64,000 nt of DNA from Candidatus Omnitrophota bacterium (GTDB taxonomy: Bacteria > Omnitrophota > Gorgyraeia > 2-01-FULL-45-10): the NCBI GenBank assembly GCA_030695905.1, contig JAUYOL010000015.1:8518-72517 (forward strand). The letters are read 5' to 3'. The translations under genes were made by a program, and so were the position numbers. Positions 1 to 64,000 of the stretch are shown here, piece by piece. Below the pieces are notes generated by a model. It was given only the letters and a program-made list of their open reading frames with translations. It had not been told where the DNA came from and searched no databases. How positions within the stretch are numbered: position 1 is the first letter of the stretch; each line of letters starts with the position of its first letter.

Positions 1-210
1 ATAGCGCTTGCTTTCGCCGGGTTGCTCTACCATTTAAGCGGGGTGATTTTGGGCAATGCGCCGCACATGATCCCGATACGCCGGGAGCCGTTAAGTTTAA
101 AGATAGCGCTGTCATTTTTAGGTATCTTTATATTAGGGTTCGGGTTAAAGATCCCGCAGATACTTCTGAACCTGCTTGTAAATTGTCAGCAGCTTATTTT
201 AGGTAGTTAA
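1..210 (+). CDS. 3' end of an upstream gene (partial). Hydrophobic C-terminus, probably a membrane subunit of the same respiratory/hydrogenase-like module.
   Basis: The ORF runs in from the window edge and ends with TAA at 208-210, directly before the ATG at 211. The translation is strongly hydrophobic (..LSFLGIFILGFGL..). Confidence 0.3.
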   Translation: MALAFAGLLYHLSGVILGNAPHMIPIRREPLSLKIALSFLGIFILGFGLKIPQILLNLLVNCQQLILGS

Positions 211-1794
211 ATGGATAATCGTGATTATATAAAAAACATTCTGGATTCTGAAAAGATCGGCTTAGTTGATATATCTCAACCGCATAAGGATGAATTATAT
301 GTCGCCGTGGGCAGCGCCGATTTTCTCAAGGCATGCAATCTGCTGCACAAGCATCTCGACTCTCCGGTGATGATGTTTTTCGCCGAAGATCTACGGCGCC
401 TGTCCGGGAAATTTATTCTTTATTGCGCTTTTTTAAGTGTAAACAAACATTTATGGGTATTCGTTAAGCAGGAAATCCCGCAGGGCAAGACAATATTTGA
501 TTCTATCGCGAAAAATATATATTCCGCCAGTCTTTTTGAGCGCGAGATCAAGGAGATGTTCGGCATAGAGCCTGTAGGTAATCCGGATCCGCGAAGGCTT
601 AAGCTTCACGACGAGGTCTGGCCGGAAGGGAATTACCCCTTACGCAAAGATTTTATCCTGCGACGTGACGCTGCCCAAAAGACCGCGCAATATCAGTTTA
701 AGCGCGTTGAAGGCGAGGGAGTTTTTGAGGTTCCTGTCGGCCCTGTTCACGCCGGTATCATCGGCCCGGGCCATTTCAGATTTAGTGTAGCGGGGGAGCC
801 CATAATAAATTTAGAAACACGCCTTGGCTGGACACATAGAGGCGCGGAGAAGATACTCGAAGGAAAAAGCATTTCAGAAGCTGTAAATATCATAGAATGT
901 ATAAGCGGTGATACCGCGTTTGGATACAGCCTTGCTTTTTGTCAGAGTGCGGAGAAGATACTCGGTCTCAATATTCCGGACCGCTCGCAACTTCTGCGTG
1001 TATTGTATTTGGAACTGGAACGTATTTATAACCATGCCAACGATATAGGCGGCATCGCTTTAGATGTAAGCTTCAGCTTTCCCGCGCAATTCGCGAGCCT
1101 GATCAAAGAAGCCATATTACAACTTAATGACAGTTTAACGGGTTCCAGGTATCTTAAAGGCGTTAATGTTGTAGGCGGTATCGATAAAGATATTGACAAG
1201 GCCAAGTCAGGGCTTATTTGTGAAACGCTTGTAAAAATTCAAAAAGATTTTTTGGCGCTCGAAGAAATGCTTTTTTCCAGCGTCTCTTTTATGGACCGTG
1301 TTGATACAACAGGTATTTTACGCACTAAAACAGCCCGCGATCTCGGTATAACAGGGCCGGCGGCAAGAGCCAGCGGCATAGCGCATGATCTAAGAGGTAT
1401 TTTTCCGGGTATATATAACGATCTTTCTTTTAAGATATCAAAAGAGCTGTCGGGCGATGTGAAGGCCCGTCTCAAAATAAGATTCTCTGAAATAGAAGAA
1501 TCTATCAATCTTATACGATTGTGTCTGAAAAAGCTTGAGGGTTGCGCTTCCCAGGCCAAAGTTGCCGCGCAGGCAAAAGAGGGCATGGCATTAGGTTATG
1601 TAGAAGCCTGGCGCGGCGGTGTATTGATATGGACCAGGTTAAATGGAGAAGGAAAAATAGAACGATGCAAAATAGTAGATCCGTCTTTTCATAATTGGGA
1701 AGGCCTGTCTTTTGCCGTGCTCGGCAATATTATACCTGATTTTCCTTTGTGTAACAAAAGCTTTGACCTGTCATATTCGGGAAATGATCTATGA
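211..1794 (+). CDS. NuoC/NuoD-fused large-subunit-like protein of a group-4-hydrogenase-related (Ehr/Ech/Hyf-like) complex. The NiFe-binding cysteine pairs appear absent.
   Basis: The N-terminal third resembles NuoC (30 kDa). It is followed by PVGPVHAGIIGPGHFRF...RLGWTHRGAEK, typical of HycE/EchE/NuoD. At the positions of the L1 (RxCGxC) and L2 (DPCxxC) motifs it has ..IECISGDTAFGY.. and ..VDPSFHNW.. 527 aa. Confidence 0.8.
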   Translation: MDNRDYIKNILDSEKIGLVDISQPHKDELYVAVGSADFLKACNLLHKHLDSPVMMFFAEDLRRLSGKFILYCAFLSVNKHLWVFVKQEIPQGKTIFDSIAKNIYSASLFEREIKEMFGIEPVGNPDPRRLKLHDEVWPEGNYPLRKDFILRRDAAQKTAQYQFKRVEGEGVFEVPVGPVHAGIIGPGHFRFSVAGEPIINLETRLGWTHRGAEKILEGKSISEAVNIIECISGDTAFGYSLAFCQSAEKILGLNIPDRSQLLRVLYLELERIYNHANDIGGIALDVSFSFPAQFASLIKEAILQLNDSLTGSRYLKGVNVVGGIDKDIDKAKSGLICETLVKIQKDFLALEEMLFSSVSFMDRVDTTGILRTKTARDLGITGPAARASGIAHDLRGIFPGIYNDLSFKISKELSGDVKARLKIRFSEIEESINLIRLCLKKLEGCASQAKVAAQAKEGMALGYVEAWRGGVLIWTRLNGEGKIERCKIVDPSFHNWEGLSFAVLGNIIPDFPLCNKSFDLSYSGNDL

Positions 1795-2312
1795 ACCATT
1801 ATATTTTTAAAAATAGCCTAAGAAAGGGTAGAGTCACCATAAAACTCGATACAAAAAGTGTCCGCCCACCGACGGAGATTGAGTCTATGGGGCAAGAGCT
1901 TAAGAAGGCCATTCGCGCGAGATTCGGCAGGTCATTTCATATCCGTGAAGTGGATACCGGCTCCTGCGGCGGTTGTGAATCCGAGATAATAGCATGTTCC
2001 AACCCGCTATATGACATTCAGCGTTTTGGTATAGATTTTGTAGCCTCTCCCCGGCATGCCGACGCGCTTTTGGTTACCGGCCCTGTATCTAAAAATATGG
2101 AACTTGCGCTGAAAAAGACTTATCAGGCTATGCCCGAGCCTAAATTTGTAATTACTTTAGGAGACTGCGCAAAGGGCGCGGGCCCGTTTAAAGATTCTTA
2201 TTACACCTGCTCGGGCGCGCAGAATGTTCTACCTGTTACCATGCACATCCCGGGTTGCCCGCCAAACCCGACGACGATAATACAAACGTTACTGGTATTT
2301 CTACAAAGATAA
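1791..2312 (+). CDS. NuoB/hydrogenase small-subunit-like protein (proximal 4Fe-4S cluster subunit).
   Basis: Four conserved Cys in the HycG/NuoB pattern: GSCGGCESE, GDCAKG, PGCPPNP. Its start overlaps the stop of the large subunit (ATGA). Confidence 0.8.
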   Translation: MNHYIFKNSLRKGRVTIKLDTKSVRPPTEIESMGQELKKAIRARFGRSFHIREVDTGSCGGCESEIIACSNPLYDIQRFGIDFVASPRHADALLVTGPVSKNMELALKKTYQAMPEPKFVITLGDCAKGAGPFKDSYYTCSGAQNVLPVTMHIPGCPPNPTTIIQTLLVFLQR

Positions 2313-2350
2313 AAGCCTGGCTAAAAAAGCTCACCATAACCGCATATTTG

Positions 2351-2359
2351 TGATATAAT
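2351..2359 (+). promoter_or_regulatory. Putative extended -10 promoter element (TGaTATAAT) for the helicase gene.
   Basis: The sequence tgatataat lies about 20 nt upstream of the RBS gggaag and the ATG at 2379. No good -35 is present, which is common with an extended -10. Confidence 0.3.
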
Positions 2360-2378
2360 CTTACAAAAAGGGAAGATA

Positions 2379-3644
2379 ATGATAAAACATAATGGCAGCA
2401 ACCAGCAGAATGCTCCACTTGAGCCGGAGCAGGGATTTTTCGGGCTCGGCATAGCTCCAAAGATACTTGAGATACTTGAGCGCATTAAATTTAAGACACC
2501 TACCCCTATTCAGCGCAAAGCCATACCGCTCGCTATTGAGGGGAAGGATGTTATAGGTATTGCCCAGACGGGGACCGGCAAGACGCACGCGTTCGCTATA
2601 CCTATAATTCAGCAGTTAGCGAAAAAAGACGGCCTTGCGATAGTGCTTGCTCCCACGCGTGAACTCGCGCTGCAGATCGAAGAAGCCATACGTCCATTGG
2701 CGCAAGCCTTTGGGATGAGGACGGCTTGTCTCATAGGCGGGACTCCCATGCGTCCGCAAGAAGAGGCCCTGCGCAGGCGCCCGCATATCATAATAGCCAC
2801 CCCCGGGCGTTTTATCGACCATATGGAAAATAGAAATATTATGCTTATCAGGGCCGGCATGCTCGTTTTAGATGAAGCCGACCGCATGCTCGACATGGGA
2901 TTTGCTCCCCAAGTGGAGAGGATACTAAAAGGATTAACGCGCGAACGCCAAACGATGCTATTTTCGGCTACCATGCCGGCGGCGATAATGCGGATGATAA
3001 ATACTTATATGAAGCTTCCCGTGCATGTTGAGATCGCTCCATCAGGCACGACCGCCGAAGGCATAACGCAGGAGCTTTACATTGTAAAGCGTGAGGCAAA
3101 GCTGAGCCTTTTGCGCAAGATATTGGCGCAGCATAACGGTTCGGTGCTTCTTTTTTCGCGGACAAAACATAATGCGAAAAAGATCGCCAGGTCTATACGC
3201 GAAATGGGCCACCGGGCTACGGAGATCCATTCGAATAAGTCGATGTCACAAAGGCGTGAAGCGCTGGACGGGTTTAAGTCCGGCCGTTATCGCATACTCG
3301 TAGCTACCGATATCGCCTCAAGGGGCATAGATGTGACAAAGATAGAGATAGTAATAAATTATGATCTTCCGGAGGATGTGGAAAATTATGTGCACCGCAT
3401 AGGCCGTACCGGGAGAGCCGGGTGCAAGGGGCACGCCATCTCTTTTGCCACGCCGGATCAGAGTAGTGACGTAAAAAATATCGAGAAACTCATTAAGAAA
3501 CAGCTGCCGATAGCGAAACATCCTGAAATTCCGTCGGAGGAATTTGACAAGAATCAGAGGCCGCCTGTAAGCGCCGCGCATCACCGAGGCGCAGGGTTCG
3601 GGCATCGCTACAGGCCCAGGCCGGGGCATTTTTCTAGGAGATAA
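2379..3644 (+). CDS. DEAD-box ATP-dependent RNA helicase with a C-terminal RG-rich tail.
   Basis: Q-motif, Walker A AQTGTGKT, DEAD box (VLDEADRM), SAT, the HRIGRTGRAG motif VI, and an RG/HR-rich C-terminus. Confidence 0.9.
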   Translation: MIKHNGSNQQNAPLEPEQGFFGLGIAPKILEILERIKFKTPTPIQRKAIPLAIEGKDVIGIAQTGTGKTHAFAIPIIQQLAKKDGLAIVLAPTRELALQIEEAIRPLAQAFGMRTACLIGGTPMRPQEEALRRRPHIIIATPGRFIDHMENRNIMLIRAGMLVLDEADRMLDMGFAPQVERILKGLTRERQTMLFSATMPAAIMRMINTYMKLPVHVEIAPSGTTAEGITQELYIVKREAKLSLLRKILAQHNGSVLLFSRTKHNAKKIARSIREMGHRATEIHSNKSMSQRREALDGFKSGRYRILVATDIASRGIDVTKIEIVINYDLPEDVENYVHRIGRTGRAGCKGHAISFATPDQSSDVKNIEKLIKKQLPIAKHPEIPSEEFDKNQRPPVSAAHHRGAGFGHRYRPRPGHFSRR

Positions 3645-3678
3645 CCTATTAAAGGAAAGTAGAAAGGAGGGCGTAAAG

Positions 3679-4089
3679 ATGCGTGGAGTAAGGGTTTTAT
3701 TTTTTATAACAGTGGTTGGTTTTTTATGCCTTATCTGTAATTGGGCAAGCGCGGAAGATACAGTAGTTGCCGAGCATAAAGCCCAGGTCAGAGCGGATAA
3801 AGAAGCCATTAAAGAGCAGATCCAGGAAATAAAAGAAGATGCCCAGGCTGCCAGGGCCGAAGAAAAGCAGATAAGGGAACAGATGCGTCAGGCGCTTATA
3901 GCGGGCGATAAAGAAAAAGCGGCGCAGTTAAGAGAGCAGTTAAAGGCAACGCATGCCGAAAATGTTAAAGAGATGCGGATGGACAAGAAAGAATTAAGAG
4001 AAAATAAAAAAGACCTTCGGCAGGACATGAAAAAGCCGTTTAATCCTCCAGGCCCTCGGGGCGGCCCGGGAAGAGGCCCTAAGAAATAA
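3679..4089 (+). CDS. Small secreted K/E/Q-rich coiled-coil protein, possibly a Spy/CpxP/ZraP-like periplasmic protein.
   Basis: An N-terminal signal peptide (VVGFLCLICNWASA), then a highly charged helical repeat region (..AQLREQLKATHAENVKEMRMDKKELRENKKDLRQDMKK) and a PG-rich tail. A strong RBS aggagg lies upstream. Confidence 0.4.
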   Translation: MRGVRVLFFITVVGFLCLICNWASAEDTVVAEHKAQVRADKEAIKEQIQEIKEDAQAARAEEKQIREQMRQALIAGDKEKAAQLREQLKATHAENVKEMRMDKKELRENKKDLRQDMKKPFNPPGPRGGPGRGPKK

Positions 4090-4131
4090 CATATTATACT
4101 TTAGGTTCACCGATAATATTGTGACAATATA

Positions 4132-4169
4132 GCGGTTACAGCTGTGATTAGGCTGTAACCGCTTTTGTT
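4132..4169 (+). terminator. Rho-independent terminator after the small secreted protein gene.
   Basis: A perfect 11-bp stem, gcggttacagc (4132-4142) paired with gctgtaaccgc (4152-4162), a 9-nt loop, then TTTTGTT. Confidence 0.6.
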
Positions 4170-4290
4170 ACCGAATTCTTGTTAAGAAATGAAAAAACAT
4201 GCTTGTAATTTTTCCTGTTTTATGCTATTTTCTTATCCCTGTAATATTAGGTCGCACTAATCCAAAGTTAAACCAGAAGGAGTAGTTTTA

Positions 4291-7200
4291 ATGCGTAGAT
4301 TATTATTAATCGCAGCGGCACTCGTATCAGTGCTTACATCAAATGTTCAAGCATCGGATAACCAGCCATCATTCAGCATTATAGACGCGAAAGAGAAAGG
4401 CATATTCAATATAGGCCCAGCTGTCGGTGATGTTGTATCCAAGCAGGAAGAATCGGCCAAAAAAGAAGTTCTCGTATTGGATTATTCTATATTCAAGGGG
4501 GCCATAATAGGTGTTTGGACAAAGGGCTTTCCGAAAGGGATTAATCAAGAGGCGGTTGACGCTGTTAAGGTAGGGCTGAAGGTTCAAAATGACGAGTACT
4601 TAGATACAATTTCTGTAAAGCTTGAGATAAAAGGGTCGAAGGACGTGCAATCGGTTCCGCTGCGCCTGAAGAAAGGGTGGAACTATGTAAAGGAAACGAT
4701 AAACTGGAACACCATAGGCGATCTTAAAGAAGTAGTCTTTGTCGTAAGTCCTGTGACTATTAATCCTACCGGAGGCGATCCCATGTGGTGGTTCAGCACA
4801 CAGGAGGCTCCCACCGCAAAGAGCAATGGCAAGACCGACGGCATGCTTTATATAGACCTGGATTTTTACAAACTTACATTCCTGCAAAAATATTTCACCT
4901 TCATAAAATATGGGCTTGTTCTCATCTTAGGCCTTATCCTTGGCCTTGTCACATTGATATTTAGTGAATTGTTCGGCAAAAAACATAAGGCTGGTTCGGT
5001 TAAAAGGGCAGTGCCGACCGCTGGTTTCACACTTTCGAGTATTAAGCGCGATCTATTATATGGCATAGCCGCGGTTTCCATCATAGGCATATCTATGGCT
5101 GCGTTTTCCGTAGGATCTGCCCGCCTTCTGGATTCCGGTATAAGATTTGAGTTTCTGGCCATAGGATTGGCGGGCGCAGTTATCACATGGGTCATAAAAA
5201 GGGGTTTGACCGGAAAGAATCTTACGGCTGTAGAAGTTTTTCAGGATATTGTACTGACAGGAATACTCGCCGCCGCGTCGAGCAGACAGGCTGTCCTGCA
5301 GGCGCCTTCCAGCTGGGCTGATATATTAGTGTTCAGCAATCTAATAGCCGGTATAACACTTCTTATATATCACGTAGCCAATCTTTGCTCTATATCATCT
5401 TCCGGCAGGCACCTGAAATTTGTCACAGGGCTGCTGATAGCGATAACGCCGTATCTATTCAATTGGCTGTTATTATTGGAAAACGTCAGCATACCCCATA
5501 TGTTGGGCAATCTGCTTACATTTAATCTGCTTTCCGCCTGGCCGGCGATCTCCGGCATTATGGGCCGTGTCGTTATCGTGTTTATCTTTAACGAAGTTGT
5601 CACAAACATGATAAGTATCGCCATAGACGGCAAAGCGCTCAAGACTTTAAAAGCGCATCTCTTCACATTCTTTGTTTCACTGGCCATCTCTGTATCCCCC
5701 GATATCGCGGACCTTGGCTCAACTAAGATCATAGCGTCTTTGCCGGTGTTGTTAAGGGCGATCGCCTCTATCATCACAACTATGCTCTCTTATGCCGGTC
5801 TCTGGGGTGAGGTATATCTTATTACAGGAATGATATTGGATGGGATAAAGCGTGTCGCGCCTTCGCGTGAGGCCGTGTCCAAGAATATTATTACAGGTAT
5901 GCGCAAAGGTATGGCGTACAGCGGAATTTTAGTAGCATTCATGTACGCCCTTAAGATGCTGTTAGACGCGAATACTGTCCAGTCTATCGCGAAGAGCTTT
6001 CCTGTCATAGTAGGTATAGCGGTGGGAGCGGCGGTATTCCCGCTTCTAAAGACGATAATCGAGACCTTTGACGGAAGCCTGCCGTTTTTCCAGAGGATGC
6101 GATATAGTTATCGCGATGGAACACTTTATGCCAGGGGCGCTGTCGCCGGATTTGGGTTTGCCTACATGGTCACTCAAGGTTTTATTCAAAAGACCATGTC
6201 CGAGAGGATTTTATTTGGTACGACAACCGGCCTTATCGCGTCGGGCGGTATAAGCATTTTAAGGGACATATTTTACGCGATAAAACATCAAGGTAAAATT
6301 CAGTCGTGGAGGCTGTATTTTACGGACTCTATATTTGGCGCTTTTGCCGGGAGCGCTTTGGCGTTTTATATAGACGCTCTGCAGGTGCCGGTTGTTATAG
6401 AGAAGTTCAAGCTGTATATGAGTTCCGGGTTGCCTCCGGCCGATTACGTGACGTATCCGCTGATCAATAAATGGGGCCGTGTCAATCTTGGGACATACTC
6501 CGGCGGGCCGAAGCTTCTTTTTATAGAGTCTTTAGCCGGTGTAATAAATTGGTCTATAGCCGCGTGGTTGTTCGCGGTGAACAAGGTATTCATGCAGGCG
6601 TTTTTTGACAAAGATAAGACGCCGATAAAGTTTTTCTTCTCAAAAGCAGGGTTCGCGCAGCTTATGGAGCATATGCTCTATGTATTGAGATGGGGCCTGT
6701 GGATGTCGCCGATAATCTTTACATTCCTGCGCATGATGCCCAACCCTACATGGTATAACCAGGACGGCGCTATCAGGACAGCAGTCGCTATCTACAATAA
6801 TATTACGATGTCACCCGAGACATTTAACGCGTGGAGCCTCAAAGTATTCGTGTATGTTCTCGCTTTTGACATCTTCCGCGTTCTTATATGGATGGATCAT
6901 ATGGGATTACGTGTCGCAACGCTCGTCAACCTAAGCTTCATAGGCATGGATAAGCTGGACGAAAAAGTGTCCCGCTTTATCGGTCCGGCCGCGGCGCAAA
7001 GATACATACCCGAGGGGATCAAGAGGTTCGCTACATGGGCGCCGCTTTTAATACCTTTCTATCTTCCGCGCGGCCAGGATTGGGATTACGCCTGGAGCAC
7101 GGCGGAGGGCATACAGAGCGCTTCCAAAGACGCCGGCTTGGTGGCTAATATAAATTCTCTTGGGTTACCCGAAAAGATAACTCTTATATTCGCGGCTATA

Positions 7201-10200
7201 GCGTTATTTACTATACTATCCTTCGTCGGGCGTTTGTGGGGAAAGCGTATCAAGGAGCGCAAAGATAGAAATTATGAACTGACTAATGGAGAGTATAAAG
7301 TTACCGTCAAGGATACGGGCGAGGTCTTCAGCGAGTCCATATACAAGGAGCATGATGTGAGCCGCCGCTCTTACGATATTATAGATCCATGCGGAAGAAT
7401 TCTTTATCTTGTCGACGCTTCCGAATCCTCCGACAGTAAAAAACGTTATTGGCCCGTAGTCGGTAATTTTCCAAAGAAGCAGTTCGAACCTTCCAAAATT
7501 CAGAAGAATGAAGATTCGATAGAGTTTGTTAACGTTGCCAACGGCGTGAGCGCGTCTGTTAACATAACCATTCCGGATCCGGATGATATGGCGGAGATGT
7601 GGGCCATAAAACTTGAAAATACGACAGATAAGAAAAGAGAGCTTAAGGTCGTTCCATATTTAGAATGGGTGCTCAATAGAGCGCTCGATGACAGATTCCA
7701 TACGCAATACCAGAGGCTATATCCCGAAATGGAATACTTGAGCGAATTAAATACCATGCTTTCATGGCAGAAGAGCACAAAGGCGATGGGTATTCTGGCC
7801 AGCGATATCCCGGCACAGGGGATCCTTTCCTCGCGCGTAGATTTTATCGGCCGCGCGCAGAGCATATGGTCTCCGAGAGCGTTGGAGACCCTTAAATTTT
7901 TACCTGCCGGCGATACAGCCTCACACCCGACTTTCGATCCTATAGGGAGTCTGCTATTAGGTGTGTCGCTTGAGCCAAACTCATCGAAGACCTTTAATAT
8001 ATTGATAGGGTACTCGAAGAATAAGAAGGCAGCTTTAGAGCTTATAAATAAACACTTAAAGCCCAAAGGGATAAAGAAGCCGGCGGTGGAGAAAAAATCT
8101 CCTTTTATCGGTCATGGAGAAATTCCGGCGGGTACTCCTAAGCCATATTTTAGATATGAGGATAACGGTAATAAACTTATCGTGAATACTCCCTACACTC
8201 CGCGTCCTTATGACCATGCGTTATCGAACGCGATACATTCGGTAATGGTCACAAACCGTGGCCTTCATACATCGTGCAATGGTAATTCACAGCAGAACAG
8301 GTTGACTCCTGATTGGCCGGACATAGCGACGAAAGAGATACCGACGGAAGCCATATATCTCTATGATGAGAATAACGGCAGTTGGTATTCGCCCACGTAT
8401 CATCCTTTGAATGACAAGAACGCTAAATATGAATCCGAATTCGGCACAGACGGGACGGCGGTGTTTAGAATGTTACGCCAGGCGGTCTCCACAGAATTAA
8501 AAGTCTTCGTTCCGCATGACGATCCGCTGGGTGTTTATCTGTTAAAGATAAATAATAATTCCGATAAGCCGTTAAAGATGCGCGTCGCCCCATATTTCGA
8601 GATGACGCTTGCGTTCCAGCCCGAAAGATCAGGGCCTCTGCAGGCCAAGCGCGATAAAGTTTCCGGAGCGCTTTTATATGAAAACCCGCGCAATATTTTT
8701 AGATCGGGATGGGCATTCGCTTCTATGTCGTTGCCGTCACAGAAATTCGAGACGCGCCGCGGCAGATTTTTTGGAAACGGCCGAGGAGTCACAAACCCTT
8801 ACATGGTAGAAAAAGGAGAATCGGATAAGACGCAGTTTACCGACGACAGGGCAATCGCTTCCTTTATCGGCACAGTCGAGATCCCCGCCGGACAAGAGCG
8901 CGAGATAGCCGTTATATTGGGGCAGACAGATACCAAGAAAGATGCTCTTTCCCTCGCGCGCAAATATAACGATATAGGGTTGGTCAAAAAAGCGCTGGAT
9001 GATACACGCAACTGGTGGATGAAGCTCATGGGTACGCTTTCTGTCCAGACCAATAAGCCGGAATTCGATTATTATCAAAACTGGCTTAAGTATCAGGCGC
9101 TCGCGGAACGTATATGGGCAAGGCGCGGGTTCTATCAGACGAGCGGCGCGTACGGATTCAGGGACCAGCTTCAGGACACAGTGAACCTTATATGGATAGA
9201 CCCTGCTTTGGCGCGTAAACAGCTGATATTGCACGCGTCCCAGCAGTTTATAGAAGGCGATGTATTCCATTGGTTCTTTACGTTAACGGACGGCAGAACT
9301 TCGTTTTCCTGCAGATCTCACGCTTCGGATAACCCCGTCTGGCTTGCATGGGGCATCGTGGAATATATAAGAGCCACCGGCGATCATTCAATACTCGATG
9401 AGATGACTTCATATGTGGTATCGGAATTTCCTTTTGCGCCGCTTCCGAAAAACAAGCAGGGGTGGGGCCATATGTATCATCGTTCGACGCGCTCCGATAC
9501 CGTTTATAAACACTGCATGAGGTCCATAGACCTGATATTAAAGAAGCGTTCAGGGAAGCACGGGCTCCCGCTGATGGGAGTAGGCGACTGGAACGACGGA
9601 TTGGACGAGATAGGCAGTGAGGGCAAAGGCGAAAGTATATGGCTCGGCTTCTTCCTGTACTATATCTTGAAGGGAATGGTAGATATTATAGAGATGAAGG
9701 ACGGGCCGTCGCGTAAAGAATATTACGTGAAGAGAATGGCAAAACTCAAATCCGCGCTTGAAGACACATGGAGAGGCGACAGGTATCTGCGCGCCTTCCA
9801 CGACAATGGCATGGAGATAGGCGTAAAAGACAGCGGAATATGGGAGATAGACGCGCTTACCGCGTCGTGGGCCGTTATAGCGGGCATGGACTTTGACAGA
9901 TGCGTGACGATATTCTCCACCGCGCTGCAGGTGCTCGAAAAGGATAACGCGATATTGCTCGGTTGGCCGGCGCTACGCGAAGACTCGAAGCCTTATTTAG
10001 GCAGATCCAGCAAGTATCCGGAAGGCGTGCGCGAAAACGGTATGTATTGCCATGGCGTCCAGTGGCTTATCAGGGCCGCGCGTATCATCGCAGAAGAGTT
10101 CGATAAAAAAGGCAATCAGGATAAAGCCGGTGAATATAGGGCGACCGCTTACAGATTATGGCTTAAGGTTTCAGCTATATGGCATATGACGGAAAAAGAG

Positions 10201-10434
10201 ATTGAGGTCTATGGCGGACAGCCCAATAAGCAGGCGGCCGATCTTTTGACGAACTTCGATCCCGGCAGGATGATATGGCATGGTTATACAGGCGCCGCGG
10301 GATGGATGCTGCGTCAGGCTATGGAGGGCGTGATAGGCGCGTCTTTGGTGAAGAACGAACTTATTATGCCGTCAGACCTGGATAAGCCAAGAGGAGAATT
10401 AAAGATAAAAAGTGTCCGAAGGGAATGCGCATAG
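4291..10434 (+). CDS. Giant (2047 aa) polytopic membrane protein. It has a signal peptide, a periplasmic N-domain, a membrane region of about 750 aa, and a C-terminal region of about 1000 aa resembling a GH94-family glycoside phosphorylase / cyclic beta-1,2-glucan synthase C-terminal domain.
   Basis: A strong RBS aggag precedes the start, and there is a signal peptide. Many hydrophobic helices lie between roughly aa 200 and 950. The C-terminal part contains GFYQTSGAYGFRDQLQD and GVGDWNDGLDE, which resemble the GH94 (alpha/alpha)6-barrel catalytic motifs. This is an uninterrupted 6.1-kb ORF. Confidence 0.6.
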   Translation: MRRLLLIAAALVSVLTSNVQASDNQPSFSIIDAKEKGIFNIGPAVGDVVSKQEESAKKEVLVLDYSIFKGAIIGVWTKGFPKGINQEAVDAVKVGLKVQNDEYLDTISVKLEIKGSKDVQSVPLRLKKGWNYVKETINWNTIGDLKEVVFVVSPVTINPTGGDPMWWFSTQEAPTAKSNGKTDGMLYIDLDFYKLTFLQKYFTFIKYGLVLILGLILGLVTLIFSELFGKKHKAGSVKRAVPTAGFTLSSIKRDLLYGIAAVSIIGISMAAFSVGSARLLDSGIRFEFLAIGLAGAVITWVIKRGLTGKNLTAVEVFQDIVLTGILAAASSRQAVLQAPSSWADILVFSNLIAGITLLIYHVANLCSISSSGRHLKFVTGLLIAITPYLFNWLLLLENVSIPHMLGNLLTFNLLSAWPAISGIMGRVVIVFIFNEVVTNMISIAIDGKALKTLKAHLFTFFVSLAISVSPDIADLGSTKIIASLPVLLRAIASIITTMLSYAGLWGEVYLITGMILDGIKRVAPSREAVSKNIITGMRKGMAYSGILVAFMYALKMLLDANTVQSIAKSFPVIVGIAVGAAVFPLLKTIIETFDGSLPFFQRMRYSYRDGTLYARGAVAGFGFAYMVTQGFIQKTMSERILFGTTTGLIASGGISILRDIFYAIKHQGKIQSWRLYFTDSIFGAFAGSALAFYIDALQVPVVIEKFKLYMSSGLPPADYVTYPLINKWGRVNLGTYSGGPKLLFIESLAGVINWSIAAWLFAVNKVFMQAFFDKDKTPIKFFFSKAGFAQLMEHMLYVLRWGLWMSPIIFTFLRMMPNPTWYNQDGAIRTAVAIYNNITMSPETFNAWSLKVFVYVLAFDIFRVLIWMDHMGLRVATLVNLSFIGMDKLDEKVSRFIGPAAAQRYIPEGIKRFATWAPLLIPFYLPRGQDWDYAWSTAEGIQSASKDAGLVANINSLGLPEKITLIFAAIALFTILSFVGRLWGKRIKERKDRNYELTNGEYKVTVKDTGEVFSESIYKEHDVSRRSYDIIDPCGRILYLVDASESSDSKKRYWPVVGNFPKKQFEPSKIQKNEDSIEFVNVANGVSASVNITIPDPDDMAEMWAIKLENTTDKKRELKVVPYLEWVLNRALDDRFHTQYQRLYPEMEYLSELNTMLSWQKSTKAMGILASDIPAQGILSSRVDFIGRAQSIWSPRALETLKFLPAGDTASHPTFDPIGSLLLGVSLEPNSSKTFNILIGYSKNKKAALELINKHLKPKGIKKPAVEKKSPFIGHGEIPAGTPKPYFRYEDNGNKLIVNTPYTPRPYDHALSNAIHSVMVTNRGLHTSCNGNSQQNRLTPDWPDIATKEIPTEAIYLYDENNGSWYSPTYHPLNDKNAKYESEFGTDGTAVFRMLRQAVSTELKVFVPHDDPLGVYLLKINNNSDKPLKMRVAPYFEMTLAFQPERSGPLQAKRDKVSGALLYENPRNIFRSGWAFASMSLPSQKFETRRGRFFGNGRGVTNPYMVEKGESDKTQFTDDRAIASFIGTVEIPAGQEREIAVILGQTDTKKDALSLARKYNDIGLVKKALDDTRNWWMKLMGTLSVQTNKPEFDYYQNWLKYQALAERIWARRGFYQTSGAYGFRDQLQDTVNLIWIDPALARKQLILHASQQFIEGDVFHWFFTLTDGRTSFSCRSHASDNPVWLAWGIVEYIRATGDHSILDEMTSYVVSEFPFAPLPKNKQGWGHMYHRSTRSDTVYKHCMRSIDLILKKRSGKHGLPLMGVGDWNDGLDEIGSEGKGESIWLGFFLYYILKGMVDIIEMKDGPSRKEYYVKRMAKLKSALEDTWRGDRYLRAFHDNGMEIGVKDSGIWEIDALTASWAVIAGMDFDRCVTIFSTALQVLEKDNAILLGWPALREDSKPYLGRSSKYPEGVRENGMYCHGVQWLIRAARIIAEEFDKKGNQDKAGEYRATAYRLWLKVSAIWHMTEKEIEVYGGQPNKQAADLLTNFDPGRMIWHGYTGAAGWMLRQAMEGVIGASLVKNELIMPSDLDKPRGELKIKSVRRECA

Positions 10435-11249
10435 TCCATAAAGTATTTTTTACCCTATTAGTATTTATCTTAATAACTGTATCGGCGGCATCTGCCGCCG
10501 ATACAGTCCAGCCTAAATCAGGTATCTTACACACCAAAGATGGTATAATCATTTCATACGACCATTACAAAGAAGGTTCGAGGCCCGTCATTATAGTGTG
10601 CCCCGGATTTTTTAACAGCAAAGACAATAGATGGATGCGCAGATCCGTCGAGATGCTTAATTCTAATTATGACGTGATAATATTCGATTTTCGCGGTCAC
10701 GGAAAAAGCACAGGCAAATATACATGGTCGGCAAAAGAGTACATGGATCTGGACGCGGTTATAGATTACGCGAAGTCTTCTGGGTATAAATATATAGGCA
10801 TACTTGCTTTTTCTCTCGGCGCGGCCGTGGCGGTGAATGAAGCCGCCGTAAGAAGCGACATTGACAGTATGGTGCTTATAAGCTGCCCTTCAAGATTCCA
10901 GAGCATAGACTACTGTTTCTGGGAGCCCGGGATGTTTTCTGACTTAAAAGACAATATGGAATGTAATTGGCAGGGCAAGGGCGCGAAATTTTCGAATATA
11001 TTTATGCATAAAGAAGATCCGATAGACTCGATACGCCTTATAAAAAACACACCTCTGCTTTTTTTACAGGGAGACAATGATTGGGTAATAAAGGCCAGGC
11101 ACGCCAAAAAATTATATGACGCCGCAATATCAGAAAAGAAGCTCGGGATAATAAAAGACGGGCTGCACGCCGAGAGGCTATTACAGTTTCATTATGATGA
11201 GGTTAAAGATCTTGTGTTAGACTGGTTTTCCAAAACAATAAAGTCATAG
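10425..11249 (+). CDS. Secreted alpha/beta-fold hydrolase.
   Basis: A signal peptide, then FDFRGHGKSTG and a nucleophile-elbow-like AFSLGAA, then a GDNDW..H acid/His region. It overlaps the stop of the giant gene. Confidence 0.6.
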   Translation: MRIVHKVFFTLLVFILITVSAASAADTVQPKSGILHTKDGIIISYDHYKEGSRPVIIVCPGFFNSKDNRWMRRSVEMLNSNYDVIIFDFRGHGKSTGKYTWSAKEYMDLDAVIDYAKSSGYKYIGILAFSLGAAVAVNEAAVRSDIDSMVLISCPSRFQSIDYCFWEPGMFSDLKDNMECNWQGKGAKFSNIFMHKEDPIDSIRLIKNTPLLFLQGDNDWVIKARHAKKLYDAAISEKKLGIIKDGLHAERLLQFHYDEVKDLVLDWFSKTIKS

Positions 11250-11253
11250 TCAG

Positions 11254-12444
11254 ATGGATATGAAATTGTCCAAAGTTAAAAGCGTCCGTTATTGCATTGT
11301 TTTTGTATTGTGCGCCTCTATCCTCGCGGGATGCTCGTCCATACCGATACAGACATCATCGTCATATTTTAAGGATCTTTATAAGCGTATCCAATATACC
11401 ATGGACGGCCGGTACAGAGTGGTCGATATCTTCTATGCCACGACCAGAAAGTTGAATGAAAATAAGACATCATCCATATATTTTACCAATAAAATTTCCG
11501 ACAGCCTGGCGACAGGAGAACTTAATATAAAGATAGACCCGGGGTTAAGGATAGAGAAGATGCTGCCTAAACGCCTGAAAAGAGAAGGTATAATAGGCAT
11601 ACAGGATATAACTAAGTCCGACGAAGACGCGTTTATAAAAAAGTTATCGGATACGGTAAAATCATCGCCGCATAAATCCCTTCTCGTCGTTGTGTTTGGT
11701 TACAAAGATGATTTCGAGGCCACGGCAATTAAGGCGGCATATTTCGCGTATCTGCTTGATATAAATACTCCGGTACTTCTTTTTGATTGGCCCGGAGATC
11801 AGCCCGTTGATATAGGCGGTTATAAAAATGCCCAGGGGTTTGCTACGGAGTCAGGACACCGCCTGGGAGAGCTATTAATAAAGATAAACCGTGAGGTTAA
11901 GCCTGAAAAGCTATGGGTTAAAGCGTCCAGCCTTGGCTGCCAGGTTGTATGTGATGCCTTTGATCAGATGTATAAATGTTCGGACTGTTCCGACGCCGAT
12001 ACGGAGATAGATCATGTTATATTGGCCGCTCCTGATGTTAGCCAGGACGAATTCGACAACAAATTTAAGGAGCAATTAATGGCGCTTTCAAATAGGCTGA
12101 CCGCGTATGTCTCTTCCGACGATGAAGCGCTGCTTGTAAGCGGCCTCATAAATGACGATAGGAGGCTTGGCCGTCAGAAACCCAGGATAAAGGATCCGGC
12201 GCAGCTTGAGGAAGCGAAGAATCTATTATACTTGAAGTCTCAAAATCCGGACAGGGTAACCGTTATCGACGTGACGCCGATAAATTACGCGAGCTACAAG
12301 CACGGTTATTATCTTGAGTCTCCGGAATTCTTCGATGATTTCTATATGCGTATATTTGGTACAAATCCGAGTTTAAATCGCAGATTATATCTTCTTAAGT
12401 TCAAAGACAAGACCGATTATTGGGTCTTGCAGGGCAATAGGTAG
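11254..12444 (+). CDS. Lipoprotein, alpha/beta-hydrolase-like (DUF900-like esterase fold).
   Basis: A lipobox LAGCSS follows the signal peptide. It has KASSLGCQVV (xSxLG elbow) and a downstream D/H. Confidence 0.45.
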   Translation: MDMKLSKVKSVRYCIVFVLCASILAGCSSIPIQTSSSYFKDLYKRIQYTMDGRYRVVDIFYATTRKLNENKTSSIYFTNKISDSLATGELNIKIDPGLRIEKMLPKRLKREGIIGIQDITKSDEDAFIKKLSDTVKSSPHKSLLVVVFGYKDDFEATAIKAAYFAYLLDINTPVLLFDWPGDQPVDIGGYKNAQGFATESGHRLGELLIKINREVKPEKLWVKASSLGCQVVCDAFDQMYKCSDCSDADTEIDHVILAAPDVSQDEFDNKFKEQLMALSNRLTAYVSSDDEALLVSGLINDDRRLGRQKPRIKDPAQLEEAKNLLYLKSQNPDRVTVIDVTPINYASYKHGYYLESPEFFDDFYMRIFGTNPSLNRRLYLLKFKDKTDYWVLQGNR

Positions 12445-12464
12445 TTAAGACATCAAAAAGTGAT

Positions 12465-12493
12465 TTGACGCGCCTTCTCTTTTGCAATACAAT
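12465..12493 (+). promoter_or_regulatory. Sigma70-like promoter: TTGACG, a 17-bp spacer, then TACAAT.
   Basis: A near-consensus -35 at 12465-12470 and -10 at 12488-12493. The predicted TSS is about 12500, inside the annotated TTG-start of the GNAT ORF. Confidence 0.4.
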
Positions 12494-13108
12494 GATCGTG
12501 TGCAAAAGATAACTGTAAGACGAGGGAAGCCCGAAGACGCCCACCATTTTTCCGAACTCGTTGCGTTATCAAGTCCCGCGCTTTTTTTAGTCCTCTTTGG
12601 CTCAAAAGTAAAAAGATTGATGGAAAAACTCTTTCCGCATAAAAGGCACTACTATAGCTTTGACAGGTCTTTCTTTATTGAGGTCGACGGAAATACGGCG
12701 GGTATGGCGCAGTTGCACAGATTCAGACCCAGAAGAAGAGAAAAGATAAACCTGACTTTTCTGCTTATGAAGTATATGAATTGGCGCCTGCCTTCGAGCG
12801 TAGCCCCACTTTTAATGTCAGAAAAGATCATCAGAGATTTTTCAGGCAGAGACTGTTATTTGAGTAATGTCGCGGTCTACCCCGAATATAGAAGCCTTGG
12901 CCTTGGTTCAAAACTATTAGGCGCCATCGAAGAAGAAGTAAAGAGCGCCGGTAAAAATAGAATAGTGCTTCATGCGGATGCTAAAAATCATGGCGCAATC
13001 AGGTTATACGAAAGGCTCGGATACAGGATAGAAGAGAAGTCCCCCACTCTTAAGATTAGAAATAAATATTTTGATTATCTTATTATAAAAAAGAATCTTG
13101 CTTCTTAA
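12482..13108 (+). CDS. GNAT-family N-acetyltransferase. The true start may be the GTG at 12500.
   Basis: ITVRRGKPEDAHHFSEL (GNAT N-terminus); acetyl-CoA binding motif A VAVYPEYRSLGLGSKLL; and ..RLYERLGY. Confidence 0.7.
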   Translation: MQYNDRVQKITVRRGKPEDAHHFSELVALSSPALFLVLFGSKVKRLMEKLFPHKRHYYSFDRSFFIEVDGNTAGMAQLHRFRPRRREKINLTFLLMKYMNWRLPSSVAPLLMSEKIIRDFSGRDCYLSNVAVYPEYRSLGLGSKLLGAIEEEVKSAGKNRIVLHADAKNHGAIRLYERLGYRIEEKSPTLKIRNKYFDYLIIKKNLAS

Positions 13109-14468
13109 CTCTTCCCAGGTAGTAATACCAAAAGTCCAATCCCCTGTAACACTCCGACGCGGATGTATCTATTAAGGTATCGCTATCTATGCCGAACTCG
13201 GAAAGCTTATACAGGTTATCATTCTTCAACAGTTTGTGTTTTAGCAGTATTGCCGAGCCTATAATATTCGCCGGCATCCCTTTACGCAAACCCTCCTTAT
13301 TATTGCCATTACATATAAGATGATACTCCAGATTTCCCGATAAGACGCTCAAAATTTGTATTGCTATGGATATGAATATGAGAATAACGGCAAAATATCG
13401 CGCCAGACATTTTTTGGAGATAAAAATATAAAGCGGAAATAACCAAAGAAATATTGTCGGCACGAGAAGCCGCGGCCCCCAGCACCATCCGCCGTACCAC
13501 ATATGCCACATGGATATCGCGATAAGATTCGATAGTATTATGGATACAAAGAATACCGCTTCCCTGCGATAGTCCTTAAAAATTTTTATATAACCTATCA
13601 CGCTTAATATAAGTATTGGATTATATATAAATATTCCTTTATCCAGATAGTACAGTAATTTCGGGATATTTGTCTTTATGCCGGATAGATAGAACATGCC
13701 CGCTTCAGCGCCGTAACCAAATTCGAATATATCATGAAATCTTATATAGTTTAAAGATAGGCTAAAGCAGATAGCGCCCAGGATAAACGATAAAAATATC
13801 AGGCCGTGGGCGGCAGCGCGTTTTATATTCTCCTTATTTATTAGCCATATATAAACAAGGAACGGCGGCGCATATATTAAGTTAATGGTTCCTATCAAGA
13901 TAAGGAAAGCGTATGACGTGCCCGCCGCCAACAAACTATTTTTTGTATTTTTCAGGGTAAGATATACTGAAAGTATCAGAAAAAAGCCTTGGGTTACTTC
14001 CGAGAAGGTCCATATGCTATAGCGCCACTGCATCGTTGCCAGGCCCAGCACAAAAGCCATTATTACCGCGGTCTTTAATGGGACATAGAATTTTTTATAT
14101 AGCATGCGGAAGAATATTGCCGCCGCGCCGGCGCCGAAGAAGATATTATAAAAAGATACCAGAAAATTTACTATGAACTCTTTTGGGGCCGCGCTTATAT
14201 GCGCGATAAGCTTTGAGGCAAGAATAAAAGGGATAAATATTACCGCAAGGCCTATTCCGTATTTTGAATAGTATTTCCCATCCCGGGATTCAAAGCAATA
14301 CCCTCCTGTGTGCTCATCTATGGCCAGAGAGCCTTTCTCAATAATGGATTCCGCGGTGAGAATAGAGAAATGGGTGTCGCTTATCTCTATGAATCCTTTT
14401 GCCGTGATAAGATATATCAGGCCGAGCAGGCAGAATATGAGGATAGCGCTTTTTGTTGTCTTATCCAT
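13083..14468 (-). CDS. Polytopic membrane glycosyltransferase-like protein (ArnT/PMT/GT39-like).
   Basis: About 12 TM helices and the motif WHMWYGGWCWGPRLLVP, which is reminiscent of GT-C family transferases. It is divergent from the GH3 gene. Confidence 0.45.
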   Translation of the reverse strand: MDKTTKSAILIFCLLGLIYLITAKGFIEISDTHFSILTAESIIEKGSLAIDEHTGGYCFESRDGKYYSKYGIGLAVIFIPFILASKLIAHISAAPKEFIVNFLVSFYNIFFGAGAAAIFFRMLYKKFYVPLKTAVIMAFVLGLATMQWRYSIWTFSEVTQGFFLILSVYLTLKNTKNSLLAAGTSYAFLILIGTINLIYAPPFLVYIWLINKENIKRAAAHGLIFLSFILGAICFSLSLNYIRFHDIFEFGYGAEAGMFYLSGIKTNIPKLLYYLDKGIFIYNPILILSVIGYIKIFKDYRREAVFFVSIILSNLIAISMWHMWYGGWCWGPRLLVPTIFLWLFPLYIFISKKCLARYFAVILIFISIAIQILSVLSGNLEYHLICNGNNKEGLRKGMPANIIGSAILLKHKLLKNDNLYKLSEFGIDSDTLIDTSASECYRGLDFWYYYLGRVKKQDSFL

Positions 14469-14511
14469 AGCGTATATTATATAATAATCACAATAAATAG
14501 AGGTTTAAAAA

Positions 14512-16167
14512 TTGCGCATAGCGTATCTTGCTTTAAAAATACTGGCGCCTAAAGCCAGGCATTTCGAGAATTCCACAAAAAAACCCATAGAGGTTCAGAA
14601 AAAACTGCTTTTCCAATATCTGCATCGTAATAAGAATACCGAATATGGAGTCAAATATCACTTTTCGCATGTGAAATCCATCGGGGATTACCGCATGCTC
14701 GTTCCAATGAGCGATTCCGAAACCATCTTTCCGTATGTAGAGAAGATTAAGAAAGGGACCAATAATATCCTCACGAAGGATAAAGTTGTATTTTTCGGGC
14801 TTACAAGCGGCACCACCGGAAAACCGAAATTCATTCCGGTGACAAATTTTTCCCGGAAGAAGAAAGCCGAAGTGATGGATCTCTGGGCGTATTATATATT
14901 GAAAGATCATCGCGATGCATTGGACGGGAAGGTGCTTGCCATAATAAATCCCGATGACGATGATGCGACGGATATAGGTATACCGGTGGGCGCCGAAAGC
15001 GGTCATGCGTATAAAAATATGCCGCGTATGATAAAAAAGTTTTACGCGGTGCCTTACAATGTGTTTATGATACAGGATTACGAGTCCAGGTATTACTGCA
15101 TAGCGAGGATAGCCCTGGAAAAGAACGTAACTACCATTGCCACGCTGAATCCAAGCACTATCGTTCTTCTTTGCCATAAGATAGAAAAATATAAAGACGA
15201 GCTTATCGAGGATATAGAGAAGGGGACTTTAAGTAAGAATGTAAAAGTGCCGCCTTACGCAAGAAACGCTTTTGAGCGCACTTTCAGGCCGAATAAAAAA
15301 AGAGCCGATGAATTAAAGAATATTCTAAAAGAAAAAAAAGAGTTGCTGCCGAAATATTTTTGGCCAAACCTTAAACTCATAGAGTGCTGGAAGGGCGGGA
15401 CTGTAAAATTATACCTAAGAGAATTGCCGCAGTATTTCGGCGGCGTTCCCATAAGAGATTTCGGCTGCCTTTCAACGGAAGCCCGCAGCTCGATACCTAT
15501 GAGCGACACGGGAGCCGGCGGGGTCCTCGCGATAAACACCAATTTTTATGAATTTATTCCAAAAGAAGATATTGGAAAGAGCGAAAAGCGTTTTCTTTTG
15601 TGCGATGAACTGGAGAAGGCTAAAGAATATTATCTTATAGTTACTACTCCGGGCGGATTATACAGGTATAATATAGATGATATAATTACCGTTACCGGAT
15701 TTTATAACAGGACGCCTGTCATAGAATTTGTGCAGAAAGGGTTAAACGCCGTTTCTATAATGGGAGAGAAGCTTTATGAGTCTCAAGTGAATGAGGCGGT
15801 AAACAGGGCTGCCGATAAACACAAGCTTCTTATAGCCTTTTTCTCCGCCTGCGCCCAGTGGAATCCGCCAAGATATATATTTCTTGTGGAGTTTGGAAGA
15901 AACGGCCAGAGTGTGAATAAACAGGCATTATTAAGATCCATAGAGGAAGAGCTTGGTAAGGAAAATTCCGAATATAAATATGTCCGCGATTCGCAGCTGT
16001 TAAAGCCTCCTGTGCTGAAAGTAGTCAAGGCGGGAGAGTTTGAGAAGTATCGCGTCAGGCGTGTTAGTGAAGGCGCCAACGATAGCCAATTTAAAGTAGC
16101 CGAATTGACGGCCAATGCAGATTTTGAGAAAAACTTCGCGGTGGAGGAAGAGATCTGCCTGGATTAG
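14512..16167 (+). CDS. GH3-family (auxin-responsive GH3-like) adenylate-forming acyl-acid amido synthetase, copy 1.
   Basis: LTSGTTGKPKFIPVT matches the GH3 SSGTTxGxxKxIP AMP-binding motif. It has YRYNIDDIITVTGF, is 551 aa long, and uses a TTG start that aligns with the paralog's N-terminus. Confidence 0.75.
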   Translation: MRIAYLALKILAPKARHFENSTKKPIEVQKKLLFQYLHRNKNTEYGVKYHFSHVKSIGDYRMLVPMSDSETIFPYVEKIKKGTNNILTKDKVVFFGLTSGTTGKPKFIPVTNFSRKKKAEVMDLWAYYILKDHRDALDGKVLAIINPDDDDATDIGIPVGAESGHAYKNMPRMIKKFYAVPYNVFMIQDYESRYYCIARIALEKNVTTIATLNPSTIVLLCHKIEKYKDELIEDIEKGTLSKNVKVPPYARNAFERTFRPNKKRADELKNILKEKKELLPKYFWPNLKLIECWKGGTVKLYLRELPQYFGGVPIRDFGCLSTEARSSIPMSDTGAGGVLAINTNFYEFIPKEDIGKSEKRFLLCDELEKAKEYYLIVTTPGGLYRYNIDDIITVTGFYNRTPVIEFVQKGLNAVSIMGEKLYESQVNEAVNRAADKHKLLIAFFSACAQWNPPRYIFLVEFGRNGQSVNKQALLRSIEEELGKENSEYKYVRDSQLLKPPVLKVVKAGEFEKYRVRRVSEGANDSQFKVAELTANADFEKNFAVEEEICLD

Positions 16168-16209
16168 CTTAGCGAAAAAGGTGTTTAAAATATCGAAAGG
16201 ATATAAGGC

Positions 16210-16533
16210 ATGGACTTTGTTTCGATGAAGACACAGATCAAGAATGCGGGATTGGATAATATTCGTACCGACAACGACGATTATCTGGAGGCAGTGATCA
16301 AAAGAGAGTCGATAGACAATATTATACAGGCGCTTGAGAGTGTATTTGGCAAGCCGGCATGGCCCTCAAAAGATAAGTTGTCCTCCCCGGTGCAAAAACT
16401 TGTTAATGATTACGGAGGCTTAAGGAAAGGGCAGACTTTATTTTCCATTAATGGCGACGGGGTATTGGTATTTGCCATGCTTTGGCCGTGGCAGGATGGT
16501 GAAAGAATTACATTGAAGATGGGCAAAGCCTGA
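16210..16533 (+). CDS. Hypothetical small protein (107 aa) within the GH3 cluster.
   Basis: A clean ORF with an RBS aaagga. No recognisable motif. Confidence 0.35.
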   Translation: MDFVSMKTQIKNAGLDNIRTDNDDYLEAVIKRESIDNIIQALESVFGKPAWPSKDKLSSPVQKLVNDYGGLRKGQTLFSINGDGVLVFAMLWPWQDGERITLKMGKA

Positions 16534-16555
16534 GATAGGCCGGGAGGGTAGAAAA

Positions 16556-17539
16556 ATGAAAAATCTCATAACGGGCGCTACGGGTTTTGTAGGAAGTCAT
16601 ATCGCGGAAAGGCTCATCAAGGAGGGCGAAGAGGTTATAACGCTGGTCAGAAAGACCAGCAAGACAGATTTTTTAAAGAACATAGGCGCAAAGTTCGCTT
16701 ACGGAGATATTAATGATGTAGATTCGATAAAAGACGCGATGAGAGGCATAGATATAGTCTATCACAGCGCTGCGCTCGCCGATGAATGGATATCGCCCAA
16801 GCAAGCCCGCCGCGTCAATGTTGATGGGACGAGAAATTTACTCAATTGCGCGCTGGAAGCGAAAGTAAAAAGATTTGTATTCATAAGCAGCCTCGCTGTT
16901 CTCGGGATGAGAGATCACCATGGAACAAACGCTGATGCTCCATATCATAAAACGGGCGACAGTTATATCGATACCAAGATAGATTCCGAACAGCTCGTTA
17001 TGGGTTACTACAAAAAATATGGTTTGCCGGTTACCGTGGTAAGGCCCGGGTTTGTATTCGGCCCGAGAGACAATAAGCTGATACCGCGTCTTTCCGACAG
17101 GCTCGGAAAAAAGCAGTTTATGTTTGTCGGCAGCGGCAAGAACAAGATAAATTCCGTTTATGTCGAAAACCTCACAGACGCGATAATACTTGCCGCCAGA
17201 AGCGACAAGGCGATAGGTCAGAAGTATAATGTTACCAATGACAGCGGCATGACGCTGGAAGACCTGGTATTCAAAATCGTTGATATCTGGAAGTTCGACA
17301 AGCCCAAAAAGCATATTCCCAAAGCCATGGCTTATCTGGTATGCCATGTACTTACCGCCATCGCGCGCCTCACAAAGGCCAAAGAGCCGCCTTATATTAC
17401 AAAGACGCGTATAAAATTTTTGTGTTTAAACCTTGATTTCGATATTGCGAAAACAAGAAATGACCTCGGCTATGTTCCGCGAGTTTCGATAGAAGATGGT
17501 TTAAGAAGAACCAAAGAATGGATGCAGAAGAAAGGATAG
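16556..17539 (+). CDS. NAD-dependent epimerase/dehydratase (extended SDR, 3-beta-HSD/dihydroflavonol-reductase-like).
   Basis: ITGATGFVGSHI Rossmann motif, a YxxxK region (YIDTK), 327 aa. Confidence 0.8.
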   Translation: MKNLITGATGFVGSHIAERLIKEGEEVITLVRKTSKTDFLKNIGAKFAYGDINDVDSIKDAMRGIDIVYHSAALADEWISPKQARRVNVDGTRNLLNCALEAKVKRFVFISSLAVLGMRDHHGTNADAPYHKTGDSYIDTKIDSEQLVMGYYKKYGLPVTVVRPGFVFGPRDNKLIPRLSDRLGKKQFMFVGSGKNKINSVYVENLTDAIILAARSDKAIGQKYNVTNDSGMTLEDLVFKIVDIWKFDKPKKHIPKAMAYLVCHVLTAIARLTKAKEPPYITKTRIKFLCLNLDFDIAKTRNDLGYVPRVSIEDGLRRTKEWMQKKG

Positions 17540-17548
17540 CGCCGCAAA

Positions 17549-18373
17549 TTGGATGTCAGGGTAGGACAATTTACATCTGAAGATAATTTAGGCCTATACT
17601 ATAATTACTGGCCGGTTCAGGATAATCGGGCCCCTGTCGCGGTATATCTTCACGGCCTGGAAAGCCATATGGGCTGGTTTTTTAATCTCGCCGAATCTTT
17701 GAATTCAAGAGGTATTAACGTATATGCTTTTGACAGGCGCGGCTCCGGTATTAACAAAGAAAGTTGTAAGAGCTTCTGTCCCAGATATATATTAAGCGAC
17801 GTAAAAACATTTCTGGACCTTGTGAAGCAGGACCATCCGGACAGCAAGATATTCCTGGTGGGCCTTTGCCTGGGCGGGAAGATAGCTGTAAGCTTCGCCT
17901 CTTTATATCAAAATTATGTCGATGGCCTGGTGCTGGTATCCCCGTCGCTTAAAAGTAAACTTAAATTTTCGCCTTTTGAAATATTGTCAATATTATTCAG
18001 GCCCAACAGCACGCTCAAAATACCCATCGAAGACAGGATGTTTACCTCAAACGAAAAATATCTTAAGCATATCAAAGTGGATCCTATGAGGCTTCACTAT
18101 ATTCCGGCGCAGCACCTTCTTGAGATCGCAAAGATGGACAGGTTTGTGAAGGCAGCTTTGCGCAATCTTCGGCTTCCCGTCCTTCTTATGCTGGCCGGTA
18201 TAGATGAAATAATAGATACTGGAAGCATAAAGAAGTGGTATGAAAAGCTGCCATCCCAAGATAAGACCATAAAGATATATGAGGACTTTTATCATCTATT
18301 GACCTTCGAGGAGAAGGCCGATGGGGTTATGGATGAAATTTCCGGATGGATATGGGGTAGGTCCAATGCCTGA
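17549..18373 (+). CDS. Alpha/beta hydrolase (lysophospholipase/monoacylglycerol-lipase-like) with an apparent Cys at the nucleophile elbow.
   Basis: HGLESHMGWF; elbow VGLCLGG (a G-x-C-x-G, where GxSxG is expected; Cys codon tgc at 17867-17869); and a C-terminal YEDFYHLL His region. Confidence 0.6.
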   Translation: MDVRVGQFTSEDNLGLYYNYWPVQDNRAPVAVYLHGLESHMGWFFNLAESLNSRGINVYAFDRRGSGINKESCKSFCPRYILSDVKTFLDLVKQDHPDSKIFLVGLCLGGKIAVSFASLYQNYVDGLVLVSPSLKSKLKFSPFEILSILFRPNSTLKIPIEDRMFTSNEKYLKHIKVDPMRLHYIPAQHLLEIAKMDRFVKAALRNLRLPVLLMLAGIDEIIDTGSIKKWYEKLPSQDKTIKIYEDFYHLLTFEEKADGVMDEISGWIWGRSNA

Positions 18374-19484
18374 AATATCAAAAATAGAGATCTTCAAGAC
18401 AAACTTGCCTTTTAAGCATTCCTTCAAACATTCACTTAAATCAAGAAACGACAGCGAGAGTATATTTGTAAAAGTTATACTGGATAACGGCATAACCGGT
18501 TTCGGGGAGAGTCTGCCCAGAAGTTATGTTACGGGCAATACGCAGGATTCTGTATTTAAAAATTTAAGTGATTCCGCCGGAAAGCTTATAGGAACCAGGC
18601 TTGATGATAACATAGAATCCATTAATTTTATAAAGAGCCTTGAGGGGCTGGAGGGCGAAGCGCGCTGCGCGGTAGAAATAGCGCTGCTCGATTCTCTTGG
18701 AAAAATTTGCTCTAAGCCGGTATCGGCATTTTTGGCAGATGTGGTAAACACGAAATTTGTCTATAGCATGATAATTCCTACCGTATCGGCGTTTAAAACA
18801 GGCCTTATATGCTTATTTGCCAAGGTCCAGGGGTATGAATTTATAAAGGTGAAAGTAGGGGCGGATACAGATGTACAGAGGGTGAAGCTCTGCAGGAAGA
18901 TATTGCCGAAGGCGGATATAAGAATTGACGCCAATGGCGTGTGGGATTCAGCAAAGACCGCGCTTGGGATGATTCAAAGATTGCGCCCCTTTAAAATATC
19001 GTGCATAGAGCAGCCTACGCCAAAAGACGATCTTGAAGCGATGCAGGAAGTGGCGGATTTTTGCGCCGAGCCGGTAATGGCGGATGAGTCTCTATGTACC
19101 AGGCAGGATGCCTTGAAGCTTGCCCAATCCAGAGTTTGCGATATGTTCAATGTGAGGCTCTCGAAATGCGGAGGAATATTCAGGTCATTGGATATTATGG
19201 ATATAGCCCGCAACCACGAGATGTCTTGTCAGATAGGCTGTCTTGTAGGCGAATCCGGCATTTTGTCGGCAGCCGGAAGGCACATCGCAAGTGTTGCCAA
19301 AAATATCGTTTATTTTGAGGGTTCCTATTCGAGATTTTTGCTTAAAGAAGATATTGTGGAAGAAGATTTGACACCTGCCAGGAGCGTCGGATATACTCTA
19401 AAAGGGGCCGGGTTGGGTGTGACTGTGAAAGAAGATATCTTGAGGAAGTATTCAAAAGAAAGCCTTTTGATAGGCCAGAAATGA
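18366..19484 (+). CDS. Enolase-superfamily enzyme (MR/MLE subgroup), a dipeptide epimerase / N-acyl-amino-acid racemase / OSBS-like protein.
   Basis: KVKVG catalytic Lys pair; metal ligands IDANGVWD, IEQP and ADES. The track ORF starts at 18321, but the likely start is MPEISK at 18366, after the hydrolase stop. Confidence 0.75.
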   Translation: MPEISKIEIFKTNLPFKHSFKHSLKSRNDSESIFVKVILDNGITGFGESLPRSYVTGNTQDSVFKNLSDSAGKLIGTRLDDNIESINFIKSLEGLEGEARCAVEIALLDSLGKICSKPVSAFLADVVNTKFVYSMIIPTVSAFKTGLICLFAKVQGYEFIKVKVGADTDVQRVKLCRKILPKADIRIDANGVWDSAKTALGMIQRLRPFKISCIEQPTPKDDLEAMQEVADFCAEPVMADESLCTRQDALKLAQSRVCDMFNVRLSKCGGIFRSLDIMDIARNHEMSCQIGCLVGESGILSAAGRHIASVAKNIVYFEGSYSRFLLKEDIVEEDLTPARSVGYTLKGAGLGVTVKEDILRKYSKESLLIGQK

Positions 19485-21139
19485 ATGCGCTAAGCCTTCT
19501 TGTAAAGATGCGTGCTTTTGCGGCGGATAAATTCGATAAAAAGACGAAAAACCCGCTATCCGCGCAGAAGGAGTTTTTGCTAAATATGCTGTATAGCAAC
19601 AGAGATACGGTTTTTGGCAAAGAACATAAGTTTTCCGAAATTAAAACCATAGACGATTTCCAAAAGAATGTTCCCGTCCGCAATTATGAGGGCTTAAGGC
19701 CGTACATAAAGAAGATGATGGAGGGCTCTGACGGCATTCTTGTAAAGGATAAGGTAATATTTTACGGCATCACCTCCGGCACCACCAGTATCCCTAAATT
19801 TATCCCTGTCACGAAAAAATCCCGCAGACAAAAATCCGCGGTTATGAATTTATGGCTTTATCACTTGCTTAAGAAACATCCCGAAGCGCTTGACGGTAAA
19901 TCATTTATTGTCTCAAGCCCCGCGGTGGAAGGCTACGCCGAATCGGGCGTGCCGTATGGCTCCGAATCCGGGGACGCTTACAGGCACATGCCGTCTTTTA
20001 TCAGCAAGCATTATGCGCTTCCCTACGAGGTTTTCTGCATTAAGGACTATGAAGCGCGATACTATACGATGTTAAGGATAGGCATAGAGGCGGACGTTAC
20101 AAATGTAGGCACTATGAATCCTCTTACTATACTTGTCCTTTGCCAGAAGATAGAAAAATATGTCAAAGAAATTATCGAAGATATAAGAAATGGTACTCTA
20201 AATAGCGCGTTAAACATCGACACCGATATACGTAAAGCGCTGGAGAAAAAATTGAGGCCCAACATTTCAAGGGCCGCCCAATTAGAGAAGTTGTTTATTG
20301 AGAAGGGGGCCCTCGTTCCTAAGGACTTTTGGCCTAATATGGCCCTTATCGAATGCTGGACAGGCGGCACTGTAGGGTTGTACTTAAAAGAGGTGATAAA
20401 ATATTTTTCTGAAGATATAAGCGTGCGCGACTTCGGATTTTTGGCGACCGAAGCGCGTTGTTCCGTGCCTGTATCCGATAATGGCCCGAGCGGCATATTG
20501 ACCATAACATCCAATTTTTATGAGTTTATGCCCGAAGAGGATATCGAGAAGGAAAGCCCGCGGTATTTGACAGTCGAAAAATTGGAGAAGGGCAAAAGAT
20601 ACTACATTATATTTACGACGACAGGAGGGCTGTACCGCTATAATATAGACGATATAGTAAAAGTTATAGGATCTTACAATGCCACGCCTGTTATAGAATT
20701 TATACAGAAAGGCAAGAACGTCTCCTCCGCCACAGGCGAAAAACTGTACGAAAGCCAAATCATAAGCGCGATACACAAGGCGAAAGAGATTACCGGTGTC
20801 AATGTGGAATTCTTTTGCTGCTGCCTGGAATGCCAGATACCTCCTAAATATTCTTTTCTGATAGAGTTTACATCTGATCCCGGCCATTCACAGAAGAAGA
20901 ACTTTTTAAACGTTGTCGAAGACAACCTCGGCAAGATAAACATAGAGTACAAGTCGAAACGCCTTTCACAGCGGCTGGGTGACCCCAACCTGAAAGTTTT
21001 GGAAAAAGGTTCCTTTGAAAAGTTCAGAAGAGCGCGTTTGTCGGCATTGCAGCATGACAGCCAGTTTAAAGCAACTCACTTAAGATGCGACTTTAAGATC
21101 CCGCCGGAATTTAAAATCATCGAGGAAATAGCACTTTAA
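19481..21139 (+). CDS. GH3-family acyl-acid amido synthetase, copy 2 (paralog of 14512-16167).
   Basis: ITSGTTSIPKFIPVT, YRYNIDDIVKVIGSY. It is collinear with copy 1 at roughly 40-55% identity over the aligned blocks. Confidence 0.75.
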   Translation: MNALSLLVKMRAFAADKFDKKTKNPLSAQKEFLLNMLYSNRDTVFGKEHKFSEIKTIDDFQKNVPVRNYEGLRPYIKKMMEGSDGILVKDKVIFYGITSGTTSIPKFIPVTKKSRRQKSAVMNLWLYHLLKKHPEALDGKSFIVSSPAVEGYAESGVPYGSESGDAYRHMPSFISKHYALPYEVFCIKDYEARYYTMLRIGIEADVTNVGTMNPLTILVLCQKIEKYVKEIIEDIRNGTLNSALNIDTDIRKALEKKLRPNISRAAQLEKLFIEKGALVPKDFWPNMALIECWTGGTVGLYLKEVIKYFSEDISVRDFGFLATEARCSVPVSDNGPSGILTITSNFYEFMPEEDIEKESPRYLTVEKLEKGKRYYIIFTTTGGLYRYNIDDIVKVIGSYNATPVIEFIQKGKNVSSATGEKLYESQIISAIHKAKEITGVNVEFFCCCLECQIPPKYSFLIEFTSDPGHSQKKNFLNVVEDNLGKINIEYKSKRLSQRLGDPNLKVLEKGSFEKFRRARLSALQHDSQFKATHLRCDFKIPPEFKIIEEIAL

Positions 21140-22560
21140 TGGAAGATCATATAATTACGGATAAAGGTAAGCAGAATTGGCTTATAACTATCGTTTCTTT
21201 GACCGTATTTATGTTCACTCTGGATTACAGCATGCTGAACATATCGCTTCCTGTCATAGCCAATTTTTATGGGGCCAATATCGGTATTGTTTCCCGCCTG
21301 CCTCTTGCATATCTATTGGTAGTTACGAGCACGGTTTTACTATTCGGCAGGCTTGGCGATATCGCAAGCTTCAAAAAGATATTTGTCTGGGGCCTTGGGG
21401 TATTTATAGCGGGAACATTTATTTGCGGCCTCGCGCCTACATTAAATACACTTTTAGCATTTAGGATATTTCAGTGTCTCGGTGAAGCTATGTTCAGCCC
21501 TATGGGCATAGCCATCGTGACGACATTTCTTCCGGATAGCGCCAAGGGCAAAGCGCTCGGGTTAATGGCTACCGCCCAAGGTTTAGGTTTCTGTCTCGGG
21601 CCCATACTGGGTGGATTTATAAATGACCACATCGGCTGGCATAATATATTCTTTGTAAATATCCCCGTAGGAATATTGGCTCTTATGGCCGCGCTCAAAG
21701 TCATACCTTCCAATCAGCCTATGCCGGAATCGAAACGCGTAGATCTTCCCGGAGCGGTACTGATTTTTATTTCGTTATCAACTTTAATTTTCGCGCTGAA
21801 TTCTATCGCGAAATTGGGATTGAAAAATAATATCATAATATCGTGCTTTGTGGTTTCCGCGGCGGCAATGGGAATTTTTATAATGACTGAAAAGAGGACC
21901 TCAAGCCCTATACTCGATCTGTCGCTTTTTCGCAATCCGGACTTTACATTCGCCACAATTTCCGCGCTATGTACCGTATTCGTTTATATGGGGCTGATAT
22001 TTCTGCTGCCGTTTTATTTTAGCATGGTCAGGGGTATGGATATCGTGCACTCGGGACTTTTGCTTATGATACCGGCGATAATGGTGGTTATCTTTGCCCC
22101 TATAGCCGGCAAGATATCGGATATGATTGGTTCCAGGCTGATCTGCTCGGCCGGCATAGGCCTGACAACTTTGGCATTTTTGATATTTTCTATCCTTACG
22201 CCCAAGTCGCCTGTTATATGCGTGATTCCCTCGCTGATACTGGCCGGAGTCGCGATAGGATTTTTTCTCCCCGCGAATAATAAGCTTGTTATGGTCCATG
22301 CGCCTTCAGACAAACAGGGCATGGCATCGGCCGTGTATAAGATACTTAACAGCATAGGCGGCGTATTTGGCATAGCCATACTGCCGCTCGTCCTTATGAG
22401 CAAAATTTATAAGACAGCGGCCCTTGAACATGTGAATATAGCCGCGGCCAGACATTCACCCGAAATATTGATAGCCGGATTTAACGCGGCGTTCCAATTT
22501 GCCATGTTTGTATGCGTGGCGGGCCTGGCAGCAACGATTATGGCAAAGGACAAAAAATAA
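21139..22560 (+). CDS. MFS transporter (14-TM drug:H+ antiporter DHA2-like exporter).
   Basis: GRLGDIASFKKIF (MFS motif A) and about 14 TM helices. Its start overlaps the stop of GH3 copy 2 (TAATGG). Confidence 0.8.
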   Translation: MEDHIITDKGKQNWLITIVSLTVFMFTLDYSMLNISLPVIANFYGANIGIVSRLPLAYLLVVTSTVLLFGRLGDIASFKKIFVWGLGVFIAGTFICGLAPTLNTLLAFRIFQCLGEAMFSPMGIAIVTTFLPDSAKGKALGLMATAQGLGFCLGPILGGFINDHIGWHNIFFVNIPVGILALMAALKVIPSNQPMPESKRVDLPGAVLIFISLSTLIFALNSIAKLGLKNNIIISCFVVSAAAMGIFIMTEKRTSSPILDLSLFRNPDFTFATISALCTVFVYMGLIFLLPFYFSMVRGMDIVHSGLLLMIPAIMVVIFAPIAGKISDMIGSRLICSAGIGLTTLAFLIFSILTPKSPVICVIPSLILAGVAIGFFLPANNKLVMVHAPSDKQGMASAVYKILNSIGGVFGIAILPLVLMSKIYKTAALEHVNIAAARHSPEILIAGFNAAFQFAMFVCVAGLAATIMAKDKK

Positions 22561-22563
22561 GTG

Positions 22564-22638
22564 GAGACGCTTTCCAAGTCAATCGGGAAGCTGCCCCCGC
22601 AATAAGACACTTTCCCGATGCGCTTGGAAAGCGTCTCC
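22564..22638 (+). promoter_or_regulatory. Extended imperfect hairpin (a 16-bp perfect outer stem plus a nested 8-bp inner stem) between the MFS gene and the radical-SAM gene.
   Basis: GGAGACGCTTTCCAAG (22564-22579) pairs with CTTGGAAAGCGTCTCC (22623-22638). Inside, ATCGGGAA (22592-22599) pairs with TTCCCGAT (22612-22619). There is no U-tract. The hairpin ends 8 nt before the ATG at 22647. Confidence 0.4.
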
Positions 22639-22646
22639 AGGGTATT

Positions 22647-23882
22647 ATGAAAAGAAGCAGAGAAGATAATTTGCTGGAGCCAGCCGGCATGAAGGCCGGC
22701 CGGTTTTTTAAACTTTCAGCCGGCGACCTTATAAAATTGCCCCCGGGAAGCGATATATTTAAGCTTCCGTCCAGGGAGGCGGTAGTTTACGACCCCGTTA
22801 GCTTAAAGTTTGTATCCCAGAAAGGCCGTATAGCGATAGCGGCGTTCCTGCCTCCGGGATACACCGTCACGTATAACAGCGCATATAAGGAAATAGGCAA
22901 ACCCAGGAAGCTGCCCCTTTTCGCTTATGCCGCATGCGCGTTGCGTCACGGGGATATCTACACCGCCGCAGTAAGGGTGGATGTGTCGCCATGCCATGAT
23001 TCAAGATTTATGGATATGCGGCTTGTCGAAACCAACGCGCGCAAGTTTTTGAAGATCTTTCCTAAAAACAGCCTTATAAGGCATCTTAAAAATTGCGCTT
23101 TATGCTATGGCTGCCCTAACGCTAAAAATTTCTTCCTAAATAAATACGAGGCCCCGCTGCCGACATCTCCTTCGTGTAACGCTCAATGCGCCGGATGTAT
23201 ATCGTATCAACCGGACGGACAGATACGGCAGACCCAGCCCAGAATAAAATTTATTCCATCCCCGGAAGAGATTGCCCAGATAGCGTTATTTCATATAAAG
23301 AATACCAAAAATCCTATTGTAAGTTTTGGCCAGGGCTGCGAAGGAGAGCCGCTTCTTTGCGCCGGGATAATAGAGAAGGCGATAAAGCTGATAAGAAAGG
23401 CCACGTCAAAAGGCGTTATTAATATCAATACGAACGCGAGTTCTCCGGAGGCGGTTGCCAGGCTCTTTGACGCCGGCCTCGATTCTATTCGCGTTAGCCT
23501 TAATAGTGTCCGGCAGAAATTTTATACAAGTTACTATAATCCTATGGGGTATTCTTTTGGGGATGTCGCCAAATCCATAGATATAGCCAAGAAGAAAAAA
23601 GGTTTTGTTTCGATAAATTATCTTACGGTGCCCGGTTTTACCGATTCAAAAGACGAATTTACCGCGTTTAAAAAGTTTTTGGTAATATATGGTATCGACA
23701 TGATACAATGGCGCAATCTTAATTATGACCCATTGAGGTATTTCAAAGAGATGAATATAAAACCGAATGCGTCGGATATGCTTGGCATAAAAGAGATAAT
23801 AGATTTATTGAAGAAAGAATTTCCAAAGGTCAGAATGGGATATTTCAATACGTATGAAGGTGTTAATAGTAGACGGGTATAA
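22647..23882 (+). CDS. Radical SAM domain protein with an additional N-terminal Cys cluster.
   Basis: CNAQCAGC (CxxxCxxC) followed by GQGCEGEPLL (a SAM-binding GGE-like motif). An extra CALCYGC (CxxCxxC) lies upstream. The start is inferred at MKRSRE, after the hairpin. The track ORF begins at 22512, inside the MFS gene. Confidence 0.6.
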   Translation: MKRSREDNLLEPAGMKAGRFFKLSAGDLIKLPPGSDIFKLPSREAVVYDPVSLKFVSQKGRIAIAAFLPPGYTVTYNSAYKEIGKPRKLPLFAYAACALRHGDIYTAAVRVDVSPCHDSRFMDMRLVETNARKFLKIFPKNSLIRHLKNCALCYGCPNAKNFFLNKYEAPLPTSPSCNAQCAGCISYQPDGQIRQTQPRIKFIPSPEEIAQIALFHIKNTKNPIVSFGQGCEGEPLLCAGIIEKAIKLIRKATSKGVININTNASSPEAVARLFDAGLDSIRVSLNSVRQKFYTSYYNPMGYSFGDVAKSIDIAKKKKGFVSINYLTVPGFTDSKDEFTAFKKFLVIYGIDMIQWRNLNYDPLRYFKEMNIKPNASDMLGIKEIIDLLKKEFPKVRMGYFNTYEGVNSRRV

Positions 23883-24240
23883 CGCTATACACAAGATACC
23901 GGAAATAGACTCCATCATGGATGAGAGCCTTGACCAGGCGCGGAGCGCTATAACCGGATTAGCGAAAGAGTATCAGCGCAGGATAGGGGGTATTTCAGAG
24001 GTATTCGTCGTGTTTGACGGCCAAGATGAATACAGGGGGCTTTCTTTAAATAAGCCAAACCAGGTTTTTTCAAGAACTGGCCAGGGCGATAGAAAAGTGA
24101 TAAGGCTGGCCCAGGACAAATCGGACAAGTTTCATGTGGTAGTGGTTTCAGACGATAATCGCGTAGGAAACAGCTGCCGCGCAGCCGGAGCGACGGTGAT
24201 AACGGTAAAGAAGTTTTATGACGCTATTAAAAAATATTAA
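23854..24240 (+). CDS. NYN-domain protein (YacP/Rae1-like putative ribonuclease).
   Basis: N-terminal MKVLIVDGYNAIHK, characteristic of YacP-type NYN domains. 128 aa. Confidence 0.5.
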   Translation: MKVLIVDGYNAIHKIPEIDSIMDESLDQARSAITGLAKEYQRRIGGISEVFVVFDGQDEYRGLSLNKPNQVFSRTGQGDRKVIRLAQDKSDKFHVVVVSDDNRVGNSCRAAGATVITVKKFYDAIKKY

Positions 24241-25450
24241 ACATACATTTAGGGCGCTTCGCTATAGAAACTACAGGCTATATTTTTCAGGCCAGACCAT
24301 ATCGCTTGTAGGTACATGGATGCAGCAGATGGCGATAAGCTGGCTCACATACCGTATAACAAATTCTGTTTTTATGTTGGGGCTTATAGGTTTTTTGGGC
24401 CAGATACCGACGCTTCTATTCACTCCTTTCGCCGGTGTATTCGCGGATAGATACAACAGGCATCGCATCCTTATGATAACCCAGGTATTGGAGATGGTTC
24501 AGGCGCTTATACTCGCGGCGCTTATAATGTCGGGGGTGATTTCTATATGGCATATAGTGATACTTACAATATTTTTAGGTATAGTAACGGCTTTTGACGC
24601 GCCCGCGCGCCATGCGTTTGTGGTGGAAATGGTTTCGACAAAAGAAGATCTAAGCAACGCCATCGCCTTAAACTCGCTGTCATTTAACGCGGCCCGTCTT
24701 ATAGGCCCGGCGATGGCCGGCATACTGGTCGCTATAGTGGGAGAGGGGATGTGCTTTTTCATAAACGGAGTAAGTTATATCGCGGTTATACTGGCTTTGT
24801 TCGGTATGCGTATTACTCCGAGGATGATACAAAAGGAGCATAAGCCGATAATGCATGGTTTCAAAGAAGGGATGCGTTATGTCCTGAATCATCCGACTAT
24901 AAAATCTATAATGCTTATAACGGCGCTGATAAGCCTTGTCGGCATGTCATATGTGGTATTGATGCCGGTATTTGCCAAAGATGTTCTGGGCGGCGGGCCG
25001 GGTACGCTGGGATATCTTATGGGAGTCTCAGGTTTGGGCGCGCTACTCGGTGCGCTATACCTTGCTTCAAGGAAGGATGTCAAGGGGCTTGGCAGAGTGG
25101 CCTTCTTTAACGCGAATTTATTCGGCATGGGCCTTATAGCCTTCTCATTTTCGCGCGTGCTTTGGCTCTCTATGGCAATTCTTGTATTTATAGGATTCGG
25201 GATGATGGCCCAGATGGCGTCTTATAATACGGTTTTGCAAACTATAGTGCATGATGATAAGCGCGGCAGGGTGATGAGCATATTTATGGCTGCTTTCATG
25301 GGCATGGTGCCGTTCGGCTATCTCATCGCCGGATCTTTAGCCAGTTTATTGGGAGCGCCGCGCTCACTTATGATATTTGGAATATTATCTGTCGCCGGTT
25401 CGCTTCTTCTCGTGCGCAAGGCGGATATGGCCAAGGAGGGGTTATGGTAA
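24218..25450 (+). CDS. MFS transporter (12-TM, EntS/MFS_3-like).
   Basis: FAGVFADRYNRHRIL (motif A-like), 12 predicted TM helices, 410 aa. Confidence 0.8.
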   Translation: MTLLKNIKHTFRALRYRNYRLYFSGQTISLVGTWMQQMAISWLTYRITNSVFMLGLIGFLGQIPTLLFTPFAGVFADRYNRHRILMITQVLEMVQALILAALIMSGVISIWHIVILTIFLGIVTAFDAPARHAFVVEMVSTKEDLSNAIALNSLSFNAARLIGPAMAGILVAIVGEGMCFFINGVSYIAVILALFGMRITPRMIQKEHKPIMHGFKEGMRYVLNHPTIKSIMLITALISLVGMSYVVLMPVFAKDVLGGGPGTLGYLMGVSGLGALLGALYLASRKDVKGLGRVAFFNANLFGMGLIAFSFSRVLWLSMAILVFIGFGMMAQMASYNTVLQTIVHDDKRGRVMSIFMAAFMGMVPFGYLIAGSLASLLGAPRSLMIFGILSVAGSLLLVRKADMAKEGLW

Positions 25451-25983
25451 ATTTTCATTTTGTGGAATTTTTTGATATCCCGGTATTTAATTTTATTAAT
25501 CATAATTTAAGTAATCATTTTTTAAATTATGTAATGCCCATTATAAGCCGGATGGGAGGCGGTGAATTGTACTTTGCCTTAGGTGTCTTGTTGCTTTTTT
25601 CCAGAAAAAGGGAATTAAAAATTTTAGGCATTGCCTTATTGGCAGGTATTACGGTCTCATACTATATTGTCACCGTGCTTAAAGTATTCATAGCAAGGCC
25701 CAGGCCTTTTGTAGCTCTTGCCAATGTAATTTTTTTGGGGCCTACGGAAAGAGGCTATTCCTTTCCGTCTAACCACACGACGATGGCTTTTATGACGGTC
25801 TCGTTATTGGCGAGCCATTTTAAAAAATATATTTTGTTTTATTCCTTCGCCGCGCTTGTGGCATTTTCAAGAGTTTATATGGGTGTCCACTATCCTATAG
25901 ACGTCCTCTCCAGCGCCATTCTCGGATGTTTTATAGGGTGGCCGTTAGTTCGGATCAGTCGTTTACTCGAAACAAAAGTATAG
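25444..25983 (+). CDS. PAP2-family membrane phosphatase (undecaprenyl-diphosphatase-like).
   Basis: The PAP2 signature KxxxxxxRP (KVFIARPRP), SFPSNHT, and SRVYMGVHYPIDV. Confidence 0.75.
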   Translation: MVNFHFVEFFDIPVFNFINHNLSNHFLNYVMPIISRMGGGELYFALGVLLLFSRKRELKILGIALLAGITVSYYIVTVLKVFIARPRPFVALANVIFLGPTERGYSFPSNHTTMAFMTVSLLASHFKKYILFYSFAALVAFSRVYMGVHYPIDVLSSAILGCFIGWPLVRISRLLETKV

Positions 25984-26016
25984 TAAGAAAAATATAGGAG
26001 TTTTGGCATAATTCAC

Positions 26017-26044
26017 TTGTTCTCGCCAGTAATTCCGTTATAAT
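26017..26044 (+). promoter_or_regulatory. Sigma70-like promoter: TTGTTC, a 16-bp spacer, then TATAAT.
   Basis: A perfect -10 at 26039-26044. The ATG of ETF-QO is at 26057, so the leader would be only about 6 nt, with no SD. Confidence 0.4.
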
Positions 26045-26056
26045 AGGTACCTATAT

Positions 26057-27766
26057 ATGTCAGAGAATGCGGAAAATCAAATTATTGAAACGGATATTCT
26101 GATTATCGGAAGTGGTCCGGCGGGGCTATCCGCCGCGATTCATTTTACCGATCTTATATGTCAGCATAATAAGGCTGTCGAGGCCAGATCGTTAAATGAA
26201 GCAAAGCTTCCTTTAAATGTTATGCTCCTTGAAAAGGCCCACGCTTTAGGAAACCATACTCTCTCAGGCGCTGTAATTAATCCGGTTTCGCTCCGCCAGC
26301 TTTTACCTGATATTGCAGATAAAGATATGCCTTTTGAAAGCCCGGTTCTTAAAGAAGATATCCGGTTTTTCACCAAAGATAAATCTTTCAAGCTTCCTTT
26401 CAAGCCGCCTTATATGTCCAACAAAGGAAATTATATCTCATGCTTGGGTAAAGTGGTGCGCTGGCTCGGCGGGATCGCGGAAAAAAAAGGCGCTCAAGTA
26501 TTTACCGGTATTAGCGCCTGCGAGCTTCTTTTTGAAAACGGCAAGGTCGCGGGCGTTCGGACCTGCGCTTCAGGTATTGATAAACATGGCATGAGGCTGC
26601 CGAATTACCAGCCCCCCGCAGATGTCAGGGCCAAGATCACCATTCTCGCTGAAGGGGTAAGAGGATATCTTACTAAGGCGCTGATCAAGCAATTGAGTTT
26701 ATCGAGAAATCGCAATCCGCAAGTTTATTCTTTAGGCGTCAAAGAGGTTTGGAAAATACCGGAAGGCGTATTTAAACCCGGTCATGTCATGCACACTCTT
26801 GGCTACCCGCTCGATTTTAATCAATTTGGAGGCGGTTTTGTTTATGGCTTAAGCAAGGATCTCATAGCTGTCGGCTTTGTCGTTGGTTTGGATTACAACG
26901 ACCCTACTTTTGATATACATCATGCGCTTCAAATTTACAAAATGCACCCCCATATTCTTCGTATTATTAAAGACGGTAAAATAGTGCGTTATGGAGCTAA
27001 AACTATACCGGAAGGCGGGTTTTTTTCTATGCCCCAACTGTACCATGATAATGTGATGATCGTAGGTGATTCTGCCGGCTTTACGTCTGTGCCCAGCCTG
27101 AAAGGAGTCCATCTGGCAATCCAGTCCGGGATGCTTGCGGCGAAAACAGCGTTTGATGCCATCAAAAAGAATAACACCTCCGCCGGTCAGCTTGCCGTTT
27201 ACGAAGAACTCTTTAAAAAAAGCCCTGCCTATAAAGAGCTTTATGCCGTCAGGAATTTCCGCCAGGGCTTTAAAACAAATTTATTATTTGGCATGTTGCA
27301 GTTTGGCGCGCAAATTTTAACCGGCGGCCGCGGCTTATCTTTGAGCGGGAGGCAAGCCATAAAGGAAGATTATAAACATTGCCGGTTGATCAAAGAGCTG
27401 AATGGGAGAACATTTTTAGAGCGGAATAAGGACAAGCTGGCTTTCGATGATAAAATGACATTTAGTAAGGAAGCCGATCTATTTTATTCCGGGACAAAGC
27501 ATAATGAAGAACAGCCCTCTCATATTGTGGTGCCGAGTGCCGATGTTTGCCAGGAGTGCATTAAAAAGTATAATGCGCCATGCCAGAGATTCTGTCCATC
27601 AGATGTTTTTGAAATCACCACTGATCCGAAAACAGGAAAAAAAGAATTAGTACTTCATCCATCGAATTGCCTGCACTGCAAGACATGTGATATTAAAGAC
27701 CCCTTCGAAAATGCAATATGGAACCCGCCCTACGGCGGCGATGGCCCGCGATACGAGAGTATGTGA
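26057..27766 (+). CDS. Electron-transfer-flavoprotein:quinone oxidoreductase (ETF-QO / FixC-FixX-like).
   Basis: FAD Rossmann ILIIGSGPAGLSAAI; a C-terminal ferredoxin-like 4Fe-4S region (CQECIKKYNAPCQRFCP ... CLHCKTCDIKDP). Confidence 0.85.
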   Translation: MSENAENQIIETDILIIGSGPAGLSAAIHFTDLICQHNKAVEARSLNEAKLPLNVMLLEKAHALGNHTLSGAVINPVSLRQLLPDIADKDMPFESPVLKEDIRFFTKDKSFKLPFKPPYMSNKGNYISCLGKVVRWLGGIAEKKGAQVFTGISACELLFENGKVAGVRTCASGIDKHGMRLPNYQPPADVRAKITILAEGVRGYLTKALIKQLSLSRNRNPQVYSLGVKEVWKIPEGVFKPGHVMHTLGYPLDFNQFGGGFVYGLSKDLIAVGFVVGLDYNDPTFDIHHALQIYKMHPHILRIIKDGKIVRYGAKTIPEGGFFSMPQLYHDNVMIVGDSAGFTSVPSLKGVHLAIQSGMLAAKTAFDAIKKNNTSAGQLAVYEELFKKSPAYKELYAVRNFRQGFKTNLLFGMLQFGAQILTGGRGLSLSGRQAIKEDYKHCRLIKELNGRTFLERNKDKLAFDDKMTFSKEADLFYSGTKHNEEQPSHIVVPSADVCQECIKKYNAPCQRFCPSDVFEITTDPKTGKKELVLHPSNCLHCKTCDIKDPFENAIWNPPYGGDGPRYESM

Positions 27767-27787
27767 AAATTATAGGCATCAGTATAA

Positions 27788-28342
27788 ATGCATTCTTTTC
27801 TCGAACTTGTAAATAAAAGAAGCAGCGTGAGAAGGTATTCCGCGAGGCCGATACCGCGGGAAGTCATTGGTAGATGCCTCGAGGCAGCGCGGCTGGCGCC
27901 GTCTGCCTGCAATTCACAGCCATGGTATTTTATAATAGTCGACGACCCCTCATTGAAGGATAAGATTTCAGCTGCGGCCTTTTCCGGAATATATTCGATG
28001 AACTCGTTCGCTAAAAACGCGCCTGCGCTTGCTGTAGTGGTCAGAGAGAAATCCAGCCGGCTTGCTGCTGCCGGAGGATGTTTCAGGGGCGTTCAGTACA
28101 ATCTGATAGATATCGGCATAGCATGCGAGCATTTTATTCTGCAGGCCGCGGAGGATGGTGTCGGGACATGCTGGCTCGGCTGGTTCAATGAAAGAGCGGT
28201 AAAGAAGGCTCTGGGCATACCAAGAGAGAAGAAGGCCGACATGATAATAAGCATGGGTTATCCTGAAAAGATAAGCGAGAGGCCCAAGACGAGAAAGTCT
28301 TTAGACGAGATCAGCACCTTCAATAATCCCCACAAATCATAA
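27788..28342 (+). CDS. Nitroreductase-family FMN oxidoreductase.
   Basis: RSSVRRYSARPIPREVI ... APSACNSQPW, the classic nitroreductase N-terminal motifs. Confidence 0.8.
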   Translation: MHSFLELVNKRSSVRRYSARPIPREVIGRCLEAARLAPSACNSQPWYFIIVDDPSLKDKISAAAFSGIYSMNSFAKNAPALAVVVREKSSRLAAAGGCFRGVQYNLIDIGIACEHFILQAAEDGVGTCWLGWFNERAVKKALGIPREKKADMIISMGYPEKISERPKTRKSLDEISTFNNPHKS

Positions 28343-28366
28343 ATAAAATCAAATAAGATATTTTTC

Positions 28367-28395
28367 TTGACAAGAAACGCCATGTCTGGTATTAT
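28367..28395 (+). promoter_or_regulatory. Sigma70-like promoter: TTGACA, a 17-bp spacer, then TATTAT. It drives the small cytochrome gene.
   Basis: A consensus -35 at 28367-28372 and a -10 at 28390-28395, immediately followed by the palindrome. Confidence 0.45.
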
Positions 28396-28411
28396 TGAAA
28401 ACGATTTTCAA
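28395..28411. promoter_or_regulatory. 17-bp palindromic operator-like site TTGAAAACGATTTTCAA (copy 1), overlapping the -10/TSS.
   Basis: A perfect 7-3-7 inverted repeat. A near-identical copy lies upstream of the next gene. Confidence 0.45.
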
Positions 28412-28440
28412 TAAGTGAGTGGATCAAGGGGTGAATAAAT

Positions 28441-28701
28441 TTGAAAGTGGTAATTTTGGTAGCCATAATGATCTTGTTTGGCTGTGCCGCCGCGACAAAA
28501 CAACTTAACGCCCAAGCGCGAGACCCGGATTTATTATACCGCGCTAAATGTACGGCGTGTCATAGATTATATCCGCCCCAGGATTATACTTATCAGAAGT
28601 TTCAGGTATACGTAACAAGATACGGTTCAGGCCTTAGTGACGAAGAGCGGCCCAGGCTTTTAGACTATTTAGCAGAGAACGCAAAACAGGAGCGCGAATG
28701 A
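28441..28701 (+). CDS. Small lipoprotein monoheme c-type cytochrome (86 aa).
   Basis: A signal peptide with lipobox LFGC, and a single CxxCH (AKCTACHRL). Confidence 0.5.
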   Translation: MKVVILVAIMILFGCAAATKQLNAQARDPDLLYRAKCTACHRLYPPQDYTYQKFQVYVTRYGSGLSDEERPRLLDYLAENAKQERE

Positions 28702-28757
28702 AGAACAAAAATAGGTAATAATTAAGAGGGGAGGGTAGAAATTTTTTTAAGATATAA

Positions 28758-28774
28758 TTGAAAATGATTTTCAA
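28758..28774. promoter_or_regulatory. 17-bp palindromic operator-like site TTGAAAATGATTTTCAA (copy 2), overlapping a TATAAT (28753-28758).
   Basis: It matches the palindrome at 28395-28411 at 16 of 17 positions, in the same position relative to a -10 hexamer. An RBS aggagg follows. Confidence 0.45.
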
Positions 28775-28789
28775 TAAAAGGAGGATAAG

Positions 28790-29515
28790 ATGTTTAAGAA
28801 AATAACAGCTGTTTTTATTGTGTGCCTTTTAGGCATCACATGCATTTCAGAAAATGTTTTTGCTGATAGAAGAAGCTATGTATGGACCTATGAGTACCAG
28901 ACCATGCCCAAAGGGATGGCCGAGATTGAATACTATTTGACAGAGGAGCAGAAAAACATAAATAAAGCTAAGCCCAATACCTGGAAACACTGGTTTGAGC
29001 TGGAATACGGCATCACGGACCATTGGGATATAAGCATGTATCAGCAGTTCAAACAGTCCAATACAATTTCATCCAGCACATTCGAATACGACGGGTTTAA
29101 GGTCAGAACAAGGTATCGATTTTTTGAGAAGGATAAACTGCCCGTTGACACCATGTTATACCTTGAATATATAAGGAACGATAATCTCGAGAAGCCGAAT
29201 GTGCTGGAGGGGAAAATCATCTTTGCCAAAGATATTGCCAATTTTAATATAGCCTATAATCAGATATTGAAACAGGAATTGGCCTATGCCGGCAAAACCG
29301 AACATGAATATGCGGCAGGCGTAAGTTACGAAATAACACCGGCATTTAAAATCGGGATTGAATCGAAGGGCAACTATACGGACCGAAAATATTATGTCGG
29401 CCCGACTATAGGATGGGCGTCGTCCAAATTCTGGGTTTCTGCGGGTGTTGCAGCCGGACTTAATGAGCAAAGCGATGATATGCAGGTCAGGATGATAATG
29501 GGATTCCTTTTCTGA
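28790..29515 (+). CDS. Outer-membrane beta-barrel protein (small, 241 aa).
   Basis: A signal peptide, alternating amphipathic beta-strand pattern, aromatic girdle residues, and a C-terminal ..GFLF (terminal Phe OMP signature). Confidence 0.45.
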   Translation: MFKKITAVFIVCLLGITCISENVFADRRSYVWTYEYQTMPKGMAEIEYYLTEEQKNINKAKPNTWKHWFELEYGITDHWDISMYQQFKQSNTISSSTFEYDGFKVRTRYRFFEKDKLPVDTMLYLEYIRNDNLEKPNVLEGKIIFAKDIANFNIAYNQILKQELAYAGKTEHEYAAGVSYEITPAFKIGIESKGNYTDRKYYVGPTIGWASSKFWVSAGVAAGLNEQSDDMQVRMIMGFLF

Positions 29516-29519
29516 TGAT

Positions 29520-30950
29520 TTAAAATAAGAATGATTGCGACGCCCTGACCCAATTTAAAAAAGGAGCGGGATAGAGGCCTACTATTAACACGCCTGTCAT
29601 TACTATAACAAGCGCGGCCTGAAGAGGCAATGATCTTTGCCCGGCACTCGCCACTTTTGGTTCATCAAGGTACATAAACTTGATTACCCGCATATAGTAA
29701 TACGCCGCTACCACACTATTTACGACACCTGCTATAGCAAGAAGAATGAACTTCGATTGGATCGCGGCGGCAAATACCAGGAATTTTCCCAAAAACCCCG
29801 CTAACGGCGGTACCCCCGCGAGCGATAGTAAAAATACGGTCAGCATGAATGCGGTGAAAGGATTCTTTTTGGAGAGTCCCGCATAATCTTCTATTGCGTC
29901 ACTTCCTATAGAGTTTGAAACCAGAATAATACATCCAAAGGCGCCTAAGTTCATGAGAGCGTAGGCAAGGATATAATACATGACGCCTTCCATCCCCGAC
30001 GCGGTTCCGACAACAAAGCCTATGAGTATATATCCGGCCTGAGCTATGGATGAGTATGCCAGCATGCGTTTTATGTTGCTTTGAGAAATAGCTATGACAT
30101 TTCCGATGGTCATGGTAAAAATCGATATGAGCATGACCAGGCCCGACCAGTTGGCGTATAGGGGAAGAAAATTTTCCGTAAATATGCGCAACAGTATGGC
30201 AAAACCTGCGGCCTTCGGCCCGGCAGAAATGAACGCAGTGACAGCCGTAGGCGCTCCTTGATATGCGTCTGGCGCCCACATATGGAACGGCACGAGCGCG
30301 CATTTGAAACTGATGCCTGCCAATATTAGTATAAGCAGAATTAATGCGACAAAAATGTTCACTTGCCCTGCTTTCAAGGCGCTTGAAATCAGAGACAGGT
30401 CTGTAGTGCCGAATAATCCATAGGCCAAAGAAATACCGTAAAGCATTATGCCTGTTGAAAGAGCGCCGAACAGGAAATATTTCAAAGCTCCCTCGCTTGA
30501 TAAAGGGTCGTGTTTAAGGAACGCGACCAGGATGTATGAAATTAACGAAAGCATCTCAAGTGATATGTAGATCATGAGCAGGTTATTTGACGAAACCGCC
30601 AGAAGGAGCGCGATAGCGGCGTTTAGAAGAAGAAAATAATATTCTCCCATGGATTCTTCTTTTAACGCCTTATAACCCATCGAGATCAGGATTACGATGC
30701 CGGTGACGAATAAGCATATCTCTTTAAAAAATAGAGAGAATGAATCGTTGGTGAGCATGTCAAAAAAGATGACCGGATTCGTTTTATGGCTTTGCGGCAG
30801 GCATAATGACGCGGCTACAACCGCTAAAAGGGCAAGTGCTCCCAGTATATGCTTATTTCTGATGAATAATGAAGAGATCAGAATTGTAATCGAAAATCCA
30901 AGCAGTATGATCTCCGGAGCGATAAATCTTATATTTTCAATGATGGTCAA
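29520..30950 (-). CDS. nuoN: NADH-quinone oxidoreductase subunit N.
   Basis: A 14-TM antiporter-like subunit, the last gene of the nuo operon. Gene order follows nuoM. Confidence 0.85.
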   Translation of the reverse strand: MTIIENIRFIAPEIILLGFSITILISSLFIRNKHILGALALLAVVAASLCLPQSHKTNPVIFFDMLTNDSFSLFFKEICLFVTGIVILISMGYKALKEESMGEYYFLLLNAAIALLLAVSSNNLLMIYISLEMLSLISYILVAFLKHDPLSSEGALKYFLFGALSTGIMLYGISLAYGLFGTTDLSLISSALKAGQVNIFVALILLILILAGISFKCALVPFHMWAPDAYQGAPTAVTAFISAGPKAAGFAILLRIFTENFLPLYANWSGLVMLISIFTMTIGNVIAISQSNIKRMLAYSSIAQAGYILIGFVVGTASGMEGVMYYILAYALMNLGAFGCIILVSNSIGSDAIEDYAGLSKKNPFTAFMLTVFLLSLAGVPPLAGFLGKFLVFAAAIQSKFILLAIAGVVNSVVAAYYYMRVIKFMYLDEPKVASAGQRSLPLQAALVIVMTGVLIVGLYPAPFLNWVRASQSFLF

Positions 30951-32425
30951 AATATCAATCCCCCGAGTTTTTGTATGAGTGAGTTGACAGATACAAGCTG
31001 GTATTTAAGCGCTAATAAAGGATATACGCCTATCGCTATTGTGATTATCGCAAGGGGTATCAATGTAAAAAGCTCGCGTTTATTTATATCAAGAATGGCC
31101 GCCCATTTTTGATTTAAAGGCCCAAGAAGCACTCTCTGGATCATATATAAGAAATATCCCGCGGTTATGATTAATCCTAAGACGGAAACAATAGTTATTA
31201 TTTTGAATACAGGATATGCTCCCATAAGCGCCATGAATTCACTTACGAACCCGCTTAAGCCGGGAAGGCCCAGCGATGCGAGCGTGAATACGGTCAGTAT
31301 CCCGCCATAGACAGGCATCTTCACGCCAAGCCCCCCGAATTTATCAAGCTCTCTTGTATGCGCGCGATCATAAAGCACGCCGACCAGGAAGAACATCCCG
31401 CCTGTTATTATTCCGTGATTGAACATTTCAAGAAGAGCGCCGTTAAGCCCGGTTACAGACATGCTGGCCAGGCCGAGCATTACAAATCCCATGTGGCTTA
31501 CAGATGAATAAGCGACCATTTTTTTAAAATCTGTCTGTGCCATTGCCACGAACGCTCCGTAAACTATGTTTATTACACCGACGATAGCAAATGGCAGCGC
31601 AAAATAATGCGCTGCGTCCCTTAATAACGGAAAACTTATTCTGAAGAAACCATACCCTCCCATCTTAAGCAAAACACCGGCCAGTAAAACGCTTATAGGG
31701 GTCGGCGCTTCGACGTGCGCGTCAGGAAGCCATGTGTGGAAGGGGAAGGCCGGGACTTTTACCGCGAACCCGAGATAAAAAGCTATGAATATTATGATCT
31801 GCATACCCAGCGTCAAGGCATTTCCCGTTTTACCGAGTTCCAATATATTGAAAGTATGCGGCGCGGACATGAAGTAGAGCGCAAGTATACCCAGAAGCAT
31901 GAAGACCGAGCCTGCCAGGGTATATATAAAGAACTTTATGGCAGCGTATTCTTTTCTCGGGCCGCCCCAGATGCCTATCAAAAAATACATCGGGACCAAT
32001 ACTATTTCCCATAGGACATAGAATAGGACAAGGTCGAGCGCGGCAAATGTGCCGAGCATGCCGGTTGAGAGCAGTAGATATAAGAAGAAATATTCCTTCT
32101 GCCGTGTATCTATGCCGTAAGATCCTATGCACGCCAGGAAACTCAATAAAGTCGTCAGGACTATAAGGCCGATACTTAAGCCGTCTACGCCGAGGTGATA
32201 GAATACATTTATCGACGGGATCCAGCTTGCGATCTCCTCAAATTGCATTGCGCTGCTTGAGTGGTTAAACTTCAGCAATAAAAGGACGGAGAGTATAAAA
32301 GAAATAGCGGTGGCAGCCGTGGCGATCGTTTTTATCAATACTATATTTCTTTTGGGAGCGAAAAGTATTAATATGCCGCCAACCAGCGGCAAAAATACAA
32401 TATAAGACAAAATCGGGAAATGCAT
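30947..32425 (-). CDS. nuoM: NADH-quinone oxidoreductase subunit M.
   Basis: An ND4/NuoM-like antiporter subunit, 492 aa, with the conserved ..HTWLPDAH.. region. Confidence 0.85.
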   Translation of the reverse strand: MHFPILSYIVFLPLVGGILILFAPKRNIVLIKTIATAATAISFILSVLLLLKFNHSSSAMQFEEIASWIPSINVFYHLGVDGLSIGLIVLTTLLSFLACIGSYGIDTRQKEYFFLYLLLSTGMLGTFAALDLVLFYVLWEIVLVPMYFLIGIWGGPRKEYAAIKFFIYTLAGSVFMLLGILALYFMSAPHTFNILELGKTGNALTLGMQIIIFIAFYLGFAVKVPAFPFHTWLPDAHVEAPTPISVLLAGVLLKMGGYGFFRISFPLLRDAAHYFALPFAIVGVINIVYGAFVAMAQTDFKKMVAYSSVSHMGFVMLGLASMSVTGLNGALLEMFNHGIITGGMFFLVGVLYDRAHTRELDKFGGLGVKMPVYGGILTVFTLASLGLPGLSGFVSEFMALMGAYPVFKIITIVSVLGLIITAGYFLYMIQRVLLGPLNQKWAAILDINKRELFTLIPLAIITIAIGVYPLLALKYQLVSVNSLIQKLGGLIF

Positions 32426-32427
32426 CT

Positions 32428-34347
32428 TTATCCTCCTATTAATTTAACAAAAATAATAAGCGCCAGGCAGAAGAACGCTATGAGTAAATACGTCTGGATA
32501 TAACCCGTTTGAATCCGCCGCAATGTGGCTGAAAATAATCCCACGACATTCGCAGTCATATTTACCGCGCCGTCCACTATATAACGGTCTATCCAGGCTT
32601 TTATCTTACTTAAGATAACAGCCACCCGGGCAGTCCCATTAACGGCGCCATCTATTATGCCCAGATCGAATTTAGACGCAAGGCGGGCCAGGCGGACAGC
32701 CGGTTTAATAAATATAAATTCATAAATTTCATCGATATAATATTTGTTATATAAGAGGTTATACAGGGGCGCGAATTTATTTCGTATTCCAAGCGGCAAT
32801 ATTTTGTTCTTCATTATATAGAATAGATACGCTGTCCCTATGCCTAACGATGCCGCAAGAGTAGAAAGAAGCATGACGAGATAATTCGGGGCGAGGCTCT
32901 CGGAATTCTCGGATAGGCCGGGATGGATAAAGGCCTGAAACGCATTATGCATAAAAGGGGACCCCACGAAGCCTATAAATATAGCAAATATCGCCAGTAT
33001 AGACAGTGGGATGGTCATTACTTTCGGAGATTCATGAGGGTGGAGTTCCGACCGCGGTTTTCCGAATAGGACCAAAAATATAAGCCTGAACATGTAAAAT
33101 GCCGTCAAAAGGCTCGTTATCATCGCTATTGCAAAAAGATAAGGATGTCCGCTATGCAAGGCCTCGGACAGTATCTCGTCTTTTGACCAGAATCCGGAGA
33201 ATGGCGGCACGCCTGAAATTGCGAGACTCGCTATTACAAAAGTCATGCCCGTAATCTTCATCTTTTGAAATATGCCGCCCATCTGGCGTATATCCTGAGT
33301 ATGTATAGAATGTATTACGCTGCCGGCGCATAGGAAGAGAAGAGCCTTAAAAAAGGCGTGCGTCATGAGATGGAATGTTCCCGCGGAATATCCGCCCACA
33401 CCCAGGCCTATCATCATGAACCCCAGCTGGCTTATGGTCGAATACGCAAGTATACGTTTTATGTCATTATTTACAGTCGCGATGGTGGCGGCAAAGATAG
33501 CCGTAGTCGCGCCGATATACGCCACCCAGATCAGCGCCGGCTGATGCGCCAAAAATAATACAAAGCATCTGGCGACCAGATACACTCCTGCGGCGACCAT
33601 TGTCGCTGCGTGGATCAGTGCCGAGACAGGTGTGGGACCCTCCATGGCGTCAGGCAGCCATACATGAAGCGGAACCTGTGCGGATTTTCCTATAGCGCCG
33701 CAGAATATCAGTAACGCCGCCGCAGTGAATAATGGGCTGTGGTCGGTTATGCCGGCCAGTCCGCTGAAATGTACCGTGTGAGCCGAGAAGAATAGGATAA
33801 ATACGCCGATCAAAAGGCCGGCATCTCCTATCCTCGTAGTTACGAATGCCTTCATGCCTGCTTTCGCGGCAGATGTTTTTTCGAACCAGAATGAGATTAA
33901 TAGGTACGAGCAGAGCCCTACTCCTTCCCAGAATATCAGAAGCGTAATAAAGTTGTCGGCGAGAAGAAGCCCGAGCATCGAACTCATAAAAAGCGACATA
34001 TAGGCGAAGAATCTGGAAAAACGCGGATCATCCTTCATGTAGCCTATAGAATATATCTGGATAAGCGTTCCGATGATAGTCACAACAAGAAGCATCATAC
34101 AGGTTAACGGGTCGACTATTACGCCGACATTTAATGACGTGGCGCCGAATACGATCCACTTAAATAGGGTATACGAGCCATGGCCCTTAAGTAATAAGGC
34201 AAACGTATAAATGGAAAGGCACAAAGAGATGCCACAGGCAAGGATCGACACAATCGCGCTTATCTTTTTAATCTTCCGACCGAAAAAGATATTTATCACA
34301 AATGCTAAAAAAGGGAAAACCGGTATTAGGTGCGCTATGTTTACCAT
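32428..34347 (-). CDS. nuoL: NADH-quinone oxidoreductase subunit L.
   Basis: ND5/NuoL-like, 639 aa, with a C-terminal extension (horizontal helix) and ..HVWLPDAMEGPTPVSALIHAATMV.. Confidence 0.85.
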   Translation of the reverse strand: MVNIAHLIPVFPFLAFVINIFFGRKIKKISAIVSILACGISLCLSIYTFALLLKGHGSYTLFKWIVFGATSLNVGVIVDPLTCMMLLVVTIIGTLIQIYSIGYMKDDPRFSRFFAYMSLFMSSMLGLLLADNFITLLIFWEGVGLCSYLLISFWFEKTSAAKAGMKAFVTTRIGDAGLLIGVFILFFSAHTVHFSGLAGITDHSPLFTAAALLIFCGAIGKSAQVPLHVWLPDAMEGPTPVSALIHAATMVAAGVYLVARCFVLFLAHQPALIWVAYIGATTAIFAATIATVNNDIKRILAYSTISQLGFMMIGLGVGGYSAGTFHLMTHAFFKALLFLCAGSVIHSIHTQDIRQMGGIFQKMKITGMTFVIASLAISGVPPFSGFWSKDEILSEALHSGHPYLFAIAMITSLLTAFYMFRLIFLVLFGKPRSELHPHESPKVMTIPLSILAIFAIFIGFVGSPFMHNAFQAFIHPGLSENSESLAPNYLVMLLSTLAASLGIGTAYLFYIMKNKILPLGIRNKFAPLYNLLYNKYYIDEIYEFIFIKPAVRLARLASKFDLGIIDGAVNGTARVAVILSKIKAWIDRYIVDGAVNMTANVVGLFSATLRRIQTGYIQTYLLIAFFCLALIIFVKLIGG

Positions 34348-34649
34348 TTCATTAAATTTAGTTTATTTACCAATATAGTCTTCACATTTCTGTATATCGA
34401 GATCACCAAACCCAGACCGACTACGGCCGAAGCAGCGGCAATAGCTATTACGAAAAGGGCAAATATCTGGCCCAAACCGTCGTTTGACCCCAAAAATTTA
34501 TTGAACATTATCAGGTTTATATTAGCCGCGTTTAATATCAATTCGATAGACATTAAAATCCCGATGGCATTCCTGCGTGTTAAGATTCCGAATATACCTA
34601 TTGAAAACAGTGCCGCGCTCAAGATCAAAAAATGGCTCTGGCAGATCAT
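34341..34649 (-). CDS. nuoK: NADH-quinone oxidoreductase subunit K.
   Basis: 102 aa, 3 TM, ND4L-like with a conserved Glu (..SIELILNAANINL..). Confidence 0.85.
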   Translation of the reverse strand: MICQSHFLILSAALFSIGIFGILTRRNAIGILMSIELILNAANINLIMFNKFLGSNDGLGQIFALFVIAIAAASAVVGLGLVISIYRNVKTILVNKLNLMKW

Positions 34650-35188
34650 CTCTTCCCCTGCCTTCCGATGACTATGGCCCCGACAAGTGCCGCCAGCGAG
34701 ATCAAAGATATGACTTCAAATGGCAGGACATATTTTGACATCAGAAGTTTTCCCAACTGCGGAAGGCCCAAAGGCGCCGTCTCCTGCCCGACGGCATGCC
34801 AGGCAGCCCTGGCTGTCACTTTAATAAGTATAAAAAATATTGCCAGTGATGCTAACGCGGGAATCCATATGCGCCGGATCATTTCACGCATAGAGCCGGT
34901 ATCGCCTTGCGCGGTCAGCATTATTGTAAAGATGAATAATGTTACTATGGCGCCTACATAGATCAGGATCTGCACGATAGCCAGGAATTCCGCGTCTAAA
35001 TATAAGTAGACGCACGCTATGCCTATCAGCGTGAGGGCAAGATATATAGCGCTATGGAATATGTTACGGCTCATCACGACTAAAGCTGCGAATAGTAACG
35101 TGCCGCAAGCGATTGTATAGAATGTCGCTTTGATCACTATGTCTTGAGGAATGCCGGTATTATTTAACAGTTGGATTAATCCACTCAC
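34646..35188 (-). CDS. nuoJ: NADH-quinone oxidoreductase subunit J.
   Basis: 180 aa, ND6-like, 5 TM. Sits between nuoI and nuoK. Confidence 0.8.
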   Translation of the reverse strand: MSGLIQLLNNTGIPQDIVIKATFYTIACGTLLFAALVVMSRNIFHSAIYLALTLIGIACVYLYLDAEFLAIVQILIYVGAIVTLFIFTIMLTAQGDTGSMREMIRRIWIPALASLAIFFILIKVTARAAWHAVGQETAPLGLPQLGKLLMSKYVLPFEVISLISLAALVGAIVIGRQGKR

Positions 35189-35612
35189 TATACTTCTCCG
35201 GATCTAACAGGTCTATATATAATTTATTACGGTCGTATACGCTTATCTCATATATCTTATTCATGTATACCGCGCTCGTCGGGCATACCTGCTGGCACAG
35301 CCCGCAAAAACAGCAAAGTTCCATGTTGTATTTAAACGTCTCAAGAGATTTTTTCTTATCTGCCTCTTTATGGGTAATGGCAAGGCACGCTGTCGGGCAT
35401 ATCTTTACGCATTGGTTGCAGACGATGCATTTTTCACGGCGCAAGTCCACCAGCCCTCTGAATCGTTCTGTCATAGGCTGTTTTTGCGTCGGATACTGGA
35501 GCGTTATCGCGGGCCTTAAGTGGTACTTTAGCGTAATTGCAAGCCCCTTTACGAGGCTCCACGCGCCGCCGATAACATTTTTCAAAAAATTTATCGTTTT
35601 AATAATAACCAT
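35160..35612 (-). CDS. nuoI: NADH-quinone oxidoreductase subunit I (2x[4Fe-4S] ferredoxin).
   Basis: Two CxxCxxCxxxCP motifs: CIVCNQCVKICP and CCFCGLCQQVCP. Confidence 0.9.
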   Translation of the reverse strand: MVIIKTINFLKNVIGGAWSLVKGLAITLKYHLRPAITLQYPTQKQPMTERFRGLVDLRREKCIVCNQCVKICPTACLAITHKEADKKKSLETFKYNMELCCFCGLCQQVCPTSAVYMNKIYEISVYDRNKLYIDLLDPEKYSEWINPTVK

Positions 35613-36556
35613 CCTGATACCGCCAGATTAATAAACGCAACTGGTGTTAAAACTTTCCACGCGAATGCCATCAATTGGTCCACCCTTACACGCGGGAATG
35701 TCCACCTGACCCACATCCAGATAAATATGAGAGCGTATGTCTTGATCAGAAACCACGCCACAGGCGGTAATATCGGACCTTGCCAACCTCCGAAGAAGAG
35801 CGTGGTCGCGATTGCCGCTATAATGAAAAGGCTCGTGTATTCCCCCACGAAGAACATGGCGAATTTCATTCCCGAATATTCCGTATGAAATCCCGCGACG
35901 AGCTCCGATTCGGCCTCGGGTATGTCGAAGGGGGCCCTATTTACTTCGGCAGTAGCGGCTATAGTATAGATTACGAAGGCCAATATCATGTCCGGGTGGA
36001 ATATATACCAGCACTTTTCCTGCGCCTCGACTATTTTTTGCATCGAAAACGAATTAGCGTGCATTGCTACGATGACCACCGATAGTATCATCGGGACCTC
36101 ATAGCTTATTATTTGCGCCGCTGACCTCATGCCGCCGAGCAGGGAATATTTATTATTAGAACCCCAGCCCGCCATGAATATCCCGATCACGCATATAGAA
36201 GAGATAGCCATCATGTAAAGGATGCCGACATTTAAATCCTTCGGAATAAGGGTTCTGCCGAATGGTATTGTTACGAAGGCCATGACCGTGGGGACCACGA
36301 CAAAGAACGGCGCCAGCCACCACACCAATTTATCCGCTTCGGCGGGCCTTATATCTTCTTTGAGTAAAAGTTTAACCGCGTCCGCAATCGACTGTAAAAC
36401 GCCGTGCCATCCGACGCGCATAGGCCCGAATCTGGATTGTATATGGGCCGATATTTTTCTTTCCCACCAGATAAGGAACATGGCGGACGCCGCGATGAAG
36501 CCGAGCACCGCGAACCCTGTCGCCAGCATTAGTATAAAGGTAAGCATGGTTAACAT
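35591..36556 (-). CDS. nuoH: NADH-quinone oxidoreductase subunit H.
   Basis: ND1-like: ..WWERKISAHIQSRFGPMRVGWHGVLQSIADAVKLLLKED.., 8 TM. Confidence 0.9.
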   Translation of the reverse strand: MLTMLTFILMLATGFAVLGFIAASAMFLIWWERKISAHIQSRFGPMRVGWHGVLQSIADAVKLLLKEDIRPAEADKLVWWLAPFFVVVPTVMAFVTIPFGRTLIPKDLNVGILYMMAISSICVIGIFMAGWGSNNKYSLLGGMRSAAQIISYEVPMILSVVIVAMHANSFSMQKIVEAQEKCWYIFHPDMILAFVIYTIAATAEVNRAPFDIPEAESELVAGFHTEYSGMKFAMFFVGEYTSLFIIAAIATTLFFGGWQGPILPPVAWFLIKTYALIFIWMWVRWTFPRVRVDQLMAFAWKVLTPVAFINLAVSGWLLLKR

Positions 36557-37677
36557 TATCTGTCTATCTCTCCCATGATGATATCGAGGCTGCCCAAGAC
36601 GCAGACGATGTCAGCTATTTTTAATCCGCTTATTAATTCCGGCAAGACAGCCAGATTGGAAAAGGAAGGGCTCCTTATCTTTAATCTGTATGGATACATA
36701 GATCCATCGCTTACAATGAAAAAACCCAATTCGCCTCGCGGATTTTCCGTCCTCATATATGCTTCGCCCGCGGCCGGTTTATGGATGCGTCCTGCCTTTG
36801 CGGTAGGGTCACCTTCCGGCAGCGCTTCGATGGCCTGTTCGATGATCCTCAAGCTCTGGCGTATCTCCTCTATCCTCACCTTGTATCTATCCCAGGCGTC
36901 GCCGTTTTCTCCTACGGGTATATCAAATTTGAACTTATCATATACAAGATACGGCTCGTCCCGTCTTAAGTCCCATTTTACGCCGGACGCGCGCAGATTA
37001 GGCCCGGTTACGCTGTAATTTATCGCAAGGTCTTTAGGAAGCACACCTATGTGTTTGGATCTGGCGAGAAATATCGTATTGTAGGTAAGGAGCCAATCAT
37101 AGTCATCGACTTTTGACCGCATATATTTGATGAATTTCTTTATATCTTCATCTATGCCTTTAGGAAGATCGAACTGAACCCCGCCTACGCGCGTATAGTT
37201 ATAGGTAAGGCGGTTTCCGCATATCTTGTCAAATATATCTACTATCTTTTCGCGCTCACGGAAACAATAGAATAAGGGGGTCGCGAAAGCTCCCAGGTCC
37301 TGGGCAAAAGTGCCGACCGCGAGCAGATGGCTTGCGATCCTGTTGAGTTCGGCTATAATGACACGTATATATTTTGCGCGCTGTGGGATCTCCAATTTCA
37401 TCAGTTTTTCAACGGCCATTACATAGGCAAGGTTATTATTCATGGATGCGACATAGTCAAGCCTGTCTGTAAATGGGATGAACTGCGTATAGGTGCGGTT
37501 TTCGGCTATTTTTTCCATGGAGCGGTGCAGATAACCGATGTGAGTGGTGCAGCCTTTGATCATCTCCCCGTCCAGTTTCAATTCAAGCGAAAGGACGCCG
37601 TGCGTGGAGGGATGCTGGGGTCCCATATTGATAAGGAACTCCTCGGTGCATATATCTTTTGTCTGTATCGTATCCAT
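36556..37677 (-). CDS. nuoD: NADH-quinone oxidoreductase subunit D (49 kDa).
   Basis: MGPQHPSTHGVL..., RLDYVASMNN, and a C-terminal ..VLGSLDIIMGEIDR. It is not fused to NuoC here. Confidence 0.9.
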   Translation of the reverse strand: MDTIQTKDICTEEFLINMGPQHPSTHGVLSLELKLDGEMIKGCTTHIGYLHRSMEKIAENRTYTQFIPFTDRLDYVASMNNNLAYVMAVEKLMKLEIPQRAKYIRVIIAELNRIASHLLAVGTFAQDLGAFATPLFYCFREREKIVDIFDKICGNRLTYNYTRVGGVQFDLPKGIDEDIKKFIKYMRSKVDDYDWLLTYNTIFLARSKHIGVLPKDLAINYSVTGPNLRASGVKWDLRRDEPYLVYDKFKFDIPVGENGDAWDRYKVRIEEIRQSLRIIEQAIEALPEGDPTAKAGRIHKPAAGEAYMRTENPRGELGFFIVSDGSMYPYRLKIRSPSFSNLAVLPELISGLKIADIVCVLGSLDIIMGEIDR

Positions 37678-37685
37678 AGGCTTAA

Positions 37686-38138
37686 TTATAATCTTGGCTT
37701 TGCGATGAATTCCGGATTGGAATAATTTTTTCGCAGAGGATATTCTTTCCAGTCATAGGGATTAAGTATCCGGCGAAGGTCCGGGTGGTTTAAAAAATTG
37801 ACTCCGAACAGGTCGTATACCTCGCGCTCCAGCCAGTTGGCCGATTTCCAGATCCCTGTTAAGCTGCCAACATGCAGATCATCATAAGTTAAATATATTT
37901 TAAGACTTATAGCATGATGCTCGCGGATGGAATAGAGGGTATAATTTAACTCTATCTTTTCTTTTGTGTCTATCGCGGTTATGCAATGAAGATTATCAAA
38001 GGCAAGCTTGCCGCTTTTTAAATATTGCGCCACATCCAAAAGCGATTCTTTGGATATAACGATAGAACCGCTTACCGGCCCTTCTAAAGCGTCCGGAAAT
38101 TTATTTATAATAGCTGCGGATATTTCACTTGAGAGCAT
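37686..38138 (-). CDS. nuoC: NADH-quinone oxidoreductase subunit C (30 kDa).
   Basis: 150 aa, ..[16 protein letters not shown](V)[16 protein letters not shown]. Confidence 0.85.
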
Positions 38139-38640
38139 CTTTCTCTTTCCTTATTTTTTCCTGTAGTTTCATTATCCCGAAGAGCAGATTTTCAGGGCGG
38201 GGAGGGCAGCCGGGTATATATACATCTACCGGTATACCGAGGGCATCCGTGCCCTTCGTAACAGAATAGGTGTCATAGTAGAATATGCCTCCCGATATGG
38301 CGCAATTTCCCATGGCAATAACATATTTAGGTTCAGGCATCTGCGCGTAGAGACGCTTGATACAATCGTTCATCTTGACGCATATTGTACCTGCTACTAC
38401 CATGACATCGCACTGCCTTGGGCTCGCGCGGAATACTCCCGCGCCGAACCTGTCTATATCGAAACGTGAAGCGCCTGTAGCTATCATCTCTATGGCGCAG
38501 CAGGCCAGCCCGAACGTCATCGGCCACAAGGAAGAGGCCTTGCCCCACTTTAAAAGACTCTCGCTCGTTGTGAGAAATAATCCGCCTCCGGGCATCTTAT
38601 TTATCAGTTTTGCTGCCGGTATTTTTTCGATTACTGCCAT
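38125..38640 (-). CDS. nuoB: NADH-quinone oxidoreductase subunit B (N2 cluster).
   Basis: [17 protein letters not shown] and GCPPRP, the Cys ligands of cluster N2. Confidence 0.9.
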
Positions 38641-38990
38641 TCGAAAACTCCTTTTTTCCAGGCGTATATCAATCCGAATACAAGTATAGCTATAAATATC
38701 ATCATTTCAATGTATGAAACTATCCCGAGGTCCCGGAATACGGTAGCCCAGGGGACTAAAAACAAGACCTCTATGTCGAATATTACGAATAAGAGGGCGA
38801 CAAGATAGTAACTGACGTTAAATTGCACCCTCGCGCACCCTTTTAATACCTCGCCGCATTCGTAGGTAGCGTTTTTTTCGGGGCTCGGCGCCCGCGGACG
38901 GAGCAGCCATGACACAATAAACGCGCCCGCCACGAATACGATCCCTAAAATGAAAAAAAGGCCTACAATGCCGTAATTTCCGATAATCAT
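38631..38990 (-). CDS. nuoA: NADH-quinone oxidoreductase subunit A.
   Basis: 119 aa, 3 TM, ..YECGE.. motif, and the first gene of the minus-strand operon. Confidence 0.85.
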
Positions 38991-39051
38991 ATTTAAATAT
39001 TATATCCATTATCGTTTTATATGCAAGTATTAAAATTAGCCACCATTTTTA

Positions 39052-39080
39052 TTGCGAAATTGGTTTGAGTGTAATATAAT
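39052..39080 (+). promoter_or_regulatory. Sigma70-like promoter: TTGCGA, a 17-bp spacer, then TATAAT.
   Basis: The -10 is at 39075-39080. It implies the CDS starts at the ATG at 39097, not at 39052. Confidence 0.35.
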
Positions 39081-39096
39081 CTATAGCCTATTTAAT

Positions 39097-40593
39097 ATGG
39101 CTACCACGTGGGATAATAAAGACCTTTTCTGTAGTGATCTCCCTACTAAATTCCAGCCCGGCATAGGCAGGATTTTAGTAACAGGCGCTTCCGGATATAT
39201 AGGTGGAAGGCTGGTTCCGGAACTTCTGGGAAGAGGGTATAAGGTTCGCGCCATGGTGCGCAGCGCGCCGGATACTTACAGGACGCTTTGGCCACATGCG
39301 GAAGTGGCGGTAGCAGATGTGCAGAATATCGATAGTTTAAGAGCGGCGCTTGATAACATAGATACGGCTTATTACCTGATTCATTCGCTGCGCCTTGGTC
39401 CTAAGAGATTCGCGCAGGCCGATATAAATGCGGCCAGGAATTTCAGTAAAGTAGCCGAAGAGAAACACGTCAGCAGGATTATCTACCTCGGCGGCCTTGG
39501 CGATGTCCGTAGCTCCCTATCGTCTCATTTACGCAGCCGAGCCGAAGTAGCCAGAGAAATCAGGCGCAGGAAGACTCCGGTAACGGTTCTCCGGGCGGCG
39601 ATAATTGTCGGAAGCGGAAGCGCCTCATATGAGATCATTCAGCATCTGGTAAGGGAGCTTCCGATAATTTTTATTCCGCGCTGGGCAAAAAACAGATGCC
39701 AGCCGATAGCCGTACGAGATATTATAAAGTATCTTGTGGGTGTATTAGAGACTCCGGAAACGTCCGGCCAGTCTTTTGATATAGGCGGCAAGGATGTTCT
39801 GACATACGAAATGATGCTCAAGACACTGGCAGAGATACGCCGCAAAAAGATCTTTTTTATACCCGTACCGTTTTCCAGTATCCGATTTTATGCCTATGGC
39901 GCGAGTCTTCTAACGCCGGTTCCGGAAGCGATTACTTCGTGCCTGATGGAGGGGTTAAAGAACGAAGTTATCTGCCAGGATAATAGCATAAGAGGGCTTA
40001 TACCGTTTGAGCCGCTTTCGTATAAAGAGGCGATAATAAGGGCCATGTCCCGGGAAGAGCAAGATAAGGTATATACGAGATGGTCCGATGCCTCTACGCC
40101 GGCCTACGAATTGGCATTGAAACTCGACGAACTTAAGGGCATGCCTACCTACACTGCCAGCGACTCGATCACGACAGCAAAAGACGCCTCCCGGTTATTC
40201 GGGTCTATATGCAGGATAGGAGGAAAAGAAGGGTGGTTTCACAGTAACTGGTTGTGGCGCTTAAGGGGAGGCATAGACCGCGTTTTGCTTGGAGTAGGTT
40301 CTGCCCGCGGGAGGAGATCCGATTCGAGCCTAAAGATCAACGATGTAATAGACTTTTGGCGCATAGAAGACTTGCAGGAAAATAGACGGCTTCTGCTGCG
40401 CGCCGAGATGCGCCTGCCGGGGAAAGCATGGTTAGAGTTCAACATTAAAGAAGATGGTCCAGATAGGGTGTTGAATGTCACAGCGTACTACGACACACAT
40501 AGCCTTTTTGGCAGGATATACTGGTACATGTGCCTGCCTTTGCACCATTTTATTTTTCATAATTTGATCAAAGAAATAGAGAAAAGGAGTTAG
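39097..40593 (+). CDS. NAD(P)-binding atypical SDR (NmrA-like) with a C-terminal DUF2867-like domain.
   Basis: VTGASGYIGGRLVPELLGRGYKVRAMVR Rossmann fold and a long C-terminal extension. The start is chosen downstream of the predicted promoter. Confidence 0.55.
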   Translation: MATTWDNKDLFCSDLPTKFQPGIGRILVTGASGYIGGRLVPELLGRGYKVRAMVRSAPDTYRTLWPHAEVAVADVQNIDSLRAALDNIDTAYYLIHSLRLGPKRFAQADINAARNFSKVAEEKHVSRIIYLGGLGDVRSSLSSHLRSRAEVAREIRRRKTPVTVLRAAIIVGSGSASYEIIQHLVRELPIIFIPRWAKNRCQPIAVRDIIKYLVGVLETPETSGQSFDIGGKDVLTYEMMLKTLAEIRRKKIFFIPVPFSSIRFYAYGASLLTPVPEAITSCLMEGLKNEVICQDNSIRGLIPFEPLSYKEAIIRAMSREEQDKVYTRWSDASTPAYELALKLDELKGMPTYTASDSITTAKDASRLFGSICRIGGKEGWFHSNWLWRLRGGIDRVLLGVGSARGRRSDSSLKINDVIDFWRIEDLQENRRLLLRAEMRLPGKAWLEFNIKEDGPDRVLNVTAYYDTHSLFGRIYWYMCLPLHHFIFHNLIKEIEKRS

Positions 40594-40595
40594 AT

Positions 40596-41519
40596 GTGAA
40601 TTTTAAGATCTGGTTAAAAGCTGTACGAATACCGTTTTTTACAGCGACAGTAATACCCGTGCTTTTCGGATATTTATTGGCATGGCGTGACGGGCATAGT
40701 TTTATATGGCACCGTTTTCTTCTCACGCTTTTCGGTGCAATATTCATTCATGCCGGTACTAATCTGGCAAATGATTATTTTGACTATCTTGCGGGTTGTG
40801 ACGAAGCCAACCCTACGCCAACGCCGTTCAGCGGAGGGAGCAGAGTGATCCAAAATGGTCAAATCATGCCTAAGAAAATATTATACGCTTCTTTGCTATT
40901 TTTCATCCTGGGTTCCGGAATAGGCCTTTACCTTAATTATATATGCGGCGGGAATGTCATCCTTGTTTTAGGCGCAATAGGTGTTTTCTTTGGATTCTTT
41001 TACAGCGCCCGTCCGTTCAAGATAGGGTATGGCGGTTTCGGCGAACTCGCCACAGGCATAGGATTCGGGCCGCTTATGGTAATGGGCGCGTATTATGTGG
41101 GAGCGCAGCAGTTAACCTTCAGGATATTTTTTGCCTCCATGCCGATCGGTATCCTGATCGCCCTGGTGTTATTTATAAACGAATTTCCTGATTATATAGG
41201 GGATAAGGCGGTAGGAAAACGTACGTGGGTCGTGATTTTAGGCAAAAAGAACGCGATTTTTATTTATTATATACTGCTTGCGGCAGTATATGTTATAATA
41301 ACAGCCTTAGCGTTGGCTAAATCTTTACCGTACACCTGCCTTATAGCGGTCCTTAGCTTACCGGTAGCATTCAAGGCGTTCACGGTATCCAGAAATAATT
41401 ATGAAAAGATTCATGAGTTATTGCCGGTTAATGCGGCTACGATAGGGCTGCATTCAATGATAGGCATACTGCTATGTGCCGGGATAGCGATAGATAAGAT
41501 TTTTGTACCCTGGAGATAA
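40596..41519 (+). CDS. UbiA-family aromatic prenyltransferase (MenA-like 1,4-dihydroxy-2-naphthoate polyprenyltransferase).
   Basis: NDYFDYLAG.D (Asp-rich motif 1), 8-9 TM, and a second Asp-rich region at ..NEFPDYIGD... Confidence 0.75.
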   Translation: MNFKIWLKAVRIPFFTATVIPVLFGYLLAWRDGHSFIWHRFLLTLFGAIFIHAGTNLANDYFDYLAGCDEANPTPTPFSGGSRVIQNGQIMPKKILYASLLFFILGSGIGLYLNYICGGNVILVLGAIGVFFGFFYSARPFKIGYGGFGELATGIGFGPLMVMGAYYVGAQQLTFRIFFASMPIGILIALVLFINEFPDYIGDKAVGKRTWVVILGKKNAIFIYYILLAAVYVIITALALAKSLPYTCLIAVLSLPVAFKAFTVSRNNYEKIHELLPVNAATIGLHSMIGILLCAGIAIDKIFVPWR

Positions 41520-41522
41520 AAT

Positions 41523-42506
41523 ATGCAGTTAAAAGAAATTTATAGCCCCATCAGGAATGAGTTGACCGAGATCGAGCGGCTGATCAGGTTTAACATCGAA
41601 AACAGCCCGACCGCGTCGATAGTGAAGATAGGAGGATATCTTCTGCGCTCGGGAGGCAAAAGGCTCCGGCCGGCCCTGGTGACTTTATCCGCAAGGGCCA
41701 CTTTGGAAGGCGATGTTTCGGCGTCTTCAAAACAGGTGCTAAATATAGCTTCAGCGGTTGAATTAATACATCTGGCGTCGTTGTTACATGACGACGTGAT
41801 AGATCATTCAAAGATACGCCATAATAAGCCTACGGTTAATGCCAAATGGGGCGAGGATGTGGCAATTGTCCTGGGCGACTATCTCTATTCAATAGGCTTT
41901 GACCTGATATCGTCCTGCAGAAACCCGGATGTCCTTGACTGTATAAGCCGGTCTACTCGCATGATGTGCGAGGGTGAGCTTACGCAGGTTTGCGAAAGGG
42001 ACAATCTCGACATATTGAAAGAACGGTACATAACTATAGTGAAGAATAAAACAGCCAATCTGTTCGCGGCATGTTGTCAGGCCGGCGTACTGGCTGTCGG
42101 CAGACACACCGCGCTGGGTATGCTAAAAGAATATGGGCTGAATTTCGGGATAGCGTTCCAGATCGTAGATGATTCGCTCGACCTGATCGGTGAAATAAAG
42201 GATCTGGGGAAAGTCCCGGGCGCTGATTTTAAGATGGGCGAGTTGACCATGCCTATATTGAACCTGCTTTCTGAAACCGAAGATAAAAGATTGGTCCGTA
42301 AACTCATTGCGCAGAAAGACAGCAAAAGGGCATTCAAAGATATAAGGAAGATGTTTATCAATTCCGGCGCGCTTACAAAGACGATAGACGATGTCCATCT
42401 CTACGCCGAAAAGGCGAAGAAGAGCCTGCGCGGATTAGCGGATTCTTCGTTCAAGCACAGCCTGTGCGCCCTGGCCGATTTTGCTGTTGATAGGATAAAG
42501 GCATGA
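41523..42506 (+). CDS. Long-chain trans-polyprenyl diphosphate synthase (hepta/octaprenyl).
   Basis: LLHDDVIDHS (FARM DDxxD) and IVDDSLDL (SARM), 327 aa. Confidence 0.85.
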   Translation: MQLKEIYSPIRNELTEIERLIRFNIENSPTASIVKIGGYLLRSGGKRLRPALVTLSARATLEGDVSASSKQVLNIASAVELIHLASLLHDDVIDHSKIRHNKPTVNAKWGEDVAIVLGDYLYSIGFDLISSCRNPDVLDCISRSTRMMCEGELTQVCERDNLDILKERYITIVKNKTANLFAACCQAGVLAVGRHTALGMLKEYGLNFGIAFQIVDDSLDLIGEIKDLGKVPGADFKMGELTMPILNLLSETEDKRLVRKLIAQKDSKRAFKDIRKMFINSGALTKTIDDVHLYAEKAKKSLRGLADSSFKHSLCALADFAVDRIKA

Positions 42507-42510
42507 TAAG

Positions 42511-43155
42511 ATGGCCAAATATTATCCCATAAATCTGTGCCTGAAAAATAAAAAATGTCTGGTAATAGGCGCCGGCGTAGTAGCCGAGCGCAAGATAAGA
42601 CGGCTCCTGGGAAGCGGAGCTCTTGTTTCGGTAGTAAGTCCCGTTAGCACCCCCGCTTTAAAGGCTTTATGGAAAAAGAAAAAGATCGTATTTAAAAATA
42701 GGAAATTCGACTTAAGGGATCTATCTGGAGCATACATGGTAATTGCCGCCACAACCGATAGATCAGTAAACTCTGCCGCATCCTCCTATTGCCTCAAAAA
42801 TAATATTTTAGTCAATGTTGTAGATTCCCCTGAAGAATGCAGTTTTATTCTGCCTTCTGTAATAAGAAGAGGGGCCTTGACTATAAGCATATCTACGGAC
42901 GGTGTAAGCCCGGCATTGTCAAAGAAGATCCGCCAGGATCTTGATAAAGTGTTTGGCCCTGAATACGCCGACTATCTACGTATAATGAAAGATCTCCGGC
43001 CCAAGGTGCGGGAAAAAATAAAAAATATGAAATCCAGAAAATGTTTTTTTAAAGAAACGCTTAAAGGGCAAATATTCGATCTTCTCAGGCAGAAGAAGGT
43101 GCGGCAGGTCAAAATAAAGCTGGAGCGTATTTTAAAAAATGCAAAGGTATCTTAA
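42511..43155 (+). CDS. sirC: Precorrin-2 dehydrogenase / sirohydrochlorin ferrochelatase (SirC / CysG N-domain-like).
   Basis: CLVIGAGVVAERKIRRLL NAD-binding fold; the length (214 aa) and context (next to hemA and cobA) fit. Confidence 0.7.
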   Translation: MAKYYPINLCLKNKKCLVIGAGVVAERKIRRLLGSGALVSVVSPVSTPALKALWKKKKIVFKNRKFDLRDLSGAYMVIAATTDRSVNSAASSYCLKNNILVNVVDSPEECSFILPSVIRRGALTISISTDGVSPALSKKIRQDLDKVFGPEYADYLRIMKDLRPKVREKIKNMKSRKCFFKETLKGQIFDLLRQKKVRQVKIKLERILKNAKVS

Positions 43156-43567
43156 TCTTCATATAGCGGCCGCTTATATTAGTTACATCATATTTTTTGT
43201 GGCTTCGGTAGCCGCGGTATTATATATCATACAGGACAACGCCATAAAGAATAAGCGGACAGCCGTTATCTTCAGCCGGCTACCGAGCCTATCTTTTTTA
43301 GACAAGCTTAACTACAGGAGCATAAGTTTAGCGTTTCCCATACTTACGCTCTCGATTTTCTGCGGATTTCTTTGGTCCGAGAATATCCACGGTATCTGCT
43401 GGTGGGGTTATAATTCCCGCCAGTTCTATTCTCTTGTCCTTTGGCTGATCTATGCCCTTATCCTGCATGTAAGATTATCTGCTAAGGTGCGGGGCCGAAA
43501 AGTGGCTCTGCTGTCTATTTTAGCTTTTTTTATAATAATTCTCAGTTTATTCGGTACCTGCCCGTAG
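43139..43567 (+). CDS. HemX-like truncated CcsA-family heme-handling membrane protein.
   Basis: 4 TM. ..HGICWWGYNSRQFYSLVLWLIYALILHVRL parallels the WWD/His region of the CcsA encoded at 56269 ([29 protein letters not shown]). It lies directly upstream of hemA, as in the Bacillus hemAX arrangement. Confidence 0.5.
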   Translation: MQRYLNLHIAAAYISYIIFFVASVAAVLYIIQDNAIKNKRTAVIFSRLPSLSFLDKLNYRSISLAFPILTLSIFCGFLWSENIHGICWWGYNSRQFYSLVLWLIYALILHVRLSAKVRGRKVALLSILAFFIIILSLFGTCP

Positions 43568-43582
43568 TTCGGAGAAATATAT

Positions 43583-44629
43583 ATGGATTTAGTGGTTATT
43601 GGCATAAATCATAAAACCGCCCCTGTTGAGATAAGGGAGAAATTTTCTTTCTCTGCCAGGAATATTACCGAGGCGAATCGTTTGCTTAAGGAAAGTGCTA
43701 TTTTGGAAGAGAGCCTTATCTTGTCTACGTGCAACCGCATGGAGATATACGCTCTTGCGCTCCGGGATAAAGACTATGTGGGTTGCATAAAGAGCTTTCT
43801 GGGCCGGATCCATAATATTGATGTATCGGATTATGAGGATAGAATTTATATTTATAAAGGTAAAAAAGCGGTAGAGCATTTATTCGGAGTTACCGCGGGC
43901 CTTGATTCTATGGTTATCGGGGAGATGGAGATATCAGGCCAGGTTAAGAATGCCTATAAGGATGCCAGAGAAGGAAAAACTACAGGCAAGATATTGAACA
44001 GATTGTTTGAAAAAGCCCTTAATACCGCAAAGAAGATAAGAACTGAAACATCTATCGGGCGGGGGGCTGTTTCCGTGAGTTCAGCTGCGGCTATGCTTGC
44101 GAAAAAAATATTGGGTGACCTGAAGGATAAAACGGCGATGATTGTAGGTGCCGGCGCCGTCGGTGAACAACTGATCGTGTATTTGAAAAAAAACGGCATA
44201 GGTTCTATCCTGGTCGCGAACCGTACTTTGGAAAAGGCGCAAAGTCTCGCCCAAAAGTTCGACGCCACTGCTGTCGCATTCAATGATTTCAGCGAGAGAT
44301 TGATCGATGTGGAGATAGTGGTCGCTTCCACCGGCGCCCCGCATTGTATCATACGCAAAGACGATATAGCGGCTCTGATGCCGAAAAGAAAACAGAGGCC
44401 GCTTTTCATCATCGACCTTGCGGTTCCGCGTGATGTGGAGTCCCAGGTTAACACCATAGACAATTCGTACCTTTATGATATAGACGATCTGCAACGGATA
44501 GTTGATGATAATATAAGCTTAAGGAAAAATGAGCTGGATAACTGTTCCAGGGTCATCGGCAATGCGGCAGATGTCTTCATAGGGTGGATGGCGAGGGAGA
44601 ACATAAGGCATGAGTATAGCGGAAAATAA
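43583..44629 (+). CDS. hemA: Glutamyl-tRNA reductase.
   Basis: ..ESLILSTCNRMEIYA.. (active-site Cys); NADPH domain IVGAGAVGEQ. Confidence 0.85.
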   Translation: MDLVVIGINHKTAPVEIREKFSFSARNITEANRLLKESAILEESLILSTCNRMEIYALALRDKDYVGCIKSFLGRIHNIDVSDYEDRIYIYKGKKAVEHLFGVTAGLDSMVIGEMEISGQVKNAYKDAREGKTTGKILNRLFEKALNTAKKIRTETSIGRGAVSVSSAAAMLAKKILGDLKDKTAMIVGAGAVGEQLIVYLKKNGIGSILVANRTLEKAQSLAQKFDATAVAFNDFSERLIDVEIVVASTGAPHCIIRKDDIAALMPKRKQRPLFIIDLAVPRDVESQVNTIDNSYLYDIDDLQRIVDDNISLRKNELDNCSRVIGNAADVFIGWMARENIRHEYSGK

Positions 44630-45554
44630 ACGTTTTATTATAGGATCGCGATCGAGCAAACTAGCCCTGACGCAGACCAGATACGTCATGGATAAACTGA
44701 AAAAATTTCACCCCTCGCCTAATTTTGAGATAAAGACCATAAAGACGGCGGGGGATAAGATACCGGATGTGGCTTTAAGTAAGATCGCCGACAAGGGGTT
44801 TTTCACTAAAGAGATCGAGGAAGCGTTATTGAGGCGCGAGATCGACCTTGCTGTGCACAGCATGAAAGATTTGCCGACGGAATTGTCGCCACACCTAAAG
44901 ATTGCCGCGGTCACAAAAAGGGAAGATCCGCGCGATGTGCTGGTTTCAAGGGAAGGATTTACTTTAAAGACACTGCCTCAAGGTTCCAGGGTGGGGACTA
45001 GTAGTCTGCGTCGTAGCGCTCAACTGCTATATATAAGAAAAGACCTGAAGATTATGGATCTGCGCGGGAATCTGGATACGCGGATAAATAAATTAGATCG
45101 CGGCATATATGACGCGATAATACTTGCCTATGCCGGCATAAAACGGCTGGGGCTTACGGTAAAGCTCTCGGCTATATCTACGCAAGAGATGTTGCCGCAG
45201 GCAGGCCAGGGCGCATTGGCCATCGAGGCGCATGAGGATAATCACGAAGTCATTAATATGGCCAAGGCGTTAGACGATGCAGATTACCATTTGGCCATCG
45301 ACGCGGAGAGGGCTGTACTCTCAGGCCTGGGAGGCGGTTGCCAGGTGCCGATAGGAGTATATGCCGCAGTAGAAGGTGATATCCTACATGTAACAGCGGG
45401 CGTATTTTCACTTGATGGTAAAATGGCCGTAAGGGATGAAATTTCGGGAAAGAAAATCAATGCTCAGGCCTTAGGCCGGCAATTAGCCGAAAGAGTCCTG
45501 GAGAAAAATGGCGCACAGCAGATTCTTCGGGATTTCAGTAAAGGTATGAGGTGA
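44610..45554 (+). CDS. hemC: Hydroxymethylbilane synthase (porphobilinogen deaminase).
   Basis: IGSRSSKLALTQT..., and a cofactor-binding Cys region GGGCQVPIG. Confidence 0.9.
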   Translation: MSIAENKRFIIGSRSSKLALTQTRYVMDKLKKFHPSPNFEIKTIKTAGDKIPDVALSKIADKGFFTKEIEEALLRREIDLAVHSMKDLPTELSPHLKIAAVTKREDPRDVLVSREGFTLKTLPQGSRVGTSSLRRSAQLLYIRKDLKIMDLRGNLDTRINKLDRGIYDAIILAYAGIKRLGLTVKLSAISTQEMLPQAGQGALAIEAHEDNHEVINMAKALDDADYHLAIDAERAVLSGLGGGCQVPIGVYAAVEGDILHVTAGVFSLDGKMAVRDEISGKKINAQALGRQLAERVLEKNGAQQILRDFSKGMR

Positions 45555-47056
45555 TATCAATGTTGAGGTCAACAGTATTTCTTGTCGGTGCAGGCCCGGG
45601 TGACGAAAAGTTGATAACTGTCAGGGGTCGAGAACTGGTAGGCCGGGCCGATTGTATTATTTATGATAACTTGGTTAATGCTCAAATTTTAAAGAACGCG
45701 AAATTTGGCTGTAAGATTATATATGTTGGCAAGAAAGCGAGCGCGCACACATTATCGCAAGATAATATAAATAAACTTCTGGTAAAAGAGGCAAGGCGGT
45801 ATTGCAATGTAGTTCGCCTTAAAGGCGGAGACCCGTTTATATTCGGAAGGGGTGCCGAAGAGGCGGTATATTTAAGGAAGAAAGGAATAGATTTCCAAAT
45901 TGTTCCGGGAGTCACCAGCGCAATAGCGGTTCCTGCCTATGCAGGCATCCCCCTTACAGAAAGAAGCATGACCTCGACGGTAGGTTTTATCACAGGACAC
46001 GAAGACCCCACTAAGCCGGACTCGGGGGTAGACTGGAACGCATTGACAAAAGCGCTGGGTACGATGGTATTCTTGATGGGCGCGGGCAACCTTGGACTGA
46101 TAGTAAAAAGGTTGATCGCAAGCGGTAAGCCTGTAGATACTCCGGTCGCCGTGATAAGGTGGGGTACTACGGCAAAACAGAAGACGGTGGCCGGTGTTTT
46201 AAGCAACATAGTCAGCCTGTCGCGAAAAAATAAAATATCACCGCCAGCCATAATAGTCGTCGGCAAGACTGTGGAGTTGAGAAAGGAATTGAATTGGTTC
46301 GAGAAGAGGCCTCTTTTTGCAAAAAGGGTGATCGTCACCCGTACGCGAGAGCAGGTCAGCGAACTTTCGTGTAAACTCCGGGATCTGGGGGCTGAAGTTA
46401 TCGAGATACCTACAATCAAGACCGTATCGCTTAAATCCGATACGTTGTTAAGAAAAGCTTTTTCATCTGGGAAATACGACTGGGTATTCTTCACAAGTCA
46501 GAACGGCGTATATGAATTCGACGGATTTTTAAATAGATCCGGCAAAGACTGCCGAATGCTGTGCGAGGCGAAGATATGTGCCATAGGTTCCCAGACTGCG
46601 AAGGCATTACGCGGTATCGGCATAAGGCCCGATTACACACCACCGGAATTTACCGCGGAATCTATAGTGGAACATTTTAAAAAGATGCGTTGTCCGGGCC
46701 GAGCCCTTATTCTGCATGCTAAAAAAGCGCGCGAGGTGCTGCCGGAGGGCCTTAAAAGATCAGGATTTAAGGTAATGGCAATAGATTTGTACGATACGGT
46801 TGTGGCAAAGGAAAGTTCCATCGCCCTGAATCAGGCGTTGGCCGAATATGTAGATATCATCACATTTACCAGTTCGTCAACGGTTGAGAATTTTATTAAA
46901 CTTGCCGGGAAAGATTACAAGCGTAAACTTTCCGGAGTAAAACTTGTTTCAATAGGGCCTGTCACATCAGACACGTTAAAAAAGTTCGGTTTAAAACCAG
47001 GCGCGCAGGCCAAGGTCCATACCATAGACGGGCTTGTAAAGGTATTAGTGGAGTAA
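45551..47056 (+). CDS. Bifunctional uroporphyrinogen-III C-methyltransferase / uroporphyrinogen-III synthase (CobA-HemD fusion).
   Basis: N-terminal VFLVGAGPGDEKLITVRGRELVGRADCIIYD (SUMT), C-terminal HemD fold. 501 aa. Confidence 0.85.
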   Translation: MISMLRSTVFLVGAGPGDEKLITVRGRELVGRADCIIYDNLVNAQILKNAKFGCKIIYVGKKASAHTLSQDNINKLLVKEARRYCNVVRLKGGDPFIFGRGAEEAVYLRKKGIDFQIVPGVTSAIAVPAYAGIPLTERSMTSTVGFITGHEDPTKPDSGVDWNALTKALGTMVFLMGAGNLGLIVKRLIASGKPVDTPVAVIRWGTTAKQKTVAGVLSNIVSLSRKNKISPPAIIVVGKTVELRKELNWFEKRPLFAKRVIVTRTREQVSELSCKLRDLGAEVIEIPTIKTVSLKSDTLLRKAFSSGKYDWVFFTSQNGVYEFDGFLNRSGKDCRMLCEAKICAIGSQTAKALRGIGIRPDYTPPEFTAESIVEHFKKMRCPGRALILHAKKAREVLPEGLKRSGFKVMAIDLYDTVVAKESSIALNQALAEYVDIITFTSSSTVENFIKLAGKDYKRKLSGVKLVSIGPVTSDTLKKFGLKPGAQAKVHTIDGLVKVLVE

Positions 47057-47064
47057 AAACTAAA

Positions 47065-48231
47065 ATGATAAATTGTACGAGATTGCTTTCTGGTAAAAAA
47101 GGTTTTTATGACGAGATCCGTTATGCTAAGGGTAAGCCCGCGGACACTAACCGGCCGATAGTGGTATGGAATACCACCAAAAGCTGTAATTTACAGTGTG
47201 TCCATTGTTATTTTGATGCTCACGCAAAGAAAGACAAAGGCGAACTTACGACTGAACAAGCAAGGACCATGATCGACGATATTGCGGCCTTCGGCGCGCC
47301 CGTATTCTTATTCTCCGGCGGGGAACCTTTTATGCGCGAGGACCTGTTTGACCTCGGCAAGTATGCGTTATCCAAAGGATTGCGCACGGTAATATCCACT
47401 AATGGTACTCTGATCACCAAAGATACCGCTAAAAGAATAAAGGATGCAGGATTTTCATATGTGGGCATCAGTCTGGACGGACTGGAGGCTGTGAATGACA
47501 AGTTCCGTAAAGCGCCGGGAGCTTTTAAGAAAACATTAGAAGGGATAAGGAACTGTCACTCATGCGGGGTGCGCGCGGGATTAAGGTTTACTATTAATAA
47601 GCATAGCTTCCGTGATATGGCCGGCATATTCGACCTGATCGAAAATGAAGGCATCAAACGAGCCTGTTTTTATCATCTGGTATATTCAGGCAGGGGAAGT
47701 GCAATGATAAAAGAAGACCTGACTAAGGAAGGGTCACGGGATGCCCTGGACCTTATCTTTGACAGGACTATAGACTTAAGCCGTAAAAGCGAAGATACGG
47801 AAATCCTTACTGTGGATAATCACGCGGACGGTGTCTATCTGTATCTGCGCCTGAAGAAAGAAGGCAAAAAGCGCGCGGACGAGACACTTGAGCTTCTAAA
47901 AATCAACGGAGGCAATAAATCAGGCATCGGTATCGCGGACATCGACAATCTTGGCTTTGTCCACCCAGATCAGTTTTGGAGGCATTATTCTCTGGGCAAT
48001 GTAAGAGAAAGGAATTTCAGTGATATATGGTCCGATGAAAGTGATGCCTTACTGCATAATTTAAGGAATAGGCTTCATCTATTAAAGGGAAAGTGCGGCC
48101 GCTGTCACTTCCAGGATATCTGTGCCGGAAATTTTAGAGTAAGGGCAGAGGCGTTTTATGGCGATGTGTGGCAGGAGGATCCGGCCTGTTATTTGAGCGA
48201 AGAAGAGATATTGAGTGTAAGAGAGGATTAG
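47065..48231 (+). CDS. Radical SAM/SPASM heme biosynthesis enzyme (AhbC or AhbD, NirJ-like).
   Basis: CNLQCVHCY (CxxxCxxC), GGEP, and a C-terminal SPASM Cys cluster CGRCHFQDICAG. Confidence 0.7.
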   Translation: MINCTRLLSGKKGFYDEIRYAKGKPADTNRPIVVWNTTKSCNLQCVHCYFDAHAKKDKGELTTEQARTMIDDIAAFGAPVFLFSGGEPFMREDLFDLGKYALSKGLRTVISTNGTLITKDTAKRIKDAGFSYVGISLDGLEAVNDKFRKAPGAFKKTLEGIRNCHSCGVRAGLRFTINKHSFRDMAGIFDLIENEGIKRACFYHLVYSGRGSAMIKEDLTKEGSRDALDLIFDRTIDLSRKSEDTEILTVDNHADGVYLYLRLKKEGKKRADETLELLKINGGNKSGIGIADIDNLGFVHPDQFWRHYSLGNVRERNFSDIWSDESDALLHNLRNRLHLLKGKCGRCHFQDICAGNFRVRAEAFYGDVWQEDPACYLSEEEILSVRED

Positions 48232-48237
48232 CTTAGG

Positions 48238-49305
48238 ATGGCCCAAAAGCGACCGAAGGAAACTCCCAAGAGGAGACAGAAAGTAGATCTAAGGTTAGTT
48301 GCGTGGGAATTGACACGCAGCTGCAACTTAGCCTGCAGTCATTGCCGGGCGTCAAGTAAGCATGGGCCGTATCCGGATGAATTGACCACCGAAGAATGTT
48401 TTAAGGTCATCGACGATATTGTTTCATTCAGTAAGCCCATTATCATTCTCACGGGCGGTGAGCCGTTATTAAGAAAAGATATTTTCGAGATCGCCGGATA
48501 CGGGAAAAAGAAGGGGCTTACCATGGTGATGGCGCCTAACGGCACGCTCTTAACCGAAGAGAATGTCAAAAAAATAATTAGCTCGGGTGTAAAAAGGATC
48601 TCGGTCAGCCTGGACGGCCCTGATGCCGGCTCTCATGATAATTTGAGGCAGGTTCCCGGTGCCTTCAATACTGCCTGTGACGGAATAGCAAGAGCAAAAA
48701 TAGCCGGTCTTGAATTTCAGATAAATACTACCGTCACCAAAAGAAATATAAAGCTGCTTCCCCGGATAATCAAATTGGCCAAAGACCTTGGAGCGAAGGC
48801 GCACCACATCTTTCTTCTTGTGCCAACGGGTCGGGCAAAAGAGATGGCCGAAGAAGAGTTGTCGGCATCGGAATATGAGGAAACGCTTAAATTGTTAGCG
48901 AGGGAGAAGAAGGGTTCTTCTTTGGAGATAAAGATAACCTGCGCTCCACACTTCAACCGCGTTTTGCTGCAGGAACACGCGGCCGCCGCGCCCAGCCTGT
49001 CCGGCAGGGGGTGCATGGGAGGGGTAAGTTTTTGTTTTATCTCGCATGTAGGCGACGCGCAGCCGTGCGGTTATCTTGAAATCAAATGCGGCAATATACG
49101 CAAACAAGCCTTTAAAGACATATGGCTTGAGTCCGAAGTATTTAATAATATCAGAGATTTCGGACAATATAAAGGTAAGTGCGGCGTCTGTGAATTTAAA
49201 GCCGTCTGCGGAGGATGCCGCGCCCGCGCTTATGCAAAATACAGTGATTATTTAAGAGAGGAACCTTATTGCACATATGAGCCAAAGTTTCCTGTCAAAA
49301 AATAG
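48238..49305 (+). CDS. Radical SAM/SPASM heme biosynthesis enzyme (AhbD or AhbC, NirJ-like), second copy.
   Basis: CNLACSHCR, GGEPLL, and a C-terminal CGVCEFKAVCGGC. Confidence 0.7.
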   Translation: MAQKRPKETPKRRQKVDLRLVAWELTRSCNLACSHCRASSKHGPYPDELTTEECFKVIDDIVSFSKPIIILTGGEPLLRKDIFEIAGYGKKKGLTMVMAPNGTLLTEENVKKIISSGVKRISVSLDGPDAGSHDNLRQVPGAFNTACDGIARAKIAGLEFQINTTVTKRNIKLLPRIIKLAKDLGAKAHHIFLLVPTGRAKEMAEEELSASEYEETLKLLAREKKGSSLEIKITCAPHFNRVLLQEHAAAAPSLSGRGCMGGVSFCFISHVGDAQPCGYLEIKCGNIRKQAFKDIWLESEVFNNIRDFGQYKGKCGVCEFKAVCGGCRARAYAKYSDYLREEPYCTYEPKFPVKK

Positions 49306-49753
49306 ATTAAGCTTGCTGGACAGGCGCATCCTGAACCGACTTCAGGAAGATATTCCGTTTGTAGAAAAGCCTTGGGCATTGATAGCGCAAGAGCTCGGGA
49401 TCAAGGAAGATCATCTTCTGGGGAGGGTCATTTTTTTTAAAGAGAAGGGCATAATCCGCAGGATAAGCGCGGTCTTCTCTCCGCGCAAAATTAATTTTAC
49501 CTCTACCCTGGCAGCGGTAAAAGTTACTCCGGGCAATATCGGGAAGATAGCAAAGAAGATAAATTCCTACCATGAGGTTACCCATAATTACAGACGAACC
49601 GGTGAATACGATCTTTGGTTTACACTGGTGGCTAAGGATAAGAAGAGGATCACACACATCCTGCGCCGGCTTAAGATGGATAAAAATATCGAAACAATAT
49701 CAGAGTTTCCAATGGTAAAATTATTTAAAATAGATGTAAAGTTCTACACCTGA
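49277..49753 (+). CDS. Siroheme decarboxylase subunit (AhbA/AhbB, NirD/L/G/H family Lrp/AsnC-like).
   Basis: About 155 aa with an N-terminal wHTH (LDRRILNRLQEDIPFVEKPW..) characteristic of NirDL-type proteins. Confidence 0.65.
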   Translation: MSQSFLSKNRLSLLDRRILNRLQEDIPFVEKPWALIAQELGIKEDHLLGRVIFFKEKGIIRRISAVFSPRKINFTSTLAAVKVTPGNIGKIAKKINSYHEVTHNYRRTGEYDLWFTLVAKDKKRITHILRRLKMDKNIETISEFPMVKLFKIDVKFYT

Positions 49754-49764
49754 AAGTATATCCG

Positions 49765-50232
49765 ATGCCCTCGAAACTCGACAAAGTAATAATAGGTTTA
49801 ATTTCACGGGACATGCCTTTAACAAAAAAGCCATTTAGGGATTTGGCCGCCTCACTTGGTATTGATGAGGGTCTTTTGCTCGAAAGGATACGATCGTTTA
49901 AAAAAAACGGGCTCATGCGCAAGTTCGCAGCGATCCTTAACCACAAAAAAATAGGTTTTCGGTATAATGCGATGGTGGTCTGGAATGTCCCGCAAAAATT
50001 TGTTGATAAGGCGGGCAGGGCAATGGCTTCATTTGACGAAGTAAGCCATTGTTATCAGAGGGAAAAAAGAAATGGCTGGAATTATAATTTGTATTCCATG
50101 ATACATGGCAGGACCAAGGAAGAAGTTTTCAGCGCAGTTAAAAAAATATCTGTCAGATTAGGGGGAAATTTTGAGCATAAAGCCTTGTTTTCATTTAAAG
50201 AAGAAAAGAAGACGGGAGCCAAATATTTATAA
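49765..50232 (+). CDS. Siroheme decarboxylase subunit (AhbB/AhbA), paralog of the preceding gene.
   Basis: Same architecture (LISRDMPLTKKPFRDLAASLGIDE...). It forms a tandem pair with the gene at 49277. Confidence 0.65.
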   Translation: MPSKLDKVIIGLISRDMPLTKKPFRDLAASLGIDEGLLLERIRSFKKNGLMRKFAAILNHKKIGFRYNAMVVWNVPQKFVDKAGRAMASFDEVSHCYQREKRNGWNYNLYSMIHGRTKEEVFSAVKKISVRLGGNFEHKALFSFKEEKKTGAKYL

Positions 50233-50239
50233 ATATTGC

Positions 50240-50267
50240 TTGACGTTTTTTAGAAATATGCTACAAT
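50240..50267 (+). promoter_or_regulatory. Sigma70-like promoter: TTGACG, a 16-bp spacer, then TACAAT, upstream of the octaheme cytochrome gene.
   Basis: Same hexamers as the promoter at 12465. The ATG at 50284 would give a leader of about 10 nt. Confidence 0.4.
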
Positions 50268-50283
50268 TCTTTACAAAATAATT

Positions 50284-51072
50284 ATGAAAAATTGGAATAG
50301 ATATATATTTATCTTTTGCACAGCCGTGGTATTTGGAACAGCCGCCGTAAGTTATTGCGCCGCCCGATCAGAAGGTGATGCTGTCGAGCAGCCAGGCAAG
50401 ATTGCCGGCGCGACATATGTGGGCATGGAAACATGCGCCATGTGTCATGAAAAGATAGCGAAAAATTTTAAGAGATCCGACCATGCGCGTATAGTCGTCG
50501 CTTCCAAAGCTAAGGAAGGGCAAGCGTGCGAGACTTGTCATGGGCCGGGCAGCCTGCATGCCGATGCCCAGACAAAGGCCGAGAAGCACGCCACCATAAT
50601 TAATCCTAAGAAAACCCCCGAAACTTGTTATCAGTGTCATATGGATAAAAAAGCCTCTTTCAACCTGCAATATCACCATCCTGTGCCCGAAGGTAAAATG
50701 AGCTGTGCTGATTGCCACGATCCGCACGGAGAAGATGCCATCAGGCCGAACACAAATCGGTCTCTTTCACCCAAGAATGCCGTATGCGCCAAGTGTCATA
50801 AGGACCAGACGATGGTTTTTGCTTACGAACATGATGCGTTGAGAGAAGGCTGTACGACATGCCATGATGTGCATGGCTCGATAAATGATAAGATGCTTGT
50901 AGAAAGAGATGCTACCCTCTGCCTAAAGTGCCATTTCCAGGCGAATTTTCCTTCAACAGGTAATATTGGCAATCGAGGGCATGCGACTTCTGTAAATCGC
51001 GGTCCGTGCTGGAGTGGCGGTTGCCATACGGCAGTGCACGGTTCAAATTATAATGACCATCTCAGAATATAG
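50284..51072 (+). CDS. Periplasmic multiheme c-type cytochrome (7 canonical CxxCH plus one CxxxxCH), MtrA/OmaB-like.
   Basis: A signal peptide. CAMCH, CETCH, CYQCH, CADCH, CAKCH, CTTCH, CLKCH, plus CWSGGCH. 262 aa. Confidence 0.8.
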   Translation: MKNWNRYIFIFCTAVVFGTAAVSYCAARSEGDAVEQPGKIAGATYVGMETCAMCHEKIAKNFKRSDHARIVVASKAKEGQACETCHGPGSLHADAQTKAEKHATIINPKKTPETCYQCHMDKKASFNLQYHHPVPEGKMSCADCHDPHGEDAIRPNTNRSLSPKNAVCAKCHKDQTMVFAYEHDALREGCTTCHDVHGSINDKMLVERDATLCLKCHFQANFPSTGNIGNRGHATSVNRGPCWSGGCHTAVHGSNYNDHLRI

Positions 51073-51077
51073 TTAAT

Positions 51078-53144
51078 ATGAAGAAGAAAATAATATCGAT
51101 AGTCTGTATAAATTTTACCTTACCTGTATTACTATGCTCTTCATTGGTTTATGCGGGCGTATCAGAAGCGGGCGGTAATGGCGTAATCTACCCTTCGGTA
51201 TTATCGGTAGTTTCAGTCGGGGACAATGAAAAATTCCAGGAAGATCATTGGATGACGAACAATGTTCAGGGGGGCGTGTCCGATTACAACTATATCAACG
51301 AAGATCAACACGGCGGTTCTATTGTCGCCGACGGAAGGGTGGTCGCGGGCAATAACGACTATCTCTTTAATTTTGACTTAAAAAAAGAGGGGATAGGCAG
51401 CCTTATCTTCGATTTCAAACAGTTCAGGAAATATTATGACGGCACCGGAGGGTTTTTCTCTAACTTTGCGCCCACAGCTGCGTCTCGCTCAACTTATCTC
51501 GAGGCAGACAGAGCGCTTTTTCTGGATATAGGCAATTTTAAGATCGAAGGCACTCTTTCAAAAGAAGAGAACGCAAAATGTATCTTTTTATACGAGCGGG
51601 AGTATAGGCAGGGCACAAAGTCTTTGACAAGCTGGGGCAGTGTGGTCGAAGGCGGGACAACTCGAAATATATTGCCTACTTTCCTCGAAACCGATGAGAT
51701 CGTGGATAAATTTGAGATGAAGATCGAGCATACCACACCAAGCGGTATAGAGGTATCTGCGGAACAAGGGTATGAGAAGGTAAGGGTTGCCAACCAGAAG
51801 GTCAATAACCGGACCTATAATCTGGGTACCGGAGTATTTTCAAGCATCAGGTATAAATACGAAAATCTGAACGCCGATATTTATACAACGATATTGCGCA
51901 TATCTAAGGAGTTGAATGAAAGGGTCTTTTTGTCTATCGCCTTCCTGGAGGACTATAATGTCGGCAAGACAGAAGAAGTTATAACCGATACCTTGGCCCC
52001 CGGACTCGCCTCCACTGCCGAGAACCATCCTTTAAACCCGCAAAAGGTGCGTCAAAATCAGGTTAGCGTCCTTCCTAAGGCGACTATTTTACTATTAGAA
52101 AATTTGACGATGGATGTGGGGCTGAAGTGGGAGTGGATAAAGACGAAGGCTGTTGGAACTTATAATAAGAACAGGGCAACCGCCACCGTAACAGATGAGT
52201 TTGTGGATCTTGAGGTTAAAAAGGATGATAACCATATTGGGGAAACCTTTGGTCTTAAGTACGATGGGATGAGAGACGTAATATTTTACGCGGATGGTGA
52301 ACTCGAACAGCAGCTACGAAACGAAGATGAATCGCAGAGATCCTTCGGTCCTCAACCGGTTGGCACTGATAATTTTTCAAGAGACCAGAATATCCTTAGC
52401 CTTGATTACGATGTCACGTCAGGTTTTAAATGGTACCCTATATCGAAGGTCAATGTTACAGCGGAGTTTAAATATAAACATGGCACGCGGGACTACACAT
52501 TTCTTAGCACCACAAAGGCGGGCGACGTTGTAGGCGGCTACAGGGGTTTTCTTGACGAAATTGAGTACACCTCATACAAGCCTCTCGTTATGTTTAACTG
52601 TAAGCCTTTTAGATGGCTCGCCTGCAATTTTCGTTATGCTTTAGATACAACGGTCTACGGAGTACGGACACCGGCTGCCGAGGCTACCGAAAAAGCTCAA
52701 TACCTGGCGCATATCTATTCCGCGGGAGCCACGCTTACGCCGAAAGATTGCCTTTACATGACATTGTTTTACCAGTACAAACAGGCGTCAACCGAGACAC
52801 AGGCAAATGGTAACGGCGGTTCGGTGGAAAGAATGCCTACATATAACGCGAGTTTCAGGACGTTGAGCGCCTCATGCGGATATTCACCGGTTAAGGATAT
52901 TACACTAAAAGGCGACTACTCGTTCTCCAATGCCGATAACTTTAATGACTTCGTGAATATAGGGTTGCCGCTCGGGCTGGATAACTTTTCACAGGACGCC
53001 TCTATCGGAATTGAAAAAAAGCTCCGCGGCGACTGCTCCGTAGAATTCAAGTATGACTTCACGCAATATCACGAAACCTCTAACGGCGGTATCGATGATT
53101 ACGAAGCGCATCTTTTTTATACCGGATTAAAGATGAAATTTTAG
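51078..53144 (+). CDS. Large outer-membrane beta-barrel protein (688 aa), a candidate porin partner of the upstream cytochrome (MtrB/PioB/OmbB-like).
   Basis: A signal peptide. Abundant Y/G/T/N-rich alternating strands. It ends ..YTGLKMKF (C-terminal Phe). It starts 6 nt after the cytochrome gene. Confidence 0.55.
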   Translation: MKKKIISIVCINFTLPVLLCSSLVYAGVSEAGGNGVIYPSVLSVVSVGDNEKFQEDHWMTNNVQGGVSDYNYINEDQHGGSIVADGRVVAGNNDYLFNFDLKKEGIGSLIFDFKQFRKYYDGTGGFFSNFAPTAASRSTYLEADRALFLDIGNFKIEGTLSKEENAKCIFLYEREYRQGTKSLTSWGSVVEGGTTRNILPTFLETDEIVDKFEMKIEHTTPSGIEVSAEQGYEKVRVANQKVNNRTYNLGTGVFSSIRYKYENLNADIYTTILRISKELNERVFLSIAFLEDYNVGKTEEVITDTLAPGLASTAENHPLNPQKVRQNQVSVLPKATILLLENLTMDVGLKWEWIKTKAVGTYNKNRATATVTDEFVDLEVKKDDNHIGETFGLKYDGMRDVIFYADGELEQQLRNEDESQRSFGPQPVGTDNFSRDQNILSLDYDVTSGFKWYPISKVNVTAEFKYKHGTRDYTFLSTTKAGDVVGGYRGFLDEIEYTSYKPLVMFNCKPFRWLACNFRYALDTTVYGVRTPAAEATEKAQYLAHIYSAGATLTPKDCLYMTLFYQYKQASTETQANGNGGSVERMPTYNASFRTLSASCGYSPVKDITLKGDYSFSNADNFNDFVNIGLPLGLDNFSQDASIGIEKKLRGDCSVEFKYDFTQYHETSNGGIDDYEAHLFYTGLKMKF

Positions 53145-54454
53145 TGAAATCCCGCAATAATGGAAAAAAAAAGTTCAAAAATTCCGCAAACCTTTTTAAA
53201 CTAGCCAAGAAGTTTATTCCAGGAGGAGTAAATAGTCCCGTACGCGCTTTTAAGGCCGTTGGTACAACGCCTCTCTTCATTTCCAGGGGCAAGGGCGCGT
53301 ATGTCTATGATGTGGATGGTAATAAATTCATCGATTATGTCATGTCATGGGGTCCTCTTGTTTTAGGCCATGCCGATGAGAGAGTGGTCGGGCCGGTAGC
53401 CAAGGCTTTAAAGCGAGGCACCAGTTTTGGCGCTCCGACCAAACAAGAAATAGAGTTAGCGCGGTTAGTGACCGACATCTACCCCTCTATTAAAAAAGTC
53501 CGGCTCACTTCTTCCGGGACCGAGGCTGCGATGAGCGCTATCAGGCTTGCTCGCGGATACACCGGCCGTGAGAAGATATTAAAATTCGAAGGCTGTTATC
53601 ACGGCCACTCAGATAGCCTTTTAGTTAAAGCGGGTAGTGGCTTGGCCACTTTTGGGGTTCCTTCCTCTGCAGGCGTGAACAAAAATGTCGCCAGGGACAC
53701 GATTACAATCCCATTCAATAGTATAGAAAAATTCGAAAAAGCTGTCGCGAAGGAAAAAGATAATATCGCCTGCGTTATTGTTGAGCCTATACCGGCAAAT
53801 ATGGGCGTTGTGTTGCCCGGGCCGGGATTTCTTAAAAAGTTAAGACAGGTAACGAAAGAAAGCGGTATCGTCCTGATCTTCGATGAAGTAATAACGGGTT
53901 TCCGCGTGGCCCTGGGTGGGGCGCAGGAGTTTTTAGGGGTATCTCCGGATCTAACCATACTGGGTAAGATTTTGGGAGGCGGCTTTCCCATAGGCGCTTT
54001 TGGCGGTAAGCCCGAGATAATGGATCTTCTATCTCCCGATGGTCCGGTATATCAGGCCGGCACTCTGTCAGGGAATCCCGTGGCTGTCGAGGCAGGTCTT
54101 GCCACCATACGTATTTTAATGAGCAATAAGGTGTATGATAAACTGCGGAATTTGGGGGATGCGCTTGAGTCGGGCTTTCGGCGGATCATCGCACGGCAGG
54201 CGCAGGGTGTAACATTGCAGAGATGTGGTTCTTTGTTCACTCTTTTCTTTACAGAAAAAAAGGAGATATTAAATTATCAGGATGCGTTGGCGTGCGATAC
54301 AGATGCATTCGCGTTATTTTTTCGCGGGATGCTTGAGCGGGGTATATATCTTGCCCCTTCGCAATTCGAGGCAAATTTTATTTCCGCTGCGCACACCCTG
54401 CGCGAGATAGAGAAGACTTTAAAAGCGGCAGAAGCCGCGTTTTTAAAAGAATAA
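53144..54454 (+). CDS. hemL: Glutamate-1-semialdehyde 2,1-aminomutase.
   Basis: IPGGVNSPVRAF; PLP lysine region ..ILGKILGGGFPIGAFGG.. Confidence 0.9.
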   Translation: MKSRNNGKKKFKNSANLFKLAKKFIPGGVNSPVRAFKAVGTTPLFISRGKGAYVYDVDGNKFIDYVMSWGPLVLGHADERVVGPVAKALKRGTSFGAPTKQEIELARLVTDIYPSIKKVRLTSSGTEAAMSAIRLARGYTGREKILKFEGCYHGHSDSLLVKAGSGLATFGVPSSAGVNKNVARDTITIPFNSIEKFEKAVAKEKDNIACVIVEPIPANMGVVLPGPGFLKKLRQVTKESGIVLIFDEVITGFRVALGGAQEFLGVSPDLTILGKILGGGFPIGAFGGKPEIMDLLSPDGPVYQAGTLSGNPVAVEAGLATIRILMSNKVYDKLRNLGDALESGFRRIIARQAQGVTLQRCGSLFTLFFTEKKEILNYQDALACDTDAFALFFRGMLERGIYLAPSQFEANFISAAHTLREIEKTLKAAEAAFLKE

Positions 54455-54495
54455 AATAGACGGTGTCATTTATCATGGTATAATATTCAAAATAT

Positions 54496-54543
54496 CAGGC
54501 CGGGGCTGTGCAAGTAGATATCGACTATACCAGCCCCGGCCTG
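54496..54543 (+). terminator. GC-rich hairpin after hemL (13-bp perfect stem, 22-nt loop, no U-tract). It may act as a terminator or attenuator.
   Basis: caggccggggctg (54496-54508) paired with cagccccggcctg (54531-54543). Confidence 0.3.
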
Positions 54544-54577
54544 TACAAATAGAGAAATAGACAAAGGGGAGGAGAAA

Positions 54578-55114
54578 GTGCGTAAATTGTTTTTTTGGAT
54601 AGTAGTGATGTCGGTTTTTTGTGCGATTGGTTATGTCTGGGCAGAAGGGCCTCATAAATATGTGGGAGTGAAGAAGTGTGCGATGTGTCACAAATCCGAA
54701 TCAAAGGGGAACCAGTATGGCCAATGGCTTGCTTCTGCGCACGCCAAGGCCTATGAAAGGCTCGCAAGCCCCGAGGCGCTGGAATCGGCTAAGAAGAAAG
54801 GTATCGCGGGTAACCCGCAGGAAGCCCCCCAATGTGTAAAATGCCACGTTACCGGTTATGGCGAAGACACCAGCCTGTTTGCCGAAAGTTTTGTAAAGAC
54901 GGATGGTGTCCAGTGCGAGACTTGCCATGGAGCGGGAAGCGACTACTTGAGCTTAAGCGTGATGAAGGACAGGGCAAAGGCCATAGCGGCAGGCCTTATT
55001 ATTCCGACTAAGGAGCTATGTGTCAAATGTCATAACCCGGAGAGCCCGAATTATAAAGAATTTAATTACGACGAATATGTTAAAAGGATAGCTCATCCGA
55101 GGCCGAAAGAATAA
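54578..55114 (+). CDS. Periplasmic tetraheme c-type cytochrome.
   Basis: GTG start with RBS aaggggagg. A signal peptide. CAMCH, CVKCH, CETCH, CVKCH. Confidence 0.8.
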   Translation: MRKLFFWIVVMSVFCAIGYVWAEGPHKYVGVKKCAMCHKSESKGNQYGQWLASAHAKAYERLASPEALESAKKKGIAGNPQEAPQCVKCHVTGYGEDTSLFAESFVKTDGVQCETCHGAGSDYLSLSVMKDRAKAIAAGLIIPTKELCVKCHNPESPNYKEFNYDEYVKRIAHPRPKE

Positions 55115-55125
55115 AGAATAAAAAT

Positions 55126-56265
55126 ATGTCTTTAAAGCAGACCAGGGTCTGGAAGTTTTTTTCTTCGATAAAGCTGGCCATATGGTTACTCGCTATAATC
55201 GCCGCGCTTTCTTTGCTGGGCACATTTATCCCGCAAAATCAGGAAGCCTCCTTTTACATCGATAAATATGGACATTCTGGGTATAGGGCCTTGCTGGAGA
55301 CCGGCCTAACCGACGTCTATTCTTCTTTCTGGTTTGTACTTCTCCTGGTGCTTTTCTCAATAAACCTGATCGTGTGTCTTATAAACAGGATCTCCCTTAA
55401 GATGCGCATGCTGGGGTCTATACTATCCCACGCCAGTATCCTGATAATATTGATAGGTGCTCTTATAGGCATATTCTTCGGCCAAAAAGGGCTTGTAAAA
55501 ATAAGCGACGGTGAAGAGGTGAGTTCTTTTACCACCCAGGATAAAAAGCGTGTTGACCTGGGGTTTTCGGTAAGGCTTGATAAATTTATCTATAGCGAGC
55601 ACATCGACCCGAAAGAAAAATTATTAGTTTGTCCCGTTAAAAATACCGTCTCTAATGGGGCTGATTCCCCGCAAAGTGATGCATGCTGCAGTAAAGATAG
55701 CCCTCAAAGTTCCGGCAAGAACCAGGGTCTTATAGCGGAGATCCCTACTGAAATAGGCGTAGAGCATGATATTGCGGACACTGGGTATAAGATAAAGATT
55801 CTGCGTTACATCCCTGATTTTGCTATAGATACTGTCACGAAAGTAGCAGCGAGCCGATCGGCTAAGGCAAATAATCCCGCGATACAGGTTCAACTTAATG
55901 ATAAGGCCGGTCAAGTCTCCACATTCTGGGTATTTGCCCGCTTTCCCGACATGCATCAGAAGATGGACCAAAGGTTTAAATTCACATATCATTGGATCGG
56001 CCGTCGGCCGAAAGATTTTATCAGCAAAGTTACCATATTGAAGGCCGGCAAGGAGATTATAACTAAAGATATACGCGTAAATGAACCGCTTCGTTTCGGC
56101 GGATATACTTTTTTTCAGTTCAGTTACGATGCCGAAGATCTTAAGTGGTCGGTCCTTCAGGTAGTTAAAGATCCCGGCGTGGGTGTGGTTTACGCCGGAT
56201 TTATTATGCTCATAGCGGGTCTCATTATCATATTCTATGTCAATCCGCTAACCAGGGGGAGATAA
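55126..56265 (+). CDS. resB: Cytochrome c biogenesis protein ResB/CcsB (system II).
   Basis: The N-terminus ..VWKFFSSIKLAIWLLAIIAALSLLGTFIPQ.. is the classic ResB. A large periplasmic domain and a C-terminal TM. Confidence 0.8.
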   Translation: MSLKQTRVWKFFSSIKLAIWLLAIIAALSLLGTFIPQNQEASFYIDKYGHSGYRALLETGLTDVYSSFWFVLLLVLFSINLIVCLINRISLKMRMLGSILSHASILIILIGALIGIFFGQKGLVKISDGEEVSSFTTQDKKRVDLGFSVRLDKFIYSEHIDPKEKLLVCPVKNTVSNGADSPQSDACCSKDSPQSSGKNQGLIAEIPTEIGVEHDIADTGYKIKILRYIPDFAIDTVTKVAASRSAKANNPAIQVQLNDKAGQVSTFWVFARFPDMHQKMDQRFKFTYHWIGRRPKDFISKVTILKAGKEIITKDIRVNEPLRFGGYTFFQFSYDAEDLKWSVLQVVKDPGVGVVYAGFIMLIAGLIIIFYVNPLTRGR

Positions 56266-56268
56266 GAG

Positions 56269-57042
56269 ATGTCGGCCATGTATATTAATTTCAGTTTCGC
56301 GGTATTTTTTTTAGCCATGATTTTATATGCGGCAGGGCTCTTGTTCAAAAATAAGGCGCTCCCGTTGTTAGCAAAATCTCTCATGGCCTGCGGTATCCTC
56401 AGCCTTTCACTATATATAGGTATCCGCTGGCAGGTTGCCGGCAGGCCGCCATTCAGTAATATGTTTGAATCGCTGGTCGTGCTCAGCTGGGCTATCGCCA
56501 TTACTTCTGTTTTTATCGATATAAAATACAGGATTAAGAATATTGCGGCATTGACGGCTTTGATGAGCTTGCTGGCGATAGGATATGCTTCGTTATTAGA
56601 TAAAGAAATAGTCCCCCTCCTGCCTGCTTTGAAAAGCAACTGGCTTTCCATCCATGTCTTGACCTGCTTCATCGGATATGCTGCTTTAACCGTAGCTTTT
56701 GTTTCAAGCGCCGTGCTTTTGTGCAGGAAAAAAGAGGATATAAGTCTGGATATTGTAAGTTACAAGATGATAACATTCGGATTTTTATTCCTTACACTGG
56801 GCATCATCAGCGGCGCCATATGGGCGAATTCTGCGTGGGGCACTTACTGGAGCTGGGATCCTAAAGAAACATGGTCTTTGATTACCTGGTTTGTCTACGC
56901 CATCTATTTACATATCCGTCTGACGAAAGGATGGAAGGGAAAGCCAGCGGCCTGGCTATCGGTGGCGGGGTTCCTGGCAATGCTCTTTACCTATTTCGGC
57001 GTAAATTATCTATTGCCGGGTTTACATAGTTACTCGGGTTAA
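56269..57042 (+). CDS. ccsA: Cytochrome c assembly protein CcsA/ResC (system II heme lyase).
   Basis: WWD domain WGTYWSWDPKETWSL, and conserved His residues. Confidence 0.85.
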   Translation: MSAMYINFSFAVFFLAMILYAAGLLFKNKALPLLAKSLMACGILSLSLYIGIRWQVAGRPPFSNMFESLVVLSWAIAITSVFIDIKYRIKNIAALTALMSLLAIGYASLLDKEIVPLLPALKSNWLSIHVLTCFIGYAALTVAFVSSAVLLCRKKEDISLDIVSYKMITFGFLFLTLGIISGAIWANSAWGTYWSWDPKETWSLITWFVYAIYLHIRLTKGWKGKPAAWLSVAGFLAMLFTYFGVNYLLPGLHSYSG

Positions 57043-57045
57043 TAC

Positions 57046-57486
57046 ATGGTACAGAAAAAAATTACCAGACGTGAATTTATAAATTACATTTTAGGCGGAT
57101 CCCTTTTGGGCCTGGCGGCAAGCGCCGCGTACTCGATATTCCGTTACATAACACCCCCCGAAGGCACAGAGACCGCAGTTTCGAGCGCAGTAGCGGGCCG
57201 AAAAGGAGAATTGGCTCCCAATTCCGGCAAAATATTTAAATTCGGGGATAAGCCCGGTATATTGATAAATACTTTAGGCGGTGAATTATTAGCCTTTAAT
57301 GCCGTTTGCACTCATCTAAACTGCACCGTCCAGTATGATCCGCAGGCGGCTTGTATCTGGTGCGCGTGCCATAACGGGCGTTTCGACCTGAACGGCAAGG
57401 TGATCTCCGGCCCACCGCCCCGTCCTCTGGAAAAATACGATGTTAATATAAGGGGGGATGATATTGTCGTTTCAAAAAATATATAA
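57046..57486 (+). CDS. Rieske [2Fe-2S] subunit of a cytochrome bc-type complex.
   Basis: Tat signal TRREFI. Box I CTHLNC and box II CACHNGRF. Confidence 0.85.
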   Translation: MVQKKITRREFINYILGGSLLGLAASAAYSIFRYITPPEGTETAVSSAVAGRKGELAPNSGKIFKFGDKPGILINTLGGELLAFNAVCTHLNCTVQYDPQAACIWCACHNGRFDLNGKVISGPPPRPLEKYDVNIRGDDIVVSKNI

Positions 57487-58540
57487 TTGGTTTGATGAGA
57501 GATACCAGATCTCCGGCGTCAGGGATTTTCTCGCGAAAAAGACCGTGCCCGTACATAAGCATTTCGTATGGTATTATTTCGGCGGCATAACGCTGTTTCT
57601 ATTTCTGGTTCAGGTTGTGACAGGAGTGCTCCTGCTTTTTTACTACAAGCCAACCGCCTCCGAGGCGTTTGAGTCTGTAAAATTCATAATGACCAAAGTT
57701 GAATTTGGATGGCTTATACGTTCCATCCATTCCTGGAGCGCTAATCTGATGGTTTTTTCGGCGTTTGTGCATCTCTTTTCTACATTTTTTATGAAATCAT
57801 ACAGGCCGCCGCGTGAGGTGACATGGGTCACGGGCGCATTCCTGTTTTTTATTGCAATGGGACTGGGATTTACAGGGTATTTGCTGCCATGGAACGAGCT
57901 TTCATTTTTTGCCACCAAGGTCGGCACCCAGATAGCCGGTTCGGTACCGGTAGTGGGATCATACCTTCGGACCGTACTTCGCGGTGGAGAAGAGATATCG
58001 GACGCCACTATAACAAGATTTTTTGCATTGCATGTCATGGTGCTTCCTATTGCTATTGTAGCGATGTTGGGACTGCACCTGGCAATGGTACAGGTTCAGG
58101 GGATGAGCGAACCGCTTTCGGTAGCTAAAAGTCCCGAGAAGAAGAGCATGAAGTTCTTTCCTAATTTTTTTTTGAGAGACATAATCGTTTGGCTATTAAT
58201 ATTTGCCGGGCTTCTTGCTTTAAGTGTTATGTTCCCATGGGAGTTGGGCAAGAAAGCAGATCCTTTTGCACCTACCCCGATCGGCATAAAACCTGAATGG
58301 TATTTTGTATGGATGTTCCAGACGTTGAAGATAATCCCGTCCAAGATACTATTATTTGACGGTGAAGTGCTCGGTATTTTAGCGTTTGGCGCGGCCGGAC
58401 TCGCATTGGTTATACTCCCCTTTATGGATATCTGGGCCAGACGTGAAAAGCGCAACCCTTTATTATCGATCTTGGGCGTTTGCGTTATATTATATATGCT
58501 AGTAATGACTTATCTGGCGTACTTCGGTCCGCAAAAGTGA
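57458..58540 (+). CDS. Cytochrome b subunit (fused b6/subunit-IV type) of a bc complex.
   Basis: ..WYYFGGITLFLFLVQVVTGVLL.., heme-ligand His residues in helices B and D, and ..PEWYF.. 360 aa. Confidence 0.85.
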   Translation: MILSFQKIYNWFDERYQISGVRDFLAKKTVPVHKHFVWYYFGGITLFLFLVQVVTGVLLLFYYKPTASEAFESVKFIMTKVEFGWLIRSIHSWSANLMVFSAFVHLFSTFFMKSYRPPREVTWVTGAFLFFIAMGLGFTGYLLPWNELSFFATKVGTQIAGSVPVVGSYLRTVLRGGEEISDATITRFFALHVMVLPIAIVAMLGLHLAMVQVQGMSEPLSVAKSPEKKSMKFFPNFFLRDIIVWLLIFAGLLALSVMFPWELGKKADPFAPTPIGIKPEWYFVWMFQTLKIIPSKILLFDGEVLGILAFGAAGLALVILPFMDIWARREKRNPLLSILGVCVILYMLVMTYLAYFGPQK

Positions 58541-59796
58541 TGAGGGCATTAATGTATAAAAAACTTATATTCATATTCATTATCGTTTTAGCGGCGTCTT
58601 TCGTTGTAAAGTCCGAGGCGGCGGCAAAGGATTATTGTATCGAATGCCACAAGTCATTAGAGGCAAGTGCGAAAGAGCCTACAGACAAGATTGAAGGGGA
58701 TGTTCATTTCAAACGCGGCCTTTCATGTTCCGACTGTCATGGTGGTGACTCCACAAAAGAGGATTTTACGGAGGCAAAAGATACAGGCAAAGGGTTTATC
58801 GGAAAGCCGAAGAGAAACGATATCCCTTTATTCTGTGGCAAGTGCCATGCCGACCCCGCGTATATGCGAAAGTTCAATCCAAACATCCAGACAGACCAGC
58901 TTGCAAAATATAATGAAAGCCAACACGGAAAATTGAATGCCCAGGGTGATCAGAAAGTCGCTGTTTGCGTAAGCTGTCACGACGTTCACGGAATAAGAGA
59001 GAAGAATGATCCTTTGTCACCGATATTCATAACGAACGCGCCGAAACGCTGTGCGTCTTGCCATGCCGATAAAGAATACATGAAAGAATATAGTATACCG
59101 ACGAACCAGATGGAGGAATACGAGCAGGGCGTTCATGGGGAAGCGCTGCTGAAGAAAGGCGATCGCGGCGCACCCGCCTGCCATAGTTGTCACGGTTCTC
59201 ATGACGCGGCACTGCCTCGGGCTATCGCTGTCGGCAATATCTGTGCCCAGTGCCATTCGCTGACACGGGACCTTTTCGCAAAAAGCCCGCACAAAGCGGC
59301 TCATGATAAGCTGGGGATACCCGAATGTGAAGCTTGCCACGGAAATCATAAGATCGTCCGCACATCCGATGACATGCTCGGGACAGGCGAAGGAGGCGTG
59401 TGTGTAAAATGCCATAAGGAGGATTCTGCCGGGTACGCCGTAGCCACGCTGATGAAGAAGGTTATATTAGGATTAAAGGGCGATATAGAAGCTTCGCAAG
59501 CTATAGTTGAGGATGCCGAAAAGTACGGCATGGAGGTCTCGGATACAAAATTCTATCTGGATGAGGCAAAAAATTCCCTAACGAAATCACGCACCTATAT
59601 ACATACCTTTTCAAAAGATAGCGTAGACAGAATAGTGAAAGACGGCATAAGTTCAGCAGATAAAGCAAAGGATAAAGGCAAGCTCGCTATAAGTGAGCTT
59701 GGTTTCAGGCGTAAGTGGCTTGCGGTTGTAGTCGGTATAATATTATTGCTGGCATTTGCGGTTTATCTCAAAATCAGGGGGATGGAGAAGAAATAA
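58540..59796 (+). CDS. Nonaheme c-type cytochrome with a C-terminal membrane anchor (the multiheme subunit of the bc complex).
   Basis: 9 CxxCH (CIECH, CSDCH, CGKCH, CVSCH, CASCH, CHSCH, CAQCH, CEACH, CVKCH) and a C-terminal TM (WLAVVVGIILLLAFAVYL). The start is chosen at the ATGA overlap with the cytochrome b stop; the ATG at 58552 is also possible. Confidence 0.75.
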   Translation: MRALMYKKLIFIFIIVLAASFVVKSEAAAKDYCIECHKSLEASAKEPTDKIEGDVHFKRGLSCSDCHGGDSTKEDFTEAKDTGKGFIGKPKRNDIPLFCGKCHADPAYMRKFNPNIQTDQLAKYNESQHGKLNAQGDQKVAVCVSCHDVHGIREKNDPLSPIFITNAPKRCASCHADKEYMKEYSIPTNQMEEYEQGVHGEALLKKGDRGAPACHSCHGSHDAALPRAIAVGNICAQCHSLTRDLFAKSPHKAAHDKLGIPECEACHGNHKIVRTSDDMLGTGEGGVCVKCHKEDSAGYAVATLMKKVILGLKGDIEASQAIVEDAEKYGMEVSDTKFYLDEAKNSLTKSRTYIHTFSKDSVDRIVKDGISSADKAKDKGKLAISELGFRRKWLAVVVGIILLLAFAVYLKIRGMEKK

Positions 59797-59800
59797 GGTA

Positions 59801-61384
59801 ATGAAGAAAAAAATCCTCCTTATAATAGCGGGAATCGCGTTCTTTTTTATTGCCGGTTTTATTTTTTTCTTTAAATTCTCAACCAGCCCCCAATTCTGCA
59901 GATCCTGCCATATAATGAAACCGTATTATGACTCATGGAAGGCCTCCAAACATAATAAAGTGGCCTGCGTGGATTGTCATTATCCCCCAGCGGGCCATAG
60001 GACACTTTTATGGAAGAAATTTCAGGCTATGTCGCAGATAGTAAAATATATAACTCGGACATATTCATCCAGGCCGTTCGCGGAAATTGACGACAGTGCC
60101 TGTTTGAGAGAGGGCTGCCATTCGAAGCGACTGGTGGAAGGTAAGTTGACATTTGGTAATGGGATAAAATTTGACCACAGGCCGCATCTTACACAGCCGC
60201 GGCGGGACAGGCAGCTGCGTTGCGTATCCTGCCATTCGCAGATCATGGTCGGAAAACACCTCGAGGTTACGCTCGATACTTGTTATCTGTGCCATTTTAA
60301 AGGTATGAAGGGCTCGCGAACGCTTGAGCCTATAGGCGGCTGCATCTCCTGCCATGAATTACCGGAAAAACAATTTATGTTGGGGAACATCAAATACAGG
60401 CATAAAGATTTTGTTAGTGAGCATGGCGTCGAATGTCAAAACTGTCATTTGGATGTGATTCAGGGGGATGGCTCCGCTCCGAAAGAGAGGTGCTATGCCT
60501 GTCATAACCAACCGGACAGGCTGGAAAGATATAGCGATACATCGTTCATCCATGAAAATCATATAACCAAACATAGTATAGCGTGTTTTCATTGTCATAC
60601 AGAGATGAAGCACTCCGTGAAGACAGTAGCGAGAACTCAGAAGCTTGATTGTGCAATGTGTCACGTTGACATGCATTCCGGGCAGAAGGATATGTATGAA
60701 GGGCATGGCGGCGAAGAAGTGGGCGAGATGCCGTCCCCAATGTATTTGGCCCGCGTAGATTGTTTGGGATGCCACATAATAGAGACGCATAGAGGCGAAG
60801 AGTCAGACGAGCGCTTCACCGGTAAGACATTTAAGGCCTCCGAAGCGGGATGCATTAAATGCCATGGCCAGAAATATGCGGGTCTCGTGGCCGACTGGAA
60901 AAAAGAATTAAGATTCGCGCTGGAAGTTATCGATGCCCGGCTTAAGACGACACAGGATATGTTGTCGCAGATTTCGCCAAATGCGCCAAATTTCTCATCG
61001 TTGAATAACCTGTATGACGGCGCGCGTCATAATTATGACTTCGTACGTCTTTCGACCGGGATACACAATATATATTACTCCGCAAAATTGCTGGAAAAAG
61101 TAAACGACGACCTGAATAAGTTAACTAATGAAGCAAAGAAGCCTCTTCCCGAGTCGTCCAAAGCCAGCCTGCTGGATGGCAGTTTCTGTGCTACGCTTTG
61201 CCACGCTAAATTAGACGTTAAAATTCCCGAAGAGGTTAAATATAAGGGTAAAGATATGCCCCATAGTATGCATATTGAACAAGTGGGGGCGTGTGTGAAT
61301 TGCCACACCATAGGCCGCCATAAAGAGATGCCGCTTAAGGAAGATCTTTCTATCTGTAACACCTGCCATGAAAAAGGTATATAG
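59801..61384 (+). CDS. NapC/NrfH-type membrane-anchored multiheme c-type cytochrome (about 13 CxxCH plus 1 CxxxCH).
   Basis: An N-terminal TM followed directly by CRSCH, the NapC/NirT family hallmark. 13 canonical CxxCH motifs plus CATLCH. Confidence 0.8.
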   Translation: MKKKILLIIAGIAFFFIAGFIFFFKFSTSPQFCRSCHIMKPYYDSWKASKHNKVACVDCHYPPAGHRTLLWKKFQAMSQIVKYITRTYSSRPFAEIDDSACLREGCHSKRLVEGKLTFGNGIKFDHRPHLTQPRRDRQLRCVSCHSQIMVGKHLEVTLDTCYLCHFKGMKGSRTLEPIGGCISCHELPEKQFMLGNIKYRHKDFVSEHGVECQNCHLDVIQGDGSAPKERCYACHNQPDRLERYSDTSFIHENHITKHSIACFHCHTEMKHSVKTVARTQKLDCAMCHVDMHSGQKDMYEGHGGEEVGEMPSPMYLARVDCLGCHIIETHRGEESDERFTGKTFKASEAGCIKCHGQKYAGLVADWKKELRFALEVIDARLKTTQDMLSQISPNAPNFSSLNNLYDGARHNYDFVRLSTGIHNIYYSAKLLEKVNDDLNKLTNEAKKPLPESSKASLLDGSFCATLCHAKLDVKIPEEVKYKGKDMPHSMHIEQVGACVNCHTIGRHKEMPLKEDLSICNTCHEKGI

Positions 61385-61389
61385 CAAGT

Positions 61390-63267
61390 ATGTGCATAGA
61401 TAAATTTAAATTTAGTTGCCCTGCTATATTTTTTTTAATAATGTTTTCATCGCTTTGCGCTGCTTCCGCGATTGAAAATTCCGATTGTTTGGAATGTCAT
61501 GAAGATAGTGTACGCTCCGCTTATAATTTATCCGTCCACCGTAAAAATTTATGCACAAGTTGCCATGCAGATATTACCACGCTGCCGCATTCTGAAAAAG
61601 TAAGCAAACCTGTATGCAATCAATGCCATAGACTCGAAACCGAAATCTATAATTCGAGCGACCATGGCGTAGCTTTAAAGGCCGGCGTAGACGAGGCCGC
61701 TTCCTGCCGTAATTGCCACGGTGAACCGCATTCTATCTTAGACTCCCGTAATAAAGACTCGTCGGTCTATCGGGCAAATATTCCCAAAACCTGTGCCTTG
61801 TGCCACGAAGACCAAAAAAGAATGGCAAAATACGAATTAACGGAGAAGATGCCGTATAGATCTTATTCCGAAACAGTCCACGGTAAGGCATTAATAGAAA
61901 AAGGTTTGATCTCAGCCGCTGTCTGTACCGATTGCCATGGCTCGCATGACCTATATTCCATGGCCAACCCCAAATCAAAAATATACCGGACAAACGTTCC
62001 TTCTACCTGTGGGAAATGCCATGAGAACGTATCGAAGACCTATGAGCGCAGTGTTCATGGAAAATCCGTTTTGGCAGGCCGCAGAGAAGCGCCTGTCTGT
62101 ACCGATTGCCACGGCGAACATAGCATAAAGTCCCACAGCGAACCCTCATCGTCGGTATACCCGACCGCCATATCCGAAAAAACCTGCCCGCGCTGTCACG
62201 CGTCGGAAACCGTCATCAGCAAATACCGGCTTCCGGGCAATATGGTAAAGACATATATGGAGAGTTATCATGGCCTTGCAAGCAAAAGCGGGTCCACGGT
62301 AGTCGCAAACTGCGCAAGCTGCCATGGTGTGCACGACATACTGCCGTCAAGCGACCCCAATTCCTCCGTAAACAAAGCTAACCTGCCCCAGACCTGTGGG
62401 AAATGCCATCCGGGAGCGGGGGCAAGATTAGCGAAGGGTTCCGTGCATATCAATCCTTCGGCAACGAGGGATAGGGCGGTATTCTATGTCACTATTTTTT
62501 ATATCTTCCTGATAATTATGACAATAGGCGGGATGAGTATCTATGTTGGCCTGGATTATTTAAGCAGATTAAGAGAGCATTACAAGAGAGTCCGCTCCGA
62601 AGCTAAAATCATGAGATGGACATTTAATGAACGCCTTCAGCATGGCCTGCTTCTTATAACTTTCACTGTCCTTGCATATACCGGTTTTGCCCTGAGGTTC
62701 TCTGACGCGTGGTGGGCGTTCCCATTCACGGTCGTTAAAGGCGGTTTTGACTGGAGGGGGATATTACACAGATGTATGGCGGTAATATTTTGCCTGCTCT
62801 GTGTTTATCACGCAGGATTTTTAATTTTCACGAAGCGGGGCAAGATTGAATTCAAGGCGTTTCTGCCGAGAATGAAGGATTTTGTGGATTTATATAAAAT
62901 GCTTATGTATAATCTTGGTATCTCCAAAGAAAAGCCAAAATTCGAAAGATTTAATTTTATAGAAAAATCCGAATATTGGGCGCTTATTTGGGGAGCGTTA
63001 ATAATGATCGTAACAGGGCTGCTGCTTACTTTTAACAACTTAGCAATGCGGTATTTGCCGAAATGGCTATTGGATGTTGCGGCGACCATACATTTCTATG
63101 AAGCCCTTCTCGCTACACTGGCTATCCTTATCTGGCATTTATATTTTTCGATATTTTCGCCCGAGCATTATCCGATGAATTGGTCCTGGCTTACCGGGAG
63201 GACCACCGAAGATGAACGCCGGGAGAACGATCCTTCAAAGGATAAAGAAAACAAGGCTGATTCATAA
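61390..63267 (+). CDS. Fusion protein: a periplasmic 11-heme c-type cytochrome domain plus a C-terminal di-heme cytochrome b membrane domain (FdnI/HydC-like), CbcL-like.
   Basis: A signal peptide. 11 CxxCH in aa 30-340. Then 5 TM with RWTFNERLQHG (the FdnI/PhsC/HyaC-type motif) and conserved His residues. Confidence 0.75.
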   Translation: MCIDKFKFSCPAIFFLIMFSSLCAASAIENSDCLECHEDSVRSAYNLSVHRKNLCTSCHADITTLPHSEKVSKPVCNQCHRLETEIYNSSDHGVALKAGVDEAASCRNCHGEPHSILDSRNKDSSVYRANIPKTCALCHEDQKRMAKYELTEKMPYRSYSETVHGKALIEKGLISAAVCTDCHGSHDLYSMANPKSKIYRTNVPSTCGKCHENVSKTYERSVHGKSVLAGRREAPVCTDCHGEHSIKSHSEPSSSVYPTAISEKTCPRCHASETVISKYRLPGNMVKTYMESYHGLASKSGSTVVANCASCHGVHDILPSSDPNSSVNKANLPQTCGKCHPGAGARLAKGSVHINPSATRDRAVFYVTIFYIFLIIMTIGGMSIYVGLDYLSRLREHYKRVRSEAKIMRWTFNERLQHGLLLITFTVLAYTGFALRFSDAWWAFPFTVVKGGFDWRGILHRCMAVIFCLLCVYHAGFLIFTKRGKIEFKAFLPRMKDFVDLYKMLMYNLGISKEKPKFERFNFIEKSEYWALIWGALIMIVTGLLLTFNNLAMRYLPKWLLDVAATIHFYEALLATLAILIWHLYFSIFSPEHYPMNWSWLTGRTTEDERRENDPSKDKENKADS

Positions 63268-63276
63268 AATTTAAGA

Positions 63277-63462
63277 ATGGAGGTGGTAAGTATGTTTGGT
63301 AATATAGGAATGCCGGAACTATTTGTTATACTTTTAATTTGTCTTTTAGTCTTTGGCGCGGGAAAATTGCCGGAGATTGGCAAGTCATTTGGTAAGGCTA
63401 TCAACGAATTTAAAAAAGGGATGAAAGAAATAGATTCAGACACGAAGAACGTGGGAAAATAA
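63277..63462 (+). CDS. tatA: Twin-arginine translocase subunit TatA/E.
   Basis: MFGNIGMPELFVILLICLLVFGAGKLPEIGKSFGKAI.., 61 aa, and an RBS ggaggtgg. Confidence 0.85.
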   Translation: MEVVSMFGNIGMPELFVILLICLLVFGAGKLPEIGKSFGKAINEFKKGMKEIDSDTKNVGK

Positions 63463-63478
63463 AAGGTATATCTATTTC

Positions 63479-64000
63479 ATGGATAAAGATTTAACCTTTG
63501 TAGGGCATCTCGAAGAATTGCGCCGCAGGATAATAGTGTCTTTGATATTTATTACCATAGTCAGTGTCCTCGCGTTTCCTTGCGCTTCAAAGATATTGGC
63601 TATCCTGAAAATTCCGAGCGCGGGCTTTATAGGAAAACTTGTTTTTTTTGATCCTCAAGAGGCCTTTTTAATCCATATTAAAATCGCTTTTTTTGCCGGA
63701 TTAGCGGTATCTATGCCTGTAATATTGTATCAATTATGGGCGTTTATCTCTCCTGCCATAGAAACTAATACAAAAAAAATCGGTTCATTATTTTTATTTT
63801 TTTCCGTAGGAGCATTCGCTTCAGGCGTGTCTTTCGGATTTTTTATATTACTTCCGGCAGCCCTTAAGTTTCTGCTTAGCTTCTCCGGGAACAATCTGGA
63901 GCCGTTAATTTCTGCTTCAAATTATATATCTTTTGTGTTAGGCTTGACTTTAGGGTGCGGGCTTGTTTTTGAAATGCCTGTTTTAAGTTTCATATTATCA
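63479..64000 (+). CDS. tatC: Twin-arginine translocase subunit TatC (partial, runs off the window).
   Basis: ..FVGHLEELRRRIIVSLIFI.. is the TatC N-terminus, followed by TM helices. No stop before position 64000. Confidence 0.8.
   Translation, partial: MDKDLTFVGHLEELRRRIIVSLIFITIVSVLAFPCASKILAILKIPSAGFIGKLVFFDPQEAFLIHIKIAFFAGLAVSMPVILYQLWAFISPAIETNTKKIGSLFLFFSVGAFASGVSFGFFILLPAALKFLLSFSGNNLEPLISASNYISFVLGLTLGCGLVFEMPVLSFILS

Follow-up and report, generated by a model that had tools for sequence, protein, structure and literature searches.

Within the 64,000-nucleotide stretch of DNA analysed here (the window) lies a giant gene that begins with ATG, is free of internal stops and encodes a protein of 2047 aa, in which a periplasmic N-terminal domain and a polytopic membrane domain are joined to a glycoside phosphorylase module of family GH94 (Table 1). 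The hairpin proper upstream of this gene occupies positions 4131-4163 and is followed by TTTTGTT; this terminator-like element would end the upstream unit and thereby isolate the giant gene transcriptionally. An earlier note on this DNA had described a single uninterrupted 6.1-kb ORF with its own terminator upstream and a strong ribosome-binding site, and all three features are found.

Table 1. Coordinates of the giant gene, its signals, its encoded domains and the genes downstream
Feature	Position	Strand	Details
Intrinsic-terminator-like hairpin	4131-4170	+	13 bp stem, 7 nt loop, T-tract
Shine-Dalgarno GAAGGAG	4276-4282	+	8 nt 5' of ATG; read directly from sequence
Giant gene	4291-10434	+	Complete 2047-aa ORF including stop codon; membrane-integrated GH94 protein
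Sec-type signal peptide	4291-4356	+	Residues 1-22; cleavage after VQA; n-h-c layout read from sequence
CBM11-like beta-jelly-roll domain, periplasmic	4363-4875	+	Residues about 25-195
Polytopic membrane domain	4879-7263	+	Residues 197-991; about 19 crossings; no known fold matched
First GH94-type supersandwich, cytoplasmic	7288-8160	+	Residues about 1000-1290; weaker PF06165 stretch
Second GH94 supersandwich, PF06165	8200-8922	+	Residues 1304-1544; E 4.9e-75
GH94 catalytic (alpha/alpha)6 barrel, PF17167	9013-10338	+	Residues 1575-2016; E 3.5e-62
Secreted alpha/beta hydrolase	10425-11249	+	274 aa; signal peptide; start codon overlaps giant gene stop
DUF900 alpha/beta-hydrolase lipoprotein	11254-12444	+	396 aa; lipobox LAGC; system membership uncertain

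The giant protein is not a chimera, a possibility that had been raised previously, because over 25 independent assemblies contain full-length homologues (2038-2720 aa, covering query residues of about 5-2046). The chance that an artefact of assembly or gene calling has joined separate genes is negligible: the GC content along the gene climbs from about 0.42 to 0.50 and split or frameshifted homologues do exist (L009, L011, L025, L037; P0097, P0152), but the assemblies that encode the identical continuous architecture represent several phyla, and both halves are present together in 91 recovered proteins of at least 1550 aa.

Domain architecture of the giant protein

The Sec-type signal peptide noticed previously is followed, as was also claimed, by a beta-rich periplasmic domain of about 180 aa. 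Cleavage is predicted to fall after MRRLLLIAAALVSVLTSNVQA and before the next residue, S. An AF2 model of the N-domain (pLDDT about 77) contains only beta structure, and the domain's top three Foldseek matches are structures of CtCBM11 (1v0a, 6r3m; E 4e-5 to 1e-4, TM 0.54-0.57), with 1v0a aligning at E 4e-5 and TM 0.57. Comparison with Pfam-confirmed CBM11 proteins from related loci using hhalign gave a probability of 81.5% (E 1e-5); a Pfam search with the N-domain itself gave no direct match. As modelled, this domain is a CBM11-like jelly-roll and a putative carbohydrate binder, an identity beyond what could be seen in the earlier note. Homologues carry between one and five tandem copies of it, and a subfamily of roughly 1640-1830 aa lacks it.

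The number of membrane crossings was estimated from hydropathy, AF2 helices and the family-wide alternation of positive-inside charge, and is close to the 20 or more helices over some 750 aa that had been anticipated. Charge alternation places the N-terminus outside and the C-terminus inside. Conservation is concentrated in a core at residues of about 470-935, which includes the motifs ETFDGS (591-596), RWGLWMSP (800-807), PTWYNQDG (819-826) and DHMGLRVATLVNLSF (869-883) and the Pro-rich crossing FATWAPLLIPFYLPR (913-927); WYNQDG and DHMGLRVATLVN are both motifs of this domain. At 104 positions conservation reaches at least 90%, and WYNQDG and RWGLWM[AS]P are present in all 91 long family members. 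The conserved motifs, which include Trp, Tyr, Asn, Gln, Asp and Arg residues, lie on both faces of the membrane.

Residues 195-1000 have no Pfam match at E <= 10, the membrane domain matches no NCBIfam model, and a Foldseek search against 350,542 PDB chains returned a best E of 0.12 with TM <= 0.15. The comparison of residues 200-950 with transporter families, proposed in the earlier note, thus matched neither a Pfam model nor a solved fold. Among known folds, MFS, ABC, RND/MMPL, MOP/MATE, APC, GT-C, the GT2 channel and PNPT all lack detectable sequence-profile or structural similarity to the domain. The lack of a glycosyltransferase region was likewise read correctly, as Pfam and NCBIfam detect neither GT84, GT2 nor any other GT family in the protein, and on residues 195-1000 none emerges when the cut-off is relaxed to E <= 10. 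By profile searches and modelling, no known family and no solved structure appears to be detectably related to this region of about 800 residues. GH94 is present in every complete family member put through Pfam. The view that the membrane domain goes well beyond a simple anchor is supported, because it comprises some 800 residues, carries motifs that are invariant across the 91 long members and is paired with GH94 in each complete member checked.

The PF06165 and PF17167 matches in the C-terminal half both far exceed their gathering scores, which places this half in GH94 (clan GH-Q), in agreement with the barrel motifs recognised from the sequence at the outset. Among PDB sequences it is closest to the GH94 part of Agrobacterium Cgs (8rf9, E 5.5e-104), and it also matches cellobiose, chitobiose and lactose phosphorylases. 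A weaker first copy of PF06165 at residues of about 1030-1290 matches the N-domains of cellobiose and lactose phosphorylases at E 9e-4 (phmmer), and is separated from the second supersandwich by a linker of only about 50 residues. The phmmer alignment to 8rf9 is restricted to Cgs residues of about 1544-1782 and 2037-2758, the former being the match to GP1, which was aligned by a paralogous copy. Judged on sequence, the first supersandwich is the counterpart of GP1 in Cgs and of the extra N-terminal domain of SOGP enzymes; this two-supersandwich layout had not been visible previously.

Within the barrel, the key residues are R1624 (GFRD), the acid of DWND (D1766/D1769) and H1921 (YCH). GFRDQLQD (1622), GDWND (1765) and H1921 of ENGMYCH align column for column with Cgs and with Clostridium thermocellum cellobiose phosphorylase, and the catalytic motifs are kept in 82-88 of the 91 long family members, so that the Asp of GDWND and the phosphate-binding residues, singled out for checking in the earlier note, are conserved. 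The C-terminal half is accordingly assigned as a bona fide GH94 module, closest to that of Cgs, which has intact Arg, Asp and His motifs and is predicted to be catalytically competent; the predicted reaction is an inverting phosphorolysis releasing alpha-glucose 1-phosphate. A soluble homologue of 1060 aa (53% identity) shows that in other organisms the module would serve as a stand-alone phosphorylase.

Family distribution and gene neighbourhood

The family comprises 590 clusters at 50% identity, distributed over Omnitrophota, Elusimicrobiota, the PVC phyla, and Desulfovibrio-like and proteobacterium-like contigs. About 15 of the 44 loci, drawn from at least five phyla, carry genes for secreted proteins of the SGL clan (the beta-1,2-glucanase clan) within 10 kb of the family gene and often right next to it. 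These loci belong to Omnitrophota, Elusimicrobiota, FCPU426, Planctomycetota, Kiritimatiellae and a proteobacterium-like contig, and their SGL-clan proteins are either of the PF10091/GH144 type or related to the characterised endo-beta-1,2-glucanase EeSGL1 (8XUJ, E 2e-9). Between them, these loci also encode sugar ABC importers of the CUT1 type, a ROK kinase, a second GH94 protein of 790 aa, CBM9, CBM11 and CBM30 modules and carbohydrate esterases, the importers and esterases being frequent, and one of the neighbouring glucanases bears a T9SS sorting tail. From their gene content, the rest of these loci look catabolic. No glucan gene is present near the giant gene in the window itself, nor in about two thirds of the 44 loci. 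Isolated family genes occur in a Desulfovibrio-like contig, and Desulfovibrio-like organisms are usually not saccharolytic; a family gene is also retained in an Omnitrophota genome of 1.43 Mb.

Two secreted hydrolases had been noted downstream of the giant gene. Both are present, but they do not form a conserved operon with it, as the closest relative (L002) keeps only one of them there. This is the alpha/beta hydrolase, which is conserved at the same position only in that relative; the DUF900 gene does not adjoin the 3' end of the giant gene in the relative's contigs. The alpha/beta hydrolase gene is probably co-transcribed with the giant gene, because its start overlaps the stop of the latter, and its tie to glucan function is only suggested. 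Esterases near family members recur in L029 and L044.

Comparison with known systems

Like Cgs, the giant protein is large, lies in the inner membrane and ends in a cytoplasmic GH94 module. This module reproduces the GP1-GP3 length-control module, with an additional supersandwich at its N-terminal end (GP1), followed by a second one and by an (alpha/alpha)6 barrel. The GH94 catalytic motifs are common to both proteins, Cgs being the best PDB match at E about 1e-104, and both are associated with an (alpha/alpha)6 enzyme of the SGL clan, which is a fused GH189 in Cgs and the product of a separate neighbouring gene in many family genomes. Cgs also carries a Rossmann-like insert between GP1 and GP2 (PMC10901819), which is missing here. 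The giant protein further differs in having neither the GT84 glycosyltransferase nor GH189/PF10091 (PF10091 proteins are encoded separately in related loci), in having about 19 crossings of unrelated fold rather than 6 TM helices, and in its periplasmic CBM11-like domain; moreover, the SGL-clan partners of the family are extracytoplasmic, in contrast to the cytoplasmic cyclase of Cgs. It is very improbable that the giant protein is itself a Cgs: its GH94 half resembles that of Cgs more than any other, but the defining domains (the GT84 polymerase, the GH189 cyclase and the Rossmann-like insert) are all missing, and we reject this assignment.

SOGPs are soluble GH94 enzymes of about 1100 aa that possess an extra N-terminal domain and are specific for beta-1,2-gluco-oligosaccharides of DP >= 3. 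Listeria innocua Lin1839 and Lachnoclostridium phytofermentans LpSOGP share with the giant protein a GH94 region of two supersandwiches and a barrel (about 1050-1100 residues), and with other family members loci with a sugar ABC importer and further beta-1,2-glucan enzymes. With Pi and Glc1P they catalyse reversible reactions on beta-1,2-gluco-oligosaccharides, as is predicted for the giant protein. In contrast to these soluble cytosolic enzymes, characterised from Gram-positive bacteria, the giant protein is membrane-integrated, its GH94 being joined to the 800-residue membrane domain and the periplasmic CBM. The relationship is distant, with no SOGP chain among the PDB sequence matches at E <= 0.01.

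Two further likenesses are functional analogies only. As in BcsA-BcsB cellulose synthase and other synthase-dependent exopolysaccharide systems, a cytoplasmic catalytic site for the non-reducing end of a beta-glucan lies beneath a polytopic membrane domain, with a carbohydrate-binding jelly-roll anchored next to it in the periplasm, but the catalytic domain is a GH94 phosphorylase rather than a GT2, the membrane domain has no detectable BcsA-like fold, PilZ or c-di-GMP control is lacking, and the direction of transport may be inward. The phosphotransferase system likewise combines transport through the inner membrane with phosphate-dependent chemistry that traps a sugar phosphate ester in the cytoplasm; here, however, phosphorolysis of a glycosidic bond would draw the phosphate from Pi instead of a PEP relay, the substrate would be an oligo- or polysaccharide, and there is no homology.

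Proposed function

Genes of SGL-clan beta-1,2-glucanases adjoin family members in several phyla and, together with homology to the GH94 of Cgs, narrow the likely substrate to beta-1,2-glucan, a step that was out of reach for the earlier note. Cgs, the closest characterised GH94, acts on beta-1,2-glucan (PMC10901819, PMC3960220). The giant protein probably represents a kind of machine not described before, which would carry beta-1,2-glucan across the membrane and use phosphate either to cleave or to assemble it. We infer a glycan-processing or translocating machine, as was first suggested, operating either by import with phosphorolysis or by synthesis with export. It seems to us rather probable that the 800-residue membrane domain is a polysaccharide translocase of a new class, working in mechanical linkage with a glycoside phosphorylase.

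Our tentative proposal is that the giant protein is a self-contained inner-membrane machine that couples translocation of beta-1,2-glucan to cytoplasmic phosphorolysis. SGL-clan beta-1,2-glucanases in the periplasm or at the surface would cut environmental or prey beta-1,2-glucans, including cyclic glucans and osmoregulated periplasmic glucans, assisted by esterases that remove acyl substituents. Glucan chains would be caught by the CBM11-like module and passed through the inner membrane by the conserved membrane domain, and the fused GH94 would take glucose from the non-reducing end with inorganic phosphate, yielding alpha-glucose 1-phosphate with no ATP spent. Consumption of the chain would keep the inward movement going, and the fusion would couple transport to chemistry in a manner resembling group translocation, for an oligo- or polysaccharide. 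The N-out/C-in topology with conserved motifs on both faces, the intact GH94 motifs, the likeness to the GH94 of Cgs, the soluble homologue, the non-passive membrane domain, the nearby SGL-clan genes, the catabolic-looking neighbourhoods and the catabolic direction in which glycoside phosphorylases run in vivo count in favour of import. Against it, the ABC importer of the same loci could make a second import route unnecessary, the window and about two thirds of loci are without nearby glucan genes and the Desulfovibrio-like copies are isolated, and phosphorolysis at a leading non-reducing end acts as a sink and falls short of a true ratchet.

It is also possible, though unlikely, that the protein is a synthase and exporter, in which either the reversed GH94 adds glucose from alpha-glucose 1-phosphate or the membrane domain is a glycosyltransferase of new fold. 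The chain would extend at its non-reducing end and leave reducing-end-first to the periplasm in the geometry of BcsA-BcsB, guided by the CBM11-like module and then trimmed or cyclised by SGL-clan enzymes in the manner of OpgG/OpgD or the GH189 of Cgs, giving an osmoregulated periplasmic glucan without a nucleotide-sugar glycosyltransferase. Such a role would account for a gene set that amounts to Cgs minus its polymerase, with GH94 fused and an SGL-clan enzyme adjoining, and for an often-isolated gene that is kept in the 1.43-Mb Omnitrophota genome, which fits a housekeeping envelope function. All lineages in which family members were detected here belong to phyla that are generally regarded as diderm; the periplasmic CBM beside the first membrane helix recalls BcsB; and the membrane motifs are better conserved than the GH94 catalytic motifs. 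A further point in favour of synthesis is that SOGP-type GH94 enzymes readily make beta-1,2-glucan from Glc1P in vitro (PMC3960220). Glycoside phosphorylases, however, run catabolically in vivo because cellular Pi is far above glucose 1-phosphate, a ratio unfavourable to synthesis unless translocation is energised. Synthesis also fits poorly with the catabolic neighbours (ABC importers and solute-binding proteins, ROK kinase, esterases, T9SS-sorted and CBM-rich glucanases), no known glycosyltransferase fold was found in the membrane domain (Pfam, PDB Foldseek), and no primer-forming function is evident.

We regard as quite unlikely a tethered phosphorylase without translocation, in which GH94 breaks down oligosaccharides that the ABC importer delivers, the membrane domain holds GH94 in place at the membrane or serves sensing, permease docking or lipid interaction, and the periplasmic CBM is a ligand sensor. 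Many of the same loci do encode an ABC importer, and the soluble homologue implies that GH94 catalysis can proceed without the membrane domain; nevertheless, 800 residues with 104 near-invariant positions, many of them polar or aromatic and on both faces, far exceed the needs of a tether, GH94 accompanies the membrane domain in every complete member checked, and no signalling output domain was detected (Pfam, NCBIfam).

In its boldest version, the translocase reading would make the giant protein a nucleotide-sugar-independent synthase that builds beta-1,2-glucan from glucose 1-phosphate and extrudes it to the periplasm, where SGL-clan enzymes would process it into osmoregulated or cyclic glucans. 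If true, periplasmic glucans would be made by a third route besides those of OpgH and Cgs, one so far unrecognised and widespread in Omnitrophota, Elusimicrobiota, the PVC phyla, and Desulfovibrio-like and proteobacterium-like contigs. As a mechanism of transport, processive inward import of glucan chains tied to phosphorolysis would be no less without precedent.

Architecture of the giant protein and its gene

The giant gene, which encodes a 2047-aa product, was described in an earlier note as a single uninterrupted open reading frame with its own upstream terminator, a strong ribosome binding site and a signal peptide, and the sequence bears out each of these features. The frame starts with ATG and runs for 2047 codons with zero internal stops, the upstream hairpin has a 13-bp stem followed by TTTTGTT, the ATG lies 8 nt downstream of the Shine-Dalgarno sequence, and the N-terminus of the product (MRRLLLIAAALVSVLTSNVQA/S) is laid out like a Sec signal peptide. 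A chimera or assembly fusion, the artefact against which the note had warned, does not hold up, as a scan of GTDB species genomes for homologues returned 38 loci, more than 25 of which encode the same continuous protein (2038-2720 aa, aligning with query residues ~5-2046), and both halves are present in 91 retrieved proteins of at least 1550 aa. In a complete Omnitrophota chromosome (CP070780.1, locus L037) the family gene appears as two ORFs, of 256 aa and 1837 aa, divided just past the carbohydrate-binding module (CBM) and first TM region; this could be a true split, or be due to a frameshift or an error in sequencing; splits of the family gene are also found in loci L009, L011 and L025.

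The GH94-like character proposed for the C-terminus was upheld by Pfam, which detects two PF06165-type supersandwich stretches (the best with E 4.9e-75) and the GH94 catalytic domain (E 3.5e-62) and no other domain in the whole protein, while an NCBIfam scan gave zero matches. The best PDB match of this half is the GH94 part of Cgs, the synthase of cyclic beta-1,2-glucan (Agrobacterium, 8rf9); cellobiose, lactose and chitobiose phosphorylases come next, at E 1e-40 to 1e-23. The extra supersandwich at residues ~1030-1290 is more divergent than the second, and the module order is therefore supersandwich, supersandwich, (alpha/alpha)6 barrel, the same layout as in the GP1-GP3 region of Cgs and in soluble 1,2-beta-oligoglucan phosphorylases (SOGP). 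In contrast to Cgs, which carries a Rossmann-like insert between GP1 and GP2 (PMC10901819), the giant protein lacks this feature. Alignment to Cgs and to Clostridium thermocellum cellobiose phosphorylase matches up the Arg that binds phosphate (GFRDQLQD, 1622), the acid motif (GDWND, 1765) and the His (YCH, H1921), and these are kept in 82-88 of 91 long family members. Judged by its sequence, the cytoplasmic GH94 module is catalytically intact and of the Cgs/SOGP type. A genuine soluble stand-alone homologue exists in a Verrucomicrobia MAG (P0241, 1060 aa, 53% identical), and the module is therefore a functional unit by itself; a second apparent soluble version, P0180, was rejected as a protein cut by a contig end. 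The GH94 half is a new member of a known family. The protein does not belong to the Cgs family, as it has neither a GT84 nor a GH189 domain.

The membrane domain had been expected to contain roughly 20 or more TM helices within about 750 aa; its polytopic nature stands, and the count is adjusted to ~19 crossings over residues 197-991. An AlphaFold model of residues 195-1000, built from a 52-sequence alignment, has a pLDDT of 89.8 and a pTM of 0.89. Net-positive loops alternate regularly with neutral or acidic ones across the family, and hydropathy, AlphaFold helices and loop charge agree in placing the N-terminus outside and GH94 in the cytoplasm, which also matches the requirement of an enzyme using Pi and Glc1P. 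One crossing is irregular and proline-rich (FATWAPLLIPFYLPR). Pfam gives no match to this domain even at E <= 10, in agreement with the proposed absence of a glycosyltransferase, and a Foldseek search against 350,542 PDB chains returned a best hit of only E 0.12 and TM 0.15. No internal duplication or inverted-repeat symmetry was found when six segments were compared with each other by hhalign, the single match coming from overlapping residues. Conservation reaches 90% or more at 104 positions across 52 sequences whose identity to the query is only 32-61%. WYNQDG and RWGLWM[AS]P are present in 91 of 91 long family members, DHMGLRVATLVN in 84 and E[ST]FDG in 80, and the conserved motifs lie on both membrane faces, which makes the domain unlike a passive anchor, as its size had already suggested. 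The membrane module is conserved and categorically new: neither Pfam families nor solved structures yield a detectable relative.

The periplasmic N-domain is, as predicted, beta-rich. An AF2 model of residues 1-1100, built from 10 aligned sequences with an overall pLDDT of 49, shows it as a beta-sandwich (pLDDT ~77), and this part of the model alone was used. In structure the domain comes closest to carbohydrate-binding modules of family 11 (1v0a and 6r3m; E 4e-5, TM 0.55-0.57), and profile-profile comparison with Pfam-confirmed CBM11 proteins encoded beside homologues gave a probability of 81.5%. On the basis of this model the giant protein carries a periplasmic CBM-like module. Homologues contain one to five tandem copies of the CBM11-like domain, and a large subfamily of ~1640-1830 aa is without it.

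Coordinates of features in the window, in the giant protein and in related loci carrying family members (L-handles)
Sequence	Coordinates	Strand	Feature
Window	211..2312	+	Complex-I-type set upstream of giant gene: fused NuoC/D-like 527-aa protein, NuoB
Window	3679..4089	+	136-aa secreted protein with signal peptide, directly upstream of terminator
Window	4131-4163		Terminator hairpin
Window	4276-4282		Shine-Dalgarno GAAGGAG
Window	4291..10434	+	Giant gene
Window	12482..23882	+	Cluster: two GH3-family genes, GNAT, NAD-dependent epimerase, alpha/beta hydrolase, enolase-superfamily (MR_MLE), MFS transporter, radical SAM
Window	13083..14468	-	461-aa ORF
Window	14512..16167; 19481..21139	+	Paralogous GH3-family proteins (PF03321, acyl-acid amido synthetase type)
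Window	29520..38640	-	Complex-I-type set: three Proton_antipo_M subunits, NuoH, second 49-kDa subunit
Window	43583..63267	+	Haem biosynthesis (GluTR, HemD/methylase, two Ahb-type radical SAM proteins), then several multihaem cytochromes c (Paired_CXXCH, MtrC/MtrF-like), ResB, cytochrome b, cytochrome-b561 fusion
Window	51078..53144		688-aa ORF, no Pfam match
Giant protein	~25-195		Beta-sandwich N-domain
Giant protein	197-991		Membrane domain (hydropathy, AlphaFold helices, family-wide loop charge)
Giant protein	913-927		Irregular crossing
Giant protein	~1030-1290		Extra supersandwich
Giant protein	1304-1544		Best PF06165-type supersandwich
Giant protein	1575-2016		GH94 catalytic domain
L003	1..22934		~20-kb Omnitrophota locus
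L022	1..5661		SGL Group-1-like domain in ~1887-aa ORF, large secreted protein
L029	8696..12253		Large secreted protein, SGL Group-1-like plus SASA carbohydrate acetylesterase
L037	9890..16149		Family gene read as two ORFs
L041	22394..24400		670-720 aa protein
L044	12920..14740		606-aa secreted HEAT-repeat/VWA protein (Kiritimatiellae)
L046	5930..8095		670-720 aa protein
L047	13429..15459		670-720 aa protein

Distribution of the family

When 1.84 billion cluster representatives were searched exhaustively with a profile, 590 proteins scored E <= 1e-3 and 229 of these E <= 1e-30, giving a family size of 590 clusters at 50% identity. Each complete member that we checked contains GH94 and no other Pfam domain; P0152 and P0097, two apparent GH94-less relatives, were rejected as frameshifted sequences from this same membrane-GH94 family. 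Omnitrophota form the majority among the close relatives, and other named carriers belong to the Elusimicrobiota, FCPU426, Planctomycetota (Isosphaeraceae and Gemmataceae), Kiritimatiellae and Verrucomicrobia. Representatives also occur on contigs with Desulfovibrio-like (Hmc complex) and with proteobacterium-like neighbours. No cultured carrier was identified: all proteins recovered in a search for one were metagenome-derived, and the few sources that were named were MAGs, with no isolate among them. The family is mis-annotated, and the literature that we searched contains no description of a polytopic domain of this size fused to a glycoside phosphorylase.

Gene neighbourhoods

The giant gene is surrounded by respiratory complex I genes, a DEAD helicase, the two secreted alpha/beta hydrolases that had been reported to follow it, GNAT, GH3-type ligases and cytochromes. 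When conservation was tested for NuoCD/NuoB, the helicase, orf136, the two hydrolases, GNAT, the GH3-type ligases and the epimerase, only one relative, the closest (L002/L033, 84-86% identity), had any of them. As a general feature, an operon with the two hydrolases was dropped on these grounds, and the window's own neighbours are uninformative on the function of the giant protein. A scan of the remainder of the 64-kb window found no glucan genes.

Several other features of the window were observed. The 136-aa secreted protein is a Lys/Glu/Gln-rich predicted coiled coil with the C-terminus PGPRGGPGRGPKK; neither it nor the 461-aa ORF, which breaks an otherwise plus-strand gene run, has a Pfam match or a homologue in related loci. 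The cluster containing the paralogous GH3-family proteins looks like one for small-molecule conjugation or biosynthesis, and is kept in L002 as far as the second GH3 gene. With its two separate complex-I-type gene sets, the organism may possess two distinct modules of the complex I or Mbh-like kind, and the haem and cytochrome region is an extensive electron-transfer repertoire for a genome with Omnitrophota MAGs as its closest relatives.

More informative neighbours are found in related loci, where genes of the SGL clan (beta-1,2-glucanases) lie within 10 kb of a family member in about 15 of 44 cases. SGL-clan genes are rare in genomes, yet they occur beside the family gene in at least five phyla, which is strong evidence, drawn from genome context, that the giant protein would handle beta-1,2-glucan. 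Neighbours of the first kind are PF10091/GH144-type proteins with CBM11, CBM30 or CBM9, one of them with a T9SS sorting tail, in Omnitrophota, Elusimicrobiota, FCPU426 and Kiritimatiellae. Those of the second kind are related to EeSGL1 (PDB 8XUJ, E 2e-9), a member of SGL Group 1 whose endo-beta-1,2-glucanase activity has been verified by experiment (PMC12102758), and are found in an Isosphaeraceae MAG, L029 (labelled Planctomycetota), L022 (Omnitrophota), L047 (an unassigned contig) and L041 (a proteobacterium-like contig). SGL-containing loci often also encode a CUT1 sugar ABC importer (solute-binding protein and permeases), a ROK kinase, a separate 790-aa GH94 and a two-component system, as well as carbohydrate esterases, including the SASA-SGL fusion of L029 and a DLH esterase in L044. 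In the window, the secreted hydrolase whose gene overlaps the giant gene's stop codon might conceivably belong to this recurring esterase theme.

For example, L003 (also L005, L009, L036 and L037, the last within the 1.43-Mb chromosome CP070780.1) encodes, in order, a solute-binding protein, the 790-aa GH94, a response regulator, a histidine kinase, a CBM11 protein, a PF10091+CBM30 protein, a TPR lipoprotein, the giant membrane-GH94, a PF10091/DUF3131 protein, two ABC permeases and ROK, and is a candidate for a complete beta-1,2-glucan utilisation locus. The L029 fusion gene is immediately downstream of the membrane-GH94 gene of that locus, and this protein and that of L022 hint at an acylated glucan as natural substrate. 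A conserved lipoprotein or secreted protein of 670-720 aa, distantly related to EeSGL1 (8XUJ, E 2e-9) and without a Pfam match, may represent a new SGL-clan subgroup; its gene directly follows that of the membrane-GH94 protein in L046 and L047, whereas in L041 the two are ~6 kb apart, again with the membrane-GH94 gene upstream. In L044 the gene immediately downstream of the membrane-GH94 gene encodes the HEAT-repeat/VWA protein, and the locus also contains an esterase, two sulfatases, a PF10091 protein and an ABC exporter-type protein with the ChvA/NdvA architecture (ABC_membrane and ABC_tran).

Proposed direction of glucan movement and its implications

We infer that beta-1,2-glucan chains are conducted through the membrane domain, which would link the periplasm with the active site of GH94. 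The inward direction, import with phosphorolysis, is tentatively favoured because the conserved neighbours are catabolic and because phosphorylases, as a general rule, act in the degradative direction at the Pi/Glc1P ratios found in cells. Glucan from outside would be processed by SGL enzymes and esterases, then captured by the CBM, passed inward by the membrane domain and turned stepwise into glucose 1-phosphate by GH94. Conduction in the opposite direction, from the GH94 side to the periplasm, is a real though less likely alternative; the gene set resembles Cgs with a new membrane domain in place of the GT84 polymerase, the geometry would match BcsA-BcsB, the lineages found belong to phyla generally regarded as diderm, the family gene often stands alone, including in contexts where no sugar catabolism is expected, and a second import route is less needed in loci that also encode an ABC importer. 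A tethered phosphorylase whose membrane domain has another role we consider unlikely.

Beta-1,2-glucans, both cyclic and osmoregulated periplasmic, matter in osmoadaptation, symbiosis and virulence, and their enzymology has been charted only recently (SOGP, GH144, GH162, GH186, GH189 and the structure of Cgs). The family is large and present in several mostly uncultured phyla, and metabolic reconstructions relying on its current label are probably wrong. Should glycan chains indeed pass through the membrane domain, this would represent a new kind of polysaccharide translocase and the first example of transport across a membrane being coupled directly to glycoside phosphorolysis or to phosphorylase-driven synthesis. 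The finding is solid and widespread and yields a specific proposal for a new mechanism of glycan translocation. For Omnitrophota and related small-celled bacteria it suggests one of two ways of life: they make periplasmic glucans by an unrecognised route, or they harvest the periplasmic glucans of other bacteria.

What the first reader, a model, noticed from the sequence alone, without database searches (positions are those of the whole stretch)
14512..22560. Candidate biosynthetic cluster for an acyl-amino-acid conjugate: two GH3 amido synthetases, an enolase-superfamily racemase, an SDR, a hydrolase and an MFS exporter
Two paralogous GH3-family adenylating acyl-acid amido synthetases (14512-16167 and 19481-21139) bracket four genes: a small unknown protein, an NAD-dependent epimerase/dehydratase, an alpha/beta hydrolase, and an MR/MLE-type enolase-superfamily enzyme of the dipeptide-epimerase / N-acyl-amino-acid racemase kind. 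A DHA2-type MFS exporter follows. All are co-directional and tightly packed with overlapping start and stop codons. In plants, GH3 enzymes ligate amino acids to carboxylic-acid hormones. Bacterial homologs are essentially uncharacterised. Two synthetases plus a racemase plus an efflux pump is a coherent logic for making and exporting an N-acyl amino acid or amide conjugate (possibly D-configured). I do not recognise this arrangement as a described pathway.
Basis: partly seen in the sequence, partly recalled or inferred. Interest (0 to 1): 0.75.

Follow-up and report, generated by a model that had tools for sequence, protein, structure and literature searches.

The report
Conserved GH3 ligase–enolase-type enzyme operon
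A real seven-gene operon in an uncultured Omnitrophota bacterium is built on a gene module (an ATP-dependent amide-forming ligase, an unusual enolase-type enzyme, a cysteine hydrolase and a reductase) that I also found in distant bacteria and could not find described in the literature; it probably makes an exported fatty-acid–amino-acid conjugate, but not by the racemase route first proposed.

Summary
Window 14512-22560 encodes GH3-A, an orphan 107-aa protein, an extended SDR, an α/β-hydrolase, an enolase-superfamily (MLE-subgroup) enzyme, GH3-B and a DHA2 MFS exporter. All are co-directional, with 8-, 4- and 1-nt overlaps. The organism is a Candidatus Omnitrophota MAG.

- The whole cluster recurs at 62-87% identity in at least six other contigs.
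- A core MLE→GH3 pair recurs in distant lineages (34-73% GC). It often comes with the hydrolase and the SDR, and the hydrolase is fused to the MLE in some proteins.
- The "racemase" lacks one of the two catalytic lysines. The β6 Lys is an invariant Arg, in 116/116 orthologs and in 135/151 diverse representatives.
- The "hydrolase" has a Cys nucleophile in all 26 copies placed upstream of the MLE. Sister modules without GH3 use Ser.
- This Arg-type MLE subfamily sits beside lipid-handling genes: MGL-like hydrolases, LpxL-like acyltransferases, FadL, MMPL, patatin and LplT/Aas.

The closest characterised system is OlsH/OlsI (GH3-dependent ornithine lipid synthesis, 2025), but membership scores fail badly.

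Best reading: biosynthesis and export of a tailored acyl-amide (lipo-amino-acid type). Its structure is unknown, and D-configuration is unsupported.

The parts
14456..14485 (+). Promoter-like site (TTGTCT-18-TATAAT) inside the 5' end of the divergent membrane-protein gene. An AGAGG ribosome-binding site and the TTG start of GH3-A follow.
   Evidence: Consensus scan gives 10 of 12 matches. Sequence read. This is a consensus match only; function was not shown.
14512..16167 (+). GH3-A, an acyl-acid amido synthetase (551 aa, TTG start). Motif I TSGTTGKPK (aa 98-106), motif II FGCLSTE (317-323), motif III GGLYRYNIDD (381-390).
   Evidence: Pfam GH3 N/M/C domains all far above cut-off. Aligned to JAR1 end to end. 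Motifs located. It is 100% identical to an Omnitrophota MAG protein. In the NJ tree it nests within the Omnitrophota 'solo' GH3 clade.
16210..16533 (+). Orphan 107-aa cytosolic α+β protein, found only in this cluster type.
16556..17539 (+). Extended SDR of the 3β-HSD/OleD/HpnA-like kind (327 aa). GATGFVG (aa 7-13), SSLA (111-114), YIDTK (137-141). Basic residues after β2 suggest NADP(H).
   Evidence: Pfam Epimerase 3e-43 and 3Beta_HSD 5.8e-38. Best NCBIfam hits are OleD at 185-186 bits and HpnA at 184 bits, all below cut-off. PDB hits. It is the most conserved protein of the cluster, at 84-87% identity. Cofactor preference is my reading of the sequence, not a test.
17549..18373 (+). α/β-hydrolase of the monoglyceride-lipase-like Hydrolase_4 family, with a Cys-Asp-His triad: GLC107LGG, GID219EI, YH249L.
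   Evidence: Pfam Hydrolase_4 7.8e-45. Aligned to human MGLL, whose Ser122 corresponds to Cys here. Cys is conserved in 7/7 orthologs and in all 26 copies placed upstream of an MLE.
18366..19484 (+). Enolase-superfamily enzyme of the MLE subgroup, 'Arg-type' (372 aa from ATG 18366). K161-x-K163, D188, E215 and D240 are retained. R264 (codon 19155-19157) replaces the β6 catalytic Lys. K267 is second-shell. E318-G319 sit at the β8 site.
   Evidence: Pfam. Alignments to 3q45, 1jpm/1tkk, 3jva, 3r0k and 2p88, which all have Lys at that position. Residues invariant in 116 orthologs. 135/151 diverse representatives have Arg. Start codon read.
19481..21139 (+). GH3-B, an acyl-acid amido synthetase (552 aa). 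Its start is coupled to the MLE stop by an ATGA overlap. Motifs: TSGTTSIPK, FGFLATE, GGLYRYNIDD.
   Evidence: Pfam. Motifs located. It groups with the GH3 of locus L009, which also lies directly downstream of an MLE. A GH3 lies directly downstream of the MLE in 23 of 64 informative metagenome loci.
21139..22560 (+). DHA2-family MFS efflux permease (473 aa). Its start overlaps the GH3-B stop by 1 nt.
   Evidence: Pfam MFS_1 7.8e-54. NCBIfam TIGR00711 efflux_EmrB 248.2 bits against a cut-off of 230.2. Conserved in L003, L010 and L012.
22683..22709 (+). Terminator-like hairpin (GCCGGC-ATGAAG-GCCGGC followed by a T-run), 123 nt after the MFS stop. A possible operon end.
   Evidence: Scan, sequence read. 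Uncertain, because it lies inside the 5' part of the next (radical SAM) ORF, whose conserved portion begins near M46 (22647).
12482..13108 (+). GNAT acetyltransferase, a conserved upstream neighbour. Whether it belongs to the pathway is uncertain.
   Evidence: Pfam Acetyltransf_1 2.7e-17. Orthologs at 58-61% identity lie upstream of GH3-A in L003 (directly adjacent), L010 and L012.
13083..14468 (-). Divergently transcribed polytopic membrane protein, with a weak match to a putative glycosyltransferase family. Membership is uncertain.
   Evidence: NCBIfam LA_3751/LA_3752 family, 37 bits against a cut-off of 200. An analogous minus-strand membrane protein occupies the same position in L010. PMT_2 (GT-C) genes lie next to related modules in L009, L006 and L039.

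Best explanation
The operon 14512-22560 most likely makes and exports a tailored acyl-amide of the lipo-amino-acid type.

Shown:
- Both GH3 enzymes have intact adenylate-forming motifs.
- The Arg-type MLE keeps its Mg2+ ligands and the β2 KxK.
- The α/β-hydrolase has a Cys-Asp-His triad.
- The last gene passes the curated DHA2 efflux model.
- MLE→GH3 is a translationally coupled pair that recurs in distant bacteria.

Inferred mechanism:
1. A GH3 enzyme adenylates a carboxylic acid, probably a fatty or hydroxy-fatty acid as in OlsH, and couples it to an amino acid.
2. That gives a conjugate with a free α-carboxylate.
3. The Arg-type MLE binds such a carboxylate on Mg2+ and removes its α-proton with the single retained Lys.
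4. With one base only, a β-elimination or addition reaction (dehydratase, lyase or cycloisomerase type) is more likely than inversion of configuration.
5. The Cys α/β-hydrolase moves or removes an ester-linked acyl group through a thioester intermediate.
6. The NADP(H)-type SDR interconverts a keto and a hydroxy group.
7. GH3-B, coupled to the MLE, activates the resulting carboxylate for a second amide, or possibly a lactone.
8. The DHA2 pump exports the product.

GH3-A, the 107-aa orphan protein and the pump are a lineage-specific addition to the older core of SDR, Cys-hydrolase, MLE(Arg) and GH3. The order of steps and the identities of the acid and the amine are unknown.
For: Family assignments and motifs.

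The only bacterial GH3 enzyme that I found characterised in the literature ligates fatty acids to an amino acid and pairs with an α/β-hydrolase. That is OlsH/OlsI (PMC12493201). A GH3 plus an MFS pump also occurs in the legionellol lipid cluster (PMC5640695).

Conservation of the whole cluster: L003, L010, L012, L021 and L023/24.

The core triad or tetrad with different accessories:
- L006/7, L013, L014 and L009.
- High-GC loci L015, L028, L037, L041, L042 and L083.

Fusions: hydrolase–MLE in P0307, P0325 and P0326; haem-oxygenase-like oxidase–MLE in P0380 and P0381.

A GH3 lies directly downstream of the MLE in 23 of 64 informative metagenome loci. The MLE-linked GH3s sit at the base of the NJ tree.

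The nucleophile correlates with context. Cys occurs in all 26 hydrolases placed upstream of the MLE. Ser occurs in 20 of 21 hydrolases in modules without GH3.

Lipid context of the Arg-type MLE subfamily:
- MGL-like hydrolases.
- LpxL-like acyltransferase plus a FadL-type channel.
- MMPL and patatin.
- An LplT/Aas fusion.
- An Mpo1-like gene, with LpxI and LpxB flanking.

The nearest solved relatives of the MLE act on amide-linked C-terminal amino acids, namely dipeptide epimerases. 2p88 tops the profile search; from memory it is the B. cereus N-succinyl-Arg/Lys racemase BC0371, whose activity is described in PMC2948282.

A second, independent two-GH3 architecture exists in L032/33.
Against: - No product, substrate or activity was observed. 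Everything about chemistry is inferred from family membership and neighbourhood.
- The GH3 proteins score only 105-121 bits on the OlsH model (cut-off 620). They are about as far from OlsH as from plant JAR1. A fatty-acid substrate is therefore analogy, not homology-based transfer.
- The Arg-type MLE also occurs without GH3: 41 of 64 informative loci, plus L008 and L017. Its reaction does not require a GH3 product.
- Accessory genes in other lineages do not obviously fit a lipid story. These include a RidA-domain protein, a haem-oxygenase-like oxidase, a nitroreductase, a UbiE-like methyltransferase and a ferredoxin.
- DHA2 pumps are generic.
- The operon's 3' boundary is uncertain.
Confidence: 0.45

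Rival explanations
1. The enolase-type enzyme is an N-acyl-amino-acid or dipeptide racemase, and the product is an N-acyl-D-amino-acid conjugate made by two ligations around an epimerisation.
For: - The closest solved relatives are dipeptide epimerases at 137-141 bits. 2p88, which from memory is the N-succinyl-Arg/Lys racemase BC0371, tops the profile search.
- KxK and the three metal ligands are invariant.
- The β8 residue aligned to AEE D321 is Glu, as in 2p88. AEE D321 and D323 bind the dipeptide ammonium (bioRxiv 10.1101/2022.05.01.490185).
- GH3 products carry the free α-carboxylate that such enzymes need.
Against: - The β6 catalytic Lys (AEE K268, NSAR K263) is Arg in 116/116 orthologs and in 135/151 diverse representatives.
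- Every solved relative that I aligned has Lys there.
- The 1,1-proton transfer of this subgroup uses both lysines (bioRxiv 10.1101/2022.03.03.481873).
- All NCBIfam racemase and epimerase models score far below cut-off.
Confidence: 0.12
2. An OlsH/OlsI-like membrane aminolipid pathway. A GH3 N-acylates an amino acid with a 3-hydroxy fatty acid. The α/β-hydrolase adds the second, ester-linked fatty acid. The lipid stays in the cell's own envelope, and the MFS acts as a flippase rather than a secretion pump.
For: - The OlsH/OlsI precedent of a GH3 plus an α/β-hydrolase in one operon (PMC12493201).
- An MGL-like hydrolase with a Cys nucleophile suits acyl transfer.
- An OleD-like SDR could supply the 3-hydroxy group.
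- Lipid A genes, GT-C glycosyltransferases and PAP2 lie nearby in several loci.
- In modules without a hydrolase, an LpxL-like acyltransferase accompanies the MLE.
Against: - OlsH scores 105/121 bits against a cut-off of 620. OlsI scores 26.5 against 385.
- OlsHI needs neither an enolase-type enzyme, nor an SDR, nor a second GH3.
- The transporter matches drug and metabolite efflux models, not known lipid flippases.
- The full seven-gene form is restricted to a sub-lineage of Omnitrophota. That is unusual for a core membrane lipid.
Confidence: 0.2
3. A catabolic or remodelling module rather than biosynthesis. The hydrolase opens an ester or lactone, and the MLE-type enzyme isomerises or dehydrates the released acid. 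This mirrors the pairs muconate cycloisomerase + enol-lactonase or dienelactone hydrolase, and MenH + MenC. GH3 then re-activates the acid for salvage.
For: - The MLE(Arg) + Hydrolase_4 pair exists on its own in 21 loci with no other recurrent partner.
- The top NCBIfam hit of the MLE is the muconate/chloromuconate cycloisomerase subfamily, at 147.6 bits.
- The hydrolase has weak DLH and PcaD hits, and dienelactone hydrolase is a Cys enzyme (the latter from my own knowledge).
- A FadL-type uptake channel accompanies one context class.
Against: - ATP-consuming amide ligases and an efflux pump at the operon end argue for synthesis and export.
- No ring-cleavage or β-oxidation genes are nearby.
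- The Cys nucleophile correlates specifically with the presence of GH3.
Confidence: 0.1
4. A non-canonical menaquinone head-group route. The hydrolase, the MLE and GH3 would stand in for MenH, MenC (o-succinylbenzoate synthase) and MenE, in the same gene order.
For: - The gene order hydrolase→MLE→adenylating enzyme mirrors MenH→MenC→MenE (established pathway knowledge).
- The MLE hits menC_lowGC_arch at 127.9 bits, and the hydrolase hits MenH at 33.7 bits.
- The window carries MenA above cut-off (TIGR00751, 119.9 against 102.15), a polyprenyl synthase, complex I and ETF-QO.
- A UbiE-like methyltransferase lies in the L006 and L014 versions.
Against: - No MenF, MenD or MenB is anywhere in the window or in the related loci.
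- All Men model scores are below cut-off.
- The nucleophile is Cys, where MenH uses Ser (MenH triad from my own knowledge; for Cys).
- The β6 Lys is missing.
- An exporter, a second GH3 and lipid-type neighbours in other lineages do not fit.
Confidence: 0.04

Closest known systems
OlsH/OlsI ornithine-lipid pathway of Singulisphaera acidiphila (Rivera-Nájera et al., J Biol Chem 2025; PMC12493201)
   Same: A bacterial GH3 enzyme forms an amide in an ATP-dependent reaction. It sits in one operon with an α/β-fold enzyme that handles an ester-linked acyl group. The three GH3 nucleotide motifs are present. The genomic context is lipid-related.
   Different: - Scores are far below the curated OlsH and OlsI cut-offs (105/121 against 620; 26.5 against 385).
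- There is no OlsG methyltransferase.
- Here there are two GH3 enzymes, an obligatory enolase-superfamily partner, an SDR, an orphan protein and an efflux pump.
- The α/β-hydrolase is MGL-like with a Cys nucleophile.
Dipeptide epimerases and N-succinyl-amino-acid racemases of the MLE subgroup (B. subtilis YkfB 1jpm/1tkk, E. faecalis 3jva, C. hutchinsonii 3q45, B. cereus 2p88)
   Same: The same fold and subgroup. KxK on β2 and the Asp/Glu/Asp Mg2+ ligands are conserved, as is the second-shell Lys three residues after the β6 catalytic position. Their substrates are amide-linked amino acids with a free α-carboxylate, which is the kind of molecule a GH3 produces.
   Different: - The β6 catalytic Lys is an invariant Arg.
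- The D-x-D ammonium-binding site of the dipeptide epimerases reads E-G-S/G.
- No curated model is passed.
- No solved structure that I aligned has the Arg.
Plant GH3 acyl-acid amido synthetases (JAR1, GH3.5/3.6/3.8/3.12)
   Same: Full-length alignment at 1e-29 to 1e-37. All three Pfam domains are present. Motifs I and III are nearly identical.
   Different: Low identity, a one-residue insertion in motif II (FG-x-L-S/A-T-E), bacterial operon context, and unknown acid and amine substrates.
Legionellol cluster of Legionella pneumophila (lpg2225-2234; PMC5640695)
   Same: A GH3-family gene and an MFS efflux pump lie in one lipid-like biosynthetic cluster. The GH3 was proposed to attach an amino acid to an acyl chain.
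   Different: That cluster builds its chain with ketosynthases, an ACP and acyl-CoA ligases, and it has no enolase-type enzyme. The role of its GH3 was proposed, not demonstrated.
Monoglyceride lipases (human MGLL, M. tuberculosis Rv0183) and Cys-nucleophile α/β enzymes (dienelactone hydrolase, PHA synthase)
   Same: Hydrolase_4 fold with Asp and His in place. Weak DLH and PhaC hits lie around the nucleophile elbow.
   Different: The MGLs use Ser, whereas here it is Cys in every copy placed upstream of an MLE. The protein is not a member of the DLH or PhaC families by score.

Membership tests
GH3 acyl-acid amido synthetase (Pfam PF03321 + PF23571 + PF23572) | All three domain models above the gathering score | tested here: met
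   GH3-A scores 269.3/78.2/72.4 bits and GH3-B 256.3/75.8/67.3 bits, against cut-offs of 23.6.
GH3 acyl-acid amido synthetase | Nucleotide-binding motifs I (SSGTSxGxxK), II (YGSSE) and III (GLYRYRLGD), as listed for AtGH3.11 in PMC12493201 | tested here: met
   Motif I is TSGTTGKPK / TSGTTSIPK. Motif II is FGCLSTE / FGFLATE, with a one-residue insertion and the Glu kept. Motif III is GGLYRYNIDD. All are conserved in 35/35 related GH3 proteins.
GH3 acyl-acid amido synthetase | ATP-dependent adenylation of a carboxylic acid and transfer to an amine | not testable with these tools
   Needs an enzyme assay.
OlsH lyso-ornithine-lipid synthetase (NCBIfam NF052613, equivalog) | Score at or above the curated cut-off of 620 bits | tested here: not met
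   104.7 bits for GH3-A and 121.3 bits for GH3-B, and only partial alignments.
OlsI ornithine-lipid O-acyltransferase (NCBIfam NF052614) | Score at or above 385 bits | tested here: not met
   26.5 bits, covering only the nucleophile-elbow region, residues 77-133.
[quoted passage not shown] | MR_MLE_N + MR_MLE_C domains, KxK at the end of β2, and Asp/Glu/Asp metal ligands | tested here: met
   Pfam 29.9 and 157.5 bits. K161, K163, D188, E215 and D240 are invariant in 116 orthologs (372-aa numbering).
Dipeptide epimerase / N-succinyl(acyl)-amino-acid racemase | [quoted passage not shown] | tested here: not met
   The aligned residue is Arg (N-V-R-L-S-K-C-G-G), in 116/116 orthologs and 135/151 representatives. 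The solved relatives that I aligned all have Lys. The role of the two lysines is described in bioRxiv 10.1101/2022.03.03.481873.
Dipeptide epimerase | D-x-D at the end of β8 that binds the α-ammonium group of the dipeptide (AEE D321 and D323) | tested here: not met
   The site reads E318-G319-S320. Glu replaces the first Asp, and the second Asp is absent. The function of D321/D323 is from bioRxiv 10.1101/2022.05.01.490185.
Dipeptide epimerase, NSAR, OSBS and muconate cycloisomerase (NCBIfam models) | Curated cut-offs | tested here: not met
   mucon_cyclo 147.6 against 334.95. menC_lowGC_arch 127.9 against 200.65. DgcA 121.8 against 400. Ala-Glu epimerase 115.1 against 500.
DHA2 family MFS efflux permease (TIGR00711) | Score at or above 230.2 bits | tested here: met
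   248.2 bits over residues 17-433.
Monoglyceride-lipase-like serine hydrolase (Pfam Hydrolase_4) | Family model passed and a Ser-Asp-His triad | tested here: not met
   The model is passed at 153.5 bits, and Asp and His are aligned. The nucleophile is Cys107 (G-L-C-L-G-G), where MGLL has Ser122.
Extended short-chain dehydrogenase/reductase | GxxGxxG dinucleotide motif and a Ser…YxxxK catalytic set | tested here: met
   GATGFVG (7-13), SSLA (111-114) and YIDTK (137-141). Pfam Epimerase 148.4 bits. The OleD and HpnA equivalog cut-offs are not met.

The most novel reading that the evidence does not exclude
MLE(Arg)→GH3, with a Cys α/β-hydrolase and an SDR, is an undescribed pathway found in several distant bacterial lineages. 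In it an enolase-superfamily enzyme has swapped one catalytic Lys for Arg. It performs a one-base elimination, addition or lactone-type step on the α-carbon of an acyl-amino-acid or hydroxy-acid carboxylate. A GH3 ligase then activates that carboxylate. The result would be a new class of exported lipo-amino-acid, lipo-dipeptide or lactone molecules. In the host-dependent nanobacteria of Omnitrophota, the seven-gene version would make a secreted signal, surfactant or antagonist.
Probability: 0.25. Interest if true: 0.8.

Novelty: new variant of a known kind. Interest (0 to 1): 0.62.

Why it matters
- Bacterial GH3 ligases are abundant. A BLASTp survey reported more than 7,500 hits (PMC12493201), yet that paper's OlsH is the only biochemically characterised one I found.
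- This locus shows that one whole branch of them is tied to an enolase-superfamily partner. That partner's active site (β6 Lys→Arg) matches no characterised or solved member that I could find.
- The same branch is tied to a monoglyceride-lipase-like enzyme that has switched its nucleophile from Ser to Cys exactly where GH3 is present.
- This gives enzymologists a defined subfamily to assign: 629 representative clusters at E<1e-30 among homologs of this enzyme, of which 135 of the best 151 carry the Arg.
- It gives a testable four-enzyme module for new N-acyl amino acid or aminolipid chemistry.
- It gives a candidate secreted metabolite in Omnitrophota, an uncultured phylum; my literature searches turned up nothing on its small-molecule biology.

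Tried and rejected
- The genome-contig scan with the single MLE protein returned only 3 loci, because the patterns were too specific. I replaced it with a metagenome scan using a 42-sequence alignment.
- The AFDB Foldseek library was unavailable.
- The menaquinone analogy (MenH/MenC/MenE) was considered because MenA, complex I and a UbiE-like methyltransferase are nearby. I ranked it low: there is no MenD, MenF or MenB, scores are below cut-off, and the catalytic residues are wrong.
- The OleB/C/D analogy (SDR most similar to OleD, plus an adenylating enzyme and an α/β-hydrolase) was dropped. There is no OleA thiolase, and scores are about 185 against 580.
- The window's nitroreductase (27788-28342) is not the ortholog of the nitroreductase inside the L006, L013 and L014 modules. 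Identity is only 25-27%.
- The 141-aa gene after the 'solo' GH3 is not detectably related to the 107-aa orphan (no hit).
- Rfam and tRNA scans of the window found nothing, so there is no riboswitch clue to a ligand.
- Two key dipeptide-epimerase papers (PMC3306705, PMC2714228) are not held. I took the D321/D323 role from a preprint instead.
- No paper in the library combines GH3 with an enolase-superfamily partner.

Full report
**1. What is there**

The + strand of window 14512-22560 carries seven ORFs.

| Gene | Coordinates | Family evidence |
|---|---|---|
| GH3-A | 14512-16167 | Pfam GH3 N/M/C: 5.5e-80, 5.2e-22, 6.6e-20 |
| Orphan 107-aa ORF | 16210-16533 | no family |
| Extended SDR | 16556-17539 | Epimerase 3e-43 |
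| α/β-hydrolase | 17549-18373 | Hydrolase_4 7.8e-45 |
| Enolase-superfamily enzyme | 18366-19484 | MR_MLE_C 5.2e-46 |
| GH3-B | 19481-21139 | GH3 N/M/C: 4.9e-76, 2.9e-21, 2.5e-18 |
| MFS permease | 21139-22560 | passes the curated DHA2/EmrB model, 248.2 against 230.2 bits |

- GH3-A and GH3-B are 49% identical.
- Reading the junctions shows an 8-nt overlap between the hydrolase stop and the enolase-type start. The start is ATG 18366, not 18321, because orthologs are 364-370 aa.
- An ATGA overlap joins the MLE to GH3-B, and a 1-nt overlap joins GH3-B to the MFS.
- A promoter-like site (TTGTCT-18-TATAAT, 14456-14485) precedes an AGAGG ribosome-binding site and the TTG start of GH3-A.
- A GC-rich hairpin with a T-run lies at 22683-22709. 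It falls inside the 5' part of the next ORF, so the 3' boundary is not settled.
- GH3-A is 100% identical to a protein of a Candidatus Omnitrophota MAG.

**2. Is the cluster conserved?**

Yes, at three levels.

(a) *The whole arrangement.* The pattern is GNAT … GH3-A, orphan, SDR, hydrolase, MLE, GH3-B, DHA2 … radical SAM, NYN, MFS_3.
- It recurs at 62-87% amino-acid identity in L003, L010 and L012. The complete core also occurs in L021 and L023/24, and fragments in L011, L020 and L022.
- The orphan protein has only 58 homologs among 5.8 billion proteins, all about 107 aa. Those on long contigs share contig lengths with GH3-A or MLE orthologs.

(b) *A shorter core in other Omnitrophota.* The core is hydrolase–MLE–GH3, usually preceded by the SDR, with different accessories.
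- L006/7 and L014: UbiE-like methyltransferase, SDR, nitroreductase, hydrolase, MLE, GH3, ferredoxin.
- L013: LeuA-like gene, SDR, nitroreductase, Mpo1-like gene, hydrolase, MLE, GH3, flanked by LpxI and LpxB.
- L009: polyprenyl-phosphate glycosyltransferase, PMT_2, hydrolase, MLE, GH3.

(c) *Outside this lineage, in contigs of 34-73% GC.* An MLE is immediately followed by a GH3.
- The hydrolase is often upstream (L028, L037, L041, L042, L083, L086) or fused to the MLE (P0307/L015, P0325).
- An SDR is often nearby.

A metagenome scan seeded with the MLE motif returned 80 loci. Of the 64 with enough downstream sequence:

| Context directly downstream of the MLE | Loci |
|---|---|
| GH3 | 23 |
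| Hydrolase_4 gene, no GH3 | 21 |
| Neither | 20 |

Many Omnitrophota also carry a single 'solo' GH3, about 61% identical to GH3-A, next to pseudopilin genes. In NJ trees the MLE-linked GH3s are basal. GH3-B groups with the L009 GH3. GH3-A nests inside the solo clade, which itself emerges from the L006/L013-type linked clade. So the seven-gene operon is an old MLE→GH3 module to which a second, diverged GH3, the orphan protein and a pump were added. A second, independent two-GH3 layout exists in L032/33: GH3, Cys-hydrolase, SDR, a 746-aa unknown, MLE, GH3.

**3. The enzymes in detail**

*GH3.* Both copies align end to end with JAR1 and other plant GH3 structures (1e-29 to 1e-37). They keep motif I (TSGTTxxPK), motif II (FG-x-L-S/A-T-E) and motif III (GGLYRYNIDD). 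These are conserved in 35/35 related proteins (motif definitions from PMC12493201). The adenylation machinery looks intact. Nothing in the sequences tells me the acid or the amine.

*Enolase-type enzyme.* The nearest solved relatives are dipeptide epimerases: 3q45, 1jpm/1tkk and 3jva. With a family profile the top hit is 2p88, which from memory is the B. cereus N-succinyl-Arg/Lys racemase BC0371, whose activity is described in PMC2948282.
- KxK (K161, K163) and the metal ligands D188, E215 and D240 are invariant in 116 orthologs.
- The residue aligned without gaps to the second catalytic base (AEE K268, in N-I-K-L-M-K-A-G-G) is Arg. The local sequence is N-V-R-L-S-K-C-G-G.
- The Lys that follows aligns with the second-shell K271.
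- Arg is found in 116/116 orthologs and in 135 of 151 representatives clustered at 50% identity.
- All the solved relatives I could align have Lys.
- At the β8 site, AEE uses D321 and D323 to hold the dipeptide ammonium. This family has an invariant E-G followed by S or G. 2p88 shows the same Glu.
- No curated NCBIfam model is passed.

My inference is that the enzyme can still form a Mg2+-stabilised enediolate using the β2 Lys. Because it lacks the second base, a one-base elimination, addition or cycloisomerisation is more likely than inversion. This is inference, not a test.

*α/β-hydrolase.* It is closest to monoglyceride lipases (human MGLL 9e-22, M. tuberculosis MGL). Asp and His are in place, but the nucleophile is Cys (G-L-C-L-G-G against G-H-S-M-G-G).
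- Cys is present in all 26 hydrolases that lie upstream of an MLE, which is the class linked to GH3.
- In the GH3-less modules the hydrolase lies downstream of the MLE, and 20 of 21 have Ser (G-I-S-W-G-G).
- One fused hydrolase–MLE protein, P0326, has Ser. Its context is unknown.
- A Cys nucleophile implies a thioester acyl-enzyme. From general knowledge this is typical of acyl-transferring α/β enzymes such as PHA synthase and of dienelactone hydrolase.

*SDR.* It is an extended SDR with an intact GxxGxxG and Ser/Tyr/Lys set. It is most similar to OleD (2-alkyl-3-oxoalkanoate reductase) and HpnA, but far below their cut-offs. It is the most conserved protein of the cluster, at 84-87% identity.

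*Orphan protein.* The model is confident (pLDDT 89.8), but there is no convincing structural relative.

**4. What the neighbourhoods say**

The Arg-type MLE subfamily is large: 629 representative clusters at E<1e-30. It appears in three recurrent settings, each next to an enzyme that makes or breaks acyl esters.
- (i) Cys-hydrolase + GH3 ± SDR.
- (ii) Ser-hydrolase alone.
- (iii) An LpxL-type lipid acyltransferase upstream (9 loci) and a FadL/TodX outer-membrane fatty-acid channel opposite (10 loci).

GH3-linked loci also carry other lipid-handling genes:
- MMPL lipid exporters and a patatin phospholipase.
- An LplT/Aas lysophospholipid transporter–acyltransferase–ligase fusion.
- An Mpo1-like gene and lipid A genes.

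Where the hydrolase is missing, the gene in front of the MLE is one of two things. It can be a haem-oxygenase-like diiron enzyme, separate in L043 and fused in P0380/P0381. Or it can be a 380-aa protein with a C-terminal RidA domain, in L058, L079 and L094. The lipid flavour is consistent but circumstantial. The RidA, oxidase, nitroreductase and methyltransferase partners are not explained by it.

**5. Most likely mechanism**

The one characterised bacterial GH3 I found, OlsH, ligates fatty acids to ornithine and works with the α/β-hydrolase OlsI. A GH3 with an MFS pump in the legionellol lipid cluster was proposed to attach a modified ornithine residue. Combining these precedents with the data above, I propose that the operon makes an acyl–amino-acid conjugate. 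The conjugate is tailored at a keto/hydroxy group by the SDR, at an ester-linked acyl group by the Cys-hydrolase, and at the α-carbon of its free carboxylate by the MLE. GH3-B then extends or closes it, and the DHA2 pump exports it. Confidence is 0.45 for this general statement and much lower for any specific structure.

**6. Rivals**

- An OlsHI-like membrane aminolipid (0.20) is plausible. It does not explain the MLE, the second GH3 or an efflux-type pump, and the OlsH and OlsI scores fail.
- A catabolic ester or lactone module (0.10) fits the stand-alone MLE + hydrolase pairs, but not the ATP-dependent ligases and the exporter.
- A MenH/MenC/MenE-like quinone route (0.04) is suggested by the gene order and by MenA, complex I and ETF-QO in the window. 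It lacks MenD, MenF and MenB and fails on residues and scores.
- Chance juxtaposition is excluded by the fusions and by conservation across distant lineages.

**7. Novelty**

Full-text searches found no description of a GH3 together with an enolase-superfamily partner, and nothing on GH3 enzymes or lipid biosynthesis in Omnitrophota. I rate it a new variant of a known kind. The known kind is GH3-dependent acyl-amide or aminolipid synthesis. The variant has two unusual catalytic substitutions (Lys→Arg and Ser→Cys) that track the module.

**8. Limits**

- Trees are neighbour-joining on BLOSUM distances.
- Gene calls in the fetched loci are my own ORF heuristics combined with HMMs built here.
- The metagenome loci carry no taxonomy.

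Noticed in passing
window 4291-10434 (+): A 2047-aa protein. Its C-terminal third is a GH94 supersandwich plus catalytic domain (glycan phosphorylase / cyclic-glucan-synthase type). The N-terminal ~1300 aa have no Pfam match.
   Followed up: no
window 10425-12444 (+); L012 1418-2284: Two further α/β-hydrolases (Abhydrolase_1/Hydrolase_4 and DUF900) lie just upstream of the GNAT. The first has a 63%-identical ortholog in the same position in L012. The conserved neighbourhood may therefore extend upstream.
   Followed up: partly
window 13083-14468 (-); L010 1776-3098 (-); L009 7163-9159; L006 20091+; L039 4765-6360: Polytopic membrane proteins of GT-C / PMT_2 / Agl23-like type keep turning up beside GH3–MLE or MLE–hydrolase modules. 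In L009 one is paired with a polyprenyl-phosphate glycosyltransferase. This hints at a link to envelope glycolipid modification.
   Followed up: partly
window 22512-25450 (+); L003, L010, L012: A trio of radical SAM, NYN/YacP and MFS_3 genes is conserved downstream of the operon in all full-length clusters. The MFS_3 weakly resembles the LplT part of LplT/Aas fusions. L016 has such a fusion directly upstream of its oxidase–MLE–GH3 genes and a radical SAM gene downstream.
   Followed up: partly
window 16556-17539: The SDR is much more conserved (84-87% identity) than its operon neighbours (62-72%) across L003, L010 and L012. I have no explanation.
   Followed up: no
window 40596-42506 (+): A UbiA-family gene passes the MenA equivalog cut-off (119.9 against 102.15 bits) and is followed by a polyprenyl synthase. 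This points to menaquinone use in this Omnitrophota MAG. No head-group (men or mqn) genes are in the window.
   Followed up: partly
window 211-2312 (+) and 29520-38640 (-): Two sets of complex-I-type genes. One is a fused 30-kDa/49-kDa subunit plus a 20-kDa subunit at the window start. The other is a longer nuo-like operon on the minus strand, with three antiporter-like subunits.
   Followed up: no
window 25444-28342 (+): PAP2 lipid phosphatase, ETF-quinone oxidoreductase and a nitroreductase. The nitroreductase is only 25-27% identical to the one embedded in the L006, L013 and L014 modules, so it is not its ortholog.
   Followed up: yes
window 42511-50232 (+): Haem biosynthesis genes of the siroheme-dependent type: a CysG-like gene, HemA, HemC, a methylase–HemD fusion, two radical SAM enzymes (one with a SPASM domain) and a NirDL-like protein.
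   Followed up: no
window 50284-63267 (+): Several multihaem c-type cytochromes (one fused to a cytochrome b561-like domain), a cytochrome b, ResB and a class-III aminotransferase. Together they form a respiratory island.
   Followed up: no
L039-L098 (21 loci) and L036-L092 (20 loci): The Arg-type MLE also forms a two-gene module with a Ser-nucleophile Hydrolase_4 enzyme placed downstream. It forms another module with an LpxL-like acyltransferase plus a FadL/TodX channel. Neither contains a GH3.
   Followed up: partly
L032/L033 (70% GC): An independent two-GH3 architecture: GH3, Cys-hydrolase, SDR, a 746-aa protein with no Pfam match, MLE, GH3.
   Followed up: partly
L058 7433-8575, L079 1557-2696, L094 1729-2871: A ~380-aa protein with a C-terminal RidA (enamine/imine deaminase) domain and an unassigned N-terminal 270 aa lies upstream of the MLE–GH3 pair. 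It is directly adjacent in L079 and L094, and one gene removed in L058.
   Followed up: no
L001 10001-11662, L004 10001-11683: A 'solo' GH3 (61% identical to GH3-A) sits in a conserved housekeeping context beside pseudopilin-like genes (N_methyl, DUF4900), TilS and FtsH in other Omnitrophota.
   Followed up: partly

What the first reader, a model, noticed from the sequence alone, without database searches (positions are those of the whole stretch)
28367..28789. Identical 17-bp palindrome (TTGAAAAyGATTTTCAA) overlapping the -10 of two consecutive promoters
Copy 1 is at 28395-28411, directly after a TTGACA-17-TATTAT promoter. Copy 2 is at 28758-28774, directly after a TATAAT at 28753-28758 and before the RBS aggagg. 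It is a perfect 7-3-7 inverted repeat with 16 of 17 positions identical between copies, placed at the -10/TSS position typical of repressor operators. The two genes it would control are a monoheme lipoprotein cytochrome and an OM beta-barrel. The half-site TTGAAAA does not match Fur, Rex, FNR or CRP consensus as I recall them, so the cognate regulator is unknown.
Basis: seen in the sequence. Interest (0 to 1): 0.6.

Follow-up and report, generated by a model that had tools for sequence, protein, structure and literature searches.

The report
Two Fur (iron repressor) operator sites
The two near-identical palindromes are ordinary binding sites for the iron-sensing repressor Fur, of the sequence variant already described in sulfate- and metal-reducing bacteria, here switching on a small haem lipoprotein and an outer-membrane pore of an uncultured Omnitrophota bacterium when iron is scarce.

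Summary
TTGAAAACGATTTTCAA (28395-28411) and TTGAAAATGATTTTCAA (28758-28774) are the only such sites in 64 kb, and each abuts a -10 hexamer. The claim that they do not match Fur is wrong. They fit the published delta-proteobacterial Fur box WTGAAAATNATTTTCAW (copy 2 perfectly, copy 1 with one mismatch). That box is the classical 7-1-7 Fur core with A for T at one position per half-site. On a matrix of 19 published sites they score 25.3 and 24.0 bits (training 18.0-24.3; next-best window site 13.7). The window is from a Candidatus Omnitrophota MAG. Of 80 genomes with an ortholog of the downstream barrel gene, 52 have a box within 200 nt upstream (0.26 expected from shuffles; 0.3% for other genes). 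The box type changes with lineage, to the classical TGATAATGATTATCA in Elusimicrobiota. The usual unit is box-fur-box-barrel-feoB. Close relatives have fur-cytochrome-barrel with three boxes, and three Omnitrophota fur genes carry a 17-mer identical to copy 2. The window has no fur; its first promoter looks like a fur promoter fused to the cytochrome gene. Verdict: a known kind of operator in a new phylum, of low interest. The side result is an unannotated 12-stranded barrel family linked to fur and feoB across many phyla.

The parts
28367..28372 (+). -35 hexamer TTGACA of promoter 1
   Evidence: TTGACA-17-TATTAT, 11/12 with TG. It aligns with the -35 of fur promoters in relatives L081, L084, L085 and L086.
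28390..28395 (+). -10 hexamer TATTAT of promoter 1; its last T is the first base of Fur box 1
28395..28411 (.). Fur box 1, TTGAAAACGATTTTCAA. It has one mismatch to WTGAAAATNATTTTCAW and lies 46 nt before the cytochrome start codon.
   Evidence: 24.0 bits. It is 16/17 identical to the box upstream of fur in L086, TTGAAAACGATTTTCAG.
28441..28701 (+). 86-aa lipoprotein with a single CxxCH haem-binding motif (TTG start); first Fur-controlled gene
   Evidence: CxxCH is invariant and the lipobox Cys15 nearly invariant in 23 homologs. NCBI names it 'cytochrome c'. Pfam hits are below cut-off.
28742..28748 (+). T7 tract upstream of the second -10, conserved in relatives in place of a -35
   Evidence: 'tttttt(t)a-N7/8-taaTTGAAAA' recurs upstream of the cytochrome and barrel genes in L081 and L083-L086.
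28753..28758 (+). -10 hexamer TATAAT of promoter 2; its last T is the first base of Fur box 2
   Evidence: No -35 was found by the scan.
28758..28774 (.). Fur box 2, TTGAAAATGATTTTCAA. It is a perfect match to WTGAAAATNATTTTCAW and lies 32 nt before the barrel start codon.
   Evidence: 25.3 bits. It is identical to the 17-mer upstream of fur in Omnitrophota loci L046, L053 and L072. A box at the same position is conserved in L081 and L083-L086.
28779..28784 (+). Shine-Dalgarno AGGAGG of the barrel gene
   Evidence: conserved 'aaaaggagg' in relatives.
28790..29515 (+). 241-aa outer-membrane 12-stranded beta-barrel of an unannotated family; second Fur-controlled gene
   Evidence: no Pfam or NCBIfam family; 652 homologs; pLDDT 86.9, 12 strands; best matches FapF and NanC; flanked by fur and feoB in other genomes.

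Best explanation
Both palindromes are operators for the iron-responsive repressor Fur, in the TGAAAAT-N-ATTTTCA variant of the 7-1-7 Fur box. When iron is sufficient, a metal-loaded Fur dimer binds each site. Because each site starts on the last base of the -10 hexamer and covers the expected transcription start, bound Fur blocks RNA polymerase. When iron is scarce, Fur releases and both genes are transcribed: the haem lipoprotein and the 12-stranded outer-membrane barrel. In most related genomes these genes belong to a fur-(cytochrome)-barrel-feoB ferrous-iron uptake module. Fur must act in trans here, because this genome has lost fur from the locus. What is shown: the sequence match, the position, the conservation, and the linkage to fur and feoB. 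What is inferred: Fur binding, iron dependence, the transcription start site, and the presence of fur elsewhere in this genome.
For: (1) The published delta-proteobacterial Fur box is WTGAAAATNATTTTCAW. Copy 2 matches it perfectly and copy 1 has one mismatch. The published site lists include tTGAAAATtATTTTCAa and cTGAAAAcGATTTTCAT, the latter upstream of a porin gene (PMC545781). (2) The two sites score 25.3 and 24.0 bits on a matrix of 19 published sites (training range 18.0-24.3); the next-best window site scores 13.7 and the shuffle maximum is 19.6. (3) 52 of 80 genomes with a barrel ortholog have a box of at least 15 bits within 200 nt upstream. Dinucleotide shuffles give 0.26, and 2 of 633 other ORFs in the same loci have one. 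(4) Most of the 41 other strong boxes in those loci lie just upstream of a ~145-aa ORF next to the barrel. All nine such ORFs tested are PF01475 FUR (E 1e-32 to 1e-40), one further boxed gene is feoB and another is an ArsP_1 permease. L046, L053 and L072 have a 17-mer identical to copy 2 upstream of fur. (5) fur lies directly upstream of the barrel in 45 of 75 loci, and feoB lies downstream in 23 of 71, often 0-50 nt after the barrel stop. L085 reads fur-cytochrome-barrel-OMP-feoB-feoA. (6) The box type tracks lineage: TGAAAAT in Omnitrophota and Planctomycetia, classical TGATAATGATTATCA in Elusimicrobiota, with hybrid sites such as TTGAAAATGATTATCAA. This indicates one regulator family with drifting specificity. 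(7) The close relatives L081 and L083-L086 conserve the box in the same register after a -10-like hexamer, while the spacer sequence and the central bases vary. Half-sites degenerate independently, without compensatory changes. (8) These Fur proteins rank iron Fur above PerR above Zur in NCBIfam, and their best solved relatives are C. jejuni and M. gryphiswaldense Fur. (9) Experimental anchors for the motif type: a D. alaskensis G20 fur mutant derepresses most motif-predicted targets, with sites near mapped TSSs (PMC4045070); and a single Fur dimer binds a 7-1-7 site in the MgFur-feoAB1 structure (PMC11353095).
Against: There is no fur or feoB gene in the 64-kb window, so the cognate regulator is not shown to exist in this genome. 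No binding or expression data exist for any Omnitrophota. The TSSs are not mapped, and promoter 2 lacks a recognisable -35. Sequence alone does not separate iron Fur from Zur or PerR: the PDB scores are 99, 94 and 90 bits, and all NCBIfam scores are below the equivalog cut-offs. Inducing a haem protein under iron starvation is somewhat counter-intuitive.
Confidence: 0.88

Rival explanations
1. The sites are operators of a Fur-family paralog that senses something other than iron (Zur, Mur/Mn, Nur or PerR) and recognises a Fur-like box.
For: The fur-like genes next to the barrel score almost as well against solved Zur (3mwm, 94 bits) and PerR (2fe3, 90 bits) as against iron Fur (99 bits). All NCBIfam equivalog scores are below their cut-offs. 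One boxed neighbour is an ArsP_1-type permease, not an obvious iron gene.
Against: The boxed module includes feoB/feoA in 35 loci, and one boxed gene is itself feoB. The published Zur and PerR motifs of the delta-proteobacteria differ (ATGCAACNNNGTTGCAT for Zur). The NCBIfam ranking is iron Fur (114-131 bits) above PerR (77-96) above Zur (44-59). In other phyla the same gene carries the canonical iron-Fur box.
Confidence: 0.07
2. The boxes are relic operators. fur was recently deleted from this locus, the genome has no other Fur, and the two genes are now expressed constitutively.
For: There is no Fur-family gene in the window. Promoter 1 is a chimera of a fur promoter and the cytochrome RBS/start region. 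The closest relative, L083, still shows the last codons of fur (...CS*) upstream of its cytochrome box, so the loss is recent and there has been little time for decay.
Against: Only 64 kb of the genome was seen. Both boxes are intact, and copy 2 reaches the highest matrix score seen in any locus (26.8 bits with the uniform background used for the loci). Fur paralogs are common in bacteria (PMC545781).
Confidence: 0.04
3. The palindromes act at the RNA level (5'-UTR hairpin or terminator between the two genes), or are chance AT-rich promoter sequence.
For: They can fold as hairpins: -5.8 kcal/mol (z -4.4) and -3.8 kcal/mol (z -1.8).
Against: The stems are all A-U and weak, and no U-tract follows. 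No terminator-like site and no Rfam match was found. In relatives the half-sites change independently, without compensatory changes (for example TTGAAAATGGATTTCAA, TTGAAAATCAATTTCAA). The same motif also occurs upstream of fur and feoB promoters in many phyla. Chance is excluded.
Confidence: 0.01

Closest known systems
Delta-proteobacterial Fur box (dFUR-box, WTGAAAATNATTTTCAW; Rodionov et al. 2004, Genome Biol 5:R90, PMC545781; used in RegPrecise; supported by the D. alaskensis G20 fur mutant, PMC4045070)
   Same: The 17-bp consensus is identical (copy 2 matches 17/17, copy 1 16/17). The distance to the start codon is similar (-32 and -46, against mostly -30 to -65 for the listed single sites). 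The target classes are the same: fur itself, feoAB, hypothetical porins, and a small cytochrome-c-signature gene (genX) next to feoAB.
   Different: The host is a Candidatus Omnitrophota (PVC group), not a delta-proteobacterium. Each promoter here has a single 7-1-7 site rather than the 6-bp-shifted overlapping pairs typical of Desulfovibrio. No regulator gene is present in the window.
Classical Fur box (E. coli 19-mer GATAATGATAATCATTATC; B. subtilis 7-1-7 core TGATAAT-N-ATTATCA; PMC11353095)
   Same: It shares the 7-1-7 inverted-repeat architecture, with 12 of 14 half-site bases identical, and it overlaps the core promoter. A single isolated 7-1-7 site implies one Fur dimer, as in the MgFur-feoAB1 operator complex. 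Orthologs of the same barrel gene in Elusimicrobiota and some Nitrospirota carry exactly this classical box.
   Different: There is A instead of T at position 4 of each half-site (TGAAAAT against TGATAAT). This is why a comparison with the E. coli consensus from memory fails.
Fur-controlled dedicated porin genes next to feo: feoP of the feoPABC operon in Acidithiobacillus (PMC2631029), and the porin-feoA-feoA-feoB2 operon of G. sulfurreducens (PMC545781)
   Same: [quoted passage not shown] This suggests a dedicated outer-membrane entry route for Fe2+.
   Different: Those porins belong to the OprB family (PF04966). The barrel here matches no Pfam or NCBIfam family and is a small 12-stranded barrel whose structure is closest to FapF and NanC. 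In the window it is not adjacent to feo.

Membership tests
Fur box (operator of the iron-responsive Fur repressor) | 7-1-7 inverted repeat with TGAnAAT-type half-sites that matches the lineage-appropriate consensus | tested here: met
   Copy 2 matches WTGAAAATNATTTTCAW at 17/17 and copy 1 at 16/17. Scores are 25.3 and 24.0 bits on a matrix of 19 published sites (training 18.0-24.3).
Fur box (operator of the iron-responsive Fur repressor) | Placement over the core promoter (-35/-10/TSS) of the regulated gene | tested here: inconclusive
   Each box starts on the last base of a -10 hexamer. Promoter 1 is an 11/12 sigma-70 match; promoter 2 has only a -10. The same register is conserved in five relatives. 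The TSSs are not mapped.
Fur box (operator of the iron-responsive Fur repressor) | The same motif upstream of fur (autoregulation) and of iron-uptake genes in the same lineage | tested here: met
   The box lies 25-40 nt upstream of PF01475 fur genes in Omnitrophota and other phyla (9 of 9 tested), and upstream of feoB in L036. The 17-mer upstream of fur in L046, L053 and L072 is identical to copy 2. The barrel-feoB operon lies downstream of the box.
Fur box (operator of the iron-responsive Fur repressor) | Conservation upstream of orthologs beyond what composition would give | tested here: met
   52 of 80 loci have a box, against 0.26 expected from dinucleotide shuffles and 0.3% for other ORFs in the same loci. 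The density is 37-fold higher in the 400 nt upstream of the barrel than elsewhere.
Fur box (operator of the iron-responsive Fur repressor) | A cognate Fur protein encoded in the same genome | tested here: inconclusive
   No Fur-family ORF is found in the 64-kb window using E. coli Fur, B. subtilis PerR or clade-matched Fur probes. The rest of the MAG could not be searched.
Fur box (operator of the iron-responsive Fur repressor) | Metal-dependent binding by Fur and iron-dependent repression | not testable with these tools
   This needs EMSA or footprinting, or expression data. The only indirect support comes from Desulfovibrio (PMC4045070).
OprB/FeoP-type porin (PF04966) | Sequence match to the OprB family profile | tested here: not met
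   The Pfam scan of the 241-aa protein gives only a sub-threshold OMP_b-brl hit (E 0.023, 15.3 bits against a cut-off of 28.7). There is no OprB hit and NCBIfam finds nothing.
Class I c-type cytochrome (PF00034 / PF13442) | CxxCH haem attachment motif | tested here: met
   C37-x-x-C40-H41 is invariant in 23 homologs.
Class I c-type cytochrome (PF00034 / PF13442) | Profile score above the gathering threshold, and a conserved distal Met (or His) ligand | tested here: not met
   PF13442 scores 17.4 bits (cut-off 27) and PF00034 scores 15.7 bits (cut-off 21.3). The mature protein has no conserved Met or second His, while several Tyr and Lys residues are invariant.

The most novel reading that the evidence does not exclude
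The operator itself is conventional, but the genes it controls may form an undescribed, phylum-spanning outer-membrane front end for Feo-type ferrous-iron uptake. The core part is a 12-stranded barrel with no Pfam or NCBIfam family, wedged between fur and feoB in Omnitrophota, Planctomycetota, Saganbacteria/WOR-1, Nitrospirota, Elusimicrobiota, Zixibacteria and others. In one Omnitrophota clade it is joined by a lipid-anchored CxxCH protein lacking the usual Met/His distal ligand, which could reduce or hand over iron at the pore. In the window's lineage fur appears to have been excised between two directly repeated Fur boxes, leaving the module under trans control.
Probability: 0.4. Interest if true: 0.5.

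Novelty: new member of a known kind. Interest (0 to 1): 0.25.

Why it matters
For the finding as posed, it matters mainly as a correction: the 'unknown regulator' is Fur, so nothing new about regulation needs to be invoked. It extends the TGAAAAT-type Fur box, first defined in delta-proteobacteria, to Omnitrophota and Planctomycetia. It also shows the box grading into the classical TGATAAT type across phyla upstream of one orthologous gene, which makes that gene a convenient natural series for studying drift in Fur specificity. The practical by-product is an annotation. A widespread hypothetical outer-membrane barrel (652 homologs, no family assignment) can be labelled Fur-regulated and Feo-associated, giving a testable candidate for how Fe2+ crosses the outer membrane in many uncultured anaerobes.

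Tried and rejected
(1) I probed the window for a regulator with E. coli Fur and B. subtilis PerR (sequences from memory), then with a clade-matched Fur and a FeoB. Nothing was found. (2) The third-best matrix hit at 21820 lies inside a 473-aa ORF and scores at chance level, so I rejected it. (3) An RNA hairpin or terminator reading was rejected: the stems are weak and all A-U, there is no U-tract, the terminator scan finds nothing, there is no Rfam match, and there are no compensatory changes. (4) A chance AT-rich word was rejected by shuffles and by the other-ORF control. (5) I initially assumed the organism was a delta-proteobacterium because of the motif. The source names on the protein hits say Candidatus Omnitrophota, so I re-tested the Fur assignment within that phylum rather than taking it from the literature. 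(6) Pfam and NCBIfam gave no family for the barrel or the cytochrome. (8) I ran no further search on looking for fur elsewhere in the same MAG, because hits cannot be assigned to one MAG with these tools; the look-up of the window's own protein returned only a Logan contig. (9) A literature search for Omnitrophota plus 'ferric uptake regulator' returned nothing. The primary experimental papers on Geobacter and D. vulgaris Fur regulons did not turn up in the searches made.

Full report
OBSERVATION. They differ at one position, and each is a perfect 7-3-7 inverted repeat. With flanks, copy 2 is a perfect 9-1-9 palindrome (ATTGAAAAT-G-ATTTTCAAT). No other place in the 64 kb comes within three mismatches. 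Copy 1 starts on the last T of the -10 of a near-consensus promoter: TTGACA 28367-28372, 17 nt, TATTAT 28390-28395, 11 of 12 matches with a TG. Copy 2 starts on the last T of TATAAT 28753-28758. The scan finds no -35 for this second promoter; a T7 tract sits there instead and is conserved in relatives. The same sequence is present in an independent Logan assembly.

WHAT THE MOTIF IS. Rodionov et al. 2004 (PMC545781) could not find E. coli-type Fur boxes in delta-proteobacteria. From feoAB and fur upstream regions they derived a 17-bp palindrome, WTGAAAATNATTTTCAW. Copy 2 matches it at every specified position, and copy 1 has one mismatch (C at position 8). Their site table contains tTGAAAATtATTTTCAa (D. 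vulgaris) and cTGAAAAcGATTTTCAT (upstream of a Desulfuromonas porin gene). I built a position matrix from the 19 published sites visible in that table. On it the window sites score 25.3 and 24.0 bits. The training sites span 18.0-24.3, the next-best window position scores 13.7 (inside an ORF), and the maximum over 50 shuffled windows is 19.6. The motif is the classical 7-1-7 Fur core TGATAAT-N-ATTATCA (PMC11353095) with A for T at position 4 of each half-site.

THE ORGANISM IS NOT A DELTA-PROTEOBACTERIUM. Both downstream proteins have 100%-identical entries from an NCBI 'Candidatus Omnitrophota bacterium' MAG. Their closest homologs are from Omnitrophota MAGs or unnamed metagenome contigs. The literature motif could therefore not simply be transferred, so I tested it within this lineage.

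COMPARATIVE TEST. A genome-collection scan with an alignment of barrel homologs returned 80 loci (1.09 Mb). They come from Omnitrophota, Planctomycetota, Saganbacteria/WOR-1, Margulisiibacteriota, Nitrospirota, Elusimicrobiota, Zixibacteria, Firestonebacteria, Aminicenantes, Lentisphaerae, Thermodesulfobacteriota and others. Boxes of at least 15 bits are 37-fold denser in the 400 nt upstream of the barrel gene than elsewhere in these loci. In 52 of 80 loci there is at least one such box in the 200 nt upstream. Dinucleotide-preserving shuffles of the same regions give 0.26 loci on average (maximum 2), and only 2 of 633 other long ORFs in the same loci have one. The box type tracks phylogeny. 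It is TGAAAAT...ATTTTCA in most Omnitrophota (12 of 18) and all four Planctomycetia, and the textbook ATGATAATGATTATCAT in Elusimicrobiota. Hybrid sites occur, such as TTGAAAATGATTATCAA and TTGATAATGATTTTCAA. One orthologous gene thus carries the classical Fur box in some phyla and the TGAAAAT variant in others. This is what one regulator family with drifting specificity would produce.

THE REGULATOR. Of the 41 strong boxes (at least 18 bits) that were not upstream of the barrel, most lie just ahead of a ~145-aa ORF directly upstream of the barrel. All nine such ORFs tested are Fur family (PF01475, E 1e-32 to 1e-40). One further boxed gene is feoB and another is an ArsP_1 permease. Omnitrophota loci L046, L053 and L072 have, upstream of fur, a 17-mer identical to window copy 2. 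fur lies directly upstream of the barrel in 45 of 75 loci with enough sequence. feoB lies downstream in 23 of 71, often starting 0-50 nt after the barrel stop. NCBIfam ranks these regulators as iron Fur (114-131 bits) above PerR (77-96) above Zur (44-59), all below the equivalog cut-offs. The best solved relatives are C. jejuni and M. gryphiswaldense Fur, but Zur and PerR structures score only slightly lower. The iron assignment therefore rests mainly on the feo linkage and on the motif, not on the protein sequence.

CLOSE RELATIVES AND THE STATE OF THE WINDOW. In relatives with 75-83% identical barrels (L081, L084, L085, L086) the order is fur-cytochrome-barrel. L085 continues with a second OMP, a split feoB, feoA and an Fe-SOD. 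These loci carry three boxes, upstream of fur, the cytochrome and the barrel. Each begins right after a -10-like hexamer, in the register '...taaTTGAAAAnnnnTTTTCAAtaa'. The boxes are conserved while the central bases and spacers vary. Half-sites change independently, with no compensatory changes, as expected for a protein site rather than an RNA stem. The window has no fur or feoB. Alignment shows that its promoter 1 is a chimera. The -35, the spacer, the -10 and the left part of the box align with the fur promoters of relatives. The RBS and start region aligns with the 3' end of their fur-cytochrome spacer. The closest relative, L083, has the same nuo genes downstream and still begins with the last codons of a fur gene (...TGCTCTTAA, matching L086). 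The simplest reading is a recent deletion of fur by recombination between the two directly repeated boxes. That would leave one hybrid operator driving the cytochrome gene. This is an inference.

THE CONTROLLED GENES. The 86-aa protein has a lipobox Cys and an invariant CxxCH, but no conserved Met or second His, and its Pfam scores are below cut-off. The 241-aa protein matches no Pfam or NCBIfam family. It models confidently (pLDDT 86.9) as a signal peptide plus a 12-stranded barrel. It most resembles FapF and the NanC porin (TM 0.6-0.7). There is precedent for a Fur-boxed porin gene ahead of feoAB: feoP in Acidithiobacillus (PMC2631029), the porin-feoAAB operon of G. sulfurreducens, and a Fur-boxed cytochrome-c-signature gene (genX) beside it (PMC545781). 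Those porins are OprB family, which this barrel is not.

MECHANISM. Shown: sequence identity with a defined Fur-box class, overlap with the -10, conservation, and linkage with fur and feoB. Drawn from established knowledge: metal-loaded Fur dimers bind 7-1-7 sites and occlude the promoter, and a single isolated 7-1-7 site binds one dimer (PMC11353095). In D. alaskensis a fur mutant derepresses most targets predicted from this motif type, and the sites lie near mapped TSSs (PMC4045070). Inferred here: under iron sufficiency, Fur supplied in trans represses both promoters, and iron limitation induces the haem lipoprotein and the pore. These probably feed Fe2+ to Feo.

RIVALS. A non-iron Fur paralog is not excluded by protein sequence, but the feo linkage and the distinct published Zur and PerR motifs argue against it. 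Relic operators left after loss of the only fur cannot be excluded from 64 kb. RNA-level function is unlikely: the hairpins are -5.8 and -3.8 kcal/mol and all A-U, there is no U-tract, the terminator scan finds nothing, and there is no Rfam hit. Chance is excluded.

VERDICT. This is a textbook kind of element, a Fur operator pair, in a phylum where I found no published Fur regulon. It is a new member of a known kind, and interest in the operator itself is low. The side results are worth recording: an unannotated barrel family associated with fur and feoB across many phyla, and the apparent box-to-box excision of fur.

Noticed in passing
window 28343-28445; compare L086:4770-4862, L086:5283-5420 and L083:1-45: Promoter 1 is a chimera. 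Its -35, -10 and left box half align with relatives' fur promoters, and its RBS/start region aligns with the end of their fur-cytochrome spacer. The closest relative, L083, still has the last fur codons (...CS*). This suggests that fur was recently excised by recombination between two directly repeated Fur boxes.
   Followed up: partly
window 28790-29515; loci L001-L086: The 241-aa barrel has 652 homologs but no Pfam or NCBIfam family. It sits between fur and feoB in many phyla and models as a 12-stranded barrel resembling FapF and NanC. It is a candidate dedicated outer-membrane pore for Feo-type Fe2+ uptake.
   Followed up: partly
window 28441-28701 (alignment A4): The 86-aa 'cytochrome c' lipoprotein has an invariant CxxCH but no conserved Met or second His for the distal haem ligand. 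Six Tyr and two Lys residues are invariant. Only 30 homologs were found, all in contigs that also carry the closest barrel homologs where long enough to tell.
   Followed up: partly
L085:7664-9581; also L002, L003, L005, L006, L008, L013, L019, L026, L049, L053: In many loci, mostly Omnitrophota with some Saganbacteria and Planctomycetia, feoB is split into two adjacent ORFs: an N-terminal G-domain of ~160 aa and a membrane part of ~480 aa. It recurs in many independent MAGs, so it is probably a real lineage feature rather than a frameshift error.
   Followed up: no
L046:2933-3862; L084:1-534: An ArsP_1-type permease (PF03773) lies between fur and the barrel in L046 and has its own strong Fur box (TTGAAAATGGTTTTCAT). 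A gene of the same family lies about 5 kb upstream of fur in L084. It may be a further member of the regulon.
   Followed up: no
window 28742-28748; L081, L083-L086 upstream of the cytochrome and barrel genes: A conserved T6-7 tract followed by A lies 7-8 nt upstream of the -10-like hexamer, where a -35 would be expected. The cytochrome and barrel promoters of this clade may use an unusual upstream element.
   Followed up: no
window 24218-25450: This is an MFS_3 family transporter (PF05977, the family of the enterobactin exporter EntS; E 3e-67), 3 kb upstream of the Fur-controlled genes. It has no Fur box of its own.
   Followed up: no
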